64,000 nucleotides of DNA from the NCBI GenBank assembly GCA_002269645.1, contig NIVC01002906.1, positions 62,001 to 126,000 of the forward strand. Reading direction: 5' to 3'. Shown here piece by piece: positions 1 to 64,000 of this stretch (within the stretch, counting starts at the first letter, position 1; every line of letters starts with the position of its first letter). The stretch comes from Macrostomum lignano. Lineage: Eukaryota. Under the pieces are notes generated by a model, which was given only the letters and a program-made list of their open reading frames with translations, had not been told where the DNA came from and did no database searches. Position numbers and translations under genes: made by a program.

Positions 1-136
<136 letters not shown>

Positions 137-597
137 GGCTGCCCCGTCTCCATTCAGCAAGTGGAGTTAAAAATCCAAATCCAGCAATATAATTTACAAC
201 CGGGCAGCGCTGATTGGAGGCCATAAATCATATTGGAAATGAAAGATTTTTTACCGGGCGGCAGTTTCAGAGATCTGCCCCACTGATGCAGCGCGGCATT
301 GCCGTGCCCAGCCTCAGCCGCAGTGGCAGCAATTCTGGTTACGGCAGAGGCTTGCGCAATCCAAACTCTGGTCTGTTACTTTTGCCAAATGCGTTCTCGA
401 GAGCTCGGGATGCCGTGTGTATAGTGCTATAAAATGTACAGTCATAGTTGCCATGCAAAATTTTCCTTTTGCTTGAATTGTCAACTTGGTCGTGTTTTCC
501 GATTCTTACGAGTAGCTCGATGACAAACTGCCGGTAGCAATTCCCTAGCAACCCAAATAGGCTTGCCGTCTGCAGCGATTAGGGCGCGAAATTACTG

Positions 598-1420
598 GCC
601 ATATTTTGTGTCAAAAAAGAGCTATATTTTTGTGTCAGAGGGAGCCATATTTTTGTGTCAGAGGGTTCCATATTTTGGTGTCAGAGGGAGCCATATTTTG
701 TGTCAGAGGCTGCCATATTTTGTGTCAGAGGCTGCCATATTTTGTGTCAGAGGCTGCCATATTTTGTGTCAGAGGCTGCCATATTTTGTGTCAGAGGCTG
801 CCATATTTTGTGTCAGAGGCTGCCATATTTTGTGTCAGAGGCTGCCATATTTTGTGTCAGAGGCTGCCATATTTTGTGTCAGAGGCTGCCATATTTAGCG
901 TCAGAGTGAGCCATATTTTAGTGTCAGAGGCTGCCATATTTAGTGTCAGAGTGAGCCAAATTTTAGTGTCAGAGGCTGCCATATTTTGGTGTCAGATAGA
1001 GTCGAATTTTTGTGTCATAGGGTGAGATATTTTGTGTCCGAGGGTGCCATATTTTGTCAGAGGGTGCGATATTTTGTGTCAGAGGGTGAGATATTTTGTG
1101 TCAGAGGGTGAGATATTTTGTGTCCGAGGGTGCCATATTTTTGTCAGAGGGTGAGATATTTTTGTCAGAGGGTGAGATATTTTGTGTCAGAGGGTGAGAT
1201 ATTTTGTGTCAGAGGGTGAGATATTTTGTGTCCGAGGGTGCCATATTTTTGTCAGAGGGTGAGATATTTTTGTCAGAGGGTGAGATATTTTGTGTCAGAG
1301 GGTGAGATATTTTGTGTCAGAGGGTGAGATATTTTGTGTCCGAGGGTGAGATATTTTGTGTCAAAGGGTGAGATATTTTGTGTCAGAGGGTGAGATATTT
1401 TGTGTCCGAGGGTGCCATAC
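598..1420. repeat. ~22-bp minisatellite (GCCATATTTTGTGTCAGAGGCT), two variant zones
   Basis: Units with GGCTGCC dominate ~700-990 and units with GGGTGAG dominate ~1020-1410. The ORFs called here are repeat read-throughs. Confidence 0.95.
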
Positions 1421-2065
1421 TTTTGACATAGATTTGCAAAATTTTGTTAAGAATGCATTAAATTACACTGAGCTGCAAATAAATATTCTTAGAACGAAAA
1501 ATTTTGCTTTTTCCCATAAAAGTATTTCTTTCCTGTGACTCAGTCTTAGAAGCGGTTATAAAAGGAAACTATTTTATAAAAAAGTTGAAACAAAATATTA
1601 GAAAACTTCAATCGGGTCAGGCCAATAAACCGCACCTGCGGCAATTTTAAATCGCGATTCTACGAGAAAAACAGCTCAGGATTTTGCAGAGGGAATATTT
1701 GTGTAAAATTGCCAACAGCTGTTCCCCATCTTCAGGAGCGAGTTAACTGAGTCAAAATGAATTCAAGCAATTTATGGCTTCGCAGAAAAAGTTATTGATT
1801 GACTTCTCCAGTTCGTGTACACAGTGTGTATTGAACAAGTTTTTGCCATAGCTAATAAACTCACTGCCATCATTCATTAATTTCTTTTGCCAACAGGCAC
1901 TTGCAGTGGGACTTCCTAGGCTTTGCTTAGTGGCGGCAGCTTTGCCCCCTTTTTTCTTTGATTACCGCCTGCCTGAGTCAATACGCTGGGCTGCCTGTTG
2001 TTGAGCTTGAAGATGAGTATTCGTGTGCTGTGGAGTCTCACCGACTGACAGCCTGTATTAAACGC

Positions 2066-2741
2066 TCTGTCACCCAGATGAGGCATTCCTGACACCCGAA
2101 TGAGGCATCCCTGACGATACCTAGATGAGGCATCCCTGACACCCAGATGAGGCAATCCCTGACACCCAGATGAGGCAATCCCTGACACCCAGATGAGGCA
2201 ATCCCTGACACCTAGATGAGGCATCCCTGACACCTAGATGAGGCCTCCCTGACACCCATGAGATGAGGCATCCCTGACAGACACCCAGATGAGGCATCCC
2301 TGACAGACACCCAGATGAGGCCTCCCTGACAGACACCCAGATGAGGCATCCCTGACAGACACCCAGATGAGGCCTCCCTGACAGACACCCAGATGAGGCC
2401 TCCCTGACAGACACCCAGATGAGGCATCCCTGACAGACACCCAGATGAGGCCTCCCTGACAGACACCCAGATGAGGCCTCCCTGACAGACACCCAGATAA
2501 GGCCTCCCTGACAGACACCTAGATGAGGCCTCCCTGACACCCAGATGAGGCCTCCCTGACACCCATGAGATGAGGCATCCCTGACACCCATGAGATGAGG
2601 CATCCCTGACAGACACCCAGATGAAGCATCCCTGACGCCCATGAGATGAGGCATCCCTGACGCCCATGAGATGAAGCATCCCTGACACCCATGAGATGAG
2701 GCATCCCTGACGACACCTACATGTAGATGAGGCATCCCTGT
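2066..2741. repeat. 22/26-bp minisatellite (GACACCCAGATGAGGCATCCCT, +/-ACAG)
   Basis: Visible tandem periodicity. The overlapping minus-strand ORFs are repetitive translations. Confidence 0.95.
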
Positions 2742-3372
2742 CACAGTGTGGCATTCCTGCTGACTCCCATAGCGTCGAATTTGACATCTTTGTTGGTTGC
2801 TTTTTCGGATTTTTTTAGTCCTATCACAGTTGTCGCTTGCTAAAATTTCGAATCAGGCTTTCTATGGGCATGCGCCAGTTCTATATGTACCTGTAAATTA
2901 GCATTCCTGTCTCATTTTGTCAGATACCGTAATATACTGAATTGGGAACAAATCGCTTATATTATATCTGAACGTAATAAAATCTGGATACATGGCGCCT
3001 GTGCACTAAGAAGCGAGAGACAACATCAACACACGGCATGCACACGTGTCACCTTGGGTCGAGCTGCTGCATGCATGATGTAAAAACTCTCTAAGCGATA
3101 TGCGTAAGCGTAGTCTTTGAAGTCAGCTTGGCTAGTATTGACAATTGAACTAAACGAATTAAGGCCGCATAAGTCTGTCCGGCCAGTAAGCCAGGTGTGG
3201 AGCGAGCGAAGGCTATGAGCTGATGGGATTATTATTCTAAGACTCAGTGTAAACAGTATTTTAATTCCGCTAAGTAATTTATTTATTGTAGCTGTACATG
3301 TATACATTCTTTCAGCAATTCAATAATCCTGTCACTGTGTAAGCTAACATGTACGCGTAGCTATAGAAAAAG

Positions 3373-3681
3373 TAGGCGCGTCGCCACTGGGGGGGGACAT
3401 GCCAATGCTTTGTCCCTTCCACCCCACCTTGTGATCCGTTGTGGTAATTGTGGTAATTTTCTACAGGGCACCAAAACATAGCGCCTTCGGCGCCAAAATG
3501 TGTGCTTGTGGTGCTAAAAGGAATGCTGCATGCGTTGCCAAAACGAGTGCCTGCGGCGCCCAAAGGAGCGCTGACAACACGATTCTCAAAATAATGAAAA
3601 TGTAGGAATTTACTCATGTACATGTACATGTTGAATTCTTGGCTCTGTCCCCCCACCATAAAATCCATGGCGATACCCCTG
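3373..3681. mobile_element. Short degenerate hAT-like MITE, same family interior as the 40567-43579 element
   Basis: Imperfect TIRs TAGGCGCGTCGCCA / TGGCGATACCCCTG, with GAAAAAG on both flanks (3366-3372, 3682-3688). The interior (ACATAGCGCCTTCGGCGCCAAAATG...GACAACACGATTCTCAAAATAAT) matches 40752-42245. Confidence 0.55.
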
Positions 3682-4691
3682 GAAAAAGGGATTTGGACAA
3701 TATATTTACATTTTTGGTCCATCATATATATAATTGTTATTAGCCAACAGGGCCAAAAGCAGCAAGAGGGAAGGCACAGGCGTGGCGACAAAGGCAGCGG
3801 ACGAAACGAGTCCTGCGATAGCGAATATATTTTAGGATTTGAGGCGATTAAAAGGGAAGTCACGAAGCAACGGAATAAAAGCATTACAAGAAAATTAATA
3901 AAAAAAATTTTACGAGCCAAAGCGCTCTCGCAGCGCGCACGAGAGAGCGTGAGCGCACAAATAAAAGGGGGCCGACGCCGCCCACCCCCAACCCAACACC
4001 CCCACCTGCCGGCCGGCACCCAGCACCCCACCTTGCGGCAGGGATGCACACGCGCGGGCCGCACGCACAGACGGGCGGAGGGGGCGGCCCCGTCGGCTAA
4101 ACACGATTACAGAGCAGGTTAAAACCGGCCCCTGAAATCGCAACCGTGCGAGACATTCTGAATGCTCCTTGACTGAAATGAGAATACATGGCACTTTACA
4201 TGTAGCATCCACATTAAAACTCCAGAGCTTTAATATATTTAATCGTCTGCGCGCTTTCTTTATTATCAAGCAGCAGTTAGTGGATTCGTTGGGGGGGGGG
4301 GGGGCAAGGACCGAAAATTTCCCAAGACCCAAAGTCAAGTAGTCCTTGAAAATTCCATTTATCTTACCTTGTTTTGAAAAGAATTTGAAATAGTTGATAT
4401 TTGAAAAAAATTACTTAATATCATCGCGCTTACTATAATTTGAGATGGACAAGTAAATAGCACAAGAGTTAGACTATTGTATAGTGATTCCGCGTTTTTC
4501 CTGCTTACCTGTTACGTAGCACATTAGTCAACGAATTTTACAATTTAAATTCTAAAAATTCCAGGAACAATAAATCTTAAATTTTTCCACCCAGACAGGA
4601 CAACAGAAGGACATAGCATTATTGTACAGTATACAGTCCAGTTACCGAGTCGAATTTAGATCAGTACAATACAACAGTAGTAGACCTAGCG

Positions 4692-7600
4692 ATGGCACAA
4701 GCGCATATTTCAAAGTCACAATCAAGTGTGCCATATCAGCAACAACAGTCTCTTCCGATGTTGTCTGGTTATGAATCCAGGCAAATTAGCTATCCGAGCG
4801 CAACTGGCAGTTTTGGCGCTCCAGTTGGCTATCCAGGGCAGGGAATGTCAGTTCGTGGCTCAGTAAATCCGTATGCCAGTGGGCAATTCATTCCCAATCA
4901 AAATTCAACAATGGGAGGTCGAACTGGCTCGCGAAGCAATCTGGCTCGCCAGTCAAGAAGCCTCGGTGCATCGAAGGCTTCCGTAGTCAGTGAGAGAGGC
5001 GGAAAGACCAACATTCGTAGAGAGTATCAAGACAAGAAGTTACGACGAAACTTGCAGTCGCCAATGTACGGCAAAGGTCGAACTCCATTTTTCATTGCTG
5101 TTGCACTGTTTGTGCTTGGTAGCGTTTTAATTCTTCTTGGAGTTGTTGTGCTGCTTCTTCGTTTTCACAACAACATCATGCTCTCTATTGACAAAGGCGA
5201 AATTATTGGACCTCTATTGATTTCTTTGGGAATTGCTTCATTGGCTGGTGGAATCAAGTTTTTATATGATGCCTATGTAATTAGCAACAATGAGAGAAAT
5301 AGAATCAAAGTAAGTTTTGCATTCACTTTTATTCATATATACATTGTAAATTAGTAAATATGTTTGGATTACAATCACTGAACATATATTTAGAATTAGA
5401 AATCAAAATATAGTTTGGCCATTAAACTAAAATTAAACTAATTAAACTAAAAGCTTATAAAGTTATTTTTCATTGAATGCTTTAAATATTATTTTTTGAT
5501 TAGGCCTAGTATACCAATAAATTTATTGTTTAGACTTAGTTTATATATTACATTTTCTAGAAATTAGTAGGCCTATTATAGCTTAGAATAATGTCTAGTA
5601 GCCTTTTAAATATTATAATCTAGAACTTACATGTGCAACCCCCTGATTTACAATGGCCATGCAACTTATTTTTTGACCAAATTCCCTATGAAAAAACCCT
5701 ATAGCATAAATATTACCATTTTGGGTAAATGGCAAGAGTAACTATGACTGTCTTATATTAAAGCTAAATGCCTTATCATCTAATTAGTATTATGTCTATT
5801 ATTTTGGGTTGCCATTTTTTGTAGCTTACCCCTGGTCCACCAACATTTTCAATGGCAAGATTGGCCAGGTTAGCCAGTAGTTGCGCTTATATGATCTAGA
5901 CTATAGCTAGGGTACATCATACATGCGCAACAGTCGGCCGAGTCGGCCGATCTGGCCAACCGATTTGGCGGCCAACCAAAGTAAGTCGCAAAAATGCCCA
6001 CCCAAATAAATACCGAAGTAGTACTAAGTAGCTGACGAGGCATTTTGCCCTAAAAATACAGTCATAGTTACTCCAGCCGTTTACCCAAAGTTGCGTTAAT
6101 TTTGCTTTAGGGTTTCTTTTACATGTAAGTTGCATTTTTGACCAAAAACGATGTCGCATTTTTGTTAAAACTAAGTCACATGGCCGAACAAATTTTGGAA
6201 GTTGCGCATGTATGGGGTACATGATACAAGATGGCCACAGATCTAAATGTCTAAATTAAAATAAAAAATAATCAGTATAGGTCTATATATTTCACTCATT
6301 TCTATTTCCCTATTGGTAATAATTAGGAAGATATATGCTAAAATGGAATTATATTATATTATAATCATTCTCTTTGTTTTTAGGCCTAGCTTTTATTGTA
6401 GCTTGACCTATAGATGTTTATTTACTAAATAAAGCAAGTAGCCAAGCATAAAATAAATACCTTGTTGTATATTTAACTCATTTTTGCATTGCATTATTAT
6501 TAGCAATGGTTTCTTAATAAACTGATAGTGATATGTTTGATATATATGGCCTTATGGGAATAAATTGGCATAAACACTAAAAAGATTAAAAAAATTTATT
6601 ATGAATAATTTGTTTCAAATCTATTATTGTATCAATATTTATAAATATGATTGATTCAAAAAAAATACTTCATGATAATAAAACAATAGCTATTAAGTTG
6701 CTAATTATTGTTAGAGAAAAAGCAGATATAATAGAGATTTAATGTTGTGGCTATGGCCATGGCCATCTTGGTCTTACACCATAGCTAGGCCTATATTTTA
6801 AGTATTAGAATACTTCCCAATCTTGGTAATCTAGCTTAAGAATCCATACTTTTATCTAATAAAACAAAGTATATTTTTATGTTTAAAATAAAATCATGTT
6901 GAAGCAATTTATGCGAAACTTTATTTTGGATATTATAAAGCAATTCAATGCATTTTCGACTTGGTTAAAACAAGAACACTTAGTAAAAGTTTCAATATAG
7001 GGCCTAGTCAATCAAGGTAGATACCTTATTAAACAATTTGCTTGGCATAACTATAGCACTTCTATAATTTTAGAATTTTAGCATAAGAAACTTATAGATA
7101 CAGATATAATACTAATATTAAATGATGAGGCATTTAGCCTTAATAGTATAGGCATAGTTACTGTTGCCATTTACCCAAAATTAGGTTAATTTTTCTTAGG
7201 TTTCTTTTATAACTAGTAGGTTAGCAGCATTTTTGGTCAAAAAAGAAAGTTAACATAGCCAGTGTAAATCAGGGGGTGTGCATATATATGCACTTGTATG
7301 ATCTACTTGGTAATGATTTTGCTTTTTATCATCAATTGATTATGATTGTATAAGATGATATGCACCAACCCAGTAGACATAGCTGATTTCTTATCTAGCA
7401 AAGTTCTCTTCAGTGGCAGCTTACCTAAAGTGGCTCTAAAGTGGTCTTTAATAAGGTCTCTAAAGGTCTAAAGTGGCTCATCTTCCAGAAACTGCCATCT
7501 GTTTTTCACTACTAGATTATAAAACATTGATGTAAAGATTTTCTGTGAGATATTTGCATTCACTCAGATTTAATTTGATAATAGTCAATAATATCCTAGA

Positions 7601-8343
7601 AAAATATTTATGTCTATCTTTTATATGAGATTAAGCATGCCTTTTTGGGAGCTATTTTCATAAATCCTGCAAATATCATGTTTAATATTTCTACAAAAAA
7701 TTGTCATATGACTGCTTTTTGCTAACAATAGATGGGTCCAAAATAATAGTTAGTTAAAAAACCATATTTAGTTTCCATGTTTTACTTGCTGTACTGTCTT
7801 TTAGTTTTGAATTGACTACCTAAATAAACTCTAATATGTTTCAAATTTTATTGAAATTGTTTTTAGTTTACTTCGGCCAGCGATTCCCTCATTCAAGCAA
7901 CAACCAACAGGGCTGGGCCAGTTAAAGCTCCGCCAACGTGAGTGACTTAGTGGCATTTTTGTGTTATTTAACTGCCTCTCTGCTCTCACCCAGTGTCCTT
8001 GAATCCGCCTCTTCGCTCCTCACCCAGTGCCCTTGAATCCGCCTCTCCGCTCCTCACCCAGTATCCTTGAATCCGCCTCTCCGCTCCTCACCCAGTGTCC
8101 TTGAATCCGCCTCTCCACTCCTCACTCAGTGTCCTTGAATCCGCCTCTCCACTCCTCACTCAGTATCGCCTACTTATAGTAGACTGGTGTATAAAAGTGT
8201 ATTAATTTTGAATTGTAAAAATATTTATACGATCTACGAAAACGAAACAAAAAACCAGGGAGATGCTGATGAGCGGCACCGTGTCAGCCAATGCCGTGAG
8301 CCGGACACCGCACGGATCCATGGGCTCATTGAACAAGGTGTGA
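4692..8343 (+). CDS. Uncharacterised two-transmembrane protein, ~257 aa; exons 4692-5309, 7867-7937, 8259-8343
   Basis: ATG 4692 opens a Ser/Gln-rich N-terminus and two hydrophobic segments (FFIAVALFVLGSVLILLGVVVLLL; IIGPLLISLGIASLAGGIKFLY). GTAAGT donor at 5310; TTTTAG acceptor at 7866 and GTGAGT donor at 7938; CCAG acceptor at 8258. Phases are consistent to TGA 8341-8343. The last acceptor is A-rich, so exon 3 is less certain. Confidence 0.65.
5628..7290. mobile_element. Old degenerate TIR element in intron 1, with a nested ~307-bp MITE (5913-6219)
   Basis: CATGTGCAACCCCCTGATTTACAATGGC (~5630) is inversely matched by GCCAGTGTAAATCAGGGGGTGTGCAT (~7258). Further inverted matches: TTTTGGGTAAATGGCAA / TTGCCATTTACCCAAAA. 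The inner element has CATACATGCGCAAC (5918-5931) / GTTGCGCATGTATG (6201-6214) with TA at both ends. Confidence 0.55.
7985..8164. repeat. 34-bp intronic minisatellite (CTCACCCAGTGTCCTTGAATCCGCCTCTCCGCTC), ~5 copies
   Basis: Period of 34 measured between 7985 and 8019. Lies in intron 2 of the two-TM gene. Confidence 0.93.
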
Positions 8344-9282
8344 ATTTCAAGTTTTCAACAGTCATAACTATTCGGTTAACTCTGTTGTGTTTTTTATGAA
8401 CTCTACTAAAAGTAGGAAGGCTAGGACATTTCTCTACGCACAAATACTCAAGTAACGAAGCAGACAAACTGTGTTGATATTTCCCATAAATTCAAGAAAT
8501 CGAGTACAAGAATATCCTATTCTTCACGGGCGAATAGTCCTTTTTGTGTTTGTGTTGTGAAATAATTTTCCTATGATCAAAATTATCGATTAAAAATAGT
8601 CTGTTTTAAAAGTTTCTTTGTCGAATTTTATCTCTTTTTACACATTGAATCTTATTTAAAGTTTTAAAGTGCGTAAATATTATTGAATTTAGTTTAGTGA
8701 TTTTATGTTGCAATTTTTAACAAATCACATTCCTGATTAGTTTTTTGTTATTGTAAAGAACATTCCATTCAATATTAACTGTTGTATTCTATAGTATATA
8801 TGCCAATATGCCGCATGTTTTTAGTCAGTGCACTTTTAACAGTTGCTTTTAATTGAAAAGTCTAAACGCAATATAGAACAGCTTTTTTAAATCGGCGCGT
8901 TTTTTGTTATAATCTTTTGTTTTAAAAATTCTGCTGTTTGTTGTTGACTGAATCTTTTATAAAAAGTCTCATATTTAATTTGTTTTTTTCACTATAAATA
9001 TCGAGTGCAATTCCTGTTTAGCCATGATGCAATACATTGTTTTATTCACAGATATTAAAGTACACCGGCTTGTTGCACTTTTATCGGCTCTTGATGTGTC
9101 ACTGAAAAAACTTGAATTTTACTTAGTTTTTTATTTCTTACCCTTGGCTAGATAAAAAACGACTGATTTGCTCTATGTGCTACTGGTCAGCCAGATTGTG
9201 AGTAGTATGTCGCGGGAGAAAAGAATCCTACAGCTTGAAGGCTGCCAATGCTGATTAAGAGAGCCCTAAACTACCTGTCCTG

Positions 9283-9356
9283 GCCGGTAGGGTGCCTGCA
9301 GCATCAGCAGCACCTCCTGCACCGGCTCTGAGCAGTAGTCCGTCAGCTTCCAGGTT
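9283..9356 (-). mobile_element. Small internally deleted fragment of the same RTE-like LINE family as 13135-14166
   Basis: GCCGGTAGGGTGCCTGCAGCATCAGCAGCACCTCCTGCACCGGCTCTGAGCAGTA matches ~13316-13372, followed by CGTCAGCTTCCAGG matching ~13554-13567. Confidence 0.75.
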
Positions 9357-10795
9357 GTATTAAGTACTACATGTACTTCAAATCAGGCAGATTTTGCTGG
9401 GGAGGCCGGTTTTCGCTCCAAAATGTTTTATTGAGATAAGACGATTTCATATTTTTAGCATTGAATTCACACAACATCTCTTCACCTGCTGGACATCTTT
9501 CTGACCTTAAGATTAGTATCATGGACAACTAGAGTAGAGTACAACAAGTTTCTACTCTAGTTGTCCATGATTAGCATTTTTACAAAACACTGAATGAAGT
9601 TTTGCCATGAACATACATGTATTCAGTCAAGAAATATCAGTGTTTAAAATATGTTTGTGGCCAGTCGGTACTCTATGACAAAAATTATTTCCCCTTTAGG
9701 AGAATTTACAGTTTAATGCTCCTGATATCATTAAATGGTCGATTTTATCCTCAAAAGTGACTGCATATACTGATAGAATTAAGTAATTACCTTTAAATGC
9801 AGCCTCGGACAAATAGGAAAAAGTGACATTTCGTCAGAACTTTGCTTGCTTGTCGTTCTCTTCGGGTACTCGTAGCATTTCATGGAAAAGAGTTTGTTAA
9901 AATTGCAGACGCACTGTGGAAGTTCAGAAGTTGAGATATTGTGAATTTAATGTTAAGAAACCTCTTTTTACCCTTAACCTTCAAAAATGACCCCCCAAAC
10001 AGCCTCTTAATTACAATCCTCCTTGCGTCGACCCGCCCCTGGATGTTGAACTTGCGTCACCGAGACTGCACTCGCGTCCTTCCTAATGTCATCTCTAACA
10101 GCGATCGAGCTGAAGCCCACCGTGCACTACAGACGTGTCAAGCGCACCTGAGCATTATTTAATCAATGCAGTATAATCCTCTTTCTGCGAGTGAAATCTT
10201 CGCCAATTGCTTGCCACACTCAAATCGGTCAAGTGAACCGGCATAATTAAAGTACACCTTGATAACAGTTTGGAATCGCCGGCTGTTGCCCCCGACGCAA
10301 CGGTGGGCGGAGAGGCCACTTGAGCGCAGCCGGGGGTCCTCTCGGAGGCCCAATCCAGTCTGCATGGGCTCAGCCATTACGAGAGCGGATGAAGCGATCG
10401 AGGTCCAGGGGCGTAAGTGCCAGATTTCGACGCTGAGCCAGGCCGGGTTTGCACCTGCGGTCCTCTTCTAGTAGTAGGAACGAGCCGAACCCAGGGACAC
10501 TTTGATGAAGAATTTGGATTGCGTCATTTCTCAGTTCAGACAGTTTTTACTAACTTTATCTGCACAAACTTCTAAACTTTATTAAAAACTGTTGGAAAGT
10601 CAAAGTGCCGCTGTACTGGCGCCTTATACGAGTCAGCGAAATGGGCAGAATTGCCTCCTGGCTGCTTGTGGGATCGACTATGTCGCCAAAGGCGTTGCAC
10701 CAGGGTGCCCACCCGCAGCCTCCCGCAGTTATTAAATATTGTAATTGAATAATTTATTAATTTACTTTAATTTAATTTAATAATAATATTGTAAT

Positions 10796-11061
10796 TTAGT
10801 TCTAATCTAGTCTAATCTAGCTCTAATCTAATCTAGTCTAGTTCTAATCTAGTCTAATCTAGCTCTAATCTAATCTAGTCTAGTTCTAATCTAGTCTAAT
10901 CTAGCTCTAATCTAATCTAGTCTAGTTCTAATCTAGTGTAGTCTAGTTCTAATTTAGCATAGTCTAGTCTAGTTCTAATCTAGTTCTAATCCAGTCTAGT
11001 ATAGTCTAGTCTAGTTCTAATCCAGTCTAGTATAGTCTAGTCTAGTTCTAATCTAGTCTAG
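10796..11061. repeat. (TCTAR)n-type low-complexity repeat
   Basis: Alternating TCTAA/TCTAG pentamers. Confidence 0.9.
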
Positions 11062-11438
11062 TAAAGTCTGCAGACTGGATTTGATTTGAACTTCCGACTG
11101 GAAAGTCCGGCTGGCAAACCTCGGCGGGAAAACTTCCTGTGGGAAATTCTCGTGCTCCCGAGCGGTAAATCGCCTCTCTTTTGGGTGCAGAAACGAAAAA
11201 GCTGCAGTCGGTTTATCGGCAACAGAAATTCGACGCAGGCCGACGTATCACGTCGATATCCATCGGTGTAATGAAAAGATATCCATTTCTGCTTGAGAAG
11301 GTGGCATCGCTGAGCAGGGGTTCCATGATTTTCTACCCCGGTACTCTGAACCATTAGTTCGTATAAAGTTAGTTCGATCAGAGTATATCACTGGGTCGTA
11401 ATAACTGACAACTGCTTTATGCACCTGCGGACAGTCAC

Positions 11439-12136
11439 CAAGGACGACTTAAGTAGAAGGACGGGAAACCTCGTTTCTTAGAAATTTTTTGAAGCCACTT
11501 TTTCCCGAAAAAATACACTGCGGAGATAGGAAATTTTCATTTTTTCAGCACAAAAATTGCTATAACTTTTGATAGGAGGCAGATCCAGTGTTGATCTTTT
11601 GATATGTTGTGCCTTTTTTATTGCTCTATCGATATTTATAAAGCTTTCCGTTCAGAAAATTAGGATTCTATGTTAATTTTTAATTCTACGTATATTTTCA
11701 TGTGTCTTGTGCTTGAAATACATTAGAATGCCACGGCTTGGCTCTTTGATTTTATGAGTCTATTTTATCCTTCTTACCTGACTGTATAGCAAATAGTCGT
11801 AACATAGATGATAAAATAAATTCATAAAACTAAATATTAGAGCTGTGTTATGCATTTTTGTGATTTTTAGATACAGGAAATATACGTAGAATAAAAAATT
11901 AACATAGAATCCTAATTTTCTGAACGGAAAGCTTTATAAATATCGATAGAGCAATAAAAAAGGCACAACATATCAAAAGATCAACACTGGATCTGCCTCC
12001 TATCAAAAGTTATAGCAATTTTTGTGCTGAAAAAATGAAAATTTCCTATCTCCGCAGTGTATTTTTTCGGGAAAAAGTGCCTTCAAAAATTTTCTAAGAA
12101 ACGAGGTTTCCCGTCCTTCTACTTAAGTCGTCCTTG
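11439..12136. mobile_element. 698-bp non-autonomous DNA transposon (MITE) with ~259-bp TIRs and 8-bp TSD; hAT or P superfamily
   Basis: Arms 11439-11697 and 11878-12136 are reverse complements with ~3 mismatches seen. Termini CAAGGACGACTTAAG / CTTAAGTCGTCCTTG. TSD ACAGTCAC at 11431-11438 and 12137-12144. Confidence 0.92.
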
Positions 12137-13133
12137 ACAGTCACTTTATGGGCCTGATTCACAGTTGACGCCCCAGACTCCGCTTCAGGGTCTCCTTGGC
12201 CGAACCACCCCCTGTGGAGCGAGGGGTGCAATCGTGTAGAGACAGAAATAGTTGAAGAAGCATCCGAACCTGGTCCCCAGCACACCCAGGAGATCAAATA
12301 ATTTGAGAGCTAGGCTATAGGCAGGTTTATCCCCATCAGCTTCATCCGCCTCGGCGTCTGGCGGCTCATCAATTTTTTCTGACACGACACTTTACTGCGC
12401 CCTCCGGCTGAAATCCCCGCTCACCCCGAGGGATTCGAACAAAAGGGGGCAGGTCAATGATGATCCACGATTGGCAACACCGCATAGAATTGGGAGGAGA
12501 TCAGGCTAATCCACCTGTAATCCCCTCACGGGTCCTCGACGCGTTCCGATCTTCTCTCAACCGATTGCTCAATTGACGATGGCGGAGGGTGAAACGCCAT
12601 TGCGGTCTGGCCGGCTGCCAAATCAGCCAATTTCACGGGCTTGCGGGTTCTAATTTTCGACAAAATTGAGACAATCAACAGATGCGGATTAGCGAAAGAA
12701 TTTAGGATTATTTATATGTGGAGGGGAAAGAGTGGCTGGAAAAAAATTATGGTGATGACCCGGTCATCTTTCCAGAAATTACGCTTGTGTACGTGATTTA
12801 AGAGAGACTTAACCACCATTAAATGCAGCCTCGGACAATATTAACCACATTAAGCTCACTTTAAGTTATTACGATGGCACGGAATGATGTGACAGCTCGT
12901 ATCAATCTGACGAACTGCATGGGTTTCCGCTGTCTATGGCATTTGGAATGGCCAATGGAATGGAGGGGGGGGGTACCAGGATACCAAAAGTCGAAAAAGA
13001 GCAAAAACAAAAACAGTAATCCATTATTTTCTTTCCTCCATGAGTATACCACAGAGTTCTGCTAGTTCCTGTTTAAACCTTCCTTTAAATCCACAAATAG
13101 ATTTAAATCCTGTTTAAATCCACAAATCTACGA

Positions 13134-13134
<1 letters not shown>

Positions 13135-13183
<49 letters not shown>

Positions 13184-14166
13184 GAATACGCAGTTAGCGT
13201 CACAGGGCGCGCTTCAAGGCCAGGTCGCGAATGAACGCCACGCCGCCGGCCGAATCCGGGACGCCGGCGTCAGCCAGCAGGCAGTCGACGAAACGCCGAG
13301 TGCGCGCCTGCCCCTGCCGGTAGGTGCCTGCAGCGTCAGCAGCAGCACCTCCTGCACCGGCTGTGGGCAGTACGACTCGGCGCGGATGATGCGGTCTGCC
13401 AGCTGGAGTCGCCGACGGCGCAAAAGGTCGCTTGGACGGACCAGGCCTTTGCGGCGATACAAAGCCGCGTTGGTCACTCGCTCGTAGCCGATCGTGAAGG
13501 CGGCGCGCAGCAGCCCAGCGTGCGCCGCGTCAACCTGCTGCTCGAGCGACTCCGTCAGCGTCCAGGTCTCGGCGTTGTACAGCAGGACGGTCTCGGTCAC
13601 CGCCTGGAACAACGCCACCCTCTGGCGGTCAGGTAAGGCCTCGGACTGCAGGACTGCCCTCACAGAACGAAAGGCAGCCCAGGCAAGCCCGCGGCGACGC
13701 CGCAAATCCTCGCGGACGCTGGGAACCAGACCGCCGAGGTAGACCAACTGCTGACAACGCGGAAGCTCTGTCGCCTTTCCATCAGCGCCTCGGCACAAAA
13801 TCATAGCCTCGATGTCGTCTGGCACGCAGAGCACGACGGTCTTCTGCGTGTTGACCACCAGGCCGACGCTCGCCGCAACAGCAACTAGCTTGTCCATTTG
13901 TCGCTGGGCGCCCTCGACAGTTAAGGACAGCAGGGCGAGATCGTCGGCGTAGCCAAGCACGCTGAGCCGCCTCTCCGGTTGACGTTGACCCACGCGTCGC
14001 CGCAACAGAAAGCCGTCGTCGTTGGTAGGAAGAGCGGTCCGCAGCACCCAGTCAAGCACCAGAACGAACAGGAACGGCGCAAGCGTATCTCGACCAGACC
14101 AGACCGCCGAGGTAGACGAATTGCTGACAACGCGGAAGCTCTGTCGCCTTTCCATCAGCGCCTCGG
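13135..14166 (-). mobile_element. 5'-truncated non-LTR retrotransposon (RTE-like LINE): RT C-terminal half plus microsatellite tail
   Basis: Minus ORF contains RT motifs DTLAPFLFVLVLDWVLR, LGYADDLALL, GLVVNTQKT and YLG, plus the RTE-type region LFQAVTETVLLYNAETW. The 3' end is a (GTT)16 tail (13135-13182). A 1-bp deletion at 13323-13324 shifts the C-terminus; the restored stop is at 13200-13202. No TSD found. Confidence 0.9.
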
Positions 14167-14779
14167 AAAGGAAAGCTAAAAGTGACGCCTTGCGCAGACT
14201 ACTCGTAAGATTCGATTTCAATTCGGAAGAAGCATTATCCAGCGATGACTCGACGGAGATTGAATCAGAATTGAGTCGGAAAGCATGGATTCAGAATAGC
14301 CGAATCCCGAGAGAATTGCAAGAAAAATGAGTGGTTGCTCATGCAGGCCTTCATGAGGTGCAATCAGACACTCGGACCTCGGGAACAAAGGCCGGCTACC
14401 TTCAGGACACAAGCATTCCTGCCGCTTCCACTGATGTTCGCAGAGTTCGTCGCAGTGGTCAAGTTGAACAAATTCCGACTTGATGCATCCTTGATGTAAG
14501 CACATGTCAAAGCCTGATTTAAGCATGCTTGACCGCCGGCCCAGCTGTACATGCCGCTAATTACCGTTGTTAATCCCCGGATTAAATGCTCGTTAACCGA
14601 CCAAAGAAAGCTGCACAGAATTTCTTTTTTTTTTCAAGACCCCACAGTCAGAACAATTTTGTCATTTTGCGAAAAAAGTTGGCCTCCCCCCCTCCCTACT
14701 CGAGTCCCCGACTTTGAGTACTGCCGCTGAGCCGCGCAGCGGAAACCGAGTTCCCCTGCTCCGGCCGAGCAAAGAGCGG

Positions 14780-15960
14780 AAGCTGGGAAAATGGTTAGAT
14801 GAAGATGGGGCCGCCGCTCGCATCATTGAGCATAATTGGCCGGAGAGGGGATTTCAGGCTGACAGGGGGGGGGGGGTGCGCAGGTGAGGCGCTGCCCTCT
14901 CGCCCGTCAGCCCGGGCCTAATTGCAGCAGATCATGCCCCATAGTTGCGGCCTTAATCTGTATTATTTGAACCTAATTACCCGGAGATTATGTCACAGAA
15001 TGGGATCATTAGATTATCAGGGCAGATTTCGGAGGCACTTCAAGCCAGAGCCAGATATTGGCGGGTGAGCTCCGGGATTTCCAGCTAGTTTCTCAGCTCT
15101 GAAGCTGGCTGCATCGCTTCCCCTAATTAGGGCCAATTAAAACCACCTGGCCAGGGCATGCTCAACCCATTATGCTTACTATAACACTCCCTAGCGTGCT
15201 GCGTCACCTCAAATATAGCCTCCTTAGCGAGAGCAACAGCCCAGCTGTATAAGAGAAATATTCTAGGTGCTTTTCTGAATCTCCCACCCCTTCTCCTCCC
15301 TGAGCCCGATCTGCAGTCTGGGCGCGAAATCCCCCCCCCCCGCCTAGACAAATATATTCCCAGCTCAGCTCCAACAAGCCGATCAATAAGCTGCTAATGA
15401 TCAGTTTTCTTTGTGTTAATTAGATGAGCGGGGGCTGCAATGATGCCTGATTCGTCCCTATAGGCCAGATTTTCGCCCACCCCCCGACCAATTTGCCGAG
15501 CAGAAATTCGATTAGCGAGAAGGACTGGCGGTCCCCCGCCGCGCCCACGGTCTGCCCGCGGCTCCTCCAGCAGAGATCAGTTAAACAAAAAAAGAGATTC
15601 CATCAGCGCCAAGGGGCGGCAGCAGCGGCAGTTTAGCCCGAGATTAATTGCTGCTAATTTGGCATGCAGGCTGTGGGATCTGCCGGCCTCGGCCGCTTTC
15701 TCCTATGGGGCGGGGTTGGCTTGTAATTGAGTCCATCAAATCCTATTAGCGCCCGTGATTGGCCGCTCTCGTAGCGTGCCGAGCTCCCCTCATTCTCAGC
15801 CCTCTCACTTTCTTCCCTCGTTGGCCCGGCCCTGTCAGCCAGCCGTTGATTTCTTGATTTTGAAGTTCGTTTCCAGCTAAATCGAATTTCTGTCGGCAAA
15901 TTCAACAGATTTTAATGAACCGGCGCCAACAGGGGACTCAGCGTGGTTAGCCCAAATCCT
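14780..15960. promoter_or_regulatory. Putative cis-regulatory region upstream of Bsx (GC-rich, non-coding, many TAAT/ATTA cores)
   Basis: Non-repetitive GC-rich sequence with recurrent homeodomain-type cores (CATAATTGG, CTAATTGC, CTAATTAC, CTAATTAGG, CCAATTAA, GATTAATTG) and no credible ORF. Function is inferred. Confidence 0.35.
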
Positions 15961-16289
15961 CTGCTGATCTTCTGCATCAGTTTTTTTTGAATGGCCCTGC
16001 GGCAGATTGGCGGGCGAGCAAATTTCTGGGATAAATTAATCAAGGAGTAACAACAGAGAGGAACACGCAAATCCTTAATTTGTCTCGAACTTGGCGATTT
16101 CGAAGCTCTAAGAAATTAAAGAGGCAAAAAGAGGCCCGGCATGGAGTGCTGGTTAAAAGTTCCAAAAAGTTCAAAAAAACAATCGCAGCAAGCGCCAGAC
16201 GAATAGATAAAATGAGGCGCCACACAAGAGCGCCACACAGAGGTGCCAAGCAAAACGCCGCCACTAGATGCCAAAAGCAAAAAAGTTGC

Positions 16290-16525
16290 GCCAGAAGCAG
16301 AGCCAGAAGCAGAGCTAGAAGCAGAGCCAGAAGCAGAGCCAGAAGCAGAGCCAGAAGCAGAGCCAGAAGCAGAGCCAGAAGCAGAGCCAGAAGCAGAGCC
16401 AGAAGCAGAGCCAGAAGCAGAGCCAGAAGCAGAGCCAGAAGCAGAGCCAGAAGCAGAGCCAGAAGCAGAGCCAGAAGCAGAGCCAGAAGCAGAGCCAGAA
16501 GCAGAGCCAGAAGCAGGGCCAGAAG
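16290..16525. repeat. 12-bp tandem repeat (GCCAGAAGCAGA)n, ~20 copies
   Basis: Near-perfect 12-mer array producing the (RSRA)n and (EAEP)n ORFs. Confidence 0.95.
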
Positions 16526-17076
16526 CAACGTAACACGCAAACGAATCTGTGAAGAAAATGCTACCAATCTTAAAAATTCAAATTCGAATGTCATTCTGAA
16601 TCATTTAAACAAACAAAATTATGTGATAATGATAAAATCTACATTGCATGGCATTGATTCGTCTTACTGCTTTCACACTGAGACGCCGGCCCGAAAAGAC
16701 GAGCTGACAGATGCAGGAAAGAGCTGCGATTTCGGTCCATTAGCAAGACCGAGCTTTCTGGCTCGAAAATTAAGATTAAGAAGAAGTTAAGAATCACGAA
16801 AGCCCCAGCTATACATTTGATTTAAGAAGGGGGAGATTTATCCCATTTAACAAGCGATGGCGTGCGGCTAATGGGAGTTTCATTTTGGCAAAGCCTTTTG
16901 GCAAGGTGTGGGGTGGAGGGGAGACCCGGGTTAAGTGGCCAGCTTAGCTGACTAGAGGGCCTCTCAAGACTCCAATTAACTTTCACTCAGACCCACCCAG
17001 CCACTTGTAACTAACCGGCTTAAGTCTGCTCATTTTCTTGCGCTCCTGACTACAGCTCAAATCCATTCTCAAATCC

Positions 17077-17230
17077 CATATCTAGATTCTTAAATCTCAC
17101 ATCTAGATTCTCAAATCTCACATCTAGATTCTCAAACCCAATATCTAGATTCTCAGATCCCATATCTAGATTCTCAGATACCATATCTAGATTCTCAGAT
17201 ACCATGTCTAGATTCTCAGATCCCATATCT
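17077..17230. repeat. 21-bp minisatellite (ATCTAGATTCTCAAATCCCAT-like)
   Basis: Period of 21 between 17101 and 17122. Confidence 0.88.
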
Positions 17231-17354
17231 AGATCCTTCTTAGGTTTAATTTTAAAAACTCGAACTTTCGAAGCATGAACTCGTTTTTATTATGATCTTT
17301 TCTAGATTTACCTAGCCTCTTGGGATCTCATTTAGGCCCTTGAGATCTCATCTA

Positions 17355-17772
17355 GACCCCCTGGAATCCCATCAAGACCCCCTGGAATCCTATATAGACC
17401 CCTGGAATCCCATATAGACCCCTGGAATCCTATATAGACCCCTGGAATCCCATATAGACCCCTGGAATCCCATCAAGACCCCTGGAATCCCATCTAGACC
17501 CTGGAATCCCATCTAGACCCCTGGAATCCCATCTAGACCCCTGGAATCCCATCTAGACCCCTGGAATCCCATCTAGACGCCTAGAATCCCATCTAGACCC
17601 CTAGAATCCCATATAGACCCCTAGAATCCCATCTAGACCCCTAGAATCCCATATAGACCCCTGGAATCCCATCTAGACCCCTAGAATCCCATCTAGACCC
17701 CTGGAATCCCATTTAGACCCCTGGAATCCCTAGACCCCTGGAATCCCATCTAGACCCCTGGAATCCCATCTG
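17355..17772. repeat. 19-20-bp minisatellite (CCCCTGGAATCCCATCTAGA)
   Basis: About 21 tandem copies immediately upstream of the Bsx promoter region. Confidence 0.93.
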
Positions 17773-18070
17773 GATCACTGCTCGCACACGCAGTCCCCAT
17801 ATCTCAGAGCGCACAATGTCGAACAATCAAAAACTGATTCGAGCAGTTCCCCAGGCCGCTCTGCCCCGCGCCAATCAAGCCCGCAGTCTCTTCCCTGATT
17901 GGGTAGCAGAGGATGAGAAGGGACTGGGGGGGGGGGAGGATTCTTGAGCTGTTCGAGTCGGCTCGAGTCCGCGATATTAAAACTAAAGCGGCAATTTTCT
18001 CTTGCCAGCTAAAAGCAACACCAATTTCTGCTTTTATTTCTGTCAAGAAATCCACAGGAGCAGAAGCAGC

Positions 18071-21000
18071 ATGACCGCGCAGAAGCAGCAGATCCTCGGC
18101 AGCGCGTTCAAGATCGACAACCTGCTGAAGGACACGGCGTCGCCTGTCAAGTCCTCCACGTCGTCGGCGATTTCGGCGGAGCTGTCGGGGATGCTCGCGA
18201 CTGGACTGCAGCACCAGCCGCCGCCGCCGCCGCCGCTGCCGTCGACTCCCAGAATGCCGTTTGACTTTGCCGCCGGCTTCCCCTACCCGCCGCTTCTGCC
18301 GCCCCTGAGCGGCGCCTACAAGTGCGACTCGGCCGCCTTCTTCCTGCCCGGCGGCGGTAAGCTGGGATAAAATTGGGATAAATCTCCCATCATTGACACA
18401 CACTGAGGTAGATTGGGATAAATCTCCCATCAGTGACACACACTGAGGTATATTGGGATAAATATCCCATCATTGTTACACTGAGGTAGATTGGGATAAA
18501 TATCCCATCATTGATACACACTGAGGTAGATTGGGATAAATCTTCCATGATTGGCACACATTGAGGTAGATTGGGATAAATCTCCCATCAGTGACATACA
18601 CTGAGGTAGATTGGGATAAATCTCCCATCAGTGACATACTGGGGTAGATTGGGATAAATCTCCCATCATGGACACACTGAGGTAGATTGGGATAAATCTT
18701 CCATCATTGTCACACTGAGGTAGATTGGGATAAATCTCCCATCAGTGACACACACTAAGGTAGATTGGGATAAATATCCCATCATTGTCACACTGAGGTA
18801 GATTGGGATAAATTTCCCATCATTGACACACATTGAGGTAGATTGGGATAAATCTCCCATCAGTGACATACACTGAGGTAGATTGGGATAAATCTCCCAT
18901 CAGTGACATACACTGAGGTAGATTGGGATGAATCTCCCATCATTGGCACACTGAGGTAGATTGGGATAAATCTTCTATCATTGACACACTAAGGTAGATT
19001 GGGATAAATCTCCCATCAGTGACATACTGGGGTAGATTGGGATAAATTTCCCATCAGTGACATACTGGGGTAGATTGGAATAAATCTCACATCATTGTCA
19101 CACTGAAGTAGATTTGAATAAATCTCCCGTCATTGTCACACTGAGGTAGATTGGGATAAATCTCCCATCAGTGACATACTGAGGTAGATTGGGATAAATC
19201 TCCCATCATGGACACACTGAGGTAGATTGGGATAAATCTTCCATCATTGTCACACTGAGGTAGATTGGGATAAATCTCCCATCATTGACACACACTGAGA
19301 TAGATTGGGATAAATATCCCATCATTGATACACACTAAGGTAGATTGGGATAAATCTCCCATCAGTGACATACTGGGGTAGATTGGGATAAATCTCCCAT
19401 CAGTGACATACTGGGGTAGATTGGAATAAATCTCACATCATTGTCACACTGAAGTAGATTGGGATAAATCTCCCGTCATTGTCACACTGAGGTAGATTGG
19501 GATAAATCTCCCATCATGGACACACTGAGGTAGATTGGGATAAATCTTCCATCATTGACACACACTGAGATAGATTGGGATAAATATCCCATCATTGTCT
19601 CACTGAGGTAGATTGGGATAAATTTCCCATCATTGACACACACTGAGATAGATTGGGATAAATATCCCATCATTGATACATACTGAGGTAGATTGGGATA
19701 AATCTTCCATGATTGGCACACATTGAGGTAGATTGGGATATATCTCCCATCAGTGACATACTGAGGTAGATTGGGATAAATCTTCCATCATTGTCACACT
19801 GAGGTAGATTGGGATAAATCTTCCATCATTGACACACACTGAGATAGATTGGGATAAATCTCCCATCATTGGCACACTGAGGTAGATTGGGATAAATATC
19901 CTATCATTGACACACTAAGGTAGATTGGGATAAATCTTCCATGATTGGCACACATTGAGGTAGATTGGGATAAATCTCCCACCATTAACACACTGAGATA
20001 GATTGGGATATATCTCCCATCATTGACACACTAAAGTAGATTGGGATAAATCTCTCACAAATTAAATTGAGCTAGATAGGTACTGGGTGTTAAAATGATA
20101 GTACAATCCCGCAATCCCAGCCTTGCTGTTAATCTCTTTTTGCCCCACCTAACAAGCAGAATTGGCCCGCAATCGGAGGTAACCGCCGCTCTCTCCCCTG
20201 CTGGGAAGATTGAAAGCCCCTCCCCATTGAAAACGGGAGAAAGAATTCCGTTTCCCCAGCACTCGAGGAGAGCACAGCTCGCAATCGGCAGATTCCTGTA
20301 ACAAAATTGGCTCCCCGCCATCAACTTGTTATCGCTTTAGCCAGTCAGTTGGGGGGGGGGCATTGGGATAAACGGATTTACAAAATCTACTTAACAACTG
20401 ACGCCTTATCAAATCAAACGAGCGGGCCTCCCAAACCGACACCTCTCGGCCGACAATGGGGCTGAGCAGGGATGCGATTTACTCACGTGAAATTGAGTCA
20501 GAGCCACGTGGCCACTTCTCGGTAGTCCTGGCCAGTTATTATTGTCAGCCGCTGCTCGCTAAACAGAGTAATCTTGCTTTCTGCCCCTGGGTTCGGGAAG
20601 ATAGACTGAGTCTGGGGCAGTCGCGAGGCGTGGCGTTTATCCCTGATTGAGGCTGGGACAAATCTCTCCTAGTCGCCTCGTCATCTCCTCCTATTTAGCT
20701 TTTTTGCCGTTGATCCCCTTTTCGACCAGAGCCGAAAGCAGAGCAAAGTAAAGCCAGAAGGAAGCAGAGCTCAGATTGCCCAATTAGTCCGGGGATAATA
20801 ATCCCCAGGCTCTGGGAAGCCACCGACTCGGCTAAGGAGTAATTGGCTACCAATTTCTCGGAAATGTTGCATCTTCGTCTTGCAGAAATTTGTGCCGCCC
20901 GTTATGACCTGCACCCGCGCTCTGCCTCCCGTCTGCTTTCTTCTTCTTCTGTCTCTCTGATCCGAGACTTCGTTAACTTTGAAGATTGGCAAAGGGGGCG

Positions 21001-22227
21001 CTGCGGCAATTGCAGAGAAAGAGCAGAAAGTGGAAAATTAGTTGAAGAAAAGCCAGTTATACTTTTGTTCCAGATTGTAATTTCTCAAAATTAGGAATCA
21101 TGACTGAAATCTGGCATGCCGGAAGCAGGATCGGAGCAATGAGTGTACTGATTAAAGAGCAAATATCTGATTGAGTTACTTCAGTTGAAGGCAGGCAGGC
21201 ATTGGAGGCCAAGACTTCCACACCAACCATCTTACTCGTACAGTCTAGCTGACACCTTCACTGCAGCCACAGCAGTTCATAGCTGACCCCACAGTGCCAC
21301 ATGATCAGCAACACAACCCACCCCCTGACCCCACAGTGCCACATGATCAGCAACACAACCCCACCTCCTGACCCCGCAGTGCCACATGATCAGCAACACA
21401 ACCCACCCCGACCCCACAGTGCCACATGATCAGCAACACAACCCCACCTCCTGACCCCGCAGTGCCACATGATCAGCAACACAACCCCACCTCCTGACCC
21501 CGCAGTGCCACATGATCAGCAACACAACCCACCCCGACCCCACAGTGCCACATGATCAGCAACACAACCCCACCTCCTGACCCCGCAGTGCCACATGATC
21601 AGCAACACAACCCCACCTCCTGACCCCGCAGTGCCACATGATCAGCAACACAACCCCACCTCCTGACCCCGCAGTGCCACATGATCAGCAACACAACCCC
21701 ACCTCCTGACCCCGCAGTGCCACATGATCAGCAACACAACCCCACCTCCTGACCCCGCAGTGCCACATAATCAGCAACACAACCCCACCTCCTAACCCCA
21801 CAGTTTACCCGTCCATCTCTCTATACGGCGGCGACCAGTCCGGCAAGGCCTGCCGCAGGCGCAAGGCCCGCACGGTGTTCAGCGACGCCCAGTTGTCCGG
21901 ACTCGAGCAGCGCTTTGAAACGCAGCGCTATCTCAGCACGCCGAGCGCATCGAGCTGGCCAACCAGCTCAGCCTGACGGAAGTCCAGGTGAAGACCTGGT
22001 TCCAGAATCGTCGGATGAAGCATAAGAAGCTGGTGCGCAAGCAGACTGGCCAGCAGCAAATTCAAAGCGGCAACAACGCTGGCGGCGTCCTTGGTAACGG
22101 AATCGGCGGACTCCATGAACACCGCGGCTTAGACGATGGCCGAGCCTCGCTCAGCAGCTTCGGTGACGAGGATGCCGACGTAGACCGGGACGAAGATCTC
22201 AGCCCAGCCTCGATCGAGGAGCCCTGA
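18071..22227 (+). CDS. bsx: Brain-specific homeobox (Bsx/bsh) orthologue, ~236 aa; exons 18071-18356 and 21804-22227; 1-bp deletion at 21943/21944 within the homeobox
   Basis: Exon 1 has an eh1-like motif FKIDNLL (18107-18127) and a G|GTAAGC donor. After the CCCACAG acceptor, exon 2 reads [33 protein letters not shown], then in the shifted frame [33 protein letters not shown]. This matches the BSX-class homeodomain as I recall it ([36 protein letters not shown]...RMKHKK). Confidence 0.9.
18364..20052. repeat. ~38-41-bp minisatellite (CACTGAGGTAGATTGGGATAAATCTCCCATCATTGACA) starting at the Bsx intron 5' end
   Basis: About 42 copies. The array begins within ~10 bp of the donor at 18357. Confidence 0.95.
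21285..21803. repeat. 39-43-bp minisatellite (CTGACCCCGCAGTGCCACATGATCAGCAACACAACCCCACCTC) ending at the Bsx 3' splice site
   Basis: Period of 43 (21451 to 21494), ~12 copies. The last copy supplies the real acceptor CTAACCCCACAG (21792-21803). Confidence 0.95.
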
Positions 22228-23190
22228 CTCCTGGGGAAACCCGGCTCAGTTTCTGTTTTCCCCATCCCTTCCCATGCTAGATTTGGCTTTAACCAAGCAT
22301 TGCAGACTTACATGTAGCACTGCTATTACCAGTATTTCTCGTATGCTGAAAATATGAGGCATGCAATTTTTTGAATCCAGCAGCAGAGAGAACTCATTAA
22401 TTTATTGTGCAATCTTTAGCTTGTTTAACAGATTTGACTTCTGCTACTTGAAGTAGAAGTATTGTGTTCTCTAATCTTATATTCGGTCTAGTGTTACAGA
22501 TTAATGATGACATCTAAAAAAAGATCGTTGAATTCAGTTCTGAAGATTTAATAACGAAAACTATTGCAATGATCCTTATCTTTGCATGCTACTGTTTCCC
22601 AAACATTTACCCTTAAATTTTCGTTTCATAAGTTATTCTGTCAGATTGCTGTTTTTTAATAATTAAGTTTTATCGTGTCCCTGCATTGAGCTATTGAGTT
22701 AAAGTTTTGATATAAGTAACTAAATTTTATGATGTATACAGCACCCTAATTATATGACGATGAAAGAAAATGAATAATGAACCACCTTTATTTAAAAGTT
22801 AAAAACGCCAAGTCGTACATGTACATGTACATATTTAAATCTTCTTTCTCAGCTTGATAGTACCGGTATTGTCAGTAAGGCCGGCGCCATGTATGTACGT
22901 ATACATGCTTGCCCAGCTAACTACATGTACCGGTAGTTCTGCGAGCGCGTAGCGCGCAAGGGTCTCTCCTCTGCGTCCTAATAATATGGGGTTACATGTA
23001 CATTTAGGCTCTTACAAACCATGCAGATCGATTTGCAAATTGCTTCCCAATTTAATTGAAATACCTGCAAAAGTCTCCCTTAGCAAGCAGCACCAAAATA
23101 CGAAGCATTAAAAAATACCAATAAAATTGGCTGATAAGTTTTCAAAGAAAATCTTTGTCAGGTTAGTTTCCAACAGCTCGATGAGGAATG

Positions 23191-25424
23191 GGTAGACTTT
23201 AAAACCCTCCAGAGCCAAACCCTCCAGAGCCAAAAATACTCCACAGCCAAAAAATCTATCTTGGCTGTACGTTTTAACCCCCCAAGACCAAAAATTATTG
23301 GGCTTTGCTAAGCGCGTCCATTTTTATATATCTGTTTCTAAATAGTATATTCAATTGCTGCAGAAATTGAAGGCCAGCCGTTTGTTATTCTGAACCAAAA
23401 CACTCCGGACCCAATTAATTTGCTGTGATAATAGTTATATTCCCCCAATACCAAAATTTGACACCCATTTTTCTGTTTATTTTTTTGTATAAACTGTTCT
23501 GCTGGTTTGATGTAGCAACCAAGGTCGTTGTTATGTATTGGCAACACAAACAAACGAACATTTTAAAATTTTCTATTTTAAATTGCGCGTGCAGCACGTG
23601 CACGGTCTGTGCTAACTGTGTTAGCAGTCCTAGAACTCCTGTCAGTAGTTCAAGAGTATGGGGTACTGTCGTGTATACATCTAGGCATTTTCCTTATTAG
23701 CTAATTCAGTTAATTATTAAGCACATATAGTTATTTTAAAAATAATATTCTTAACGCTAAAATTTAAGAGTGCCGCATGTGCATTCACTGGACAATCTAA
23801 TTTGATTAATCTTAATTCAAATCTAATTCAATCTAATTTAATATAATTTTGGACTATAGCCTAAGACTATCTGGTTTCAACTAAGAATTACCCCTAAAAT
23901 CGCCCTAAAAGTTTGATCCCTAAATGGTCTTATGAATTGCGCCCCAAAGCTGCCCGAAAAATATTACTATAGTCAAATAGTGCCTTTTAACTTTTAACTT
24001 TTAACCATACCATGCTGACATATTTAAGGTTTTATATATTGTAGAATTGCATATCACGTTTGGTTATACTGTTAGTTATTAAAATACATGCTCATGGCAT
24101 GCTTATATATGAGGCTTGAGCTGCATCACATATGCACCTCTTCCAACAGTACTTATCAGTACTTATCACTATTTAGTATTTAATAGTTAATTTCTCATCT
24201 AGAAATGTTTCAAAAAAGGTTCAATTTTTGCTTGGCTGCAAGGAAACAAAACTTAATTCTAATAAATATAAATAAAATATTTCTGATTTTACTGCACCAA
24301 AATCTTCAAAAGCACAAATTTTCTTCTTAATTATACTGAGCTACTGCTGTACAATAGTTAAAAATTTCATAAAGTGTTGTATTAGCAACTATAATGGTTT
24401 CATAAAGAAGAATAACTGATTAACCTCAACACCTCATAAATTAGCACCCCATAAATCAGCACCCCTTCAAGAGGTGCCAACATCTCTTCAATCAGCACCC
24501 CTTCAAGAGGTGCCAGCATCTCTTCAATCAGCACCCCTTCAAGAGGTGCCAGCATCTCTTCAATCAGCACCCCTTCAAGAGGTGCCAGCATCTCTTCATT
24601 CGGTACCCCTTCAAGAGGTGCCAGCATCTCTTCAATCAGCACCCCTTCAAGAGGTGCCAGCATCTCTTCAATCAGCAACCCCTTCAAGAGGTGCCAACAT
24701 CTCTTCAATCAGCAACCCCTTCAAGAGGTGCCAGCATCTCTTCAATCAGCACCCCTTCAAGAGGTGCCAGCATCTCTTCAATCAGCAACCCCTTCAAGAG
24801 GTGCCAGCATCTCTTCAATCAGCACCCCTTCAAGAGGTGCCAGCATCTCTTCATTCGGTACCCCTTCAAGAGGTGCCAGCATCTCTTCAATCAGCACCCC
24901 TTCAAGAGGTGCCAGCATCTCTTCAATCAGCAACCCCTTCAAGAGGTGCCAGCATCTCTTCAATCAGCACCCCTTCAAGAGGTGCCAGCATCTCTTCAAT
25001 CAGCACCCCTTCAAGAGGTGCCAGCATCTCTTCAATCAGCACCCCTTCAAGAGGTGCCAGCATCTCTTCAATCAGCACCCCTTCAAGAGGTGCCAGCATC
25101 TCTTCAATCAGCACCCCTTCAAGAGGTGCCAGCATCTCTTCAATCAGCAACCCCTTCAAGAGGTGCCAGCATCTCTTCATTCGGTACCCCTTCAAGAGGT
25201 GCCAGCATCTCTTCAATCAGCACCCCTTCAAGAGGTGCCAGCATCTCTTCAATCAACAACCCCTTCAAGAGGTGCCAGCATCTCTTCATTCGGTACCCCT
25301 TCAAGAGGTGCCAGCATCTCTTCAATCAGCACCCCTTCAAGAGGTGCCAGCATCTCTTCAATCAACAACCCCTTCAAGAGGTGCCAGCATCTCTTCATTC
25401 GGTACCCCTTCAAGAGGTGCCAGT
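23191..25424 (+). repeat. Left modular TIR: ~1265-bp unique arm plus ~27 copies of a 36/37-bp unit (CAGCATCTCTTCAATCAGCACCCCTTCAAGAGGTGC) at ~24456-25424
   Basis: Reverse complement of 30804-33985. The ORF track gives identical translations on opposite strands (e.g. 24400..24708 vs 32466..32774). Confidence 0.93.
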
Positions 25425-25543
25425 ATCTCGATCTTCAATAAACAACCTTCGGGGGGTGCGAGCACCTCTTTAATCGGTAGGTTGTTGTCACCCGTTTCAG
25501 ATTTAACATTTATTGTACACACTTTTTCTTTTCGTAATTTCAG

Positions 25544-28500
25544 TCGACAGATTGGCAATTTATTCTTGGGAGGCTGCAGTCGGTCTTTCTCGTGGGCCTA
25601 CATGACGCAGCTCTCACTGCCGCAGAGGTGCTAAGAGCAATTGGAGAGCTTCGGCTTCCATCACAGCGTCCCGACCCACAACGCCTCAGATTACTGTACG
25701 GTGAGCAGACAAGCTCTACATCCTTGCTAGATCGGTACGGACCTCACGGCATGACCATCCAAACGACGGGAATTGGAAACTGCTTCTTTGAGTCTGTGGC
25801 GCTTGTACTGACTGGCAGTCGTGAATTTGCTCTAGAGCTGCGTGTGCGCACGGTTATTGAATTGCTCCTAAATTATCGCCAATACGAAGTCTTTTTAGAG
25901 AAAGAAAATGATCTGATTCGAGAGCCTAGTATGACCGCAGTAGTCACGAATGTCATGACTCTAAATTCAGCAGTCGACTGCACTGCAGTTTGTGCCGCTG
26001 CAGAAGTGGTACATGCGGCAATCGCATTTACGTTTCCGCAACTACCGGGAATTGCAGCTACTCTTGCTGGCGTCCTCAAGCGAACATTTTCTCCACGTTC
26101 TGCTATCACTTCACAAGGGGAAATATCCTTGCTCTGGACGAGGGCTGTCGAATGGCCCTACTCAAATGGAAACGGGTGGATTCCCAACCATATCTGCCCA
26201 TTTTTTGGAGGCCAAAGTTTAACAGCAACTGAAGCGGAACCGCAAGTGCTGAGTTCAGAATCACCTATGGAAGATTGTGATGTAGACATGGGGTCTTCAA
26301 GTGCTGCAATGCATGAAGCAGTGGTCGGTAAAAGTCTGCCGGCTGCATCTTGCTTTCTTGGAGTACCGGCAGTAATTTCCGCTGCTTTGAGCTACAATGC
26401 TATCAGGACACCCCCAACGCAGCCAAAAGAGGATGGAATATTTTCTGTGAGCCTAAGTGCGAGTGAAGCGGCAGAAGATGGATGGCGATGGTTGGAGAAA
26501 AAAAGCATTCACAACCGCATTTACGCTAGTGATGGCCGACTGCTACAGCAGTCTGGTGACAATTTCTTTTGGAAGAGGAGATCCGGCCGCCAGTACTCGG
26601 AAGAAATATTGGCCCGCGGCGAGGCCGTTTATGAAATTAGGCAGTTCACCCGTAAGCACGCTTCACAGCCACGATTTGTACAACGAGCATCGGAAGTCCG
26701 CATGCTGCTGCCAGAGGATCGTTTGGTGTCAAGTATCATTGAATACAGCTGGAATGGCGAGCCGGCACCGTTGTGGAATCCACCTCATGGCAATGCAAAG
26801 AAGAACTTTGATTCTCAGCAAAAAGCTGCAAAGAAAAGCTTAGACGAAGCCGCACGTCAGCTTGCAAGCGGTGTGCCTGTGGGGCAAGTCTTGAAGAACG
26901 TTCCAGATCTCCGTGGACGTCAACAATTGCATGGAATCAAAACGAGACTGAGACATAAAGATGAGTCTTTGCTGAGCCAAGAACCATGGACAGTCTTGAT
27001 GAAGATGTGCTGGAGCAACGAAGGTGCGGCACGTTATGTTCGAGGATTTCACACAACATCAGAAGGTAACACTTCAGTGTGGATTTGGAGTGACGCTCAA
27101 GTCTCTATTCTGAATAGCCAGGCCGGAAAAGGGAACCCTATTTGCATTGATACGACGTTTGGTGAGTGCGCGTTTGCTACGTTCATTACTTTCGCTGATC
27201 GTAGGCTTGTTCAGAAAGTTTCTGGAAAGAATGCTACCCTTTTCGGGCCTGGCTTCATTCATACAAAAGAGCGAGATGCTGAGTCTTTGGAGATGTTCCT
27301 TCGCAAACTGAAAGCTTTGGTTCCGAACCTTGATCCAATCTTTTTGTTCTGATCAGGACTCTATGATCATGAAACGGGTCAAGGAAATTTGGCCAAACCG
27401 GATTCACCTTCTCGGTAGAGAGCACCTTTTAATGAATCTGGCGGACAAGTGTCGTAGTTTGGGGATGTCCAATGCTGCTCGACACAGCGTCAAGTCTGAC
27501 TTGTTCGGTCCGGCGTCTTGTGCTGACAGACCTGCCATTCTAAGTGCCGAGAACGAAGAGATTTTTGATGACCGCTTGAAAGAATACTCCAAGCAGTGGA
27601 GTTTGCTCAGTCCTGCAATCACGAATTGGATCGTAGTAAGTACTTCTTTCATATCTACTATAGTTTTGCTAGATTTTAATTGAGGAGGCAAGCAAAACTA
27701 CTTGCATAGAACCAGTTGGAGCTCAGAGATAAAGTATCTCTACACTATCTGTTAGCGATCGGCGCGCATGCAAATTCTATTCCCAATTTTCAGGATCGTG
27801 CCGATATCTACAAGGAGCATGCGTCCAATTGGGTACTGGAAGAAGCAGGAGTCGAATCTGCTTGGCAACAGGCCCAAGAACGAAAAAACCGATCGCTCAA
27901 AGAACAACGGTCACAGCACAAGAAACGCTCACCTGTGGATCTTGCAAGCGAAATGATCAAGCTGGCAGCAAGTGAGGAAGAAGAGGAGAAAGCCACTTTA
28001 ACTGGCAGTAGCGCGAAAGTAAGAATTGCGCCGCAATTCTTACGCTTTGCTGTCGACTCGTCAGATTGGATTCTGTTCACTGACGAGGAGAGAACGAATC
28101 ATATTGCTCGATTCAGAAATTCCACGTACGTTACAAGCACACGCTCTGCAGGCAGCATGGTTGAACTACCCCGTGCGTTGCCTCGTTGCCCTCCCAATAA
28201 AAGAAAAGGGAAGAAACGAAACAGTCGCTTAGGGCGAAATCGTACTCCAGCATTGAATGAGCGGCAACAAATTCAACTGACAGTGCCAAGTCCTGAAGAT
28301 AGCAGTGACTCTGAGGTTCAAGTCCTGCAGCCTGCAGCTGTATCTGCTCAGCAGAATGCCTTTGTGCGAGTGCAGCCAGCCGGTGGTGTGCAGCCAGCCA
28401 GTGGTGTGCAGCCTGCTGCATCTGCTCAGCAGAATGCCTTTGTGCGAGTGCAGCCAGCCGGTGGTGTGCAGCCAGCCAGTGGTGTGCAGCCTGCTGCATC

Positions 28501-29409
28501 TGCTCAGCAGAATGCCTTTGTGCGAGTGCAGCCAGCCGGTGGTGTGCAGCCAGCCAGTGGTGTGCAGCCTGCTGCATCTGCTCAGCAGAATGCCTTTGTG
28601 CGAGTGCAGCCAGCCGGTGGTGTGCAGCCAGCCAGTTTTGTGCAGCCTGCTGCATCTGCTCAGCAGAATGCCTTTGTGCGAGTGCAGCCAGCCGGTGGTG
28701 TGCAGCCAGCCAGTGGTGTGCAGCCTGCTGCATCTGCTCAGCAGAATGCCTTTGTGCGAGTGCAGCCAGCCGGTGGTGTGCAGCCAGCCAGTGGTGTGCA
28801 GCCTGCTGCATCTGCTCAGCAGAATGCCTTTTTGCGAGTGCAGCCAGCCGGTGGTGTGCAGCCAGCCAGTGGTGTGCAGCCTGCTGCATCTGCTCAGCAG
28901 AATGCCTTTGTGCGAGTGCAGCCAGCCGGTGGTGTGCAGCCAGCCAGTGGTGTGCAGCCTGCTGCATCTGCTCAGCAGAATGCCTTTGTGCGAGTGCAGC
29001 CAGCCGGTGGTGTGCAGTCTACTTCTACTTTTGCTGGTAATGGAAATTCGCACTACTGGGAGAACAATGAAGAATTCTGTCTTGAGCTGGCCTCACCCCG
29101 CTCGGTTCAATGCGCCGCTTGTCTGCACCCCATTGTATTTTTAGCTCTAGTCGCGGGAGAGCGGCTAGTACTCCGACACACTGAACATTTTCTGTATCCC
29201 ACTGGCCCTGCTAATGACAAGTGGTCCAGCACCACAGGCTTACAGCACGGAAGCTACAATGTCGCTTTTACCACGCGCGCCGTGCCTGCATTTTCAGTCG
29301 CTTCCGTGAGGCATACTTTGCACAAATGCCCATTCGGCTTGCTAGTGGTGTTCGAGCTGAATTGGCGCGCCATCCAGTAGACTTTTTGCACAAGGATATC
29401 CCTAATTAA
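25544..29409 (+). CDS. Transposase polyprotein ~1260 aa: vertnin-like OTU protease, putative WRKY/GCM1-like DNA-binding region, MULE DDE domain, 26-aa repeats and C-terminal C2HC zinc finger; one 74-nt intron (27636-27709) and two 1-bp homopolymer frameshifts
   Basis: OTU: GIGNCFFESVALVLTGSREFALELRVRTVIELLL...W...PNHICP. DNA-binding-like: DGWRW...PPHGNAK. DDE: CIDTTF (D at 27149), CSDQD (D at 27351), GREH in place of the CxxH motif, and QERKNRSLK (E at 27878). Frame restored by removing one T at 27341-27345 and adding one T at 29266-29269. GTAAGT/CATAG intron is phase 0. Start codon not identified. Confidence 0.82.
28328..29017 (+). repeat. 78-bp in-frame coding tandem repeat (QPAASAQQNAFVRVQPAGGVQPASGV), ~9 copies
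   Basis: Seen directly in ORF 27716..29380. Confidence 0.95.
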
Positions 29410-30803
29410 CAGCATGTATTAGTGATGACTCTACTTTATGAATTAATATTTACAATTTGCAAGTCGTGTATACAAAGTACTGATTGTTGTCATGCTTTTC
29501 ATTGTTTGTGTAACTGCCCTGCTTATGATCGTCGTCGGCGCCCCATACCGATAGTACGAGTGTACTCGAGGTAAATATAGTTTTAATAGCTTAGTTTACA
29601 GTGCGCAAGGAGTTGCTAGATTAAGACGTTGGTACTGACAATTCACGCTTGCTGTTTCTTATTCTTTGTTACTGTTGTGTCTACTTTTTGGCGGCGTTCC
29701 CTTGGATCAGAGGTGTCAAGCGGTAGGCTTTTAATCTATTTACACCTTCACGGTTTTTTATGTTTAACTGATGCCAAATGCCTAATTCCTAGCGCCTAAT
29801 CTTAGCTTTCACGGCTTTAATTGTTAGTCCCTATTTTGAGTCTTCACGACTTCAGTATAGTCCCTATTCCAAGTACTTCCTATGAATCTCCACAACTTCG
29901 GTATTCCCTAGAAAAGAGTCAACATAGGTTTGTAGGTTTATAGGATTTAGCGGAAATTTATTTGAGAGCTAAAAAGCATATTAAAGAAATTACGAGTCTT
30001 CAACAAGATGGTATTTTTCCCGGCTCAGATAGAGCCTTTATGTAGAAATTGTGCGGGAGCACCGGTCAGCCGTAATCGGTGGAAGCGCAGTTAAAACAAA
30101 AAAAGCACAGGGAATATTAACAAAAGCAAAATTACAGCAGAAGATAACATTATAAAACAAATATACGGGAAATTCTATGATTGATCGTAATTCCCGTCCG
30201 ATTACTACTACTTTTAATTTAGTTTACTACTACTATTAGTAAACTAAGTTTTGATTGGTTTGCCACTAATCAATCATCTCTCCAACCTTTGCTTCGGGAT
30301 TACGTCACGCTTCCAACCCTAACACACTGTGCTACTATGCGAGCGTTGACTTTCATATCTCGTATTTTGATCCTATAAATGCACAAGCAATTAAAAAAAT
30401 TGCTCGAGTAGGGTTTCTCTAGAGGCTGAATTTCCGGTGACTGTTTACAAATTCATTTTACGCGCCTTACTTAATCTCTGTATTTCTTCCCTTGGTTTTA
30501 CTATTTACTGCAATTAGTACACTATTTAATATTTATTGCAATTAGTACACTATTTAATATTTATTGCAATTAGTACACTATTCATTATTGATTGCAATTA
30601 GTACACTATTATATAGCTGTGTGAAATGCGCATCATATGTATTCCATTCTGTGGTTCTGTTGATCAAGAATGATAAAGTCATTGGTAATAAAACAGAAAT
30701 AGACGAACGTGCTTTTATTCTGACAATGGACCTAACAAGCTACGATGAAAAGACAAACGCGTACGCTGCATCAGCTTTTTTTCATTGATCTCGTCATTAA
30801 TAG

Positions 30804-33800
30804 GGCACCTCTTGAAGAGGGTTGCTGATTGAAGAGATGCTGGCACCTCTTGAAGGGGTGCTGATTGAAGAGATGCTGGCACCTCTTGAAGGGGTGCTGA
30901 TTGAAGAGATGCTGGCACCTCTTGAATGGGGTGCTGATTGAAGAGATGCTGGCACCTCTTGAAGGGGTACCGAATGAAGAGATGCTGGCACCTCTTGAAG
31001 GGGGTGCTGATTGAAGAGATGCTGGCACCTCTTGAAGGGGTTGTTGATTGAAGAGATGCTGGCACCTCTTGAAGGGGTGCTGATTGAAGAGATGCTGGCA
31101 CCTCTTGAAGGGGTGCTGATTGAAGAGATGCTGGTACCTCTTGAAGGGGTGCTGATTGAAGAGATGCTGGCACCTCTTGAAGGGGTGCTGATTGAAGAGA
31201 TGCTGGCACCTCTTGAAGGGGTACCGAATGAAGAGATGCTGGCACCTCTTGAAGGGGTTGCTGATTGAAGAGATGCTGGCACCTCTTGAAGGGGTGCTGA
31301 TTGAAGAGATGCTGGCACCTCTTGAAGGGGTTGCTGATTGAAGAGATGCTGGCACCTCTTGAAGGGGTTGCTGATTGAAGAGATGCTGGCACCTCTTGAA
31401 GGGGTACCGAATGAAGAGATGCTGGCACCTCTTGAAGGGGTTGCTGATTGAAGAGATGCTGGCACCTCTTGAAGGGGTGCTGATTGAAGAGATGCTGGCA
31501 CCTCTTGAAGGGGTTGCTGATTGAAGAGATGTTGGCACCTCTTGAAGGGGTTGCTGATTGAAGAGATGCTGGCACCTCTTGAAGGGGTGCTGATTGAAGA
31601 GATGCTGGCACCTCTTGAAGGGGTGCTGATTGAAGAGATGCTGGCACCTCTTGAAGGGGTGCTGATTGAAGAGATGCTGGCACCTCTTGAAGGGGTTGCT
31701 GATTGAAGAGATGCTGGCACCTCTTGAAGGGGTACCGAATGAAGAGATGCTGGCACCTCTTGAAGGGGTTGCTGATTGAAGAGATGCTGGCACCTCTTGA
31801 AGGGGTGCTGATTGAAGAGATGCTGGCACCTCTTGAAGGGGTGCTGATTGAAGAGATGCTGGCACCTCTTGAAGGGGTTGCTGATTGAAGAGATGCTGGC
31901 ACCTCTTGAAGGGGTGCTGATTGAAGAGATGCTGGCACCTCTTGAAGGGGTGCTGATTGAAGAGATGCTGGCACCTCTTGAAGGGGTGCTGATTGAAGAG
32001 ATGCTGGCACCTCTTGAAGGGGTGCTGATTGAAGAGATGCTGGCACCTCTTGAAGGGGTACCGAATGAAGAGATGCTGGCACCTCTTGAAGGGGTGCTGA
32101 TTGAAGAGATGCTGGCACCTCTTGAAGGGGTTGCTGATTGAAGAGATGCTGGCACCTCTTGAAGGGGTGCTGATTGAAGAGATGCTGGCACCTCTTGAAG
32201 GGGTTGCTGATTGAAGAGATGTTGGCACCTCTTGAAGGGGTTGCTGATTGAAGAGATGCTGGCACCTCTTGAAGGGGTGCTGATTGAAGAGATGCTGGCA
32301 CCTCTTGAAGGGGTACCGAATGAAGAGATGCTGGCACCTCTTGAAGGGGTGCTGATTGAAGAGATGCTGGCACCTCTTGAAGGGGTTGCTGATTGAAGAG
32401 ATGCTGGCACCTCTTGAAGGGGTGCTGATTGAAGAGATGCTGGCACCTCTTGAAGGGGTTGCTGATTGAAGAGATGTTGGCACCTCTTGAAGGGGTTGCT
32501 GATTGAAGAGATGCTGGCACCTCTTGAAGGGGTGCTGATTGAAGAGATGCTGGCACCTCTTGAAGGGGTACCGAATGAAGAGATGCTGGCACCTCTTGAA
32601 GGGGTGCTGATTGAAGAGATGCTGGCACCTCTTGAAGGGGTGCTGATTGAAGAGATGCTGGCACCTCTTGAAGGGGTGCTGATTGAAGAGATGTTGGCAC
32701 CTCTTGAAGGGGTGCTGATTTATGGGGTGCTAATTTATGAGGTGTTGAGGTTAATCAGTTATTCTTCTTTATGAAACCATTATAGTTGCTAATACAACAC
32801 TTTATGAAATTTTTAACTATTGTACAGCAGTAGCTCAGTATAATTAAGAAGAAAATTTGTGCTTTTGAAGATTTTGGTGCAGTAAAATCAGAAATATTTT
32901 ATTTATATTTATTAGAATTAAGTTTTGTTTCCTTGCAGCCAAGCAAAAATTGAACCTTTTTTGAAACATTTCTAGATGAGAAATTAACTATTAAATACTA
33001 AATAGTGATAAGTACTGATAAGTACTGTTGGAAGAGGTGCATATGTGATGCAGCTCAAGCCTCATATATAAGCATGCCATGAGCATGTATTTTAATAACT
33101 AACAGTATAACCAAACGTGATATGCAATTCTACAATATATAAAACCTTAAATATGTCAGCATGGTATGGTTAAAAGTTAAAAGTTAAAAGGCACTATTTG
33201 ACTATAGTAATATTTTTTCGGGCAGCTTTGGGGCGCAATTCATAAGACCATTTAGGGATCAAACTTTTAGGGCGATTTTAGGGGTAATTCTTAGTTGAAA
33301 CCAGATAGTCTTAGGCTATAGTCCAAAATTATATTAAATTAGATTGAATTAGATTTGAATTAAGATTAATCAAATTAGATTGTCCAGTGAATGCACATGC
33401 GGCACTCTTAAATTTTAGCGTTAAGAATATTATTTTTAAAATAACTATATGTGCTTAATAATTAACTGAATTAGCTAATAAGGAAAATGCCTAGATGTAT
33501 ACACGACAGTACCCCATACTCTTGAACTACTGACAGGAGTTCTAGGACTGCTAACACAGTTAGCACAGACCGTGCACGTGCTGCACGCGCAATTTAAAAT
33601 AGAAAATTTTAAAATGTTCGTTTGTTTGTGTTGCCAATACATAACAACGACCTTGGTTGCTACATCAAACCAGCAGAACAGTTTATACAAAAAAATAAAC
33701 AGAAAAATGGGTGTCAAATTTTGGTATTGGGGGGAATATAACTATTATCACAGCAAATTAATTGGGTCCGGAGTGTTTTGGTTCAGAATAACAAACGGCT

Positions 33801-33985
33801 GGCCTTCAATTTCTGCAGCAATTGAATATACTATTTAGAAACAGATATATAAAAATGGACGCGCTTAGCAAAGCCCAATAATTTTTGGTCTTGGGGGGTT
33901 AAAACGTACAGCCAAGATAGATTTTTTGGCTGTGGAGTATTTTTGGCTCTGGAGGGTTTGGCTCTGGAGGGTTTTAAAGTCTACC
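30804..33985 (-). repeat. Right modular TIR: ~53 copies of the 36/37-bp unit (30804-32720) plus ~1265-bp unique arm
   Basis: Inverted copy of the left TIR. The only difference I noticed in the unique arm is C5 (~23441) vs G6 (~33729). Confidence 0.93.
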
Positions 33986-34242
33986 TGAGGAATGCCCAAC
34001 GATAACCTAAAGTAGGTTAATTAAGAAAATCTTGAGGGAAAGCTCTTTAATTGTTTTATTTTTAAGCAAATTACTTCTAAGTATAAACTATATTAGTCAC
34101 AAAGTGTTTAAATAGTTTGTTATAACGGTATAAAAGCGTCCTTAGATTATTTGCATTTTTGTTTACGCGACCATTAAATCAGTAATAAAAAGTTGTAAAG
34201 GTTAGGTATTGAAAGAAAACATTCCTAAACTAAATTTTCGAG

Positions 34243-35905
34243 ATGACGCAGCCAACTATTTTTGATCATTTAATTTCATATTTAGAGCATCCGTTTTTTC
34301 AGATTCCTGTAATATCTTTCTGCGAACAGAAATGCATTTGTAAGTGACAACAGCAGTAGCACTAGCAGCATGTATCACTTTTAATATGATGTAATATAAA
34401 GATGTTTTGCAAACACGAAGCTGTGTAAAGTTATATTAGGAATTGGATGCAAAGAATAAAAAGCGAATTTTAAGAAATCTATTTGCTTTTAATTAGCATA
34501 ACAATGCAATGATCCCACTTAAATGATCTTATAAGATACAGTGCTATCTATATTTTTAGACGCTTGAATGCTGAGCCTAAAAGATTTTGAAATAACACTG
34601 TTGGTTAAGGAACTTTTCTCTTTTATTTTATTTATGTGCATGAAATATCCTAACCAATGATCCTAATAATGACCAATGATAGAGAATTGCATTGCATTGT
34701 ATTAGTAAATATAGTCAAAAAGTCAAATTTTTGTTAGAATTATTAGAATGCCCCTTCAAATAACTACAATGGTTTTGAACCAATTCAAACTACTTATACA
34801 AGATCTTAATAAATATGAAATTTTAATTTTTGCTGTCAAAGTATGCCAATTGAGTCATTGACTATTCAACAAAGTTGAACTTTGTTTAGCTTATTAGCCA
34901 TAAAAAATCTCTAATTTATGCTGCCAATCAATCAAAAGATAATATTTAACAGTTGAAAATTGTTATTTTTTAACTTTGTTTTCATTAATTTTTTGCATTT
35001 CATATGAATACAAAAGTTAATTGGACATAAAAAATTATTAATTTAGGCTTCAATCCAGGCACGGAAGATTGTCCAGAATACAAGCGCATTCATAAGGAGT
35101 ACATTGAAGTGGTGAGTTCACAAATGCTTATTTTCCGTCTCAGTTATCTGAATACTTGAAAGTTGCCAAGAATTCTAAGAACTCCGACCAACTAATTCAT
35201 CGCAGCTCACGGCCATACTGGACGCCTTCCGCGAGGACATGAAACTCTCGCACGACCAGGTGATCAAAGCCGTGCAGGATATCGACAGCGTGCAATCCGA
35301 CTTTCGCGAATATTTTCGCGGCATCGAGCAGGTGCTGGCCATGGAGAGCTACCCGCTGTTTGTGCGCATGATGCAGCGCTGCAACATTGAGCTGCAGGAG
35401 CAGGTCAGCCGTTTGTAAAGGTCTCCCCCTCCTTTAGGCGGAGACCTGAAAAAATCAAAGGGGGACCAAGCACATTTTAGCTAAATATAGAGCCACCCCC
35501 TCCCCCCCGTGGGTCTTTACTCTCCGGAATCCGCCCCCCCCCCATTTAAAAATATTCTGGTTGCGCCACTTGAATAAATTTCATTTGAATAAAAAGGCAG
35601 TTCAACACACACCGTCAACTTTCAGGCGCTGCTGCTGATCCTGCAACGCCAGGGCGTCCAGACGCCCGCCGGGCAACCCAACCTGCAGAGCGAGGACGAA
35701 ATCCTGGCGATGGTTCTGCGCCAGTCCAAGCAGGAGTTCGAGCGCGAGGAGGCCGCCAGACGGAGACGGACTGCCGCAGAGGAGTCGCTGATCAGCCGGC
35801 AGGAGGCGGAGGCCATCGGGGAGGCGCAGCGCCGGGAGCACGCTAGACTGGAAAAAGTTAGTTAGTTAATTAGTTAGTCAGTCAGTTAGTTAGTTAGTTA
35901 GTTAA

Positions 35906-35986
<81 letters not shown>

Positions 35987-36010
35987 CTGTTAGTTAGTTA
36001 GTAAGTTAGC

Positions 36011-36058
<48 letters not shown>

Positions 36059-36083
36059 CAGTCAGTCAGTTAGTTAGTCAGTC

Positions 36084-36130
<47 letters not shown>

Positions 36131-36157
36131 CAGTCAGTCAGTTAGTTAGTTAGATAT

Positions 36158-36198
<41 letters not shown>

Positions 36199-36227
36199 CA
36201 GTCAGTCAGTCAGTTAGTTAGTCAGTC

Positions 36228-36266
<39 letters not shown>

Positions 36267-37646
36267 CAGTCAGTCAGTTAGTTAGTTAGATATTTAGTTA
36301 GTTAGTTAGTTAGTTAGTTGGTTAGTTAGTCAGTAGTCAGTTAATCAGTTACTAAGCCATCGAGCAATTTTCAGGAAATCCAGCGACTCGCCGTATCAGA
36401 CGAACCGCCGGCTCAGTCGCGCTCCTCAGCAGATCGCCGGCAGCAGCAGCGCGGCAATGCCTCTTCGTCGTCCGGACGACCGGATGATTTCTACCTGCCG
36501 TCGGGCGTCGGGTCGGCGGCTGCAGCGGCCAGCGGTGGTGGCGGCTCGCGAGGCAGCCGCGGTGGCGCAGGGGATCGCGAGGACCGACGCGAGCCGGCGC
36601 CTGGCGCGGACAAGCGCGGCAAAGCGGCCTCCGAGTTGGCTGTGAGCGGCACTTGGCTTCTTTTTAATGCTTTTTTGAGTAGGAGGAAGGGGCAGTAAGG
36701 TCGAGAAGGGACGGTAGAACGAAGAGAGGAGTTGAGTTATTGAGAGCGGGATAGAGTAGAGAAGATTGAGAATGTGAGTTCGTCGATAAAGCATACAACT
36801 CTTGGTCATTCCTATCGCCCCCACCAATCACCACAGGAGTCACTCAGCAACCTGTCGCACGAGGAGATCCTGAAACGTCAGGAGTTTCTACGCAACCAGC
36901 GCGACAAACTGGTGGCAATGAAGCAGCGGGAGCGGGAGGCTCAGCTGGCCAAGCACGAGCGTTCGGCCGGACGGGACCGGCCGTCCAGCGCCAGGGCGGC
37001 CCGCTCGGCCATGTCCGGTCGGCCGGTGAGTTTCTTCGTATAGGGGCGAATAAATCACAATGAATCCCTGGATCGCCCCTGAACTACCAAATTGATCGCC
37101 CCTGAACTACCAAACAAATCGGCCCTGAACTACCAACTGAATCGACCTGAACTACCAAATGAATCGGGCCTGAACTACCAAATGAATCGCCCCTGAACTA
37201 CCAAATGAATCGCCCCTGAACTGTCAAATGAATCGCCCCTGAACTACCAAATGAATCGCCCCTGAACTACCAAATGAATCGCCCCTGAACTACCAAATGA
37301 ATCGCCCCTGAACTGTCAAATGAATCGCCCCTGAACTACCAAATGAATCGCCCCTGAACTACCAAATAAATCGGGCCTGAACTACCAAATGAATCGGCCC
37401 TGAACTACCAAATAAATCGGCCCTGAACTACCAAATGAATCGGCCCTGAACTACCAAATAAATCACCCCTAAGCTATACCAAAATGTCTCCATGATAGGA
37501 TAAAAGCTCCGCAGTCTCACAACCGGTTTGCCATTCCTCAGGAGGACTCGGGACCGCCGAAGCGGAGCGCCGATGACGAGCGGAAGCTGGCCATGCGCAG
37601 GGCCATCGCAGCCAAGCTCAAAGAAGAGGTAATCGACTCAAAGTGA
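34243..37646 (+). CDS. CFAP36: Cilia- and flagella-associated protein 36 (CCDC104/BARTL1), ~383 aa; exons 34243-34339, 35047-35111, 35206-35403, 35626-35856, 36375-36641, 36837-37025, 37542-37646
   Basis: All introns are GT-AG with consistent phases. N-terminal BART-like region IFDHLISYLEHPFFQIPVISFCEQKC...YKRIHKEY...QVLAMESYPLFVRMMQRCNIELQEQAL...ILAMVLRQSKQEFE. C-terminus EEILKRQEFLRNQRDKLVAMK...AAKLKEEVI. Both match CFAP36 motifs as recalled. Confidence 0.88.
35857..36350. repeat. (GTTA)n/(GTCA)n microsatellite filling CFAP36 intron 4
   Basis: Starts exactly at the donor (AAA|GTTAGT) and occupies nearly all of the 518-nt intron. Confidence 0.95.
37041..37470. repeat. 41-bp mini inverted-repeat element (37041-37081) followed by a 23-bp minisatellite (TCGCCCCTGAACTACCAAATGAA), ~17 copies, in CFAP36 intron 6
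   Basis: TAGGGGCGA...TCGCCCCTG inverted pair. Period of 23 (37210 to 37233). Confidence 0.85.
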
Positions 37647-38310
37647 TTCCTAATAAAATATCCGAATTCGTTACTAACGATACTCATATAATTAAAGCAT
37701 CATAAAAATAAAGTCCTCAAATTCAGGAAAATGCCGGTTTTTTATTTAAACTTGCAATTGTTACTCCAGTTAGGAAAAATATTTAATATCGTGAATGTAA
37801 ATATTTTTAAACCTACGCTTTAACTCCCGAAATTATTACCCATTTTATCCAGCTTCAGCAGTGATGATGAAGCCAAAAATATCTTTGGCGAGGCAATGAT
37901 GGTGATTGATCCAGCCTCTCTCTCTATTCCTTTGGATCGTAATCGTTTAATTGCTATTTCTATCTTTAATGTGTTGCTATATTGTGTTCTATCTTTCTTT
38001 TGCTATCTATCTTGCACGTATTTGCTTGTTTTTTTTTAATTTATGAGCACATCTTACCTATCGATAAAAGGTTCTCCGAAATATCTATCTTTGAGATCAA
38101 TTATTTGGTGAATTGGAGTATTTGGTCTATTTGGGATGCTTTTGTAGTCAATGCAGAAAAATGATGCGATGTGGATACAGAGGTATCAATAGGATGAAAA
38201 CAAATGCTAATTTCTAATCCGACATTTATATTTCTGATAAGATTGGACTCCCCCAGCTCCTTGGCTTAACAACTTCTATCGCATATCTTACGAGCTATCT
38301 TCTATTGCCT

Positions 38311-39321
38311 TAGGGGGTCGGCGAACTTCGGCCAAAACCTCTCTGTCCGGCCCTCGGGTTCTTTGAAACTGCACAATAGCAATGTGGCCCGCTCAAGGTC
38401 TCTTCTCAGCTCTCTTCTCTCTAACCTCCTCTCCTTTCTCCTCTCCCTTCTCTCCTCTCCTCTCTCCTCTCCCTTCTCTCCTCTCCTCTCTCCTCTCCCT
38501 TCTCTCCTATCCCTTCTCTCCTCTCCCTTCTCTCCTATCCCTTCTCTCCTCTCCCTTCTCTCCTCTCCCTTCTCTCCTATCCCTTCTCTCCTATCCCTTC
38601 TCTCCTCTCCCTTCTCTCCTCTCCCTTCTCTCCTCTCTCCTCTCCCTTCTCTCCTCTCCTCTCCTCTCTCCTATCCCTTCTTTCCTCTCCCTTCTCTCCT
38701 CTCCTCTCTCCTCTCCCTTCTCTCCTCTCCTCTCTCCTCTCCCTTCTCTCCTCTCCTCTCCTCTCTCCTATCCCTTCTCTCCTATCCCTTCTCTCCTCTC
38801 CCTTCTCTCCTCTCCCTTCTCTCCTCTCCTCTCTCCTATCCCTTCTTTCCTCTCCCTTCTCTCCTCTCCTCTCTCCTCTCCCTTCTCTCCTCTCCTCTCC
38901 TCTCTCCTATCCCTTCTTTCCTCTCCCTTCTCTCCTCTCCTCTCTCCTCTTCCTTCTCTCCTCTCCCTTCTCTCCTCTCCTCTCTCCTCTCCCTTCCCTC
39001 CTCTCCCTTCTCTCCTCTCCCTTCTCTCCTCCCTTCTCTCCTCTCCTCTCTCCTCTCCCTTCTCTCCTCTCCTCTCCTCTCTCCTATCCCTTCTTTCCTC
39101 TCCCTTCTCTCCTCTCCTCTCTCCTCTTCCTTCTCTCCTCTCCCTTCTCTCCTTTCCTACCGTCTACTCACTTTTGTCTCGCCTGTCCGCCTGTCGCCCC
39201 TCGCCTTTCCTTTTTCATATTTTTCTTCTCGCTTCTCTCTCCTCTCTCCCATCCACTGGCCCGCAGTCGTGCGCTAAGGTTCTCTATCTGGCCCTTGTGG
39301 TAAGAAGTTGGCCGACCCCTG
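38311..39321 (+). mobile_element. hAT-Charlie (MER58-like) non-autonomous element containing a ~760-bp CT-rich expansion (38395-39155)
   Basis: Ends TAGGGGGTCGGCGAACTT...TCCGGCCC and ATCTGGCCCTTGTGGTAAGAAGTTGGCCGACCCCTG resemble MER58/Charlie termini (CAGGGGTCGGCAAAC...). No TSD recognisable. Confidence 0.65.
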
Positions 39322-39894
39322 TGATTTAGAATGACTTCCTCCCTCTTGCATCTTTCTTGCAGCACTACAGCAATTTAAATGGTAGCTCCGCTCGTCCGTC
39401 CACTCTTCTCTGTAGATCCTTACCGCTTATTAGCAAATATCTTTATATAGCTATCGTACTCTCTCATGTCAAACCCGTCCTAATTAGAAGCGTCAACACT
39501 CAAGTTACTACTCGTATCTTTTTTGACGAGTTTCCTCTTTTTTTAAATTCGTTAGTCACTAATCTAATATTAATAAATCACACAAAAGTACAAACCGACC
39601 GAGTCATATTCTTCGCATTCCTTCACCGCAGTGCGCTTAATTGCAATGAGTCACAAAATATTTCTAAAGTGCATTTGTTAAAATTTCATTTTCTCGTTTA
39701 TTTATTTTTCACCTTGCTAATCAGCAGCCAAGGGACTACTCCAGAAAATTTTAGGAGGCGGGGTTTTGGAAAAATGCGTTACAGAGATAGGAGGCAGACC
39801 CAATGTCGGCTGATTTTCCATGCAGGAATGAATAATCCGACAATGGGATTCCTTCACGTTCATTCGTGCTTCGACAAGTGTACGTATAGGATGT

Positions 39895-40069
39895 AAAACT
39901 AACATAAAACCCTAATTTTCTAAACAAAAAGCTCTATGAATGTCAATAGAGCTATAAGAAAGGCAATTCATATCAAAAGATGAACATTGGGTCTGCCCGC
40001 AATCAAAAGCAACAAAAACAATTTTTCAAAAAACGTAGTTTCCCCGTCCTTCTACTTGAGTACTCTTTG
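39895..40069 (+). mobile_element. Degenerate, internally deleted copy of the right TIR of the 11439-12136 MITE family
   Basis: AACATAAAACCCTAATTTTC...CATATCAAAAGATGAACATTGGGTCTGCC...CCGTCCTTCTACTTGAGTACTCTTTG aligns by eye to 11902-12136. A further ~40-bp fragment lies at 47531-47570. Confidence 0.7.
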
Positions 40070-40756
40070 CTCACCGCTCGACACAGTCGTCAATAATTAA
40101 ATTGGATTATATGGTTTTGTCAATAATAAAAATTACCTTAACAAAGTATCTGGGTGATTAAATATCTTACATACAAATTCATTATTGAATTTTAAGCAAA
40201 CTTTTGAAATTCACTTTCAAAGATCAAAATCGGCACACATGGAGTTCACATAGTACAAAAATCTCAATTTTCTCTGCCTGATGAAACAATCGTTATGAAA
40301 ATAAAACTGCGCAATCGTACTTGCACAGAGTTACTCATGTAATATACTACTGTAGTGCTGAAGCTTCTGCTATGATGCTGATGCATCAACAGTTTTGTTG
40401 ATGAAGACATTTTTACTTATTTTGTGAAGGATTGACGATCTACGAACTAAAGATTGTATTCAAGAGAGAAAAGGATTTTGTCCTCCTATTTAATATCTAC
40501 ATAAATCTTGCCACAATTTTGTGAAACAATTAAAAGGAGACAACTTTCCTGCATCAAACTTTTGAGCATAGGCGTAGGAACGGGGGGGGACAGTGGGGCC
40601 ATGCCCCCCATCACTTTTTAAAGCGGGGGGCCAGAAATGGTATCTGGCCCCTCCACATTTTAAATGCAAAATGTAGACTTTTTGCTTTTTTTTACTCTTA
40701 TTTTTTTATTTTTGCTGCTTTGCATGAATGCGTTTTGCTGCAGGGCGACAAAACAT

Positions 40757-42215
40757 AGCGCCTGCGGCACCATGAGTGCCTGCGGCGCTAAAATGAGTGC
40801 CTGCGGCGCCAAAATGAGTGCCTGCGGCGCCAAAATGAGTGCCTGCGGCGCCAAAATGAGTGTCTGCGGCGCCAAAATGAGCGCCTTCGGCGCCAAAATG
40901 AGTGCCTGCAGCGCCAAAATGAGTGCCTGCAGCGCCAAAATGAGTGCCTGCGGCGCTAAAATGAGTGTCTGCAGCGCCAAAATGAGTGCCTGCGGCGCCA
41001 AAATGAGTGCCTGCGGCGCCATGAGTGCCTGCGGCGCTAAAATGAGTGCCTGCGGCGCCATGAGTGCCTGCGGCGCCAAAATGAGTGCCTGCGGCGCTAA
41101 AATGAGTGTCTGCGGCGCCAAAATGAGTGCCTGCAGCGCCAAAATGAGTGCCTAAGGCGCTAAAATGAGTGCCTGCGGCGCCAAAATGAGTGCCTGCAGC
41201 GCCAAAATGAGTGCCTGCGGCGCTAAAATGAGTGTCTGCGGCGCCAAAATGAGTGCCTGCAGCGCCAAAATGAGTGCCTGCGGCGCTAAAATGAGTGCCT
41301 GCGGCGCCAAAATGAGTGCCTGCGGCGCTAAAATGAGTGTCTGCGGCGCCAAAATGAGTGCCTGCAGCGCCAAAATGAGTGCCTAAGGCGCTAAAATGAG
41401 TGCCTGCGGCGCCAAAATGAGTGCCTGCAGCGCCAAAATGAGTGCCTGCGGCGCTAAAATGAGTGTCTGCGGCGCCAAAATGAGTGCCTGCAGCGCCAAA
41501 ATGAGTGCCTGCGGCGCTAAAATGAGTGCCTGCGGCGCCAAAATGAGTGCCTGCGGCGCTAAAATGAGTGTCTGCGGCGCCAAAATGAGTGCCTGCAGCG
41601 CCAAAATGAGTGCCTAAGGCGCTAAAATGAGTGCCTAAGGCGCTAAAATGAGTGCCTGCGGCGCCAAAATGAGTGCCTGCGGCGCCAAAATGAGTGCCTG
41701 CGGCGCCAAAATGAGTGTCTGCGGCGCCAAAATGAGCGCCTTCGGCGCCAAAATGAGTGCCTGCAGCGCCAAAATGAGTGCCTGCAGCGCCAAAATGAGT
41801 GCCTGCGGCGCCAAAATGAGTGCCTGCGGCGCTAAAATGAGTGCCTGCGGCGCCATGAGTGCCTGCGGCGCCAAAATGAGTGCCTGCGGCGCTAAAATGA
41901 GTGTCTGCGGCGCCAAAATGAGTGCCTGCAGCGCCAAAATGAGTGCCTAAGGCGCTAAAATGAGTGCCTGCGGCGCCAAAATGAGTGCCTGCAGCGCCAA
42001 AATGAGTGCCTGCGGCGCTAAAATGAGTGTCTGCGGCGCCAAAATGAGTGCCTGCAGCGCCAAAATGAGTGCCTGCGGCGCTAAAATGAGTGCCTGTGGC
42101 GCCAAAATGAGTGCCTGCGGCGCTAAAATGAGTGTCTGCGGCGCCAAAATGAGTGCCTGCAGCGCCAAAATGAGTGCCTAAGGCGCTAAAATGAGTGCCT
42201 GCGGAGCTAAAATGA
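40757..42215. repeat. 21-bp minisatellite (GAGTGCCTGCGGCGCCAAAAT), ~70 copies, with a 231-bp (11-unit) higher-order repeat
   Basis: The GCCTAAGGCGC variant recurs at 231-bp spacing, giving identical ORFs at 41165, 41396 and 41960. Confidence 0.95.
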
Positions 42216-42334
42216 GTGGTGACAACACCGATTCTAAAAATAATTGGTACATTATAATGTGCATTTTCCATATAAAAAAAACAGAAAAACCTAACTCAAC
42301 AAGGGGCGTGCACCCTGTGCGCCCCCACCCCAAA

Positions 42335-43551
42335 ATCCGCCACTGAACCTGCCCCCCCCTAAATCCACCACTGAACCTGCCCCCCCCCCTAAATCCACCA
42401 CTGAACCTGCTCCCCCCTAAATCCACCACTGAACCTGCCCCCCCTAAATCCACCACTGAACCTGCCCCCCTCCCTAAATCCACCACTGAACCTGCCCCCC
42501 CCCTAAATCCACCACTGAACCTGCCCCCCCTAAATCCACCACTGAACCTGCCCCCCTAAATCCACCACTGAACCTGCCCCCCCTAAATCCACCACTGAAC
42601 CTGCCCCCCCCCTAAATCCACCACTGAACCTGCCCCCCCCCCCCCAAATCCACCAATGAACCTGCCACCCCCCCTAAATCCACCACTGAACCTGCCCCCG
42701 CCTAAATCCACCACTGAACCTGCCCCCCCTAAATCCACCACTGAACCTGCCCCCCCTAAATCCACCACTGAACCTGCCCCCCGCCTAAATCCACCACTGA
42801 ACCTGCCCCCCCCCTAAATCCACCACTGAACCTGCCCCCCCCCCCTAAATCCACCACTGAACCTGCTCCCCCCTAAATCCACCACTGAACCTGCCCCCCT
42901 AAATCCACCACTGAACCTGCCCCCCCCCTAAATCCACCACTGAACCTGCCCCCCCTAAATCCACCACTGAACCTGCCCCCCCCTAAATCCACCACTGAAC
43001 CTGCCCCCCCTAAATCCACCACTGAACCTGCCCCCCCTAAATCCACCACTGAACCTGCCCCCCCCTAAATCCACCACTGAACCTGCCCCCCCCCCCCTAA
43101 ATCCACCAATGAACCTGCCACCCCCCTAAATCCACCACTGAACCTGCCCCCGCCTAAATCCACCACTGAACCTGCCCCCCCCCTAAATCCACCACTGAAC
43201 CTGCCCCCCCTAAATCCACCACTGAACCTGCCCCCCCCCCTAAATCCACCACTGAACCTGCCCCCCCTAAATCCACCACTGAACCTGCCCCCCCACTAAA
43301 TCCACCACTGAACCTGCCCCCCCCTAAATCCACCACTGAACCTGCCCCCCCCTAAATCCACCACTGAACCTGCCCCCCCCTAAATCCACCACTGAACCTG
43401 CCCCCCCCCTAAATCCACCACTGAACCTGCCCCCCCCTAAATCCACCACTGAACCTGCCCCCCCTAAATCCACCACTGAACCTGCCCCCCCCTAAATCCA
43501 CCACTGAACCTGCCCCCCCCCCTAAATCCACCACTGAACCTGCCCCCCCCC
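42335..43551. repeat. 26-32-bp minisatellite (TAAATCCACCACTGAACCTG + C6-12), ~42 copies; G-rich on the minus strand
   Basis: Constant 20-mer plus a variable poly-C tract. Confidence 0.95.
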
Positions 43552-44206
43552 CACTTTTTGAAACGTTCCTACGCCTATGCTTTTGAGATTTACAAAATTT
43601 ATTTAGCAATGCAATACGCCCTTGCTTTAAAAATGGAATGCAATACTCTGATGTCAGGCTGGACCTCTTTTGAATTCCAATGGAGTTCAGGCTCCGGTCT
43701 TGAGATAGTTTTTAGCCGTCAAGAATCAAGATGACACACCGAGACGGGGGCCTAATAACGTGGCCCATTAAAACAAGAAGATCTAGAACTTTAGAGGGAC
43801 AGGATAAAAGGTCAGGCTTTGGTTTGAGGTTAGGGAAAATAGCCAACCCAAACCCTCCGATAACAGCTCATGGATTCGTCTTCGTTCTTCCACGCACAGA
43901 AGGAATATACACTGTATTTGAGTTTGAGCGTTCTAATATTCTAACAGCCTAATGGGATTGAAAATCGTTGCTTTTCTCTTGGCTTCACTGTCCAATTGAA
44001 GTGCATCCCAATCCAATCAAAAAAGGAATAAAAAAATACCGAATTTTCGAAGAAAAAAAGTAGACGCAATGGAAGCGCTACAGCTCTGCTCAAATAATAT
44101 TGCCAGTAACTTAAAAAAACCATTCACTTGCTCCTGCAACGGTTACACGCAAATAAAAATGGAATACGGCAGCGACAGTTAAAGAGAGCGCCACAAGTTA
44201 TACAGC

Positions 44207-45853
44207 TCAAGCAACGGGCACTGCGTACAAGTTACTCAGGGACTTTCGCCTTCTCCGGCGCAGCGCCGCCTCGCCACTTTGGGATCGCAGGCGTCGCCGG
44301 TCCATCGCTTTGTAGGCGAATCCGCTCAGCGGCGGCTCGCCGGCTTTGGCCGGGTAGTTCGGCACCGGCCACTTCACCACCGTCCGTGTTGCTGAGGCAG
44401 GCGATGCAAACTCGGCACTTGCCGACAGCGTCGCTGGCGTTCGGATTGGCAGTCTCGACACCTCGCAACAGGTCGGATAGCAAAGGTTGGTCAGCAGAGC
44501 AGCGCTGCTCAGCCAGAGGGTCGGAGCGCGGCCTCCGTCTCTCGCCAGCAGGCGGCTGGTGATGCTCAGTCGGCGAAGCAGCTCCCAGTCGGCGCAATAA
44601 TAGCACACCTGCAGGTGTACATGCAATAAACCGTTATTTTCTCGAATAGCTCTGTTACCTTTCCTTTACCTTTCTGCAGGGAAAATTTCTCAAGAGGGTC
44701 AATGGATTCGCCCTTTAGCAGGAAGTACAGGCATTTCGCCACTACTTATTTGTAATTTTAAAAACGTACAACGTTGTGCAGACCAGCAACTGTACTAGAA
44801 GCGGCTGTCCGCTCCGACATCAGCCGGTAATGACGCGGCGGTTCGAGTGGCTCGGCAATCGAGACGGCCACGGAGGCGAACGGTCCCAGACAGCAGCTGG
44901 ACTCGTGCGGAGCCGGGTGCCGCCTGCGTCGGCTGGTTGGATTCGGCGGCTGCGGCGACGACGGGGGAGTAGACGGAGCAACGGTACAGCTGGGCTGCCT
45001 CCTCCGTGGCTTGGGCACCGGGGGTGGAGTGGTGCTGCCAACTCGTTCGCGATCTCGGAGCAGGCGCCGAAGCTGACGGAGGTCCGTCGTCGAACTTCCA
45101 GCGCTGTCGGCGTCTTCGATGGCGGAGGCGACCTGCCAAGGTGGCGCGATTCAATCGCACACACAAGACTGAGAGCATGTTAAATACAAGCGACAAATCG
45201 ACACTCAACATTTCCCATCCGTTTATTACTGCTGAAACCAGTCATTTATTGTGACTCTCGTCCCATTTTTAAACTCCCTTTTTGGTCGTTCAGTCTCCCT
45301 GTTATTTTGTAGCAGTGAGATAACGGAAATATGCGGTTGGGGTGCATTTATCAGCAAGTTGTGAACTGTAACTTGAAGTGTAAGTTTTGATTTTACTGTA
45401 ATATGTATTTCAGTCCTAGCAAACCCTCACCTGTCTAGCCGGAGTGACAGCAGCAGAGTACATCTCCGCTGCCGATCGCATCCTGTTGGCCCAATACTGC
45501 TTGGGCGCCGCAGGCTGGCAGCCTAAATCACCTAGTTTAAGCCGGTGATAAACTTCCATGAAGTTAATTGGCGCCTCGTCGTCAATCCGCGATCTTCTGA
45601 TCCGATCTGATGGCTTTGACGGCTTTAGCAGTGACGTTCCAAACATCGCCTCGTCTCCTTCCTCGTCTTCAGCGTCATCGTTCGACAAGTCAGATTCCAG
45701 CCAGTTGTTGCAGCGCTTCCTCGCTTTGAACACGGCCGCTCGGCGCTGCAGGCGGAGGCTGGGACCGCCGAAGAACTGCTGCTGCTGCTGCTGAGACCCT
45801 CGGCGAGAGTTGAAGTCCGAGTCGCCGCTGCACGCAGCTGAATGCCGGTCCAT
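44207..45853 (-). CDS. Uncharacterised Ser/Pro/Arg-rich protein, ~395 aa; exons 45853-45431, 45132-44770, 44608-44207
   Basis: ATG 45853 (MDRHS...), CAG|GTGAGG donor, CAG acceptors at 45133 and 44609, GTACGT donor at 44769. All junctions are phase 0 and the frame is open to TGA 44207-44209. No recognisable domain. Confidence 0.55.
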
Positions 45854-48005
45854 CGAGGGCAAGTTTTTTACTCCAGCTTCCTAGCTTAAAAGTAAATAGC
45901 ACCTCGTCTATTTGGCCACTTGCTACGCTACTTTAGCTGAGAACAAAACCTATAGAAATTATCGGCCACAGACAAATTGGCAAATGTCTGTTAAATATAG
46001 AAAGATGTCAATCATAATTATAATGATAGGTCCGCTACCGCCACATAGAATATTCAGAGTGTAATCAATGATCAGTGTTTACCGGTAGAGTTACGGGCTT
46101 TAAGTACGAACAGACTATAAACACAACTAATATCGATCCACTAATACTAACAATAATAACTACTACTAATACCATTATATACCATTTCAAAAACGCTAGA
46201 ACCGATTCAAACAAGCATTCGCTGTCATGATGGAGAGATTAAAAAGCAATTTCCTGGTTATCTTGGTTGTGTTAGAACGTTCATTGCTTGCACTTCAGTC
46301 TGCATCTATTAAGATTCGTGTTCCTAACTAATTCTTAGTTGTATTTTTCAATACTGTATTTTACTATGCGACTCTATCTGTAAATAGCCAGAGGCCTTGT
46401 GTGAGAACTGAGGCGAAGCTTATATTAACAGTAGGAATACCAAGCAGCATGGTGTCCATAGTCACCTGGTATCATCTGTTGAAGGAGCCGACTGCATCGG
46501 GGTGATGACGGGATGCTTGAGAGACCAGCTGAGGATGCCCAGCAGTTGAGGCTTGATCGGCGAAACTAGATAATTTTAGGTAGATAATTTTTCAACAGCA
46601 AAGCTGTTGCAACCTGGTGTCGCCTGTTGAAGATCCAGAAGCTCCGCCTGGGTGAAGGCCAGTGACCAACGAAGTCAAATACGAGCTAAAGAGTACGAGT
46701 ACGAGCTAAAGATGGCTGGACGAGGGCAACCACGGACATAGTTACACGCCCAAGAAGCTTATTTAAGATTTAGAGATGCACACCTGTACGAGCGACACTG
46801 TCCGGTCCCTGCTTCAAAGCAGACGCCCAAACGCAGGTCTCTCCGGAGGAGCTGGACAGTGGCACCTCGGTCGCCACCGACATATCCGCTCCCGGAATCA
46901 GGGGTGGTTCGACGGGCCACCAAAGCTTAGCCAGGAGGAAAGTGAGAACCCGCTCCGAGTCCACGCCTATGACTAACGCTGCAACAACCACCGGAAATTT
47001 TTGTGCGGCAAAACCTGTGGCGCCCAAGATCACCAGCGGAAGAAGAGCACTAACTTATGAACTTAAAATTAACCTGCTAACCAAATTAACCTAAGATTGG
47101 CCCTATAAGAAATTAATTCATACTATTAGATCGCAAGACCTCTCCTACCTCCTTGAATTTCAAACCCTATAAATATATATAACGTTACTATTTCGATCAT
47201 TTATTTTCAGATAGATGCTAGATCCTAATCTTTGATTTCTATGCAAGGAACTCAAAAAAAGGGGAATGATAAAGTAAAAAGAAGCCAAAATAAAAGAACG
47301 CCAAGCCATGTAAGATTTGGTTGCAATAAGTGAAAGTGCAAAGAAAGATAAGCCGTCTAAATGGGACCATATTAGGACGATTCAAAAAGGAACGAAACAA
47401 AAAATTCACTTGTGAGGATTTACAACTTTGGCTTGGGGCTTATAAAATAAGAAGGAAACAATGTGAAAATGAAACCTTCATTGCACGACTATCTATATCA
47501 AATAAGAGTACAACAGAGTAACATGAAACAATGATGTTTTCCTATCTCCGTAGTGTATTTTTTCAGGAAATTGGCCCCATAAAAATGACACGAGTTTTAG
47601 GTCCTGTTATGCTACAATGGCCCTTGACTATGACTACATCAAAGTCAGAAGACAAGGCTGGGACAGAGAGAACTACGCCAAAGGAGACCAGAGGGTCTTA
47701 CACAAAGTACGTATTGCAATAGACAGGTGAAAAAAGGCGTACTGTATGTACATAACAAACTAAAGATTGTGCATGCCAAATAAAAGGAAGGGACTATGGA
47801 AAAGACGGACCGGACCGGAACGCGACTGACCCCAATAAAACAGCATATTTACAATGAACTTCCACGAAACCTCAGAGTTGAAGCATATCTATGGTAAAAC
47901 TTCACAAAAAACTTTCAACCATATGCAAAGGAATATATGAGTGCACGATTCTTATAAACAATCTGCAAAAGCATCTACTCCTAGCTGCTGCATCAACCAA
48001 TCGGC

Positions 48006-49885
48006 ATGCGCATCTGTTTGAGCTGTCGCGAGCCCATCGACGGCGGAGCGGTCGTGTCAGAGGGGAACTTTTATCACCCGGAGCATTTCTGCTGCCACCG
48101 GTGCCGCCAGCCGATTGGCGAGGGCTTTCATTCGTGAGTTAGTCGGAGTGCTAAACTTGATTTCTGCTTCCAGAAGAGTGCGTTTGCGTTGTAAATGAGA
48201 TTCGAACATGCTAGAGCATAATACTTTCCCTTGGGCATCCGCTTCAACAGCTACAAGATGTGGCGCCTGTGCGACAGCTGCTTTCCCAGACCTGTGTGCC
48301 ATTCGAACAATTGCTCTCATCAGGACAGACGGATCGGGCAGAAGTCGGGCACATTCTACCGGCTGCCTACTGGCGACAGGCTTGAAGCATTTCACAGTTC
48401 GCACACTCTCAGGTGTGCTGACATTTTCAAGAAATTTAATGCATAAGATCAACATTTTATTGTTAAATGCACATTTATATTAGATAGGAAGACTTTTGTG
48501 CAAGACAATCAGTTACAGTGCCAATACAGTGGGTAGGGGGAGTGCCAAGGAAGGCTGGGGAGTGCCAAGGAAGGCAGAGGAGCGCCAAAGAAGGCAGGGG
48601 AGTGCCAAGGTAGGGAGTGCCAAGGTAGGGGGAGTGCCAAGAAAGGCATGGGAGCGCCAAGGAAGTCAGGGGAGCGCCAAGGAAGTCAGGGGAGCGCCAA
48701 TGAAGTCAGGGGAGCGCCAAGGAAGTCAGGGGAGCGCCAAGGAAATCAGGGGAGCGCCAAGGAAGTCAGGGGAGCGCCAAGGAAGTCAGGGGAGCGCCAA
48801 GGAAGTCAGGGGAGCGCCAAGGAAGTCAGGGGAGCGCCAATGAAGTCAGGGGAGCGCCAAGGAAGTCAGGGGAGCGCCAAGGAAGTCAGGGGAGCGCCAA
48901 GGAAGTCAGGGGAGCGCCAAGGAAGTCAGGGGAGCGCCAAGGAAGTCAGGGGAGCGCCAAGGAAGTCAGGGGAGCGCCAAGGAAGTCAGGGGAGCGCCAA
49001 GGAAGTCAGGGGAGCGCCAGGGGAGCGCCAAGGAAGTCAGGGGAGTGCCAAGGATACACGGAGGGAGTGTTATATGCACAAAAGAACAAGAGAGAGCCGG
49101 ATGTACGCTCGTATTGGATGTCAAAGAAGGCATGTGAAGTGCCAAAATAATCACTCGCATTCCCCTAAACAATCTTGCTTCACTGCAGGTGCTGCGTCTG
49201 CGGTCGCGGCATCTTCTGCGCCGGGGCGCCGGCCTCCGAGAGCCTCGCCTATCACCTGAACGACGGCCGGCCCAACTGCACGCGCTGCTACTATCATCTA
49301 AACCAGTTCGGACGCTGGCAGCGCCTGCCGGACACCACGGCGGACAGCAAGTCGGCGGCCGGTACCAAGAGATTCCAGCCGCCATTGCCGGACGAAATGG
49401 CGCCGCTTGCTCAGGCGGAGCAGCAGCAGCAGGCGCAGCAACAGACGCAACTGGCGCAACAGCTTGCAAACCCGCCCAGTCAAGATAAGCAGATCGATTC
49501 TCTTCCACTTCCCGCGCAGACAAGATCAGATCAGAAAAACCGGCCAGATAAGCAGAAGAAGCGGGATCAGAAAAAGCAGGATAAAAAGATGGGGGAACAG
49601 AAGATCCCGGCCAAATCTGCCCGGAGTAAAACGGCCCCGGCCACGGCCAGACAAAAGACGCCGGACAAGAAGCCGCCCGCTAAGAAGGCGCAGCCGAGCC
49701 AGAAGAAGACGCCGGCGGGTCAGAAGCAGGCGCGGAGTGCCAGCCAGCCGGAGCGGCCCAAGCCGTCGGCACCGAGTGGCGGCTCGAAACCCCGCGCCGC
49801 AGCCAAGCAGCCGAAGACGCCAAAGCAGAGCAAGCCAAAGAGTCAGAAGAGCAGCAAACCGAAGGGTCGCAAAGGCAAGCGATAG
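48006..49885 (+). CDS. Two-LIM-domain protein with Lys/Pro/Gln-rich C-terminal tail, ~328 aa from ATG 48006; exons 48006-48133, 48251-48412, 49189-49885 (may extend upstream via acceptor at 47984)
   Basis: LIM1 reads CLSC...YHPEHFCCHRC...LCDSC across a phase-2 intron (GTGAGT / AACAG). LIM2-like reads CHSNNC...FHSSHTLRCCVC...NCTRC across a second phase-2 intron (AG|GTGTGC / CTGCAG). Confidence 0.8.
48540..49052. repeat. 20-bp intronic minisatellite (GGAAGTCAGGGGAGCGCCAA)
   Basis: Exact period of 20 over 48651-49020. Lies in the LIM gene intron 48413-49188. Confidence 0.95.
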
Positions 49886-50164
49886 ATGAGGAATCCGCTG
49901 ACTTAAAGAATCACTGCGCTGAAGATTAACGTACTTATAGCGTATTAACGTATAACGTTACGTATCTTATTATCAAATTATAGCTATTTAGCTTTAGGTA
50001 TAGCTCTGGTATGACACTTTACCTGTATATGTTGAACTCTATTTGCTTTTTCTTGGCCCGTGTCCGCCCCTTGACCTGCCTCTCTCCTTCTGGCAATCTC
50101 CAGAAGCTATACCTTGGATATAGCTTCTCGGGATAGCTGCCCCGGGATGGATTTAAAACGAAAA

Positions 50165-52796
50165 AACAGATCATGGATAGAGACACAATCAGATAAACAG
50201 ATCATGGATAGAGACACAATGGGATAAATAGATCATGGATAGAGACACAATCAGATAAACAGATCATGGATAGAGACACAATCAGATAAATAGATCATGG
50301 ATAGAGACACAATCAGATAAATAGATCATGGATAGAGACACAATGGGATAAATAGATCATGGATAGAGACACAATGGGATAAACAGATCATGGATAGAGA
50401 CACAATGAGATAAACAGATCATGGATAGAGACACAATGAGATAAACAGATCATGGATAGAGACACAATGAGATAAACAGATCATGGATAGAGACACAATG
50501 GGATAAATAGATCATGGATAGAGACACAATGGGATAAACAGATCATGGATAAAGACACAATGAGATAAACAGATCATGGATAGAGACACAATCAGATAAA
50601 CAGATCATGGATAGAGACACAATGAGATAAGCAGATCATGGATAGAGACACAATGGGATAAATAGATCATGGATAGACACAATGAGATAAACAGATCATG
50701 GATAGAGACACAATGAGATAAATAGATCATGGATAGAGACACAATGAGATAAATAGATCATGGATAGAGACACAATGAGATAAACAGATCATGGATAGAG
50801 ACACAATGGGATAAATAGATCATGGATAGAGACACAATCAGATAAACAGATCATGGATAGAGACACAATGAGATCAACAGATCATGGATAGAGACACAAT
50901 GAGATAAACAGATCATGGATAGAGACACAATCAGATAAACAGATCATGGATAGAGACACAATCAGATAAATAGATCATGGATAGAGACACAATCAGATAA
51001 ATAGATCATGGATAGAGACACAATGGGATAAATAGATCATGGATAGAGACACAATGGGATAAACAGATCATGGATAGAGACACAATGAGATAAACAGATC
51101 ATGGATAGAGACACAATGAGATAAACAGATCATGGATAGAGACACAATGAGATAAACAGATCATGGATAGAGACACAATGGGATAAATAGATCATGGATA
51201 GAGACACAATGGGATAAACAGATCATGGATAAAGACACAATGAGATAAACAGATCATGGATAGAGACACAATCAGATAAACAGATCATGGATAGAGACAC
51301 AATGAGATAAACAGATCATGGATAGAGACACAATGGGATAAATAGATCATGGATAGAGACACAATGAGATAAATATATCATGGATAGAGACACAATGAGA
51401 TAAACAGATCATGGATAGAGACACAATGGGATAAATAGATCATGGATAGAGACACAATGAGATAAACAGATCATGGATAGAGACACAATGAGATCAACAG
51501 ATCATGGATAGAGACACAATGAGATAAACAGATCATGGATAGAGACACAATCAGATAAACAGATCATGGATAGAGACACAATGGGATAAATAGATCATGG
51601 ATAGAGACACAATGAGATAAATAGATCATGGATAGAGACACAATGAGATAAACAGATCATGGATAGAGACACAATGGGATAAATAGATCATGGATAGAGA
51701 CACAATGGGATAAATAGATCATGGAAAGAGACACAATGAGATAAATAGATCATGGATAGAGACACAATGAGATAAACAGATCATGGATAGAGACACAATG
51801 GGATAAATAGATCATGGATAGAGACACAATGAGATAAACAGATCATGGATAGAGACACAATGAGATAAACAGATCATGGATAGAGACACAATGAGATAAA
51901 CAGATCATGGATAGAGACACAATGAGATAAACAGATCATGGATAGAGACACAATGAGATAAACAGATCATGGATAGAGACACAATGGGATAAATAGATCA
52001 TGGATAGAGACACAATGAGATAAACAGATCATGGATAGAGACACAATGGGATAAATAGATCATGGATAGAGACACAATGAGATAAATAGATCATGGATAG
52101 ACACAATGAGATAAACAGATCATGGATAGAGACACAATGGGATAAATAGATCATGGATAGACACAATGAGATAAACAGATCATGGATAGAGACACAATGA
52201 GATAAACAGATCATGGATAGAGACACAATGAGATAAACAGATCATGGATAGAGACACAATGGGATAAATAGATCATGGATAGAGACACAATGAGATAAAC
52301 AGATCATGGATAGAGACACAATGAGATAAATAGATCATGGATAGAGACACAATCAGATAAACAGATCATGGATAGAGACACAATGAGATAAACAGATCAT
52401 GGATAGAGACACAATGGGATAAATAGATCATGGATAGAGACACAATGAGATAAACAGATCATGGATAGAGACACAATGAGATAAACAGATCATGGATAGA
52501 GACACAATGAGATAAACAGATCATGGATAGAGACACAATGAGATAAACAGATCATGGATAGAGACACAATGAGATAAATAGATCATGGATAGAGACACAA
52601 TGAGATAAATAGATCATGGATAGAGACACAATGGGATAAATAGATCATGGATAGAGACACAATGAGATAAATAGATCATGGATAGAGACACAATGAGATA
52701 AACAGATCATGGATAGAGACACAATGAGATAAACAGATCATGGATAGAGACACAATGAGATAAACAGATCATGGATAGTGACAGAATGAGATAAAC
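50165..52796. repeat. 31-bp minisatellite (AGATCATGGATAGAGACACAATGAGATAAAC), ~85 copies
   Basis: Period of 31 (50168 to 50199). Largest single array in the window. Confidence 0.97.
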
Positions 52797-53189
52797 CGAC
52801 CAATGGGAGACAGACCATGCTTTATCGTTCTCACCTTACATTACATTTCATACTCTTACATTTAATAATTGATTTGAAGCGCATTGAATTGAAGTCATTA
52901 TTATAAACTAATAAGGAAGGAAGGAAGCAGACTTATAAGATTTTATTTTTGAACTTGTAGCCATAAAATTAGTTTGTTAATTCTTTATTTATAACAAAAA
53001 ACAGTTTCTTGCAGGCACAAGGAGATCAGGCACTACAAGGGACTCAAACATAGGCTAAAGGCTTGATCAAATAAAAACTGGGTTTACAAATAAAAAATTA
53101 GCATTCTTAGGTATTTCCCCAGAAAAAAACTTATTAACAAAAATTAGGAACTCTTCTTTGAATGCGCTTCTTAATTTCGAATCGAGAAG

Positions 53190-53431
53190 GACTCGAAAGG
53201 TCAAACTGAAATGTCGGGGGTTCGATTCTCGACCCACTCGGAACAATTTGTGTCCTTGAGCAAGACACTTAACTCTGCATTGTTTCAGTTCACCCAGCTG
53301 TAAAATGGGTGCCAGCATTAGCTGGGGTAATTGAGGGTGTGTGGCGACCCCCCAGTCCAATGGCAGCGGCTGAGCTGTCGGTTGCACATCTGCCCATTAG
53401 GACAGGTGTTAAGCAATTATTATTACTATTA
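53190..53431 (+). mobile_element. tRNA-derived SINE with CORE-like central domain and (TTA)n tail
   Basis: B-box GGTTCGATTC at 53219-53228, then TGTGTCCTTGAGCAAGACACTTAACTCTGCATTGTTTCAGTTCACCCAGCTGTAAAATGGG resembling the MIR/CORE consensus (TGTGACCTTGGGCAAGTCACTTAAC...CATCTGTAAAATGGG). TTATTATTA tail at ~53417-53431. A-box not clearly seen. Confidence 0.75.
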
Positions 53432-53678
53432 GAATGAAGGAGAAGGAAAGCGGGGATCAGGGAGAAGAGAAATGAACTGAGGGAAAATGGAAAATGGAGC
53501 AGAACACCAAAGTATTCAAAGTCGTAGTAAAGTGCCAGCCTGCAGAGCATTGCGTTACCTCCGCGCTAAAACACCGCAAGAAACCAAAGCCCAGATCATG
53601 TACATAGGAATTAAGCAGCGAGTTTGCCTCAGTCATCCAAGGCTACAGTGATGGCGAGGCTTCCTTCAACAGCGCCAG

Positions 53679-56206
53679 CTATTTTGCTGCCGCGGCGGGC
53701 GCCGCCGGAGTCGCTGACGGAGTAACGCCCCGGGCCATTTGGTCCTGCACCGCGCGCACCACCTCCTCCATGTCCATCAAGTGGTCGCGGATTTTCTCCA
53801 TCTTCTCTGGCCAGTCCAGGCTCTGCAAATGAGGATCGTGCCGCTTCAAGCAGCGCGTGGCCACGTTGTCGATGGCCCGGAGGGTCATGCCGTAGGCCTC
53901 GCTGCGGTCGCGGATCCGCTGGATAACATAGGACACCTGCTGCTCGTGCTGCTCCTGGGTGCCCTTCTGCCGCTCTGTGGCCTCGTGCAGCTCAGCCAGC
54001 TGTGAATTCTTTGACAGCACGTCCCTGGCGTGGTCGGCCTTCAGGCGGGACTCGCGATCGCGGGTTTCCTGGATCTGCTCCTGCACGGAGGACATCTGGG
54101 CGTAGAGACGGTTAAACGTGTCCTCCAGGGTGTTGTAGCGCATGATCAGGCCGCCGATCACGTTGTCGGACACCTGCGATGGGCGCGTGGCGGCGTTGTC
54201 GGATTTTAATTCGATTGCCGCGCGTCAAGATCACCCTGGCCTGACAACCCTGAGCCCCTGATACCTTCACAACCCTGACATCCTGATGACCTCGTGACCC
54301 TGATAAAATTGAGGTCTCTATGACTCTGACGCCCAGACGACCGTGGTGATCCTATGAACCTGACACCCTGATAAATCTGACACCCTGATGACCCTGACAC
54401 ACTGATGACCCTGACGCCCTGATGACCCTGACACCCTGATGACCCTGACATCCTGATGACCCTGACACCCTGATGACCTTGACACCCTGATGACCCTGAC
54501 ACCCTGATGACCCTGACACCCTGATGACCCTGACACACTGATGACCGTGACTCCTTGATAACCCTGACACCCTGATGACCCTGACACACTGATGACCCTG
54601 ACACCCTGATGACCCTGACACCCTGATGACCCTGACACCCTCATCACCCTGACACCCTGATGACCCTGACACCCTGACACCCTGATGACCCTGACATCCT
54701 GACACCCTGATGACCCTGACACCCTGATGACCCGACCCTAACACCCCGAAAACGCTAACAATCTCCAGATCGCCCCAGAAGATTAATGGAATTCCCGACA
54801 CTCAAAATAGCTCCTTTTGTGACTTCCAACGACCCTTGAAATCCTTAATAAATCCAAAGTCTGACACTGAACTATGACCTTAGCGCTTCGAGTATAGTCA
54901 GAGCATTGAACAGAGAATCCAGTGTATTGATGAGCGATTGCCATCATCCCTAAGGCCTGCACCAACCTTGATATAATCTGGCGGCAGAATATCCACCACG
55001 CTAGTCATGTAGGTCTCAAATTTTCGGTACGCCTGCACTTTAGCGCTGAGCACGGCCTGCTTCCGCCGCAGCAAAGCCAGGTAAGACTGCAGCTCCTCCT
55101 CTTCGCGCTCTTTGAATGCGCGCAGGCGCGACTCCGTCTGGTAGCGCTGGATGGCTCGGCGCCGCTTGGCCTCGTTCTCCTGGATGAACTTCTCGAACTT
55201 GCCCACTCGGTCTTTCATGGCCTGCTGCTTCTCGGCCAGCACGATCTGCGGTTCGGGGGTTCGGCCACTTGCTGATAAATTTTTATCTCAGTTCTTTATC
55301 TACCTCTCATCCTGCTTACTATCTACCTCTCACCCTCTGCCTATTGATTTATATCTACCTCTCACCCTCTCCCTATTGCTTTATATCTACCTCTCACCCT
55401 CTCCCTATTGCTTTATATTCACCTCTCACCCTCTCCCTATTGCTTTATATCTACCTCTCACCCTCTCCCTATTGCTTTATATCTACCTCTCACCCTCTCC
55501 CTATTGCTTTATACCTACCTCTCACCCTCTCCCTATTGCTTTATATCTACCTCTCACCCCTCCTTCCTGCGTTGTATCAACCTCTAACCCTCTTCCTTCT
55601 GGTTTCTAGGTGTGTCTGTTGTGTCTGCCTCTCATCAGCTCCCTTTTACCATCTCTCTCATTCCCTACGAGTATCTCTGCATTCTTACCCCCATTTCTAC
55701 TTATACCGCGCCTCTTCTCACTCTCTCTCTTTTACCCTCTGCACACACTCTCTCTCCATCTGCTAAAATCTTCCAGAATTCACTGCTTCCACAGCGAGTT
55801 TGTCGCCATTATTTGAGTAAGCTATTTTGCAACCGCAAACCTTTTTGCTCTCGCACTCTCGCATTCGATCTTGAAACTCGCGTCGCTTCTGCAGCAGATC
55901 GCTATCGATTTTGCTCAGCTCGGCCTCCTTCTTCAGCACTAGCGTCTTCTGCAGCGTGTTCACCCCGGTGTCCAGGAGCCGCGCCCCGGTCTCCGACACC
56001 ACGGGGACCTCGCGGACGAGGTCCTCCTCCTCGGCCTGGTTGAGCTGGGTGACGAACACATTTCGTTGATGAGGCCCCAGCTCGAGTCGGGCCGAGGCCG
56101 GGTCCGGCAGCTTCGACTCCTCGGCTTGGCTGTCTTCTGTTGCTGTCGCCTGAGAAATGGTTGGTCTTGTGTGTAAGCTGGAGGCCTGCCCGGATTGCTT
56201 AGCCAT
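53679..56206 (-). CDS. DUF4200 coiled-coil protein of the CCDC42/CFAP73/CCDC197 family, ~379 aa; exons 56206-55841, 55245-54967, 54173-53679
   Basis: Motifs NVFVTQL...GVNTLQKTLVLKKE...RREFQDRMREC and KFEKFIQENEAKRRRAIQRY...FETYMTSVVD...LIMRYNTL. Three phase-0 GT-AG-joined exons. Exact subfamily not determinable by eye. Confidence 0.78.
54232..54735. repeat. 17-bp intronic minisatellite (GATGACCCTGACACCCT)
   Basis: Period of 17 at 54421-54438. Lies in intron 2 of the DUF4200 gene. Confidence 0.9.
55318..55560. repeat. 32-bp intronic minisatellite (CTACCTCTCACCCTCTCCCTATTGCTTTATAT), ~7 copies
   Basis: Lies in intron 1 of the DUF4200 gene. Confidence 0.9.
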
Positions 56207-59023
56207 GGCATTGTGACAGTGCACATTAACAGTTGAAATTCGTGAATAAAAATTTGTATAAACAAAATTGTGATATTAATTTTAATGGTGATTGTGAGTG
56301 TCTTTTCATAATTCTTTTTTGATTGATATACAAAAGTCAGTGGCGCAAGCAGAGAGGAGTGTGATGGGCCTGTATTTTTCCTAACACTTTTCGGATTTCC
56401 TACGAAGGTAAGGCGACCTCTCCTCTGGTTGTGCGACAGTCAATAGTCAGCAAATATCAATTAGTATGCATGTGAGAGCATATGGCTCGTAAAACTAGAT
56501 AAAAATTATTTTGCACTTTTTGTTTGTGAAGTACAACTTTCTTTTACAAGCATTTGTGAATTTTCGTTAAGAAGGATAATTATTTGATAGCAGTAAATGG
56601 AAGAAAATGATGGGTATGAACCAAGACACGTACAATTTCATATTTGCATTCGAAACAGTTGAAAACGCTGAAAAAGAATATAACAAAAATTATCTATATT
56701 ATGAAAGCCTAAGGACATACATGCAAACAAAAAAGTTACAATTATCTCTTCAAATGCAATTTAAAAGCTGCTCATAGAGACATAATGCTTAACTTTATTT
56801 TGAAGTGGTAAAATTCAGAATTTGTAGAAACAGCCTTGAGAACCAAATAAGATAATTAGATATAATATCAACTAATTTGTAAAGTCAGCATTGTCTAGAT
56901 ATATTGATTTTTTGAATCAAAATATAAGTTATTATATATAGAATAAATAAAGAAACAAAGCAAAATAATCAGTAAATCTAAATCTACTTAAAAAATAAGA
57001 TAAATAACTCTAAACAGCCAACAGATTTGATGTACTCGTACTCATACTTCATAAGCTACATAGTAAATATAGTATGTAAATTAGAGTTGATTGTCTCAGT
57101 GAGCTGGCTCTAGTATTCACTCTAGTGATACTAGAGTGAGCTGGCTCTAGTACAGTAATTGAAACATATACAAATTCACGAGCATTATCGTCATTTGCAC
57201 TCTATTTACCGAACGGAAGTGTATGATTGCCCAGTATTTTTCTATTATCTAAAGTAACGTGTATTTATTCATTCATATGCAAGTGGCTGGAAATTGAAGG
57301 TCTTCAAAAATGTCTTATATAAGGGTGAAATGATTGTTTCTTTCCTTAAATAGTAAAAATGAAATACAGTACAGTAGAACATACTTTTGGGTCTGCTTTG
57401 TTCCCAAATGTATGCTTTTAATGAAACAAAAACGAAATATTTTACACTATCATTGTAATCCCCAGGTAAAAATCTTCTAAATGAATTTCCAATTAAATGT
57501 GACAAAGTGAGTCCGTATTCATGATCAAATACCCTATTGGAGTTTGATCGATACTTCTTTTAAATTGGGCGACATGGTCCCTTCAGAAAATTGTTTAAGT
57601 TGTAGAACATTAAAAGCTCCTGTGAGTCGACAACAACTGTGCTGGTCTAGAGTAAAAAAGCAAGTTTAAAAAAATAACATTTTTTTAATGTATTTAAATA
57701 ACTTTTATTTTTATTTATTCTTAAAGCAAAGTTTTTATCGTAGACAGTTTTTGTTTTAAACTCTACAACTACAATCCGGCGTTAGTTCGTAGCTTCGGGC
57801 TACGAATCGTATCAAGGTTTTAGATCCTAGATCTTGGACTAATTTTTCTCCTAAAAGCAAAGAGAGCACGATACTCAAAAGAGTAATTTAATAACCCTGA
57901 AAAATTTGGATGGGACTGCTTCATTTTCTTATCGGAAATTTCAAAAGTCGGATGCCTCTATATCCGATACAAAAAAGAAATGGCACATTTTTGGTTGAAT
58001 TTGGCGACATCATGTGGCAAGATAAATATAAACTAATAGACTAATTCAAAAAAGATTTTAAATCAACGAGGAATTAAAAAAGACAGGTGATAATGCCTAC
58101 AGCAAAATAGAATTTATGACTGGCAAAGTTCAAAATTAAATTCAAATTAAAAAATACTTTCACAAAGCTAAAAAACCGCGGCCGATCCCCTTAATCGACA
58201 TAGTACACTAATTTTTAAAAGGGCCTTGAGTAAGTTGATCGTTCTATGTTCGAGAAAAAAAGCTTTTTTTTCTACTACGCTTAAATTTTTATGGCTTGGT
58301 GCATACTACTAGCTACAACATGTATACTGTAGCTATAGAATAACTATATGATGGGCCACTCAGGCATAAACACTTGGCAAAAAACAGCTTCGTACTTTCA
58401 GTTCAGTAGCAGTGAAGAATACATAAGCTATTTTATAAGAATAAAGGCAGCTGAGTTGACTTTGATAGGTTTAGAAGCCCAAGCTTGCTTTTGGTTCATC
58501 CAAAATATAGCCATGTACTGAAGTTTACAAGGCAGATTATTTAGGCTGGAACAACCGAGGAAAGTAATAAAAATTGGGTGGCGTTGTAGGGGTAGAGGTT
58601 CTGTGTAGTTTGAGGGTTTAAGCCTTGGCTTTTAAAATACATTGAAATGCTTCGATCAGTTTAACTTACTACTGAGCTGAAAAGTAGCTTGCACGCAAAT
58701 GTGCTTATAGTGGGCCATCTAGTTATTCTAGCTCTCTATTTTCATAAAACGTTTTGCTATGTACATATTCCTAATTGGTCAGACGCGCAGCACCATAATA
58801 AAAACAATTTTCAAGCTATTAAACTGTTCCATAAAGATAATTGACTTCACCTCCGCGTCGCAATTATTCATTGGTCCTGAGTAAAAAAGCTTTTTTTCTC
58901 GCCTTTCATTGGTTGATCGATGAATGTTTTCACTTCCTTCCTCCCGAAAAAGCCCTGCTAGATATCTGAGGTTTGCTAGTATGCAACTCTGGCTTTAGTT
59001 CTAAGAAATTACAGTCCGCAAAT

Positions 59024-59788
59024 ATGCCGCAGCTGCTGCACCTTCTGCCACTGTACATCTCGCTGCTGTCACTGCCGACTGTTCGTCACTGCAGCGCACA
59101 GACGTGCCGCAACCGCTACTCTCCAATCAACGGCTCCCTGTGCATCCGGCCTGAGTTCACTCGCACCATTCCCGAGGTGAGCTCCGAGCAGCCCTGCGCT
59201 TTCCTGTGCAGCCGGGAGCCCAGCTGCCAGGCCTTCACCACCGCCGCCGGACCCTGCCAGCTGTTCGTGTTCGACAGGTGCAGCAAGTCGGTGAGGAACT
59301 GCAGCAGCTGCTCCCTCAGAGGTCGCCTGCTCGTCAAGCAGCAGTCGGGTCTCCCGCCCGGCTCGCTGTGTCCGTCTGACTTCGGCGACGACCGGTGCGG
59401 AGTGAAGTACAGACTATACTCTGAGTTGGGTTACTGGGCAGCTCAGAAGCAACGGTGCGAGTTCGGTGGCGGCCTGGCAATGATGGCGGATGCGGTGGAC
59501 TTAGCCGAGATGGACTACATCAACCAGCTGTACACCAAGTACAGTCTGAACCTCAATCTGTTCCTGGACGGCTACCAGCCAGCAGGCAGTGCGGAGCCGC
59601 GAGGAGGCTGGGTGTGGAGCACCTGCGGCATCACCGTGAATGAGAGTCTGTGGTACGGCCATGAGCCCGACAACAACGGCGGTAACGAAGAAGCCCTCGC
59701 CAGAGGGTCGTCTACGGGACGGCTTCACGACGTGCGACAGAACACGGACAGGGGCGTCGTGTGCGAGTGCGTGTCACCCTTTGACTAG
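59024..59788 (+). CDS. Secreted intronless protein: signal peptide, PAN/Apple-like module and C-type lectin domain, 254 aa
   Basis: ATG 59024 MPQLLHLLPLYISLLSLPTVRHCSA (signal-like). CAFLCSREPSCQAF...C is PAN-like. The lectin domain reads YW...RC...LFLDG...WVW...WYGHEPDNNGGNEE...LHDV...VVCEC. Confidence 0.85.
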   Translation: MPQLLHLLPLYISLLSLPTVRHCSAQTCRNRYSPINGSLCIRPEFTRTIPEVSSEQPCAFLCSREPSCQAFTTAAGPCQLFVFDRCSKSVRNCSSCSLRGRLLVKQQSGLPPGSLCPSDFGDDRCGVKYRLYSELGYWAAQKQRCEFGGGLAMMADAVDLAEMDYINQLYTKYSLNLNLFLDGYQPAGSAEPRGGWVWSTCGITVNESLWYGHEPDNNGGNEEALARGSSTGRLHDVRQNTDRGVVCECVSPFD

Positions 59789-61840
59789 ACATTGATATCG
59801 CCGTTTTGGCATTCGATAGATTTCTTGACCGCTTGTTCTTCAGAGTCCCAAAGCTTTGTCTTAAGGCTTTAAATCAGATAGTTTTTGGCGGTGTCGCACT
59901 TACAAAAACTGCATCTGCCAGGGGAAAAAGACTTTGGATTTGATGCTTTGATTCCCACCGCCATCAAATGCATGTAATTTTTGAGGAATCGCACGATTTG
60001 TGTATTATTTTCGTCGCTTTGTACACCAGTCATGTGATAAAATGACTCGTGAAGAGGCTTTTGATTGTTAATTTGAGTATGGACCCAGGAAGTCTTACTC
60101 AAGTGCTTGATCTTGTGCGCGCTATAAACTGCCAGCATTCCGCATGTAAGACTCGTACGTCTTTAGTGCTTGCAAATATCGCTCTGACCCACCGACTGGA
60201 CCACTACGATTACGCAACACCGAACTGCATGTTGACTGAATTGAAAAAATGGGCTCTCTACGCTACAATACACAATCAGCTGTTGCATCATACCGATACT
60301 GCTTTGTTCACTGGCCTAGCAAAAAATTCAGCGACAAAGTCGAATCCACATGGCGACAGCAAATATTGAGAATGCGGGAGCAGCAATGTGACTTTTCTAT
60401 TTTTGTGGAAAATGTAGCCAGAAATTCACAATTGAAGGAAGGCCTGCATTAACGTGTAGCGAATTGAGCAGATGCAATTTCTGTCTGCGGAAGCTTCATA
60501 TCGCATAGACCGGTACCCCGTTCTAGAGACTATCGGTTGGCTGCAGGTTACTAGCTAATCTATCTGTGCTAATGCACGAGCATTGTAATGCTATTTAAAC
60601 AAAGGATCGATAGATCGTTTCATCGTGAAGGCTGTTTCAGACTGGTTTGTTTTTAGCCTAACTGCAGCTATATATGTAGGCTCGTAAAATCAGCCGATCT
60701 TCCGTTGCTGAGCATGAAATCTAGTTGGTCTGGATCGATTTCCAGAGTAGACTTGACATCATGGGTTTTTTTTAGAGGCAGGGGGGTTGTGTGCACCCTG
60801 GCGCACTTTAAGCGACATTAAGCACACAACCGGCGAGAGGCATTACTGCCCATTCCGACGACTCCCCTGAGCAGGCATACAAGTGCGCGGATACGTACGC
60901 AGGCACACACGCACACAGGAGTGTACAGCGGCCCTAACTTATATTATGAGTTCCCACTCCTTTTCCAAGGAGAGAGCGTGCAAAAATGACGAAGTAGAAG
61001 AGAATGTGACGTTATTATACGCATGGGTGCATTCTGATGCGAACAATGGGCGGGTTGCGCAAGGGATCAGGCGGGGGAGAGAGACGGGCAATCATGCGTG
61101 ACTGTTTTATAATTTCAGGCATCGACCACTTGAGTTCAGAATTTAAACTCGGAACCGTTAAATAGAAAATTGTATCTTTTGTAACCTAAAAGCAAAAATG
61201 ATGAAGTGAATTAACATTTTGTGATGCACATGGCGAACAAGTCAAAACTGCAACTGCGATTTAAGTGTCAGACCACATGTGTGTGCTCAATCAGATGTTT
61301 TCACCGGCCAAGCAGCGGGCAGAAAGCAGTAAACTCTTGGCAACCGCGATGACATCCACTGTCTGGTAAACTCTCAAGCTCGATTTGCACGGCTGGCATG
61401 ACTTGTCTGAATTTAACTGGCTCTGTGTCTTAAACTCAATGCTCTGTCTGCGCCTGGGCTACAGACAGACCATAGAAGGTGTTTTGACCATAGACAAAAG
61501 TAGAAGCATTGGTTGAATATCATTGGCAGTGTCTTAAAATGAATACTTGAATTCTTAAATAAAATTAAATATTCTATAATGAGTATAGACGTGAGAGTGC
61601 ATGGCTAACAGAGTTCGAGGGAAGCTACACCTTTTTCCATTCATTCTATTTTGGCAAAACGTCAATCAAAGTCGAAATCTTTTCATTCAGACAGTTTATG
61701 GTAGTTCTTGGCCGGACGTGCATTCAATTCCGACAAATGTACTTTCAAAAGCGACAATTTTCAATCAAAGCAAACAAGCTACCACGAGAAACCGACACTT
61801 TGCAATCAATTCTGACAGTTGGCTATAAATTGGCTTTTTC

Positions 61841-62347
61841 TGTCCTCCTATCTATGGCTCATACTGCGAAATGTCCAATCAATTCCGACAAATTTCAATC
61901 TATTTAGACAAGCTACTTTTTACTTTGGGTGGGGCCAGGGCTAAATGCCATAGACACATCATGGAGAGAAACTTGGAGATTCGGAACACCCATAGATTTA
62001 ACCTTGCACCAAAGCAGCATATCGGCGTGATATGCTTGAGTGAGTAACGAATAGTACTGTAAACGTCGTCACCGGAGCCAACTGCACGGCTTAGTACAAC
62101 CATTGTCTGACTTATGTACCGCGCTGCTTTGCGGAAGTGCCGATTGATGGCTAAAATCTGACTGCTGAATCTTTATGAACCTCATGAACTCTGCTGACTG
62201 CTTCAGTTTTAGTTGTCCTGTTGCATTTTGAAGTATACTGTAAATGTACAGTACATGTAGTATGTACTCCAATGGCTTGTCTAAATAGATTGAAATTTGT
62301 CGGAATTGATTAAAAATTTCGCAGTATGCGCCATAGATAGGAGGACA
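61841..62347. mobile_element. ~507-bp element with ~73-bp imperfect inverted arms (MITE-like)
   Basis: 61841-61913 (TGTCCTCCTATCTATGG...TATTTAGACAAGC) is the reverse complement of 62275-62347 with a few mismatches. No TSD seen. Confidence 0.6.
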
Positions 62348-64000
62348 TGATGTAACCGCCCTTGTCGCCTGTCCGCTCCGTAGAGAGACGAACGCATGGC
62401 TAGAGGGGGCAATGACCGTAGGCTGCCTATGACCGGGCAATGACCTGACGGACCTCCAGCACCAGACTGTCCCGCCCACATGATTAGTAGCTTTGGTAGC
62501 GCTTCGTGACCAGAGGGCCAAGGACCCACATGGACCCCACCTGTAGCTAAGGTGCAATAGTTGGTCACTCGGTCATAGTATGACCGAGCGGCTGCCACCA
62601 CTCTATGTGACCTGGCGCACCCGGATCTTTCTACCAGACCTCTCGAGGCTAGAGCCCCGCCTGGATTGGTTACCAGGGGATTTAGGCTAACAGGGGAGAC
62701 GCATGCAGCCGAGTACAGGGACTCTGCTTGGGGCATGATCGGGAACTCTGGGCTCAATCCTGGAGGATTTCTCAGCAGGGGATCCTTGGTGGCTGTGAGC
62801 GAGGCTGACTTGCGACTTTGATTACTAAGAGTAGTATGAGGCGAACATGTACTGTCTACAGTTTAGATTGCTCAGGGCGAAGGGACGCGTTAGCATGGGG
62901 TTGCAACCTTCCTACTGCCATGCTGTGCCAAGACTCGCTAATCCCTCTACTGCACGCACACGCGGCCCCGCAGCACGCACTCACAGGCGGGCTTTGCACG
63001 GGGAGAGGCCATTAGCTTACCCAAACTTCCTTATGCTTTGCCACCCGGGAGAAAGGCTTAGCAAGCCATGAGTGAAATGATGGTGAAAGATTGAATAATG
63101 ATGAAGTTAGTTAATAGTTAATAATTAGGCCCTTAGGCAAATAAGTAGGCAATTAGGCGGCTTCACTATTGAGTAAAATACAGCAAAAGATACGGTATCA
63201 CAAATGGCTCAGCTCTCTAATCAGACAATGGAAAATAGGCAAACCCGGATAAGCAAAGGCAATTAGAGCACAAATTAGTAGCAGGAACTTACCGGCAGCT
63301 GCACAGAGAGAGAGAGAGGCGGAGTGACCGAGGGCGGCTGTAGGCTGCAGTCAGGCAGACGGTGAAGCGGCGATGCGCTGGAGCGACGAGGCGCTGATGT
63401 AGATCAGGCGATGCTGATGATGCGGGGCGGTATCAGACCGCTGGCCGATAGGCGAGCTCACTTGGGGAGCTAAGGATAACTTGGCGGTAACAGACCGCGG
63501 GCCGGCAGGGATTCGTCTTATAGACGAATGGGTCAGAACTCAATCTGACAGCAAGTCCAAAGAAGAGAGGAGGAGAGGAACAGAGATAAACTCAGTTGAG
63601 TATTCTCATGCCGAAATCGCTTCCTTTTATAGACCTCACAGCCGCCTCCTCAAGGTCGTTACCATGGCTCCCTCTCTCTGATTGGCTGCCGGCAGAATGA
63701 CGTCAGAATGAGTCATGATGAGAAGCATGAGACCGGCATAGCAACATGAGAAATCGGGAAATTGCGCAATCCGGAGGTGGGGTGGGGGGATAATTGGCGC
63801 AGCGGGTGGTCGCGAAAGTGTTGCGCAAGCACATTGAGAACAATAGGGCTGGGGTCGAGAACAAAGGAATTGGAAATCGGGATAATTGGGGAAAACTGAG
63901 AACAATGGAAAAGTAAACATTGGAGAAAAGGTGATAATTAGGTGCGAAAACGAGAACAAAAGAAAGAGAAAATCGGAGAAAATGTGATAATTGGTGGGGG

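Follow-up and report, generated by a model that had tools for sequence, protein, structure and literature searches.

Foldback-Type Mutator Elements

Transposons of the Mutator (MULE/MuDR) superfamily produce target-site duplications (TSDs) of 8-11 bp, typically of 9 bp, and possess terminal inverted repeats (TIRs) which often are long, i.e., 100 bp or more. IS256 is the prokaryotic branch of this same superfamily. Foldback-type elements are those with long, composite, multi-domain TIRs that include tandem repeats in variable copy number.

Foldback-like elements which have been linked to MULE transposases are FB and FB-NOF of Drosophila, Tm1 of Meloidogyne, and FARE of Arabidopsis (PMC3169594). 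FB, Tm1, and FARE, like the element described here, have 9-bp TSDs and composite TIRs with variable-number tandem repeats, and their loop encodes a MULE-type transposase. The best experimental model of mechanism, however, is Muta1 of Aedes aegypti, a Phantom-group MULE and ‘type 2 foldback’ element, with which hairpins form on the flanks and repeats raise both binding and excision (PMC5499845). Muta1 is 3.2 kb in length and its 145-bp TIRs consist of nine 12-bp repeats found directly at the end (PMC5499845). Rehavkus elements, too, are MULE-related and foldback, with 9-bp TSDs, long TIRs in which tandem repeats are found, a PHD finger, subterminal or C-terminal minisatellites, and lengths of 5-18 kb (PMC6446971; bioRxiv 10.1101/2024.12.02.626372).

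Certain transposases also are associated with a ubiquitin/SUMO-family cysteine protease, either fused to the enzyme or encoded beside it, and PHD fingers co-occur. Examples that have been reported are ULP1 in KI-MULE/VANDAL and in the MULEs of hydra and lancelet; Ginger1 and Helentrons, for their part, carry OTU (PMC2836005, PMC6431247). The pairing that has been reported for MULEs is with ULP1, that is, rather than with OTU, and where OTU domains have been reported, i.e., within the integrase-like transposases of Ginger1 and the RepHel proteins of Helentrons, they are C-terminal.

Considered here is a stretch of 64,000 nucleotides from the flatworm Macrostomum lignano (contig NIVC01002906.1), which I refer to as the window. 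At positions 23191-33985 this window contains what in all likelihood is one insertion, young in evolutionary terms, of a Foldback-type Mutator (MULE/IS256-like) DNA transposon. Foldback-type MULEs are already known (Muta1, FB, Tm1), and the element is a well-preserved member of that known kind. Searches of the searchable literature brought up no description of Macrostomum MULEs, nor of an OTU fused to a MULE/MuDR transposase.

Ends of the Element

The whole element is 10,795 bp in length and is read on the + strand. An initial, sequence-only reading of this DNA had claimed a perfect 9-bp TSD, and indeed identical copies of TGAGGAATG (9 bp each, a feature to which no strand is assigned) directly adjoin the left end, at 23182-23190, and the right end, at 33986-33994. 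That duplication falls within what is seen across the Mutator superfamily, and the chance of an exact 9-bp match at fixed positions is 4^-9, or about 4e-6. The same reading's exact terminal inverted ends are present as well. That is, GGTAGACTTTAAAACCCTCCAGAGCC is found within the window only at 23191-23216 (+) and 33960-33985 (-), where no occurrences are expected by chance, and the first 251 bp of the two TIRs are exact. Elsewhere in the window, no copy of the empty-site sequence is seen, and an Rfam scan of the window returned no RNA family.

Composite Terminal Inverted Repeats

Proceeding from outside to inside, each TIR opens with a GGTAGAC... motif accompanied by 4-5 short subterminal repeats, continues as a unique arm of 1.26 kb, and closes with a minisatellite of 36/37-bp units. 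Four of the subterminal direct repeats, of 15-20 bp and AAxxCTCCAGAGCCAAA-like, adjoin the terminal GGTAGAC at 23203-23295 (+), with a weaker fifth copy at 23399-23418, and this cluster is mirrored at 33881-33973. These repeats are candidate transposase-binding sites.

The left unique arm (23191-24453, +; 1,263 bp) is the reverse complement of the right unique arm (32721-33985, -; 1,265 bp), with 0 substitutions but two 1-bp homopolymer indels, i.e., C5/C6 at 23442 versus 33734 and A5/A6 at 23957 versus 33218. The arms of about 1.27 kb consequently are near-identical, as had been stated, though with two 1-bp differences rather than the one homopolymer difference that had been noticed. The left tandem array (24454-25429, +) holds 26 full units (26.9 copies by TRF), in the variant order FAACABDABACAB|AAAAABCAECAEC, and the right array (30804-32720, -) holds 52 full units (52.7 copies by TRF). 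The arrays are mirrored, as earlier described, but unequal (26 versus 52 units). The outer 13 units are identical in both, and the inner parts contain the same unit variants in a differing order. Because the arrays are unequal inside yet identical outside, unequal exchange or slippage within arrays, in combination with homogenisation between arms, may be proposed as having generated them. The TIRs, near-perfect over about 1.78 kb with two 1-bp indels, are long in the Mutator sense, and with 26 versus 52 array units they are composite and variable in copy number in the Foldback sense.

Both Muta1 and this element may be viewed as cut-and-paste DDE MULEs with 8-9-bp TSDs and with TIRs made up of a terminal motif plus tandem subterminal repeats. 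Here, however, the near-perfect TIR is at least 1.78 kb, and a 1.26-kb unique arm separates its 36/37-bp array from the end.

Chimeric long reads, too, are known to give palindromic arms that are long and nearly perfect. An assembly or rearrangement artefact, for example an inverted duplication around a captured gene with no transposon involved, is hardly credible, however, given an exact 9-bp TSD adjoining both ends, inner arrays that are asymmetric, a terminal motif that is common to an independent relative from another sample (below), and a central gene which is a transposase of the very superfamily that makes 9-bp TSDs.

A Transposase Gene Split as Assembled

One gene is found inside the element, on the + strand at roughly 25544-29409. 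This agrees with the single internal transposase gene that had been claimed, no second gene having been found in the non-coding 3' internal region (29410-30803, +), which instead includes a 28-bp x 4.1 repeat at 30497-30610. As assembled, the gene consists of three open reading frames, split by one intron and two frameshifts, with the intron and both frameshift repairs set by alignment to relatives.

Exon 1 (25544-27635, +) has an open frame that begins after a TAA stop at 25535-25537, with a possible acceptor AG at 25542-25543. Its sole in-frame ATG is at 25751, with none between that stop and 25751, i.e., as assembled there is no in-frame ATG upstream of the OTU domain. The first frameshift is at a T5 run, 27341-27345, where relatives require T4, and is located between the first two catalytic Asp residues. 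The intron (27636-27793, +; 158 bp, GTAAGT...TTTCAG, phase 0) has a position which is kept in relatives P0004, P0005, and L004. A 74-bp alternative, using the GT-AG option 27636-27709, was rejected, as alignment to relatives favours the 158-bp intron. Exon 2 (27794-29409, +) ends, after repair, at a TAA stop at 29407-29409. The second frameshift is at a T4 run, 29266-29269, where relatives require T5, and the assembled frame stops at 29378-29380. Both frameshifts may be assembly errors, a point to which I return below.

Comparing the window by tblastn with the N-termini of four relatives revealed no exon upstream that would supply a PHD or a start. Nor was one found upon comparing a 126-position profile, built from the N-termini of 35 relatives, with the six-frame translated window; that profile matches solely the already known reading frame, from model position 46 of 126.

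Domains of the Encoded Protein

Along the protein, an OTU-like protease is followed by an all-beta domain and a DDE transposase of IS256/Mutator type, and these in turn by a repeat of 26 aa (8.7 copies) and a domain with CxxC...YHx4C. The OTU, DDE, coding repeat, and zinc finger of the sequence-only reading thus are recovered, with the first of these being OTU-like and the last being a C-terminal, CCHC zinc-finger-like domain. These assignments are based on 310 relatives, a fold model, and conserved residues, with Pfam giving no direct recognition. The AlphaFold model has a mean pLDDT of 86.4. Its top Foldseek matches in the PDB are to the IS256-family ISCth4 transposase (E 1e-5), and it matches as well the OTU deubiquitinases A20, TRABID, DUBA, and OTUD3 along with viral OTUs (E 5e-5 to 5e-3), with OTUD1 also among the OTU domains matched. 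A PDB search by sequence returned nothing significant.

The OTU-like cysteine-protease domain (25751-26206, +) has its Cys at 25781-25783 (GIGNC) and its His at 26189-26191 (PNHICP). These motifs align with the DGNC...NHF of relatives, consistent with the Cys-loop and His-loop of an OTU fold; Pfam gave no direct OTU match on the frameshift-repaired protein. In OTU enzymes the triad is completed by a catalytic Asp/Asn, which in Otu1-type enzymes is the Asp of the DGNC motif. At that position there is an Ile in the present copy, an Asp in most relatives, and an Asn in P0152.

The all-beta domain (26342-26809, +) is conserved, with motifs DGWRW and HGNxK, and is modelled with a pLDDT of 93.7. No PDB match was found for it, the best Foldseek PDB hit having an E of 0.34, and lacking also a Pfam match, a WRKY/FLYWCH-type identity is unsupported. 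It is presumed to be a DNA-binding domain.

The DDE catalytic core (26990-27900, intron excluded, +) has its first Asp at 27149-27151 (ICIDTTF), its second at 27351-27353 (CSDQDS), and its Glu at 27878-27880 (AQERKNR), i.e., a D-67-D-123-E spacing. These residues line up with the alignment columns that in relatives read DxTF, xDxD, and NxxESxN/QERKN, the triad being contiguous only after repair of the first frameshift. Of the C/D(2)H motif that follows the second Asp, the His is kept (27423-27425), with a Gly in first position (LLGREH) in this copy and its closest relatives versus a Cys in distant family relatives.

The 78-bp in-frame coding repeat (28337-29017, +; 8.7 copies, 98% identical, 26-aa unit) is absent from relatives L002 and L004. 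The C-terminal conserved domain (29040-29409, +) has an invariant CxxC ... YHx4C, with Cys 29111, Cys 29120, His 29272, and Cys 29287, of which the His and the last Cys are in frame only once the second frameshift has been repaired.

Relatives and Classification

A word-indexed protein search yielded one weak match only. An exhaustive search of representative proteins, by contrast, yielded 310 relatives at E<=1e-3, including 12 at E<=1e-30, the closest protein found anywhere being 63% identical. Among 49 relatives that were scanned with Pfam, 29 have MULE, 10 have Transposase_mut, 24 have OTU, and 12 have PHD. PHD, OTU, and MULE occur, furthermore, within single proteins, e.g., KAK3103000.1 of Pinctada imbricata and XP_039258759.1 of Styela clava. 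The element protein matches Pinctada protein P0015 across both the OTU domain (E 6e-19) and the MULE-positive region (E 8e-14).

Pfam applied to the three raw open reading frames gives no match, hence no MULE, and applied to the repaired protein gives MULE (PF10551) at E=0.054, with 14.4 bits versus a 27.6-bit cut-off. A MULE profile that had been expected at 27100-27950 therefore is not recovered from the raw frames and is recovered, following repair, only below cut-off. As direct Pfam scans fail, classification as Mutator rests instead on relatives and on fold. Best among structural matches to the modelled catalytic region is ISCth4, of the bacterial IS256 family (PDB 6xgx, 6xg8, 6xgw; Foldseek E 1e-5), albeit at 11-15% identity to the element protein and with low TM-scores of 0.40-0.42 on target; ISCth4 furthermore is a bacterial insertion sequence which lacks an OTU, repeats, or long TIRs. 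Counting against the overall reading are a C/D(2)H signature which reads G-R-E-H and an OTU Asp that is replaced by Ile. Nevertheless, with its TSD, composite TIRs, MULE-type relatives, and fold, the locus sustains the original claim of a Foldback-type Mutator transposon, and confidence is high that the insertion is genuine and of a foldback MULE.

Phantom and Tm1 transposases are FLYWCH plus MULE (PMC3169594). A Pfam FLYWCH match is seen neither with the element protein nor among the families in the 49 relatives, and an all-beta fold occupies that position. By Pfam, then, the N-terminal FLYWCH finger of the Phantom subclass is absent. The element's accessory domains, i.e., OTU, all-beta, and CCHC, are not described for FB, Tm1, or FARE (PMC3169594), and neither an OTU nor a coding repeat nor a CCHC domain is described in the Muta1 paper (PMC5499845). 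The OTU here, moreover, is N-terminal to the MULE DDE core.

In layout the element calls to mind Rehavkus, with which it shares a 9-bp TSD, long TIRs with satellite-like tandem repeats, an internal minisatellite, a length within 5-18 kb, and, in relatives rather than in the present copy, a PHD finger. The DDE core, however, is not detectably alike. An HMM made from six Rehavkus DDE domains (PMC6446971 supplement) finds nothing in the element protein even at E<=100, nor anything better than E=0.07 among 153 relatives, and profile-profile comparison (hhalign) gives a 44% probability over only 81 columns around the second Asp. The Rehavkus motifs DATGS, VTDxS, CxAH, and NxxxExxF furthermore stand against DTTFG, SDQDS, GREH, and QERKN here. 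With a DDE core that is not Rehavkus-like by HMM, membership in Rehavkus was rejected and is very unlikely. No PHD finger is found in the present copy or anywhere in the window, versus the 12 of 49 relatives.

The sequence-only reading could match the architecture to no named family. Besides the described Foldback-type MULEs and the PHD-OTU-MULE proteins of Pinctada and Styela, however, both layout and terminus recur in a distant element, L007 (1036-9238), in which a 24%-identical relative, P0011, resides. L007 has inverted 174-bp arrays of 99% complementarity and a terminal sequence, GGTAGATACTAAAACCCT, that is nearly equal to the GGTAGACTTTAAAACCCT of the present element; no clean TSD was seen with L007. 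Because so distant an element has the same layout and nearly the same terminus, the foldback architecture is, by sequence comparison, a trait of the lineage. With L006 there are no clear TIRs. The contig ends of L003 fall inside its TIRs. Scans of metagenome proteins and for the terminal 26-mer, as well as of viral contigs, turned up no other copies, nor did exact-product look-ups of the window's open reading frames return anything.

Intact Versus Recently Inactivated

The insertion had been claimed as recent and probably is young, as suggested by a perfect TSD and by arms without substitutions. TIR identity is a weak clock, however, since conversion can homogenise foldback arms. The further description of this copy as intact-looking and possibly still an active autonomous element fares less well. 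That is, owing to the two frameshifts of the gene as assembled (T5 27341-27345 and T4 29266-29269), to the absence of an identifiable start upstream of the OTU (no in-frame ATG from 25535-25537 to 25751), and to the missing N-terminal PHD finger that relatives have, the copy cannot be called autonomous.

Somewhat favoured is that this is a recently inactivated, non-autonomous copy, i.e., one with frameshifts and 5' PHD loss that are real but which is mobilisable in trans via its intact ends. One frameshift then falls between D1 and D2 of the DDE core and the other within the CCHC domain, and homology to the N-termini of relatives stops, at model position 46/126, exactly where the left array region begins, all with both element ends perfect. 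There is, though, no substitution-type damage or stop, so inactivation would have to be extremely recent, and these same data fit assembly error.

The latter is the basis of viewing the copy instead as fully intact and autonomous, with frameshifts and arm differences alike being homopolymer assembly errors and with translation starting either in an upstream exon or at the ATG at 25751. All four anomalies indeed are +/-1 changes in runs of 4-6 identical bases, versus 0 substitutions over the 1,263-bp arm plus about 520 bp of array. The two shifts aside, about 1,235 codons run without a stop and no catalytic or invariant residue has been lost, and an acceptor-like TTTCAG ends, in phase, at 25543. 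One exon is 100% identical over 52 aa to an M. lignano protein, in keeping with that species as the most likely host. A host exon in the window differs from the UniRef M. lignano protein only by short frame-shifted stretches, and indel discrepancies between assemblies of M. lignano therefore exist. Homopolymers, however, are also hot spots of true slippage, no upstream exon or PHD-coding stretch is present in the window (by tblastn or by the profile of N-termini), and starting at ATG 25751 would remove helices that are modelled confidently within the N-terminal fold. A fully intact, autonomous copy is a possibility of less than even standing, and similarly doubtful is whether, in the animal itself, this copy encodes a functional transposase.

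More doubtful still is a joint reading, that of an undescribed and widely distributed Mutator lineage of which the M. lignano copy is intact and mobile. Its range would extend over flatworm, bivalve, and tunicate, along with numerous marine samples that are unassigned. The transposase of such a lineage would combine PHD, an N-terminal OTU that is deubiquitinase-like, an all-beta fold that is new and binds DNA, a DDE core of G/C(2)H type, and CCHC, and the ends would be foldback TIRs with a conserved GGTAGAyxxTAAAACCCT terminus. If true, then an animal used as a model of regeneration would have a cut-and-paste vector native to it, and the question of why transposases recruit deubiquitinases would have a test case.

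Implications and Possible Mechanism

For annotation, the locus can serve as a clean reference for a large foldback MULE, in that its ends are exact, its TSD and domains are mapped, and its gene is modelled together with the intron. From it, a family consensus can be started for a genome that is very rich in repeats. The 36/37-bp minisatellites that are carried within its arms illustrate one route of satellite DNA spread. OTU-like proteases now are found in a third transposase type, following Ginger1 and Helentrons, and in a place where plant and cnidarian MULEs carry ULP1, which adds weight to the view that DNA transposition has recurrently taken on ubiquitin/SUMO proteases as accessories. In addition, a confidently modelled domain with no solved relative takes the usual MULE position of the DNA-binding zinc finger.

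Knowledge of how Mutator elements move is unchanged by this element. By analogy with Muta1, oligomers of transposase would bind the terminal motif and subterminal repeats at both ends, double-strand breaks, made by way of hairpins on the flanking DNA, would excise the element, and the 3'-OH ends would then be joined to staggered cuts 9 bp apart, giving rise to the TSD. The OTU domain, speculatively, might act on host ubiquitin-dependent repair or silencing, though in this copy with the usual catalytic Asp missing. The terminal motif of Muta1, GGGTCTACCC (complement GGGTAGACCC), resembles the element's own GGTAGAC, a likeness that is weak and by eye.

Foldback Termini of the Element

A real, unusually well-preserved foldback Mutator-like element (MULE) occupies 10,795 bp of the window (23191-33985), and its novelty is the architecture of its transposase, the element type itself being already known. 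A 9-bp target-site duplication (TSD), TGAGGAATG, abuts both ends (23182-23190 and 33986-33994). The terminal 26-mer GGTAGACTTTAAAACCCTCCAGAGCC is seen exactly twice in 64 kb, i.e., once per element end and inverted, with zero occurrences expected by chance. Adjoining the terminal GGTAGAC, a 15-20-bp motif, AAxxCTCCAGAGCCAAA, is present four times within the outermost 100 bp; a fifth, weaker copy lies about 120 bp further in.

Global alignment of the unique left arm (23191-24453) with the reverse complement of the right (32721-33985) reveals no substitutions. The near-identity claimed for these arms by the sequence-only reading holds in that sense, though of two differences, each 1 bp in a homopolymer (C5/C6, 23442 vs 33734; A5/A6, 23957 vs 33218), it had spotted just one. 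Interior to the arms are inverted arrays of 36/37-bp units (24454-25429 and 30804-32720). With unit variants coded as letters, the 26 units of the left array read FAACABDABACAB-AAAAABCAECAEC, and the 52 of the right FAACABDABACAB-DABACAAAAB... That is, the 13 outer units are the same in both, with inner portions rearranged and unequal in length. Together with arm identity, this outer identity makes for a near-perfect inverted repeat of about 1.78 kb, which is then followed by homologous, non-colinear array. Arrays alike on the outside but disordered within are compatible with unequal exchange plus homogenisation between the arms.

Minisatellite arrays, with periods of 12-43 bp, otherwise crowd the window (1-64000), e.g., at 598-1425, 2071-2717, 18372-20054, 21283-21804, 40772-42218, 42324-43550, and 50164-52796. 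None of the window's other minisatellite arrays displays inverted pairing like that of the element's arrays.

The Transposase Gene

Three long plus-strand ORFs (25592-27352, 27330-27683, and 27716-29380) are, from alignment with relatives, parts of one gene. The same alignment places a phase 0 intron, GTAAGT...TTTCAG, at 27636-27793 (+). Gene predictions for two protein relatives, P0004 and P0005, enter an intron at the matching codon, and at the relative locus L004 homology to the transposase restarts about 78 bp past that codon. There are also two frameshifts. The first is in a T5 run (27341-27345), the T4 version of which reads ...NLDPIFCSDQDSMIMKRV..., in agreement with the relatives' ...LQPVFCSDQDSMI... 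and ...LTPVFSSDQDSMF... The second is in a T4 run (29266-29269), the T5 version of which gives the C-terminus ...SYNVAFYHARRACIFSRFREAYFAQMPIRL...HKDIPN and then a stop at 29407-29409; this repaired C-terminus is 54% identical to that of another relative, P0152.

Upstream, the open frame is bounded by a TAA (25535-25537), with the relatives' homology reaching to about 25550 and no in-frame ATG between that TAA and 25751. A profile built from the N-termini of 35 relatives aligns from model position 46 onward only, its PHD-finger portion having no match anywhere in the window. A TTTCAG resembling an acceptor site ends at 25543 and would allow a leader exon; none was found upstream of it in the window.

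Domains of the Transposase

Of 1.84 billion representatives searched exhaustively with HMMER, 310 are relatives of the transposase, 12 of them at E <= 1e-30. The MULE match that the sequence-only reading expected of HMM searches is not obtained from the raw ORFs, in which Pfam recognises no domain, and from the repaired core is sub-threshold (E 0.054), but it is obtained from 29/49 scanned relatives (Transposase_mut, 10/49; OTU, 24/49; PHD, 12/49). PHD, OTU, and MULE can occur in one protein, e.g., Pinctada imbricata KAK3103000.1 and Styela clava XP_039258759.1, and the element's protein aligns to the Pfam-positive OTU (E 6e-19) and MULE (E 8e-14) regions of the former. An AlphaFold model (96 sequences; mean pLDDT 86.4) has as its best PDB matches the IS256-family transposase ISCth4 (E 1e-5) plus many OTU deubiquitinases. 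The earlier domain list, i.e., OTU, MULE, coding repeat, and zinc finger, is thus right, while being demonstrable only via relatives and fold. The call of a foldback MULE insertion is likewise borne out, by TSD, inverted termini and arms, the relatives' MULE domains, and the IS256-like fold.

The catalytic residues, all on the plus strand, are D at 27149 (ICIDTTF), D at 27351 (CSDQDS), and E at 27878 (AQERKNR, aligned to NxxESxN of distant relatives). The C/D(2)H signature common to MULE and hAT transposases (27414-27425, +) is G-R-E-H in the element and its closest relatives and C-x-x-H in distant family members. The OTU Cys is at 25781 (+, GIGNC), with Ile replacing the Asp of the usual DGNC motif, and the OTU His at 26189 (+, PNHICP). 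Between OTU and DDE lies an all-beta domain (26342-26809, +; motifs DGWRW/DDCGxW and HGNxK), which is conserved in dozens of relatives and modelled at pLDDT 93.7, with no PDB match for the model (best E 0.34). In MULEs a WRKY/FLYWCH-type DNA-binding finger is usual at this place, and from position only the domain is taken to be the presumed DNA-binding domain. C-terminal to the core is an in-frame coding repeat, 78 bp x 8.7 (28337-29017, +), missing from the relative loci L002 and L004, and the last domain displays an invariant CxxC...YHx4C.

In Muta1, the most thoroughly studied MULE, the transposase binds a terminal motif, with binding, cleavage, and excision all raised by subterminal tandem repeats; excision is via hairpins on flanking DNA, and 3'-OH ends are joined to target DNA (PMC5499845). 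By analogy, transposition here would involve terminal-motif binding, flank hairpins, and 3'-OH joining, a scheme that the 9-bp TSD, DDE triad, and terminal and subterminal repeats fit. More speculatively, the OTU domain could be tied to ubiquitin-linked transposition or repair, as Bao, Kapitonov and Jurka proposed of ubiquitin/SUMO proteases for Ginger1 and ULP1-carrying MULEs (PMC2836005).

Related Elements and Known Families

The architecture, which the sequence-only reading could not match to a named family, is not a one-off. A relative with about 24% identity to the transposase and with a PHD finger (P0011, on the 27-kb contig L007) is flanked by inverted arrays of 174-bp units that are 99% complementary. 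This 8.2-kb element (1036-9238) ends on both sides in GGTAGATACTAAAACCCT, vs GGTAGACTTTAAAACCCT in the M. lignano element, the common terminus being GGTAGA...TAAAACCCT; among the relative loci examined, the pattern GGTAGAYNNTAAAAC is found solely at its two ends. No clean TSD is visible around it. Its inverted arrays and matching terminus imply that foldback layout and terminus are lineage traits. Directly beside it (L007 9610-13974), a further element encodes a THAP/P-element-like transposase and has TIRs several hundred bp long.

Foldback elements tied to MULE transposases include Drosophila FB, Tm1, FARE, and some Phantom (PMC3169594), with Muta1 another foldback-type MULE (PMC5499845). For Phantom a FLYWCH finger is described; Pfam detects none in the element's protein or in 49 relatives. 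Rehavkus elements, also among the foldback types tied to MULE transposases, carry satellite repeats within inverted termini (PMC6446971; bioRxiv 10.1101/2024.12.02.626372); membership was rejected, an HMM built from the DDE domains of six Rehavkus elements being without match in the transposase, and profile-profile comparison gave 44% probability over 81 columns. Reports of OTU concern Ginger1 and Helentrons; for MULEs the protease reported is ULP1 (PMC2836005, PMC6431247). OTU is unmentioned in a 1,631-element MULE survey and its supplements and in a 2026 arthropod survey. An OTU/all-beta/CCHC transposase architecture apparently is undescribed in the searchable literature.

Age and Intactness

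The insertion is probably young, given its perfect TSD and arms free of substitutions, in keeping with the recency proposed earlier, with TIR identity a weak clock because the arms of foldback elements may undergo homogenisation. Arms and gene have two anomalies apiece, each of them a +/-1 change in a run of 4-6 identical bases, and there is no other damage. The gene frameshifts may be either real or assembly errors. A host coiled-coil protein gene (exons 53715-54149 and 54976-55131, -) is relevant here: over 52 aa, one exon matches the UniRef M. lignano protein P0160 at 100% identity, and the other departs from the UniRef M. lignano protein in short frame-shifted stretches only. The match identifies the host as M. 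lignano or a very near relative, and indel discrepancies thus do occur between M. lignano assemblies.

The intactness suggested earlier is not demonstrable for the element as assembled, and since the frameshifts are ambiguous, with a start before 25751 and the PHD finger both missing, a working transposase is rather unlikely to be made from this copy. No second copy or transcript was found in the protein, metagenome, and viral-contig collections searched, and no empty site elsewhere in the window.

Other Features of the Window

A MITE-like element of about 698 bp (11431-12144) has 259-nt TIRs that are 99% complementary and 180 nt apart, with ends reading CAAGGACGACTTAAGTAG. Its 8-bp TSD, ACAGTCAC (11431-38 / 12137-44), is of a length typical of hAT elements. 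A short inverted-repeat structure at 61841-62347 (73-nt arms, 95% complementarity, 361-nt spacer) possibly is another MITE. An ORF at 58973-59788 (+), for which Pfam gives no match at E <= 0.01, resembles by eye a PAN/apple plus C-type lectin domain, and at 13214-14221 (-) Pfam RVT_1 (E 9e-7) marks a reverse-transcriptase fragment.

What the first reader, a model, noticed from the sequence alone, without database searches (positions are those of the whole stretch)
25720..26210. Transposase carries an N-terminal vertnin-like OTU cysteine protease with catalytic Cys and His retained
Seen in the sequence: TTGIGNCFFESVALVLTGSREFALELRVRTVIELLLNYRQY ... SLLWT ... WIPNHICP, with Cys at 25781-25783 and His at 26189-26191. 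From memory, vertebrate vertnin (VRTN) has the similar motif LELRARTVVEMLLH in an OTU-like domain that lacks the GNC cysteine. Established: OTU domains are deubiquitinases, and plant Mutators (Kaonashi) are known to have captured the related-function Ulp1 protease. Inferred: this element may encode an active deubiquitinase or self-processing protease, as a possible counter-silencing or transposase-stabilising function, and may represent the mobile pool from which vertnin-type OTU domains derive. The Asp normally preceding GNC is replaced by Ile, so activity is uncertain.
Basis: partly seen in the sequence, partly recalled or inferred. Interest (0 to 1): 0.8.

Follow-up and report, generated by a model that had tools for sequence, protein, structure and literature searches.

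The report
Mutator-type transposon carrying a vertnin-type OTU domain
A recently inserted 10.8-kb Mutator-type DNA transposon encodes one long protein whose front end is an OTU-fold (deubiquitinase-type) domain of the same subfamily as the dead OTU domain of vertebrate vertnin, but this copy has lost two conserved residues beside the catalytic Cys and His and has a broken transposase frame, so whether it is active is unknown.

Summary

The domain (about 25709-26215) is an OTU fold:
- 218 homologues, best E 1.2e-14; 35 of 38 tested hit Pfam OTU.
- The family profile hits OTUD1, Cezanne, A20 and VCPIP1.
- The AlphaFold model (pLDDT 85.8) matches only OTU deubiquitinases.

It is vertnin-type. Pig, human and zebrafish VRTN score 71 bits against the family model, with Cys replaced by Leu and His by Tyr.

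It sits in the same exon as a divergent MULE transposase. The element (23191-33985) resembles Foldback/Phantom elements: 9-bp TSD and 2.3-kb TIRs with 36-bp arrays. At least 18 database representatives share the OTU-then-MULE order.

The same OTU subfamily also occurs in a Helitron Rep/Hel protein and in a protein with a tyrosine-recombinase (Phage_integrase) domain.

Caveats for this copy:
- Ile replaces the D/N of DGNC, which is unique among 111 relatives.
- Gln replaces a second near-invariant Asp.
- A 1-nt T-run frameshift breaks the DDE domain.
- No start codon or N-terminal PHD exon was found.

OTU on Ginger1 and Helitrons, Ulp1 on MULEs, and vertnin as an inactive OTU are all published. 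OTU on a MULE, and the link between vertnin and transposon-borne OTUs, were not found in the searchable literature. Catalytic activity is untested.

The parts
23182..23190 (.). Left copy of the 9-bp target-site duplication, TGAGGAATG
   Evidence: Identical 9-mer directly flanks both ends of the element
23191..24453 (+). Outer, non-repetitive part of the left terminal inverted repeat (starts GGTAGACTTTAAAACCC)
   Evidence: 1263 nt against 1265 nt on the right: 0 mismatches and two 1-nt gaps
24454..25429 (+). Left subterminal array of a 36-bp unit, 27 copies (inner part of the TIR, Foldback-like)
   Evidence: TRF score 1749, 95% matches. The inverted counterpart lies at 30804-32720
25478..25543 (+). 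Candidate intron (gtaggt ... tttcag) ahead of the coding exon. The 5' exon and start codon were not found
   Evidence: Read from the sequence. An in-frame TAA lies at 25535. Homology to P0054 and P0074 begins at about 25550. No PHD-like exon was detected
25544..27635 (+). Main coding exon: OTU domain, linker, WRKY/FLYWCH-like region and MULE DDE core. It is broken by one frameshift
   Evidence: Collinear tblastn and MAFFT alignments with P0054, P0005 and P0074
25706..25708 (+). Gln39 codon at the position of a near-invariant family Asp (88 of 96 sequences). Glu38 lies just before it
   Evidence: Vertnin keeps this Asp (EVDSVALSLY)
25709..26215 (+). Vertnin-type OTU-fold domain (ORF residues about 40-208)
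25772..25774 (+). Ile61 (ATT) replacing the Asp/Asn of the (D/N)GNC Cys-loop
   Evidence: Family column: D 94, N 15, G 1, R 1 of 111. No hydrophobic residue occurs elsewhere
25781..25783 (+). Catalytic-position Cys64 (TGC), at the N-terminus of a predicted helix
   Evidence: Cys in 106 of 111 relatives. Aligns to OTUD1 and A20 DGNC
26189..26191 (+). Catalytic-position His200 (CAT), at the start of the last predicted beta-strand
   Evidence: His in 106 of 111 relatives. The family HFVPL aligns to A20 H256 FVPL
26474..26803 (+). Conserved region between the OTU and DDE domains (EDGWRW ... PPHGNAKK), probably the WRKY/FLYWCH-type DNA-binding module of Phantom-type MULEs
   Evidence: Conserved with P0054, P0005 and P0074. 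Relatives P0048, P0066 and P0153 hit Pfam FLYWCH at the same position. The window itself has no Pfam hit here, so this is inferred
27140..27428 (+). MULE DDE core: first Asp in ICIDTTF (27140-27160), second Asp in CSDQD (27345-27359), and LLGREHL (27408-27428)
   Evidence: Pfam MULE E=0.016 after frame repair. phmmer hits to 14 MULE-bearing relatives, best 3.7e-49. Invariant D, D and E columns
27341..27345 (+). T5 homopolymer with one extra T: a +1 frameshift inside the DDE domain, giving a stop at 27350-27352
   Evidence: Homologues read straight through. Removing one T gives DPIFCSDQD, which matches EPYFISDEC in P0054
27636..27793 (+). Intron, 158 nt, phase 0 (gtaagt ... tttcag)
   Evidence: Frames before and after it join in line with P0054 and P0074
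27794..29380 (+). Last coding exon. The conserved AWQQ.QERKNR.LK segment is followed by an in-frame array of a 78-bp (26-aa) unit at 28337-29017 and a unique tail
30804..32720 (-). Right subterminal 36-bp array, 53 copies
32721..33985 (-). Outer part of the right TIR
33986..33994 (.). Right copy of the 9-bp TSD, TGAGGAATG

Best explanation
Window 23191-33985 is a young Mutator-superfamily DNA transposon of the Foldback/Phantom-like kind. It has a 9-bp TSD and 2.3-kb TIRs whose inner halves are 36-bp tandem arrays. Its single gene encodes a multidomain transposase: a vertnin-type OTU papain-fold domain, then a WRKY/FLYWCH-like DNA-binding region, then a MULE DDE catalytic core. The OTU module is an old, stably inherited part of this transposase lineage, not a recent host-gene capture.

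Across the lineage the Cys, the His and the Cys-loop Asp/Asn are conserved. The module is therefore most likely an active thiol isopeptidase that removes ubiquitin or a ubiquitin-like modifier from the transposase itself, or from chromatin or repair proteins at the transposition site. This is the role already proposed for Ulp1 in MULEs and for OTU in Ginger1 and Helitrons, and it is inference.

In this particular copy Cys64 and His200 remain. However, the Cys-loop Asp is Ile, a second near-invariant Asp is Gln, the DDE domain has a 1-nt homopolymer frameshift, and no start codon or N-terminal exon is visible. As sequenced, the copy is probably non-autonomous, and its OTU domain is weakened or catalytically dead. 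It could still bind ubiquitin.

Shown here: fold, family membership, fusion, element boundaries and residue states. Inferred: the substrate, the activity and the role in transposition. The confidence of 0.6 is for the whole statement. The identity part alone (an OTU fold of the vertnin type, fused to a MULE transposase in a TIR element) I put at about 0.95.
For: Element: TSD and TIRs. A 9-bp TSD and FB-like composite TIRs are typical of Phantom/Foldback MULEs (PMC3169594).

OTU fold:
- 218 homologues.
- 35 of 38 hit Pfam OTU.
- The family profile hits OTUD1 at 1.1e-10, and also OTUD7B, A20, VCPIP1 and OTUD5.
- AF2 model with pLDDT 85.8 and pTM 0.83.
- The listed Foldseek matches (top 50) are all OTU deubiquitinases at probability 1.00, with TMq up to 0.65.
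- Cys64 lies at a helix N-terminus and His200 at a strand start, as in OTUs.

Fusion: one exon spans the OTU domain and the first DDE Asp. The protein aligns collinearly at 24-30% identity with P0054, P0005 and P0074.

Ancient module:
- 14 representatives carry the OTU domain N-terminal to a homologous transposase. All 14 keep Cys and His, and 13 keep Asp (1 has Asn).
- Further OTU-FLYWCH-MULE and PHD-OTU-MULE proteins exist.
- P0054 is an intronless ORF on a contig with inverted-repeat ends.

Vertnin type: VRTN scores 71 bits against the family HMM, compared with 44.5 bits for the best canonical OTU against a related profile. UniRef names P0004 'Vertnin'.

Defects in this copy: residues; frameshift; no start.
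Against: - No biochemical data exist for any member of this subfamily.
- The only studied member, vertebrate vertnin, is classified as an inactive OTU (PMC10318531).
- The window's domain misses Pfam OTU even at E<=1.
- The family has Val, not Asp/Asn, at His+2 in 104 of 111 members. The third catalytic residue is therefore unidentified, as in the A20 class, where it lies elsewhere.
- The Cys-His distance could not be measured, because model coordinates are not returned.
- The frameshift may be a sequencing artefact: the only differences between the two outer TIRs are two 1-nt gaps. 'Non-autonomous' may therefore be wrong.
- In OTUB1 the equivalent Asp (D88) is not a triad member (PMC10803509), so Asp to Ile does not prove inactivity.
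Confidence: 0.6

Rival explanations
1. The OTU domain is a pseudo-enzyme throughout this clade, like vertnin. It would act as a ubiquitin/Ubl-binding or protein-docking module that tethers the transposase to ubiquitinated chromatin or to E2 enzymes, without catalysis. OTUB1 has such a non-canonical, catalysis-independent function.
For: Vertnin belongs to this subfamily and lacks both Cys and His (PMC10318531). The window copy has lost two conserved acidic residues. OTUB1 has well-documented non-catalytic functions that depend on the Asp of its Cys-loop (PMC10803509). The family has no acidic residue at His+2.
Against: Cys and His are each kept in 106 of 111 family members, and in all 14 MULE-linked representatives, at 23-33% overall identity. 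That pattern is what selection on catalysis produces. Pure binding modules such as vertnin lose these residues.
Confidence: 0.2
2. The OTU domain is a cis-acting processing protease. It would cut the large polyprotein to release the transposase from its N-terminal PHD/OTU part, as OTU-like PLP2 proteases do in arterivirus polyproteins.
For: The domain sits N-terminal in a multidomain protein longer than 900 aa. The window has Gly-Gly five residues after the His-loop (HICPFFGGQ), which resembles a ubiquitin-like cleavage site.
Against: The Gly-Gly is absent from the closest relatives: P0054 has NHFVPLVFVSPS, P0005 has NHFVPIIPTS and P0074 has NHICLLVSIP. No conserved cleavage motif was seen. 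The same OTU subfamily also occurs as short stand-alone proteins and in Helitron Rep/Hel, where polyprotein processing is not expected.
Confidence: 0.07
3. The OTU sequence is a host-gene fragment recently captured by a MULE (Pack-MULE style) and has no role for the element.
For: MULEs are known for acquiring host fragments (PMC6446971 abstract). Most family representatives are short OTU-only proteins.
Against: The OTU-linker-DDE order is collinear in proteins only 24-30% identical to the window, and in at least 18 representatives in all; those with a named source are molluscs and a tunicate, the rest come from unnamed assemblies and metagenomes. The domain is in the same exon and frame as the transposase. 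Catalytic residues are conserved in the fused forms.
Confidence: 0.03

Closest known systems
Vertebrate vertnin (VRTN), classified as an inactive OTU-like homologue (PMC10318531)
   Same: Same OTU subfamily. VRTN scores 71 bits (E 4e-18 at Z=1e6) against the family HMM. It shares ELR(A/V)RT.(V/I)E.LL, the upstream phi-D..A..L motif, SxxWxxxALASV, IYP and IMW. Direct BLASTP of the window domain against pig VRTN gives 38% identity over 56 aa.
   Different: VRTN has Leu for the Cys and Tyr for the His, while the window keeps both. VRTN has C-terminal STYYxWK helix-turn-helix repeats and no DDE transposase. It is a single-copy host gene, not a TIR-bounded element.
Ulp1-bearing Mutator elements (Kaonashi/KI-MULEs of Arabidopsis, melon, rice and maize; hydra and lancelet MuDR) (PMC2836005)
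   Same: A Mutator-superfamily element carrying a papain-clan Ub/Ubl-type cysteine protease domain, sometimes together with a PHD finger.
   Different: The protease there is Ulp1/C48 (SUMO-type), a different fold family from OTU. The window has no Ulp1 hit. The protease is OTU and lies N-terminal in the same polypeptide as the DDE domain.
OTU-bearing Ginger1 transposases and animal Helitrons (PMC2836005)
   Same: OTU domains attached to transposition proteins. A Helitron Rep/Hel protein (P0126) carries an N-terminal OTU of this same vertnin-type subfamily.
   Different: The transposition enzymes differ: a Gypsy-like integrase (with the OTU C-terminal) or Rep/helicase. Here the enzyme is a MULE DDE transposase and the element has a 9-bp TSD.
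Phantom/Foldback-type Mutator elements (Tm1 of Meloidogyne, Drosophila FB) (PMC3169594)
   Same: Composite long TIRs with internal tandem repeats, a 9-bp TSD and a MULE transposase. Relatives have FLYWCH ahead of MULE.
   Different: Published Phantom transposases are described as FLYWCH + MULE, with no protease domain mentioned. The window's own FLYWCH-like region gives no Pfam hit.
A20/Cezanne/VCPIP1 class of OTU deubiquitinases
   Same: The His-loop HFVPL is identical to A20 H256-FVPL, and His+2 is Val rather than Asp/Asn. These give the best TM-scores normalised to the query (VCPIP1 0.65, A20 0.63).
   Different: Sequence identity is only 10-18%. The position of a third catalytic residue equivalent to A20 Asp70 could not be established. 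These proteins have no TE context.

Membership tests
OTU superfamily (Pfam PF02338, papain-like clan) | OTU alpha/beta fold | tested here: met
   AF2 model with pLDDT 85.8 and pTM 0.83. The 50 listed Foldseek PDB matches are all OTU domains: OTUD1 at 6e-6, VCPIP1 with TMq 0.65, A20 with TMq 0.63.
OTU superfamily (Pfam PF02338, papain-like clan) | Catalytic Cys in a (D)GNC Cys-loop at a helix N-terminus | tested here: met
   GIGNC with Cys64. The family DGNC aligns with OTUD1, OTUD7B and A20 DGNC. The helix starts at the Cys.
OTU superfamily (Pfam PF02338, papain-like clan) | Conserved Asp (or Asn) three residues before the Cys | tested here: not met
   Ile61 in the window. The family has D 94, N 15 and other 2 of 111.
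OTU superfamily (Pfam PF02338, papain-like clan) | Catalytic His in the His-loop at a beta-strand start | tested here: met
   WIPNHICP with His200. The family HFVPL aligns with A20 H256. The strand runs over model residues 171-177.
OTU superfamily (Pfam PF02338, papain-like clan) | Score above the Pfam OTU gathering threshold | tested here: not met
   No hit even at E<=1 for the window protein. 35 of 38 homologues hit at E<=0.01. Membership therefore rests on the transitive profile and the fold.
OTU superfamily (Pfam PF02338, papain-like clan) | Cys and His side chains juxtaposed, and a third polarising residue present | not testable with these tools
   Model coordinates are not returned. His+2 is Cys in the window and Val in the family. 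The upstream conserved Asp is Gln in the window.
OTU superfamily (Pfam PF02338, papain-like clan) | Isopeptidase activity on ubiquitin or Ubl substrates | not testable with these tools
   Needs biochemistry.
Vertnin-type OTU subfamily | Significant match to a subfamily profile that also captures vertebrate VRTN better than canonical OTUs | tested here: met
   Window 121.9 bits and VRTN 71.3 bits against an HMM of 111 relatives built without either sequence; shuffled controls score below 2 bits. The best PDB OTU (OTUD1) reaches 44.5 bits against the related A2 profile. P0004 is named Vertnin by UniRef.
Vertnin-type OTU subfamily | Signature motifs: phi-D..[AS]..phi-L, ELRVRT.IE, SS.WT..ALA.V, SVYP.VNG, I.IMWT, W.PNHFVPL | tested here: inconclusive
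   Present: ELRVRTVIE, ISLLWT, WIPNH. Altered or absent: the upstream Asp (Gln), SS.WT, YP..NG (FPQLPG) and HFVPL (HICPF). The closest MULE-linked relatives also lack SS.WT and YP.VNG.
Mutator superfamily (MULE), Phantom/Foldback-like | 9-10 bp target-site duplication | tested here: met
   TGAGGAATG on both sides.
Mutator superfamily (MULE), Phantom/Foldback-like | Long terminal inverted repeats, with internal tandem repeats in FB-like elements | tested here: met
   About 2.3-kb TIRs. The outer 1.26 kb has 0 mismatches. The inner parts are 36-bp arrays of 27 and 53 copies.
Mutator superfamily (MULE), Phantom/Foldback-like | MULE DDE transposase domain | tested here: met
   Pfam MULE reaches only E=0.016 (16 bits, against a 27.6-bit cut-off) after frame repair. 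However, phmmer gives 3.7e-49 to P0054, which has a weak, sub-threshold Pfam MULE match (E 3.3e-4, 21.5 bits against a 27.6-bit cut-off), and E 6e-15 to 5e-13 to P0039 and P0007, which hit Pfam MULE and/or Transposase_mut. The D, D and E columns are invariant. The reading frame is broken at 27341-27345.
Mutator superfamily (MULE), Phantom/Foldback-like | FLYWCH/WRKY-type DNA-binding domain ahead of the DDE core | tested here: inconclusive
   No Pfam hit in the window's linker at E<=10. A conserved DGWRW...PPHGNAK block is shared with relatives. FLYWCH is significant in P0048, P0066 and P0153 at the same position.
Ulp1-bearing MULEs (Kaonashi type) | Ulp1/C48 peptidase domain | tested here: not met
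   No Peptidase_C48 hit. The protease domain is OTU. The resemblance is in function only.

The most novel reading that the evidence does not exclude
The vertnin-type OTU domain is primarily a transposon-borne module, shuttled between MULE/Phantom, Helitron and tyrosine-recombinase elements of aquatic invertebrates. There it would be a catalytically competent deubiquitinase needed for transposition or for evading host control. Vertebrate vertnin would then be a domesticated derivative of such a transposon protein that lost Cys and His. This would give VRTN, a gene known for controlling vertebral number, a transposon origin, and would define a TE-specific deubiquitinase clade.
Probability: 0.3. 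Interest if true: 0.7.

Novelty: new variant of a known kind. Interest (0 to 1): 0.5.

Why it matters
Protease-bearing DNA transposons have been known for about twenty years, yet their mechanism remains unexplained. This locus adds a new combination of known parts: an OTU domain fused to a Mutator-type DDE transposase.

The analysis around it shows that one OTU subfamily recurs on three unrelated kinds of transposition enzyme: MULE, Helitron Rep/Hel and a tyrosine-recombinase domain. The catalytic residues are conserved in these forms. That is a strong hint that deubiquitination (or removal of a ubiquitin-like modifier) is generally useful to mobile DNA.

The same subfamily contains vertebrate vertnin. 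This gives a concrete, testable route to the origin of an enigmatic developmental regulator, and it supplies active-looking relatives for biochemical work.

The particular copy in the window is probably damaged, so its own value is as a pointer to the family.

Tried and rejected
- Pfam on the three large ORFs of the element gave nothing at E<=1. Pfam on the linker and the C-terminal tail gave nothing at E<=10.
- The word-indexed protein search with the 223-aa N-terminus found nothing. The same search with the four-sequence full-length alignment A3 also found nothing, so that search was wasted. With the 112-sequence alignment it returned only 21 hits and no vertebrate vertnin.
- The single-sequence PDB search gave only a marginal hit: E 0.09 to chain 11nq_A (187 aa), deposited as 'RNA-directed RNA polymerase L', probably a viral OTU domain.
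- A search for an upstream PHD or N-terminal exon by tblastn, using the N-termini of P0054, P0074 and P0005, found nothing better than E about 1. No in-frame ATG exists between the stop at 25535 and Met54. The only nearby ATG (25602) is out of frame and opens a 10-codon ORF.
- The metagenome scan for closer copies returned 25 loci, all at 46% identity or less over their best segment (longer matches 22-33%). Whether Ile61, Gln39 and the T5 run are fixed in this element family could therefore not be tested.
- Rfam found nothing in the window.
- An attempt to equate the family's upstream Asp with A20 Asp70 was abandoned. HMMER's gapless alignment places it at A20 Thr76, and it aligns instead with an Asp in Cezanne's VSVDP.
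- Literature searches for OTU together with MULE or MuDR were swamped by 'operational taxonomic unit' hits and gave no relevant paper. Dupeyron 2019 does not mention any protease.
- Chance similarity and Pack-MULE capture were considered and rejected; see the rival explanations.
Full report
**1. Observation**

The codons are TGC (Cys64) at 25781-25783, CAT (His200) at 26189-26191 and ATT (Ile61) at 25772-25774, the last where OTU proteases have Asp. The coordinates are right. The conserved domain is slightly larger than stated, about 25709-26215.

**2. Is it an OTU domain?**

Direct Pfam scanning of the ORF gives nothing, even at E<=1. A single-sequence PDB search gives only a marginal hit (E 0.09) to chain 11nq_A, deposited as 'RNA-directed RNA polymerase L' and probably a viral OTU domain; the alignment runs through GNCFFE.

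An exhaustive phmmer search of 1.84 billion representative proteins is decisive. It finds 218 homologues at E<=1e-3, with a best E of 1.2e-14, and each covers residues about 40-208.
- Of the 38 best homologues, 35 hit Pfam OTU PF02338.
- Their consensus is GDGNCLFNA...ELRVRT.IE...SS.WT..ALA.V...SVYP.VNG...I.IMWT...W.PNHFVPL.
- A profile of 112 sequences hits solved OTU deubiquitinases: OTUD1 at 1.1e-10, OTUD7B at 9e-7, and also A20, VCPIP1 and OTUD5. The family DGNC lies on their catalytic Cys, and the family HFVPL lies on A20 His256-FVPL (A20 numbering checked).
- An AlphaFold2 model built with this alignment is confident (mean pLDDT 85.8, pTM 0.83).
- The listed Foldseek PDB matches (top 50) are all OTU domains at probability 1.00. 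TM-scores normalised to the query reach 0.65 (VCPIP1) and 0.63 (A20).
- In the model, Cys64 opens a helix and His200 opens the last beta-strand. This is the canonical papain/OTU arrangement.

I could not measure the Cys-His distance, because coordinates are not returned.

**3. Is it vertnin-like?**

The searchable literature classifies vertnin as an inactive OTU-like homologue (PMC10318531). I recovered pig, human and zebrafish VRTN sequences from the supplements of PMC3024977. They are machine-read text, so small errors are possible. The remembered motif LELRARTVVEMLLH is there.

Against an HMM of 111 family members built without the window, VRTN scores 71.3 bits (E about 4e-18 for a database of one million sequences). 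The window domain scores 121.9 bits, and 200 shuffled VRTN sequences score below 2 bits. For comparison, the best canonical OTU in the PDB (OTUD1) reached 44.5 bits against the related A2 profile.

The alignment puts VRTN GEGSLLF on GDGNCLF (Cys to Leu) and HQYFAP on PNHFVP (His to Tyr). UniRef names one family member, from the pearl oyster, 'Vertnin'. So 'vertnin-type OTU with Cys and His retained' is correct.

Only the OTU part is shared. Vertnin's C-terminal STYYxWK repeats match nothing in the family.

**4. What carries it?**

The ORF lies in a 10,795-bp element, 23191-33985, flanked by a perfect 9-bp duplication, TGAGGAATG.
- The TIRs are about 2.3 kb. Their outer 1.26 kb has no mismatches and only two 1-nt gaps.
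- Their inner parts are arrays of a 36-bp unit, 27 copies on the left and 53 on the right.
- This is the Foldback-like architecture with a 9-bp TSD described for Phantom-type Mutator elements (PMC3169594).

Downstream of the OTU domain, the same exon encodes a conserved DGWRW...PPHGNAK block and then ICIDTTF, which holds the first DDE Asp.

A stop at 27350 is caused by one extra T in a T5 run (27341-27345). Removing it gives DPIFCSDQD...LLGREHL, which aligns residue for residue with the relatives. It also gives strong phmmer hits to 14 representatives, up to 3.7e-49; several of those (for example P0039, P0007 and P0101) carry Pfam MULE or Transposase_mut domains, while the closest, P0054, has only a sub-threshold MULE match.

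A 158-nt phase-0 intron (27636-27793) joins a last exon (27794-29380). That exon contains an in-frame array of a 78-bp unit, 8.7 copies.

Homology to relatives starts right after a good splice acceptor at 25543. Upstream there is an in-frame stop, no in-frame ATG before Met54, and no detectable PHD-type exon. The 5' end is therefore unresolved or missing.

**5. Is the fusion old?**

Yes. Three full-length relatives are collinear with the window over OTU, linker and DDE at 24-30% identity: P0054 (960 aa), P0005 (728 aa) and P0074 (1025 aa). P0054 is an uninterrupted ORF on a 5.4-kb metagenome contig whose ends form a 28-nt inverted repeat.

All 14 representatives with a homologous transposase have the OTU domain on the N-terminal side. 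All 14 keep Cys and His, and 13 keep the Asp (one has Asn).

Pfam shows recurrent PHD-OTU-MULE (P0007, P0054, P0101) and OTU-FLYWCH-MULE (P0048, P0066) architectures. Named sources are molluscs (Pinctada, Magallana, Dreissena), a sea spider and tunicates. The rest come from aquatic and other metagenomes or unannotated assemblies.

The same OTU subfamily also sits at the N-terminus of a Helitron Rep/Hel protein (P0126). That protein is among the best matches to VRTN. The subfamily also occurs in a protein with a Phage_integrase (tyrosine recombinase) domain (P0098) and in multi-OTU host-like proteins (P0063). This subfamily is therefore a module that recurs on several kinds of mobile element.

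**6. State of the active site in this copy**

Family counts (111 sequences):

| Position | Family | Window |
|---|---|---|
| Cys | 106 of 111 | Cys |
| His | 106 of 111 | His |
| Cys-3 | D 94, N 15, G 1, R 1 | Ile |
| His+1 | F 107 | Ile |
| His+2 | V 104 | Cys |

No other member has a hydrophobic residue at Cys-3. ATT is one step from the Asn codon AAT.

A second near-invariant Asp lies about 27 residues before the Cys, in the motif phi-D..[AS]..phi-L (88 of 96 sequences). Vertnin keeps it. The window has Gln39 there, with Glu38 next to it.

Val at His+2 and the HFVPL loop resemble the A20 class, where the third catalytic residue lies elsewhere in the sequence. I could not identify that residue here.

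In OTUB1 the Asp of the Cys-loop is not a triad member (PMC10803509). Asp to Ile therefore weakens the case for activity but does not settle it.

**7. Mechanism**

*Shown:* fold, subfamily, in-frame fusion, element structure, and conservation of Cys and His in TE-borne members.

*Inferred:*
- In intact elements the domain is an active thiol isopeptidase for ubiquitin or a ubiquitin-like modifier.
- It serves transposition, for instance by stabilising the transposase or by remodelling ubiquitinated chromatin or repair factors. This was proposed for Ulp1 and OTU on other transposons (PMC2836005).
- The frequent N-terminal PHD finger in relatives suggests targeting to chromatin.

The window copy, as sequenced, cannot make a full transposase, and its OTU domain carries unusual substitutions. 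I rate it as probably impaired. One caveat applies: the only differences between the two outer TIRs are also 1-nt gaps, so the frameshift could be assembly noise.

**8. Rivals**

The rivals are a pseudo-enzyme or binding module, a cis-processing protease, and a recent host-fragment capture. Each is laid out with its evidence in the rival explanations. The last is essentially excluded by the conserved architecture.

**9. Novelty**

Already published:
- OTU on Ginger1 and Helitrons, and Ulp1 on MULEs (PMC2836005).
- FB-like Phantom MULEs (PMC3169594).
- Vertnin as an inactive OTU (PMC10318531).

Not found in the searchable literature:
- An OTU domain fused to a MULE transposase.
- The placement of vertnin inside a TE-associated OTU subfamily.

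Repbase reports and subscription journals were not searchable, so prior description cannot be excluded. I rate the finding as a new variant of a known kind, of moderate interest. The interest lies mainly in the family-level picture rather than in this possibly defective copy.

Noticed in passing
window 24454-25429 and 30804-32720: The inner halves of the two TIRs are arrays of the same 36-bp unit but of very different length (27 and 53 copies). The unit has no stop codon in three frames, which creates long spurious ORFs of up to 661 aa. The arrays may hold repeated transposase-binding sites, as in Foldback elements.
   Followed up: partly
window 28337-29017: An in-frame tandem array of a 78-bp unit (26 aa, AASAQQNAFVRVQPAGGVQPASGVQP), 8.7 copies at 98% identity, lies inside the last exon of the transposase gene. 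The relatives P0054 and P0074 lack it, so it is a recent coding expansion.
   Followed up: partly
window 23191-24453 vs 32721-33985; 27341-27345: The two outer TIR arms differ only by two 1-nt gaps, one of them a C5/C6 run near 23441. The transposase frameshift is also a 1-nt homopolymer change. Homopolymer-length errors in the assembly are a real possibility.
   Followed up: partly
window 25602-25634: The only ATG near the 5' end of the coding exon is out of frame and opens a 10-codon ORF (MTQLSLPQRC*). It could be an upstream ORF or a remnant of a shifted start.
   Followed up: no
whole window, e.g. 598-1425, 18372-20054, 40772-42218, 42324-43550, 50164-52796: The window is packed with minisatellite arrays of 12-43-bp units, up to 85 copies. 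Several arrays create long artefactual ORFs (for example 40706-42271) and strong strand-composition skews at 38-40 kb and 42-44 kb.
   Followed up: partly
window 13214-14221 (- strand): An ORF of 335 aa has a weak reverse-transcriptase (RVT_1) match (E 9e-7, just below the Pfam cut-off). It is probably a retroelement fragment.
   Followed up: no
L001 (JGI metagenome 3300055003 contig, 5447 bp): The closest full-length relative, P0054 (PHD-OTU-MULE, 960 aa), is an intronless ORF on a contig whose ends form a 28-nt perfect inverted repeat (39-66 / 5420-5447). A second 212-aa ORF lies downstream. It looks like a complete small element.
   Followed up: partly
L028 2386-7659 (JGI metagenome 3300015263 contig): A 1757-aa Helitron Rep/Hel protein (Helitron_like_N + PIF1 helicase) carries a vertnin-type OTU domain at residues about 5-210. 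It is among the best matches to pig VRTN. An RPA-like OB-fold ORF follows it.
   Followed up: partly
proteins P0063 (Dreissena polymorpha XP_052227922.1) and P0034 (3220 aa): Host-like proteins with two or three tandem vertnin-type OTU domains. P0063 also has an LRAT/NlpC-P60-type domain.
   Followed up: no
window 26201-26209: A Gly-Gly dipeptide lies five residues after the His-loop (HICPFFGGQ) and resembles a ubiquitin-type cleavage site. It is not conserved in relatives.
   Followed up: yes
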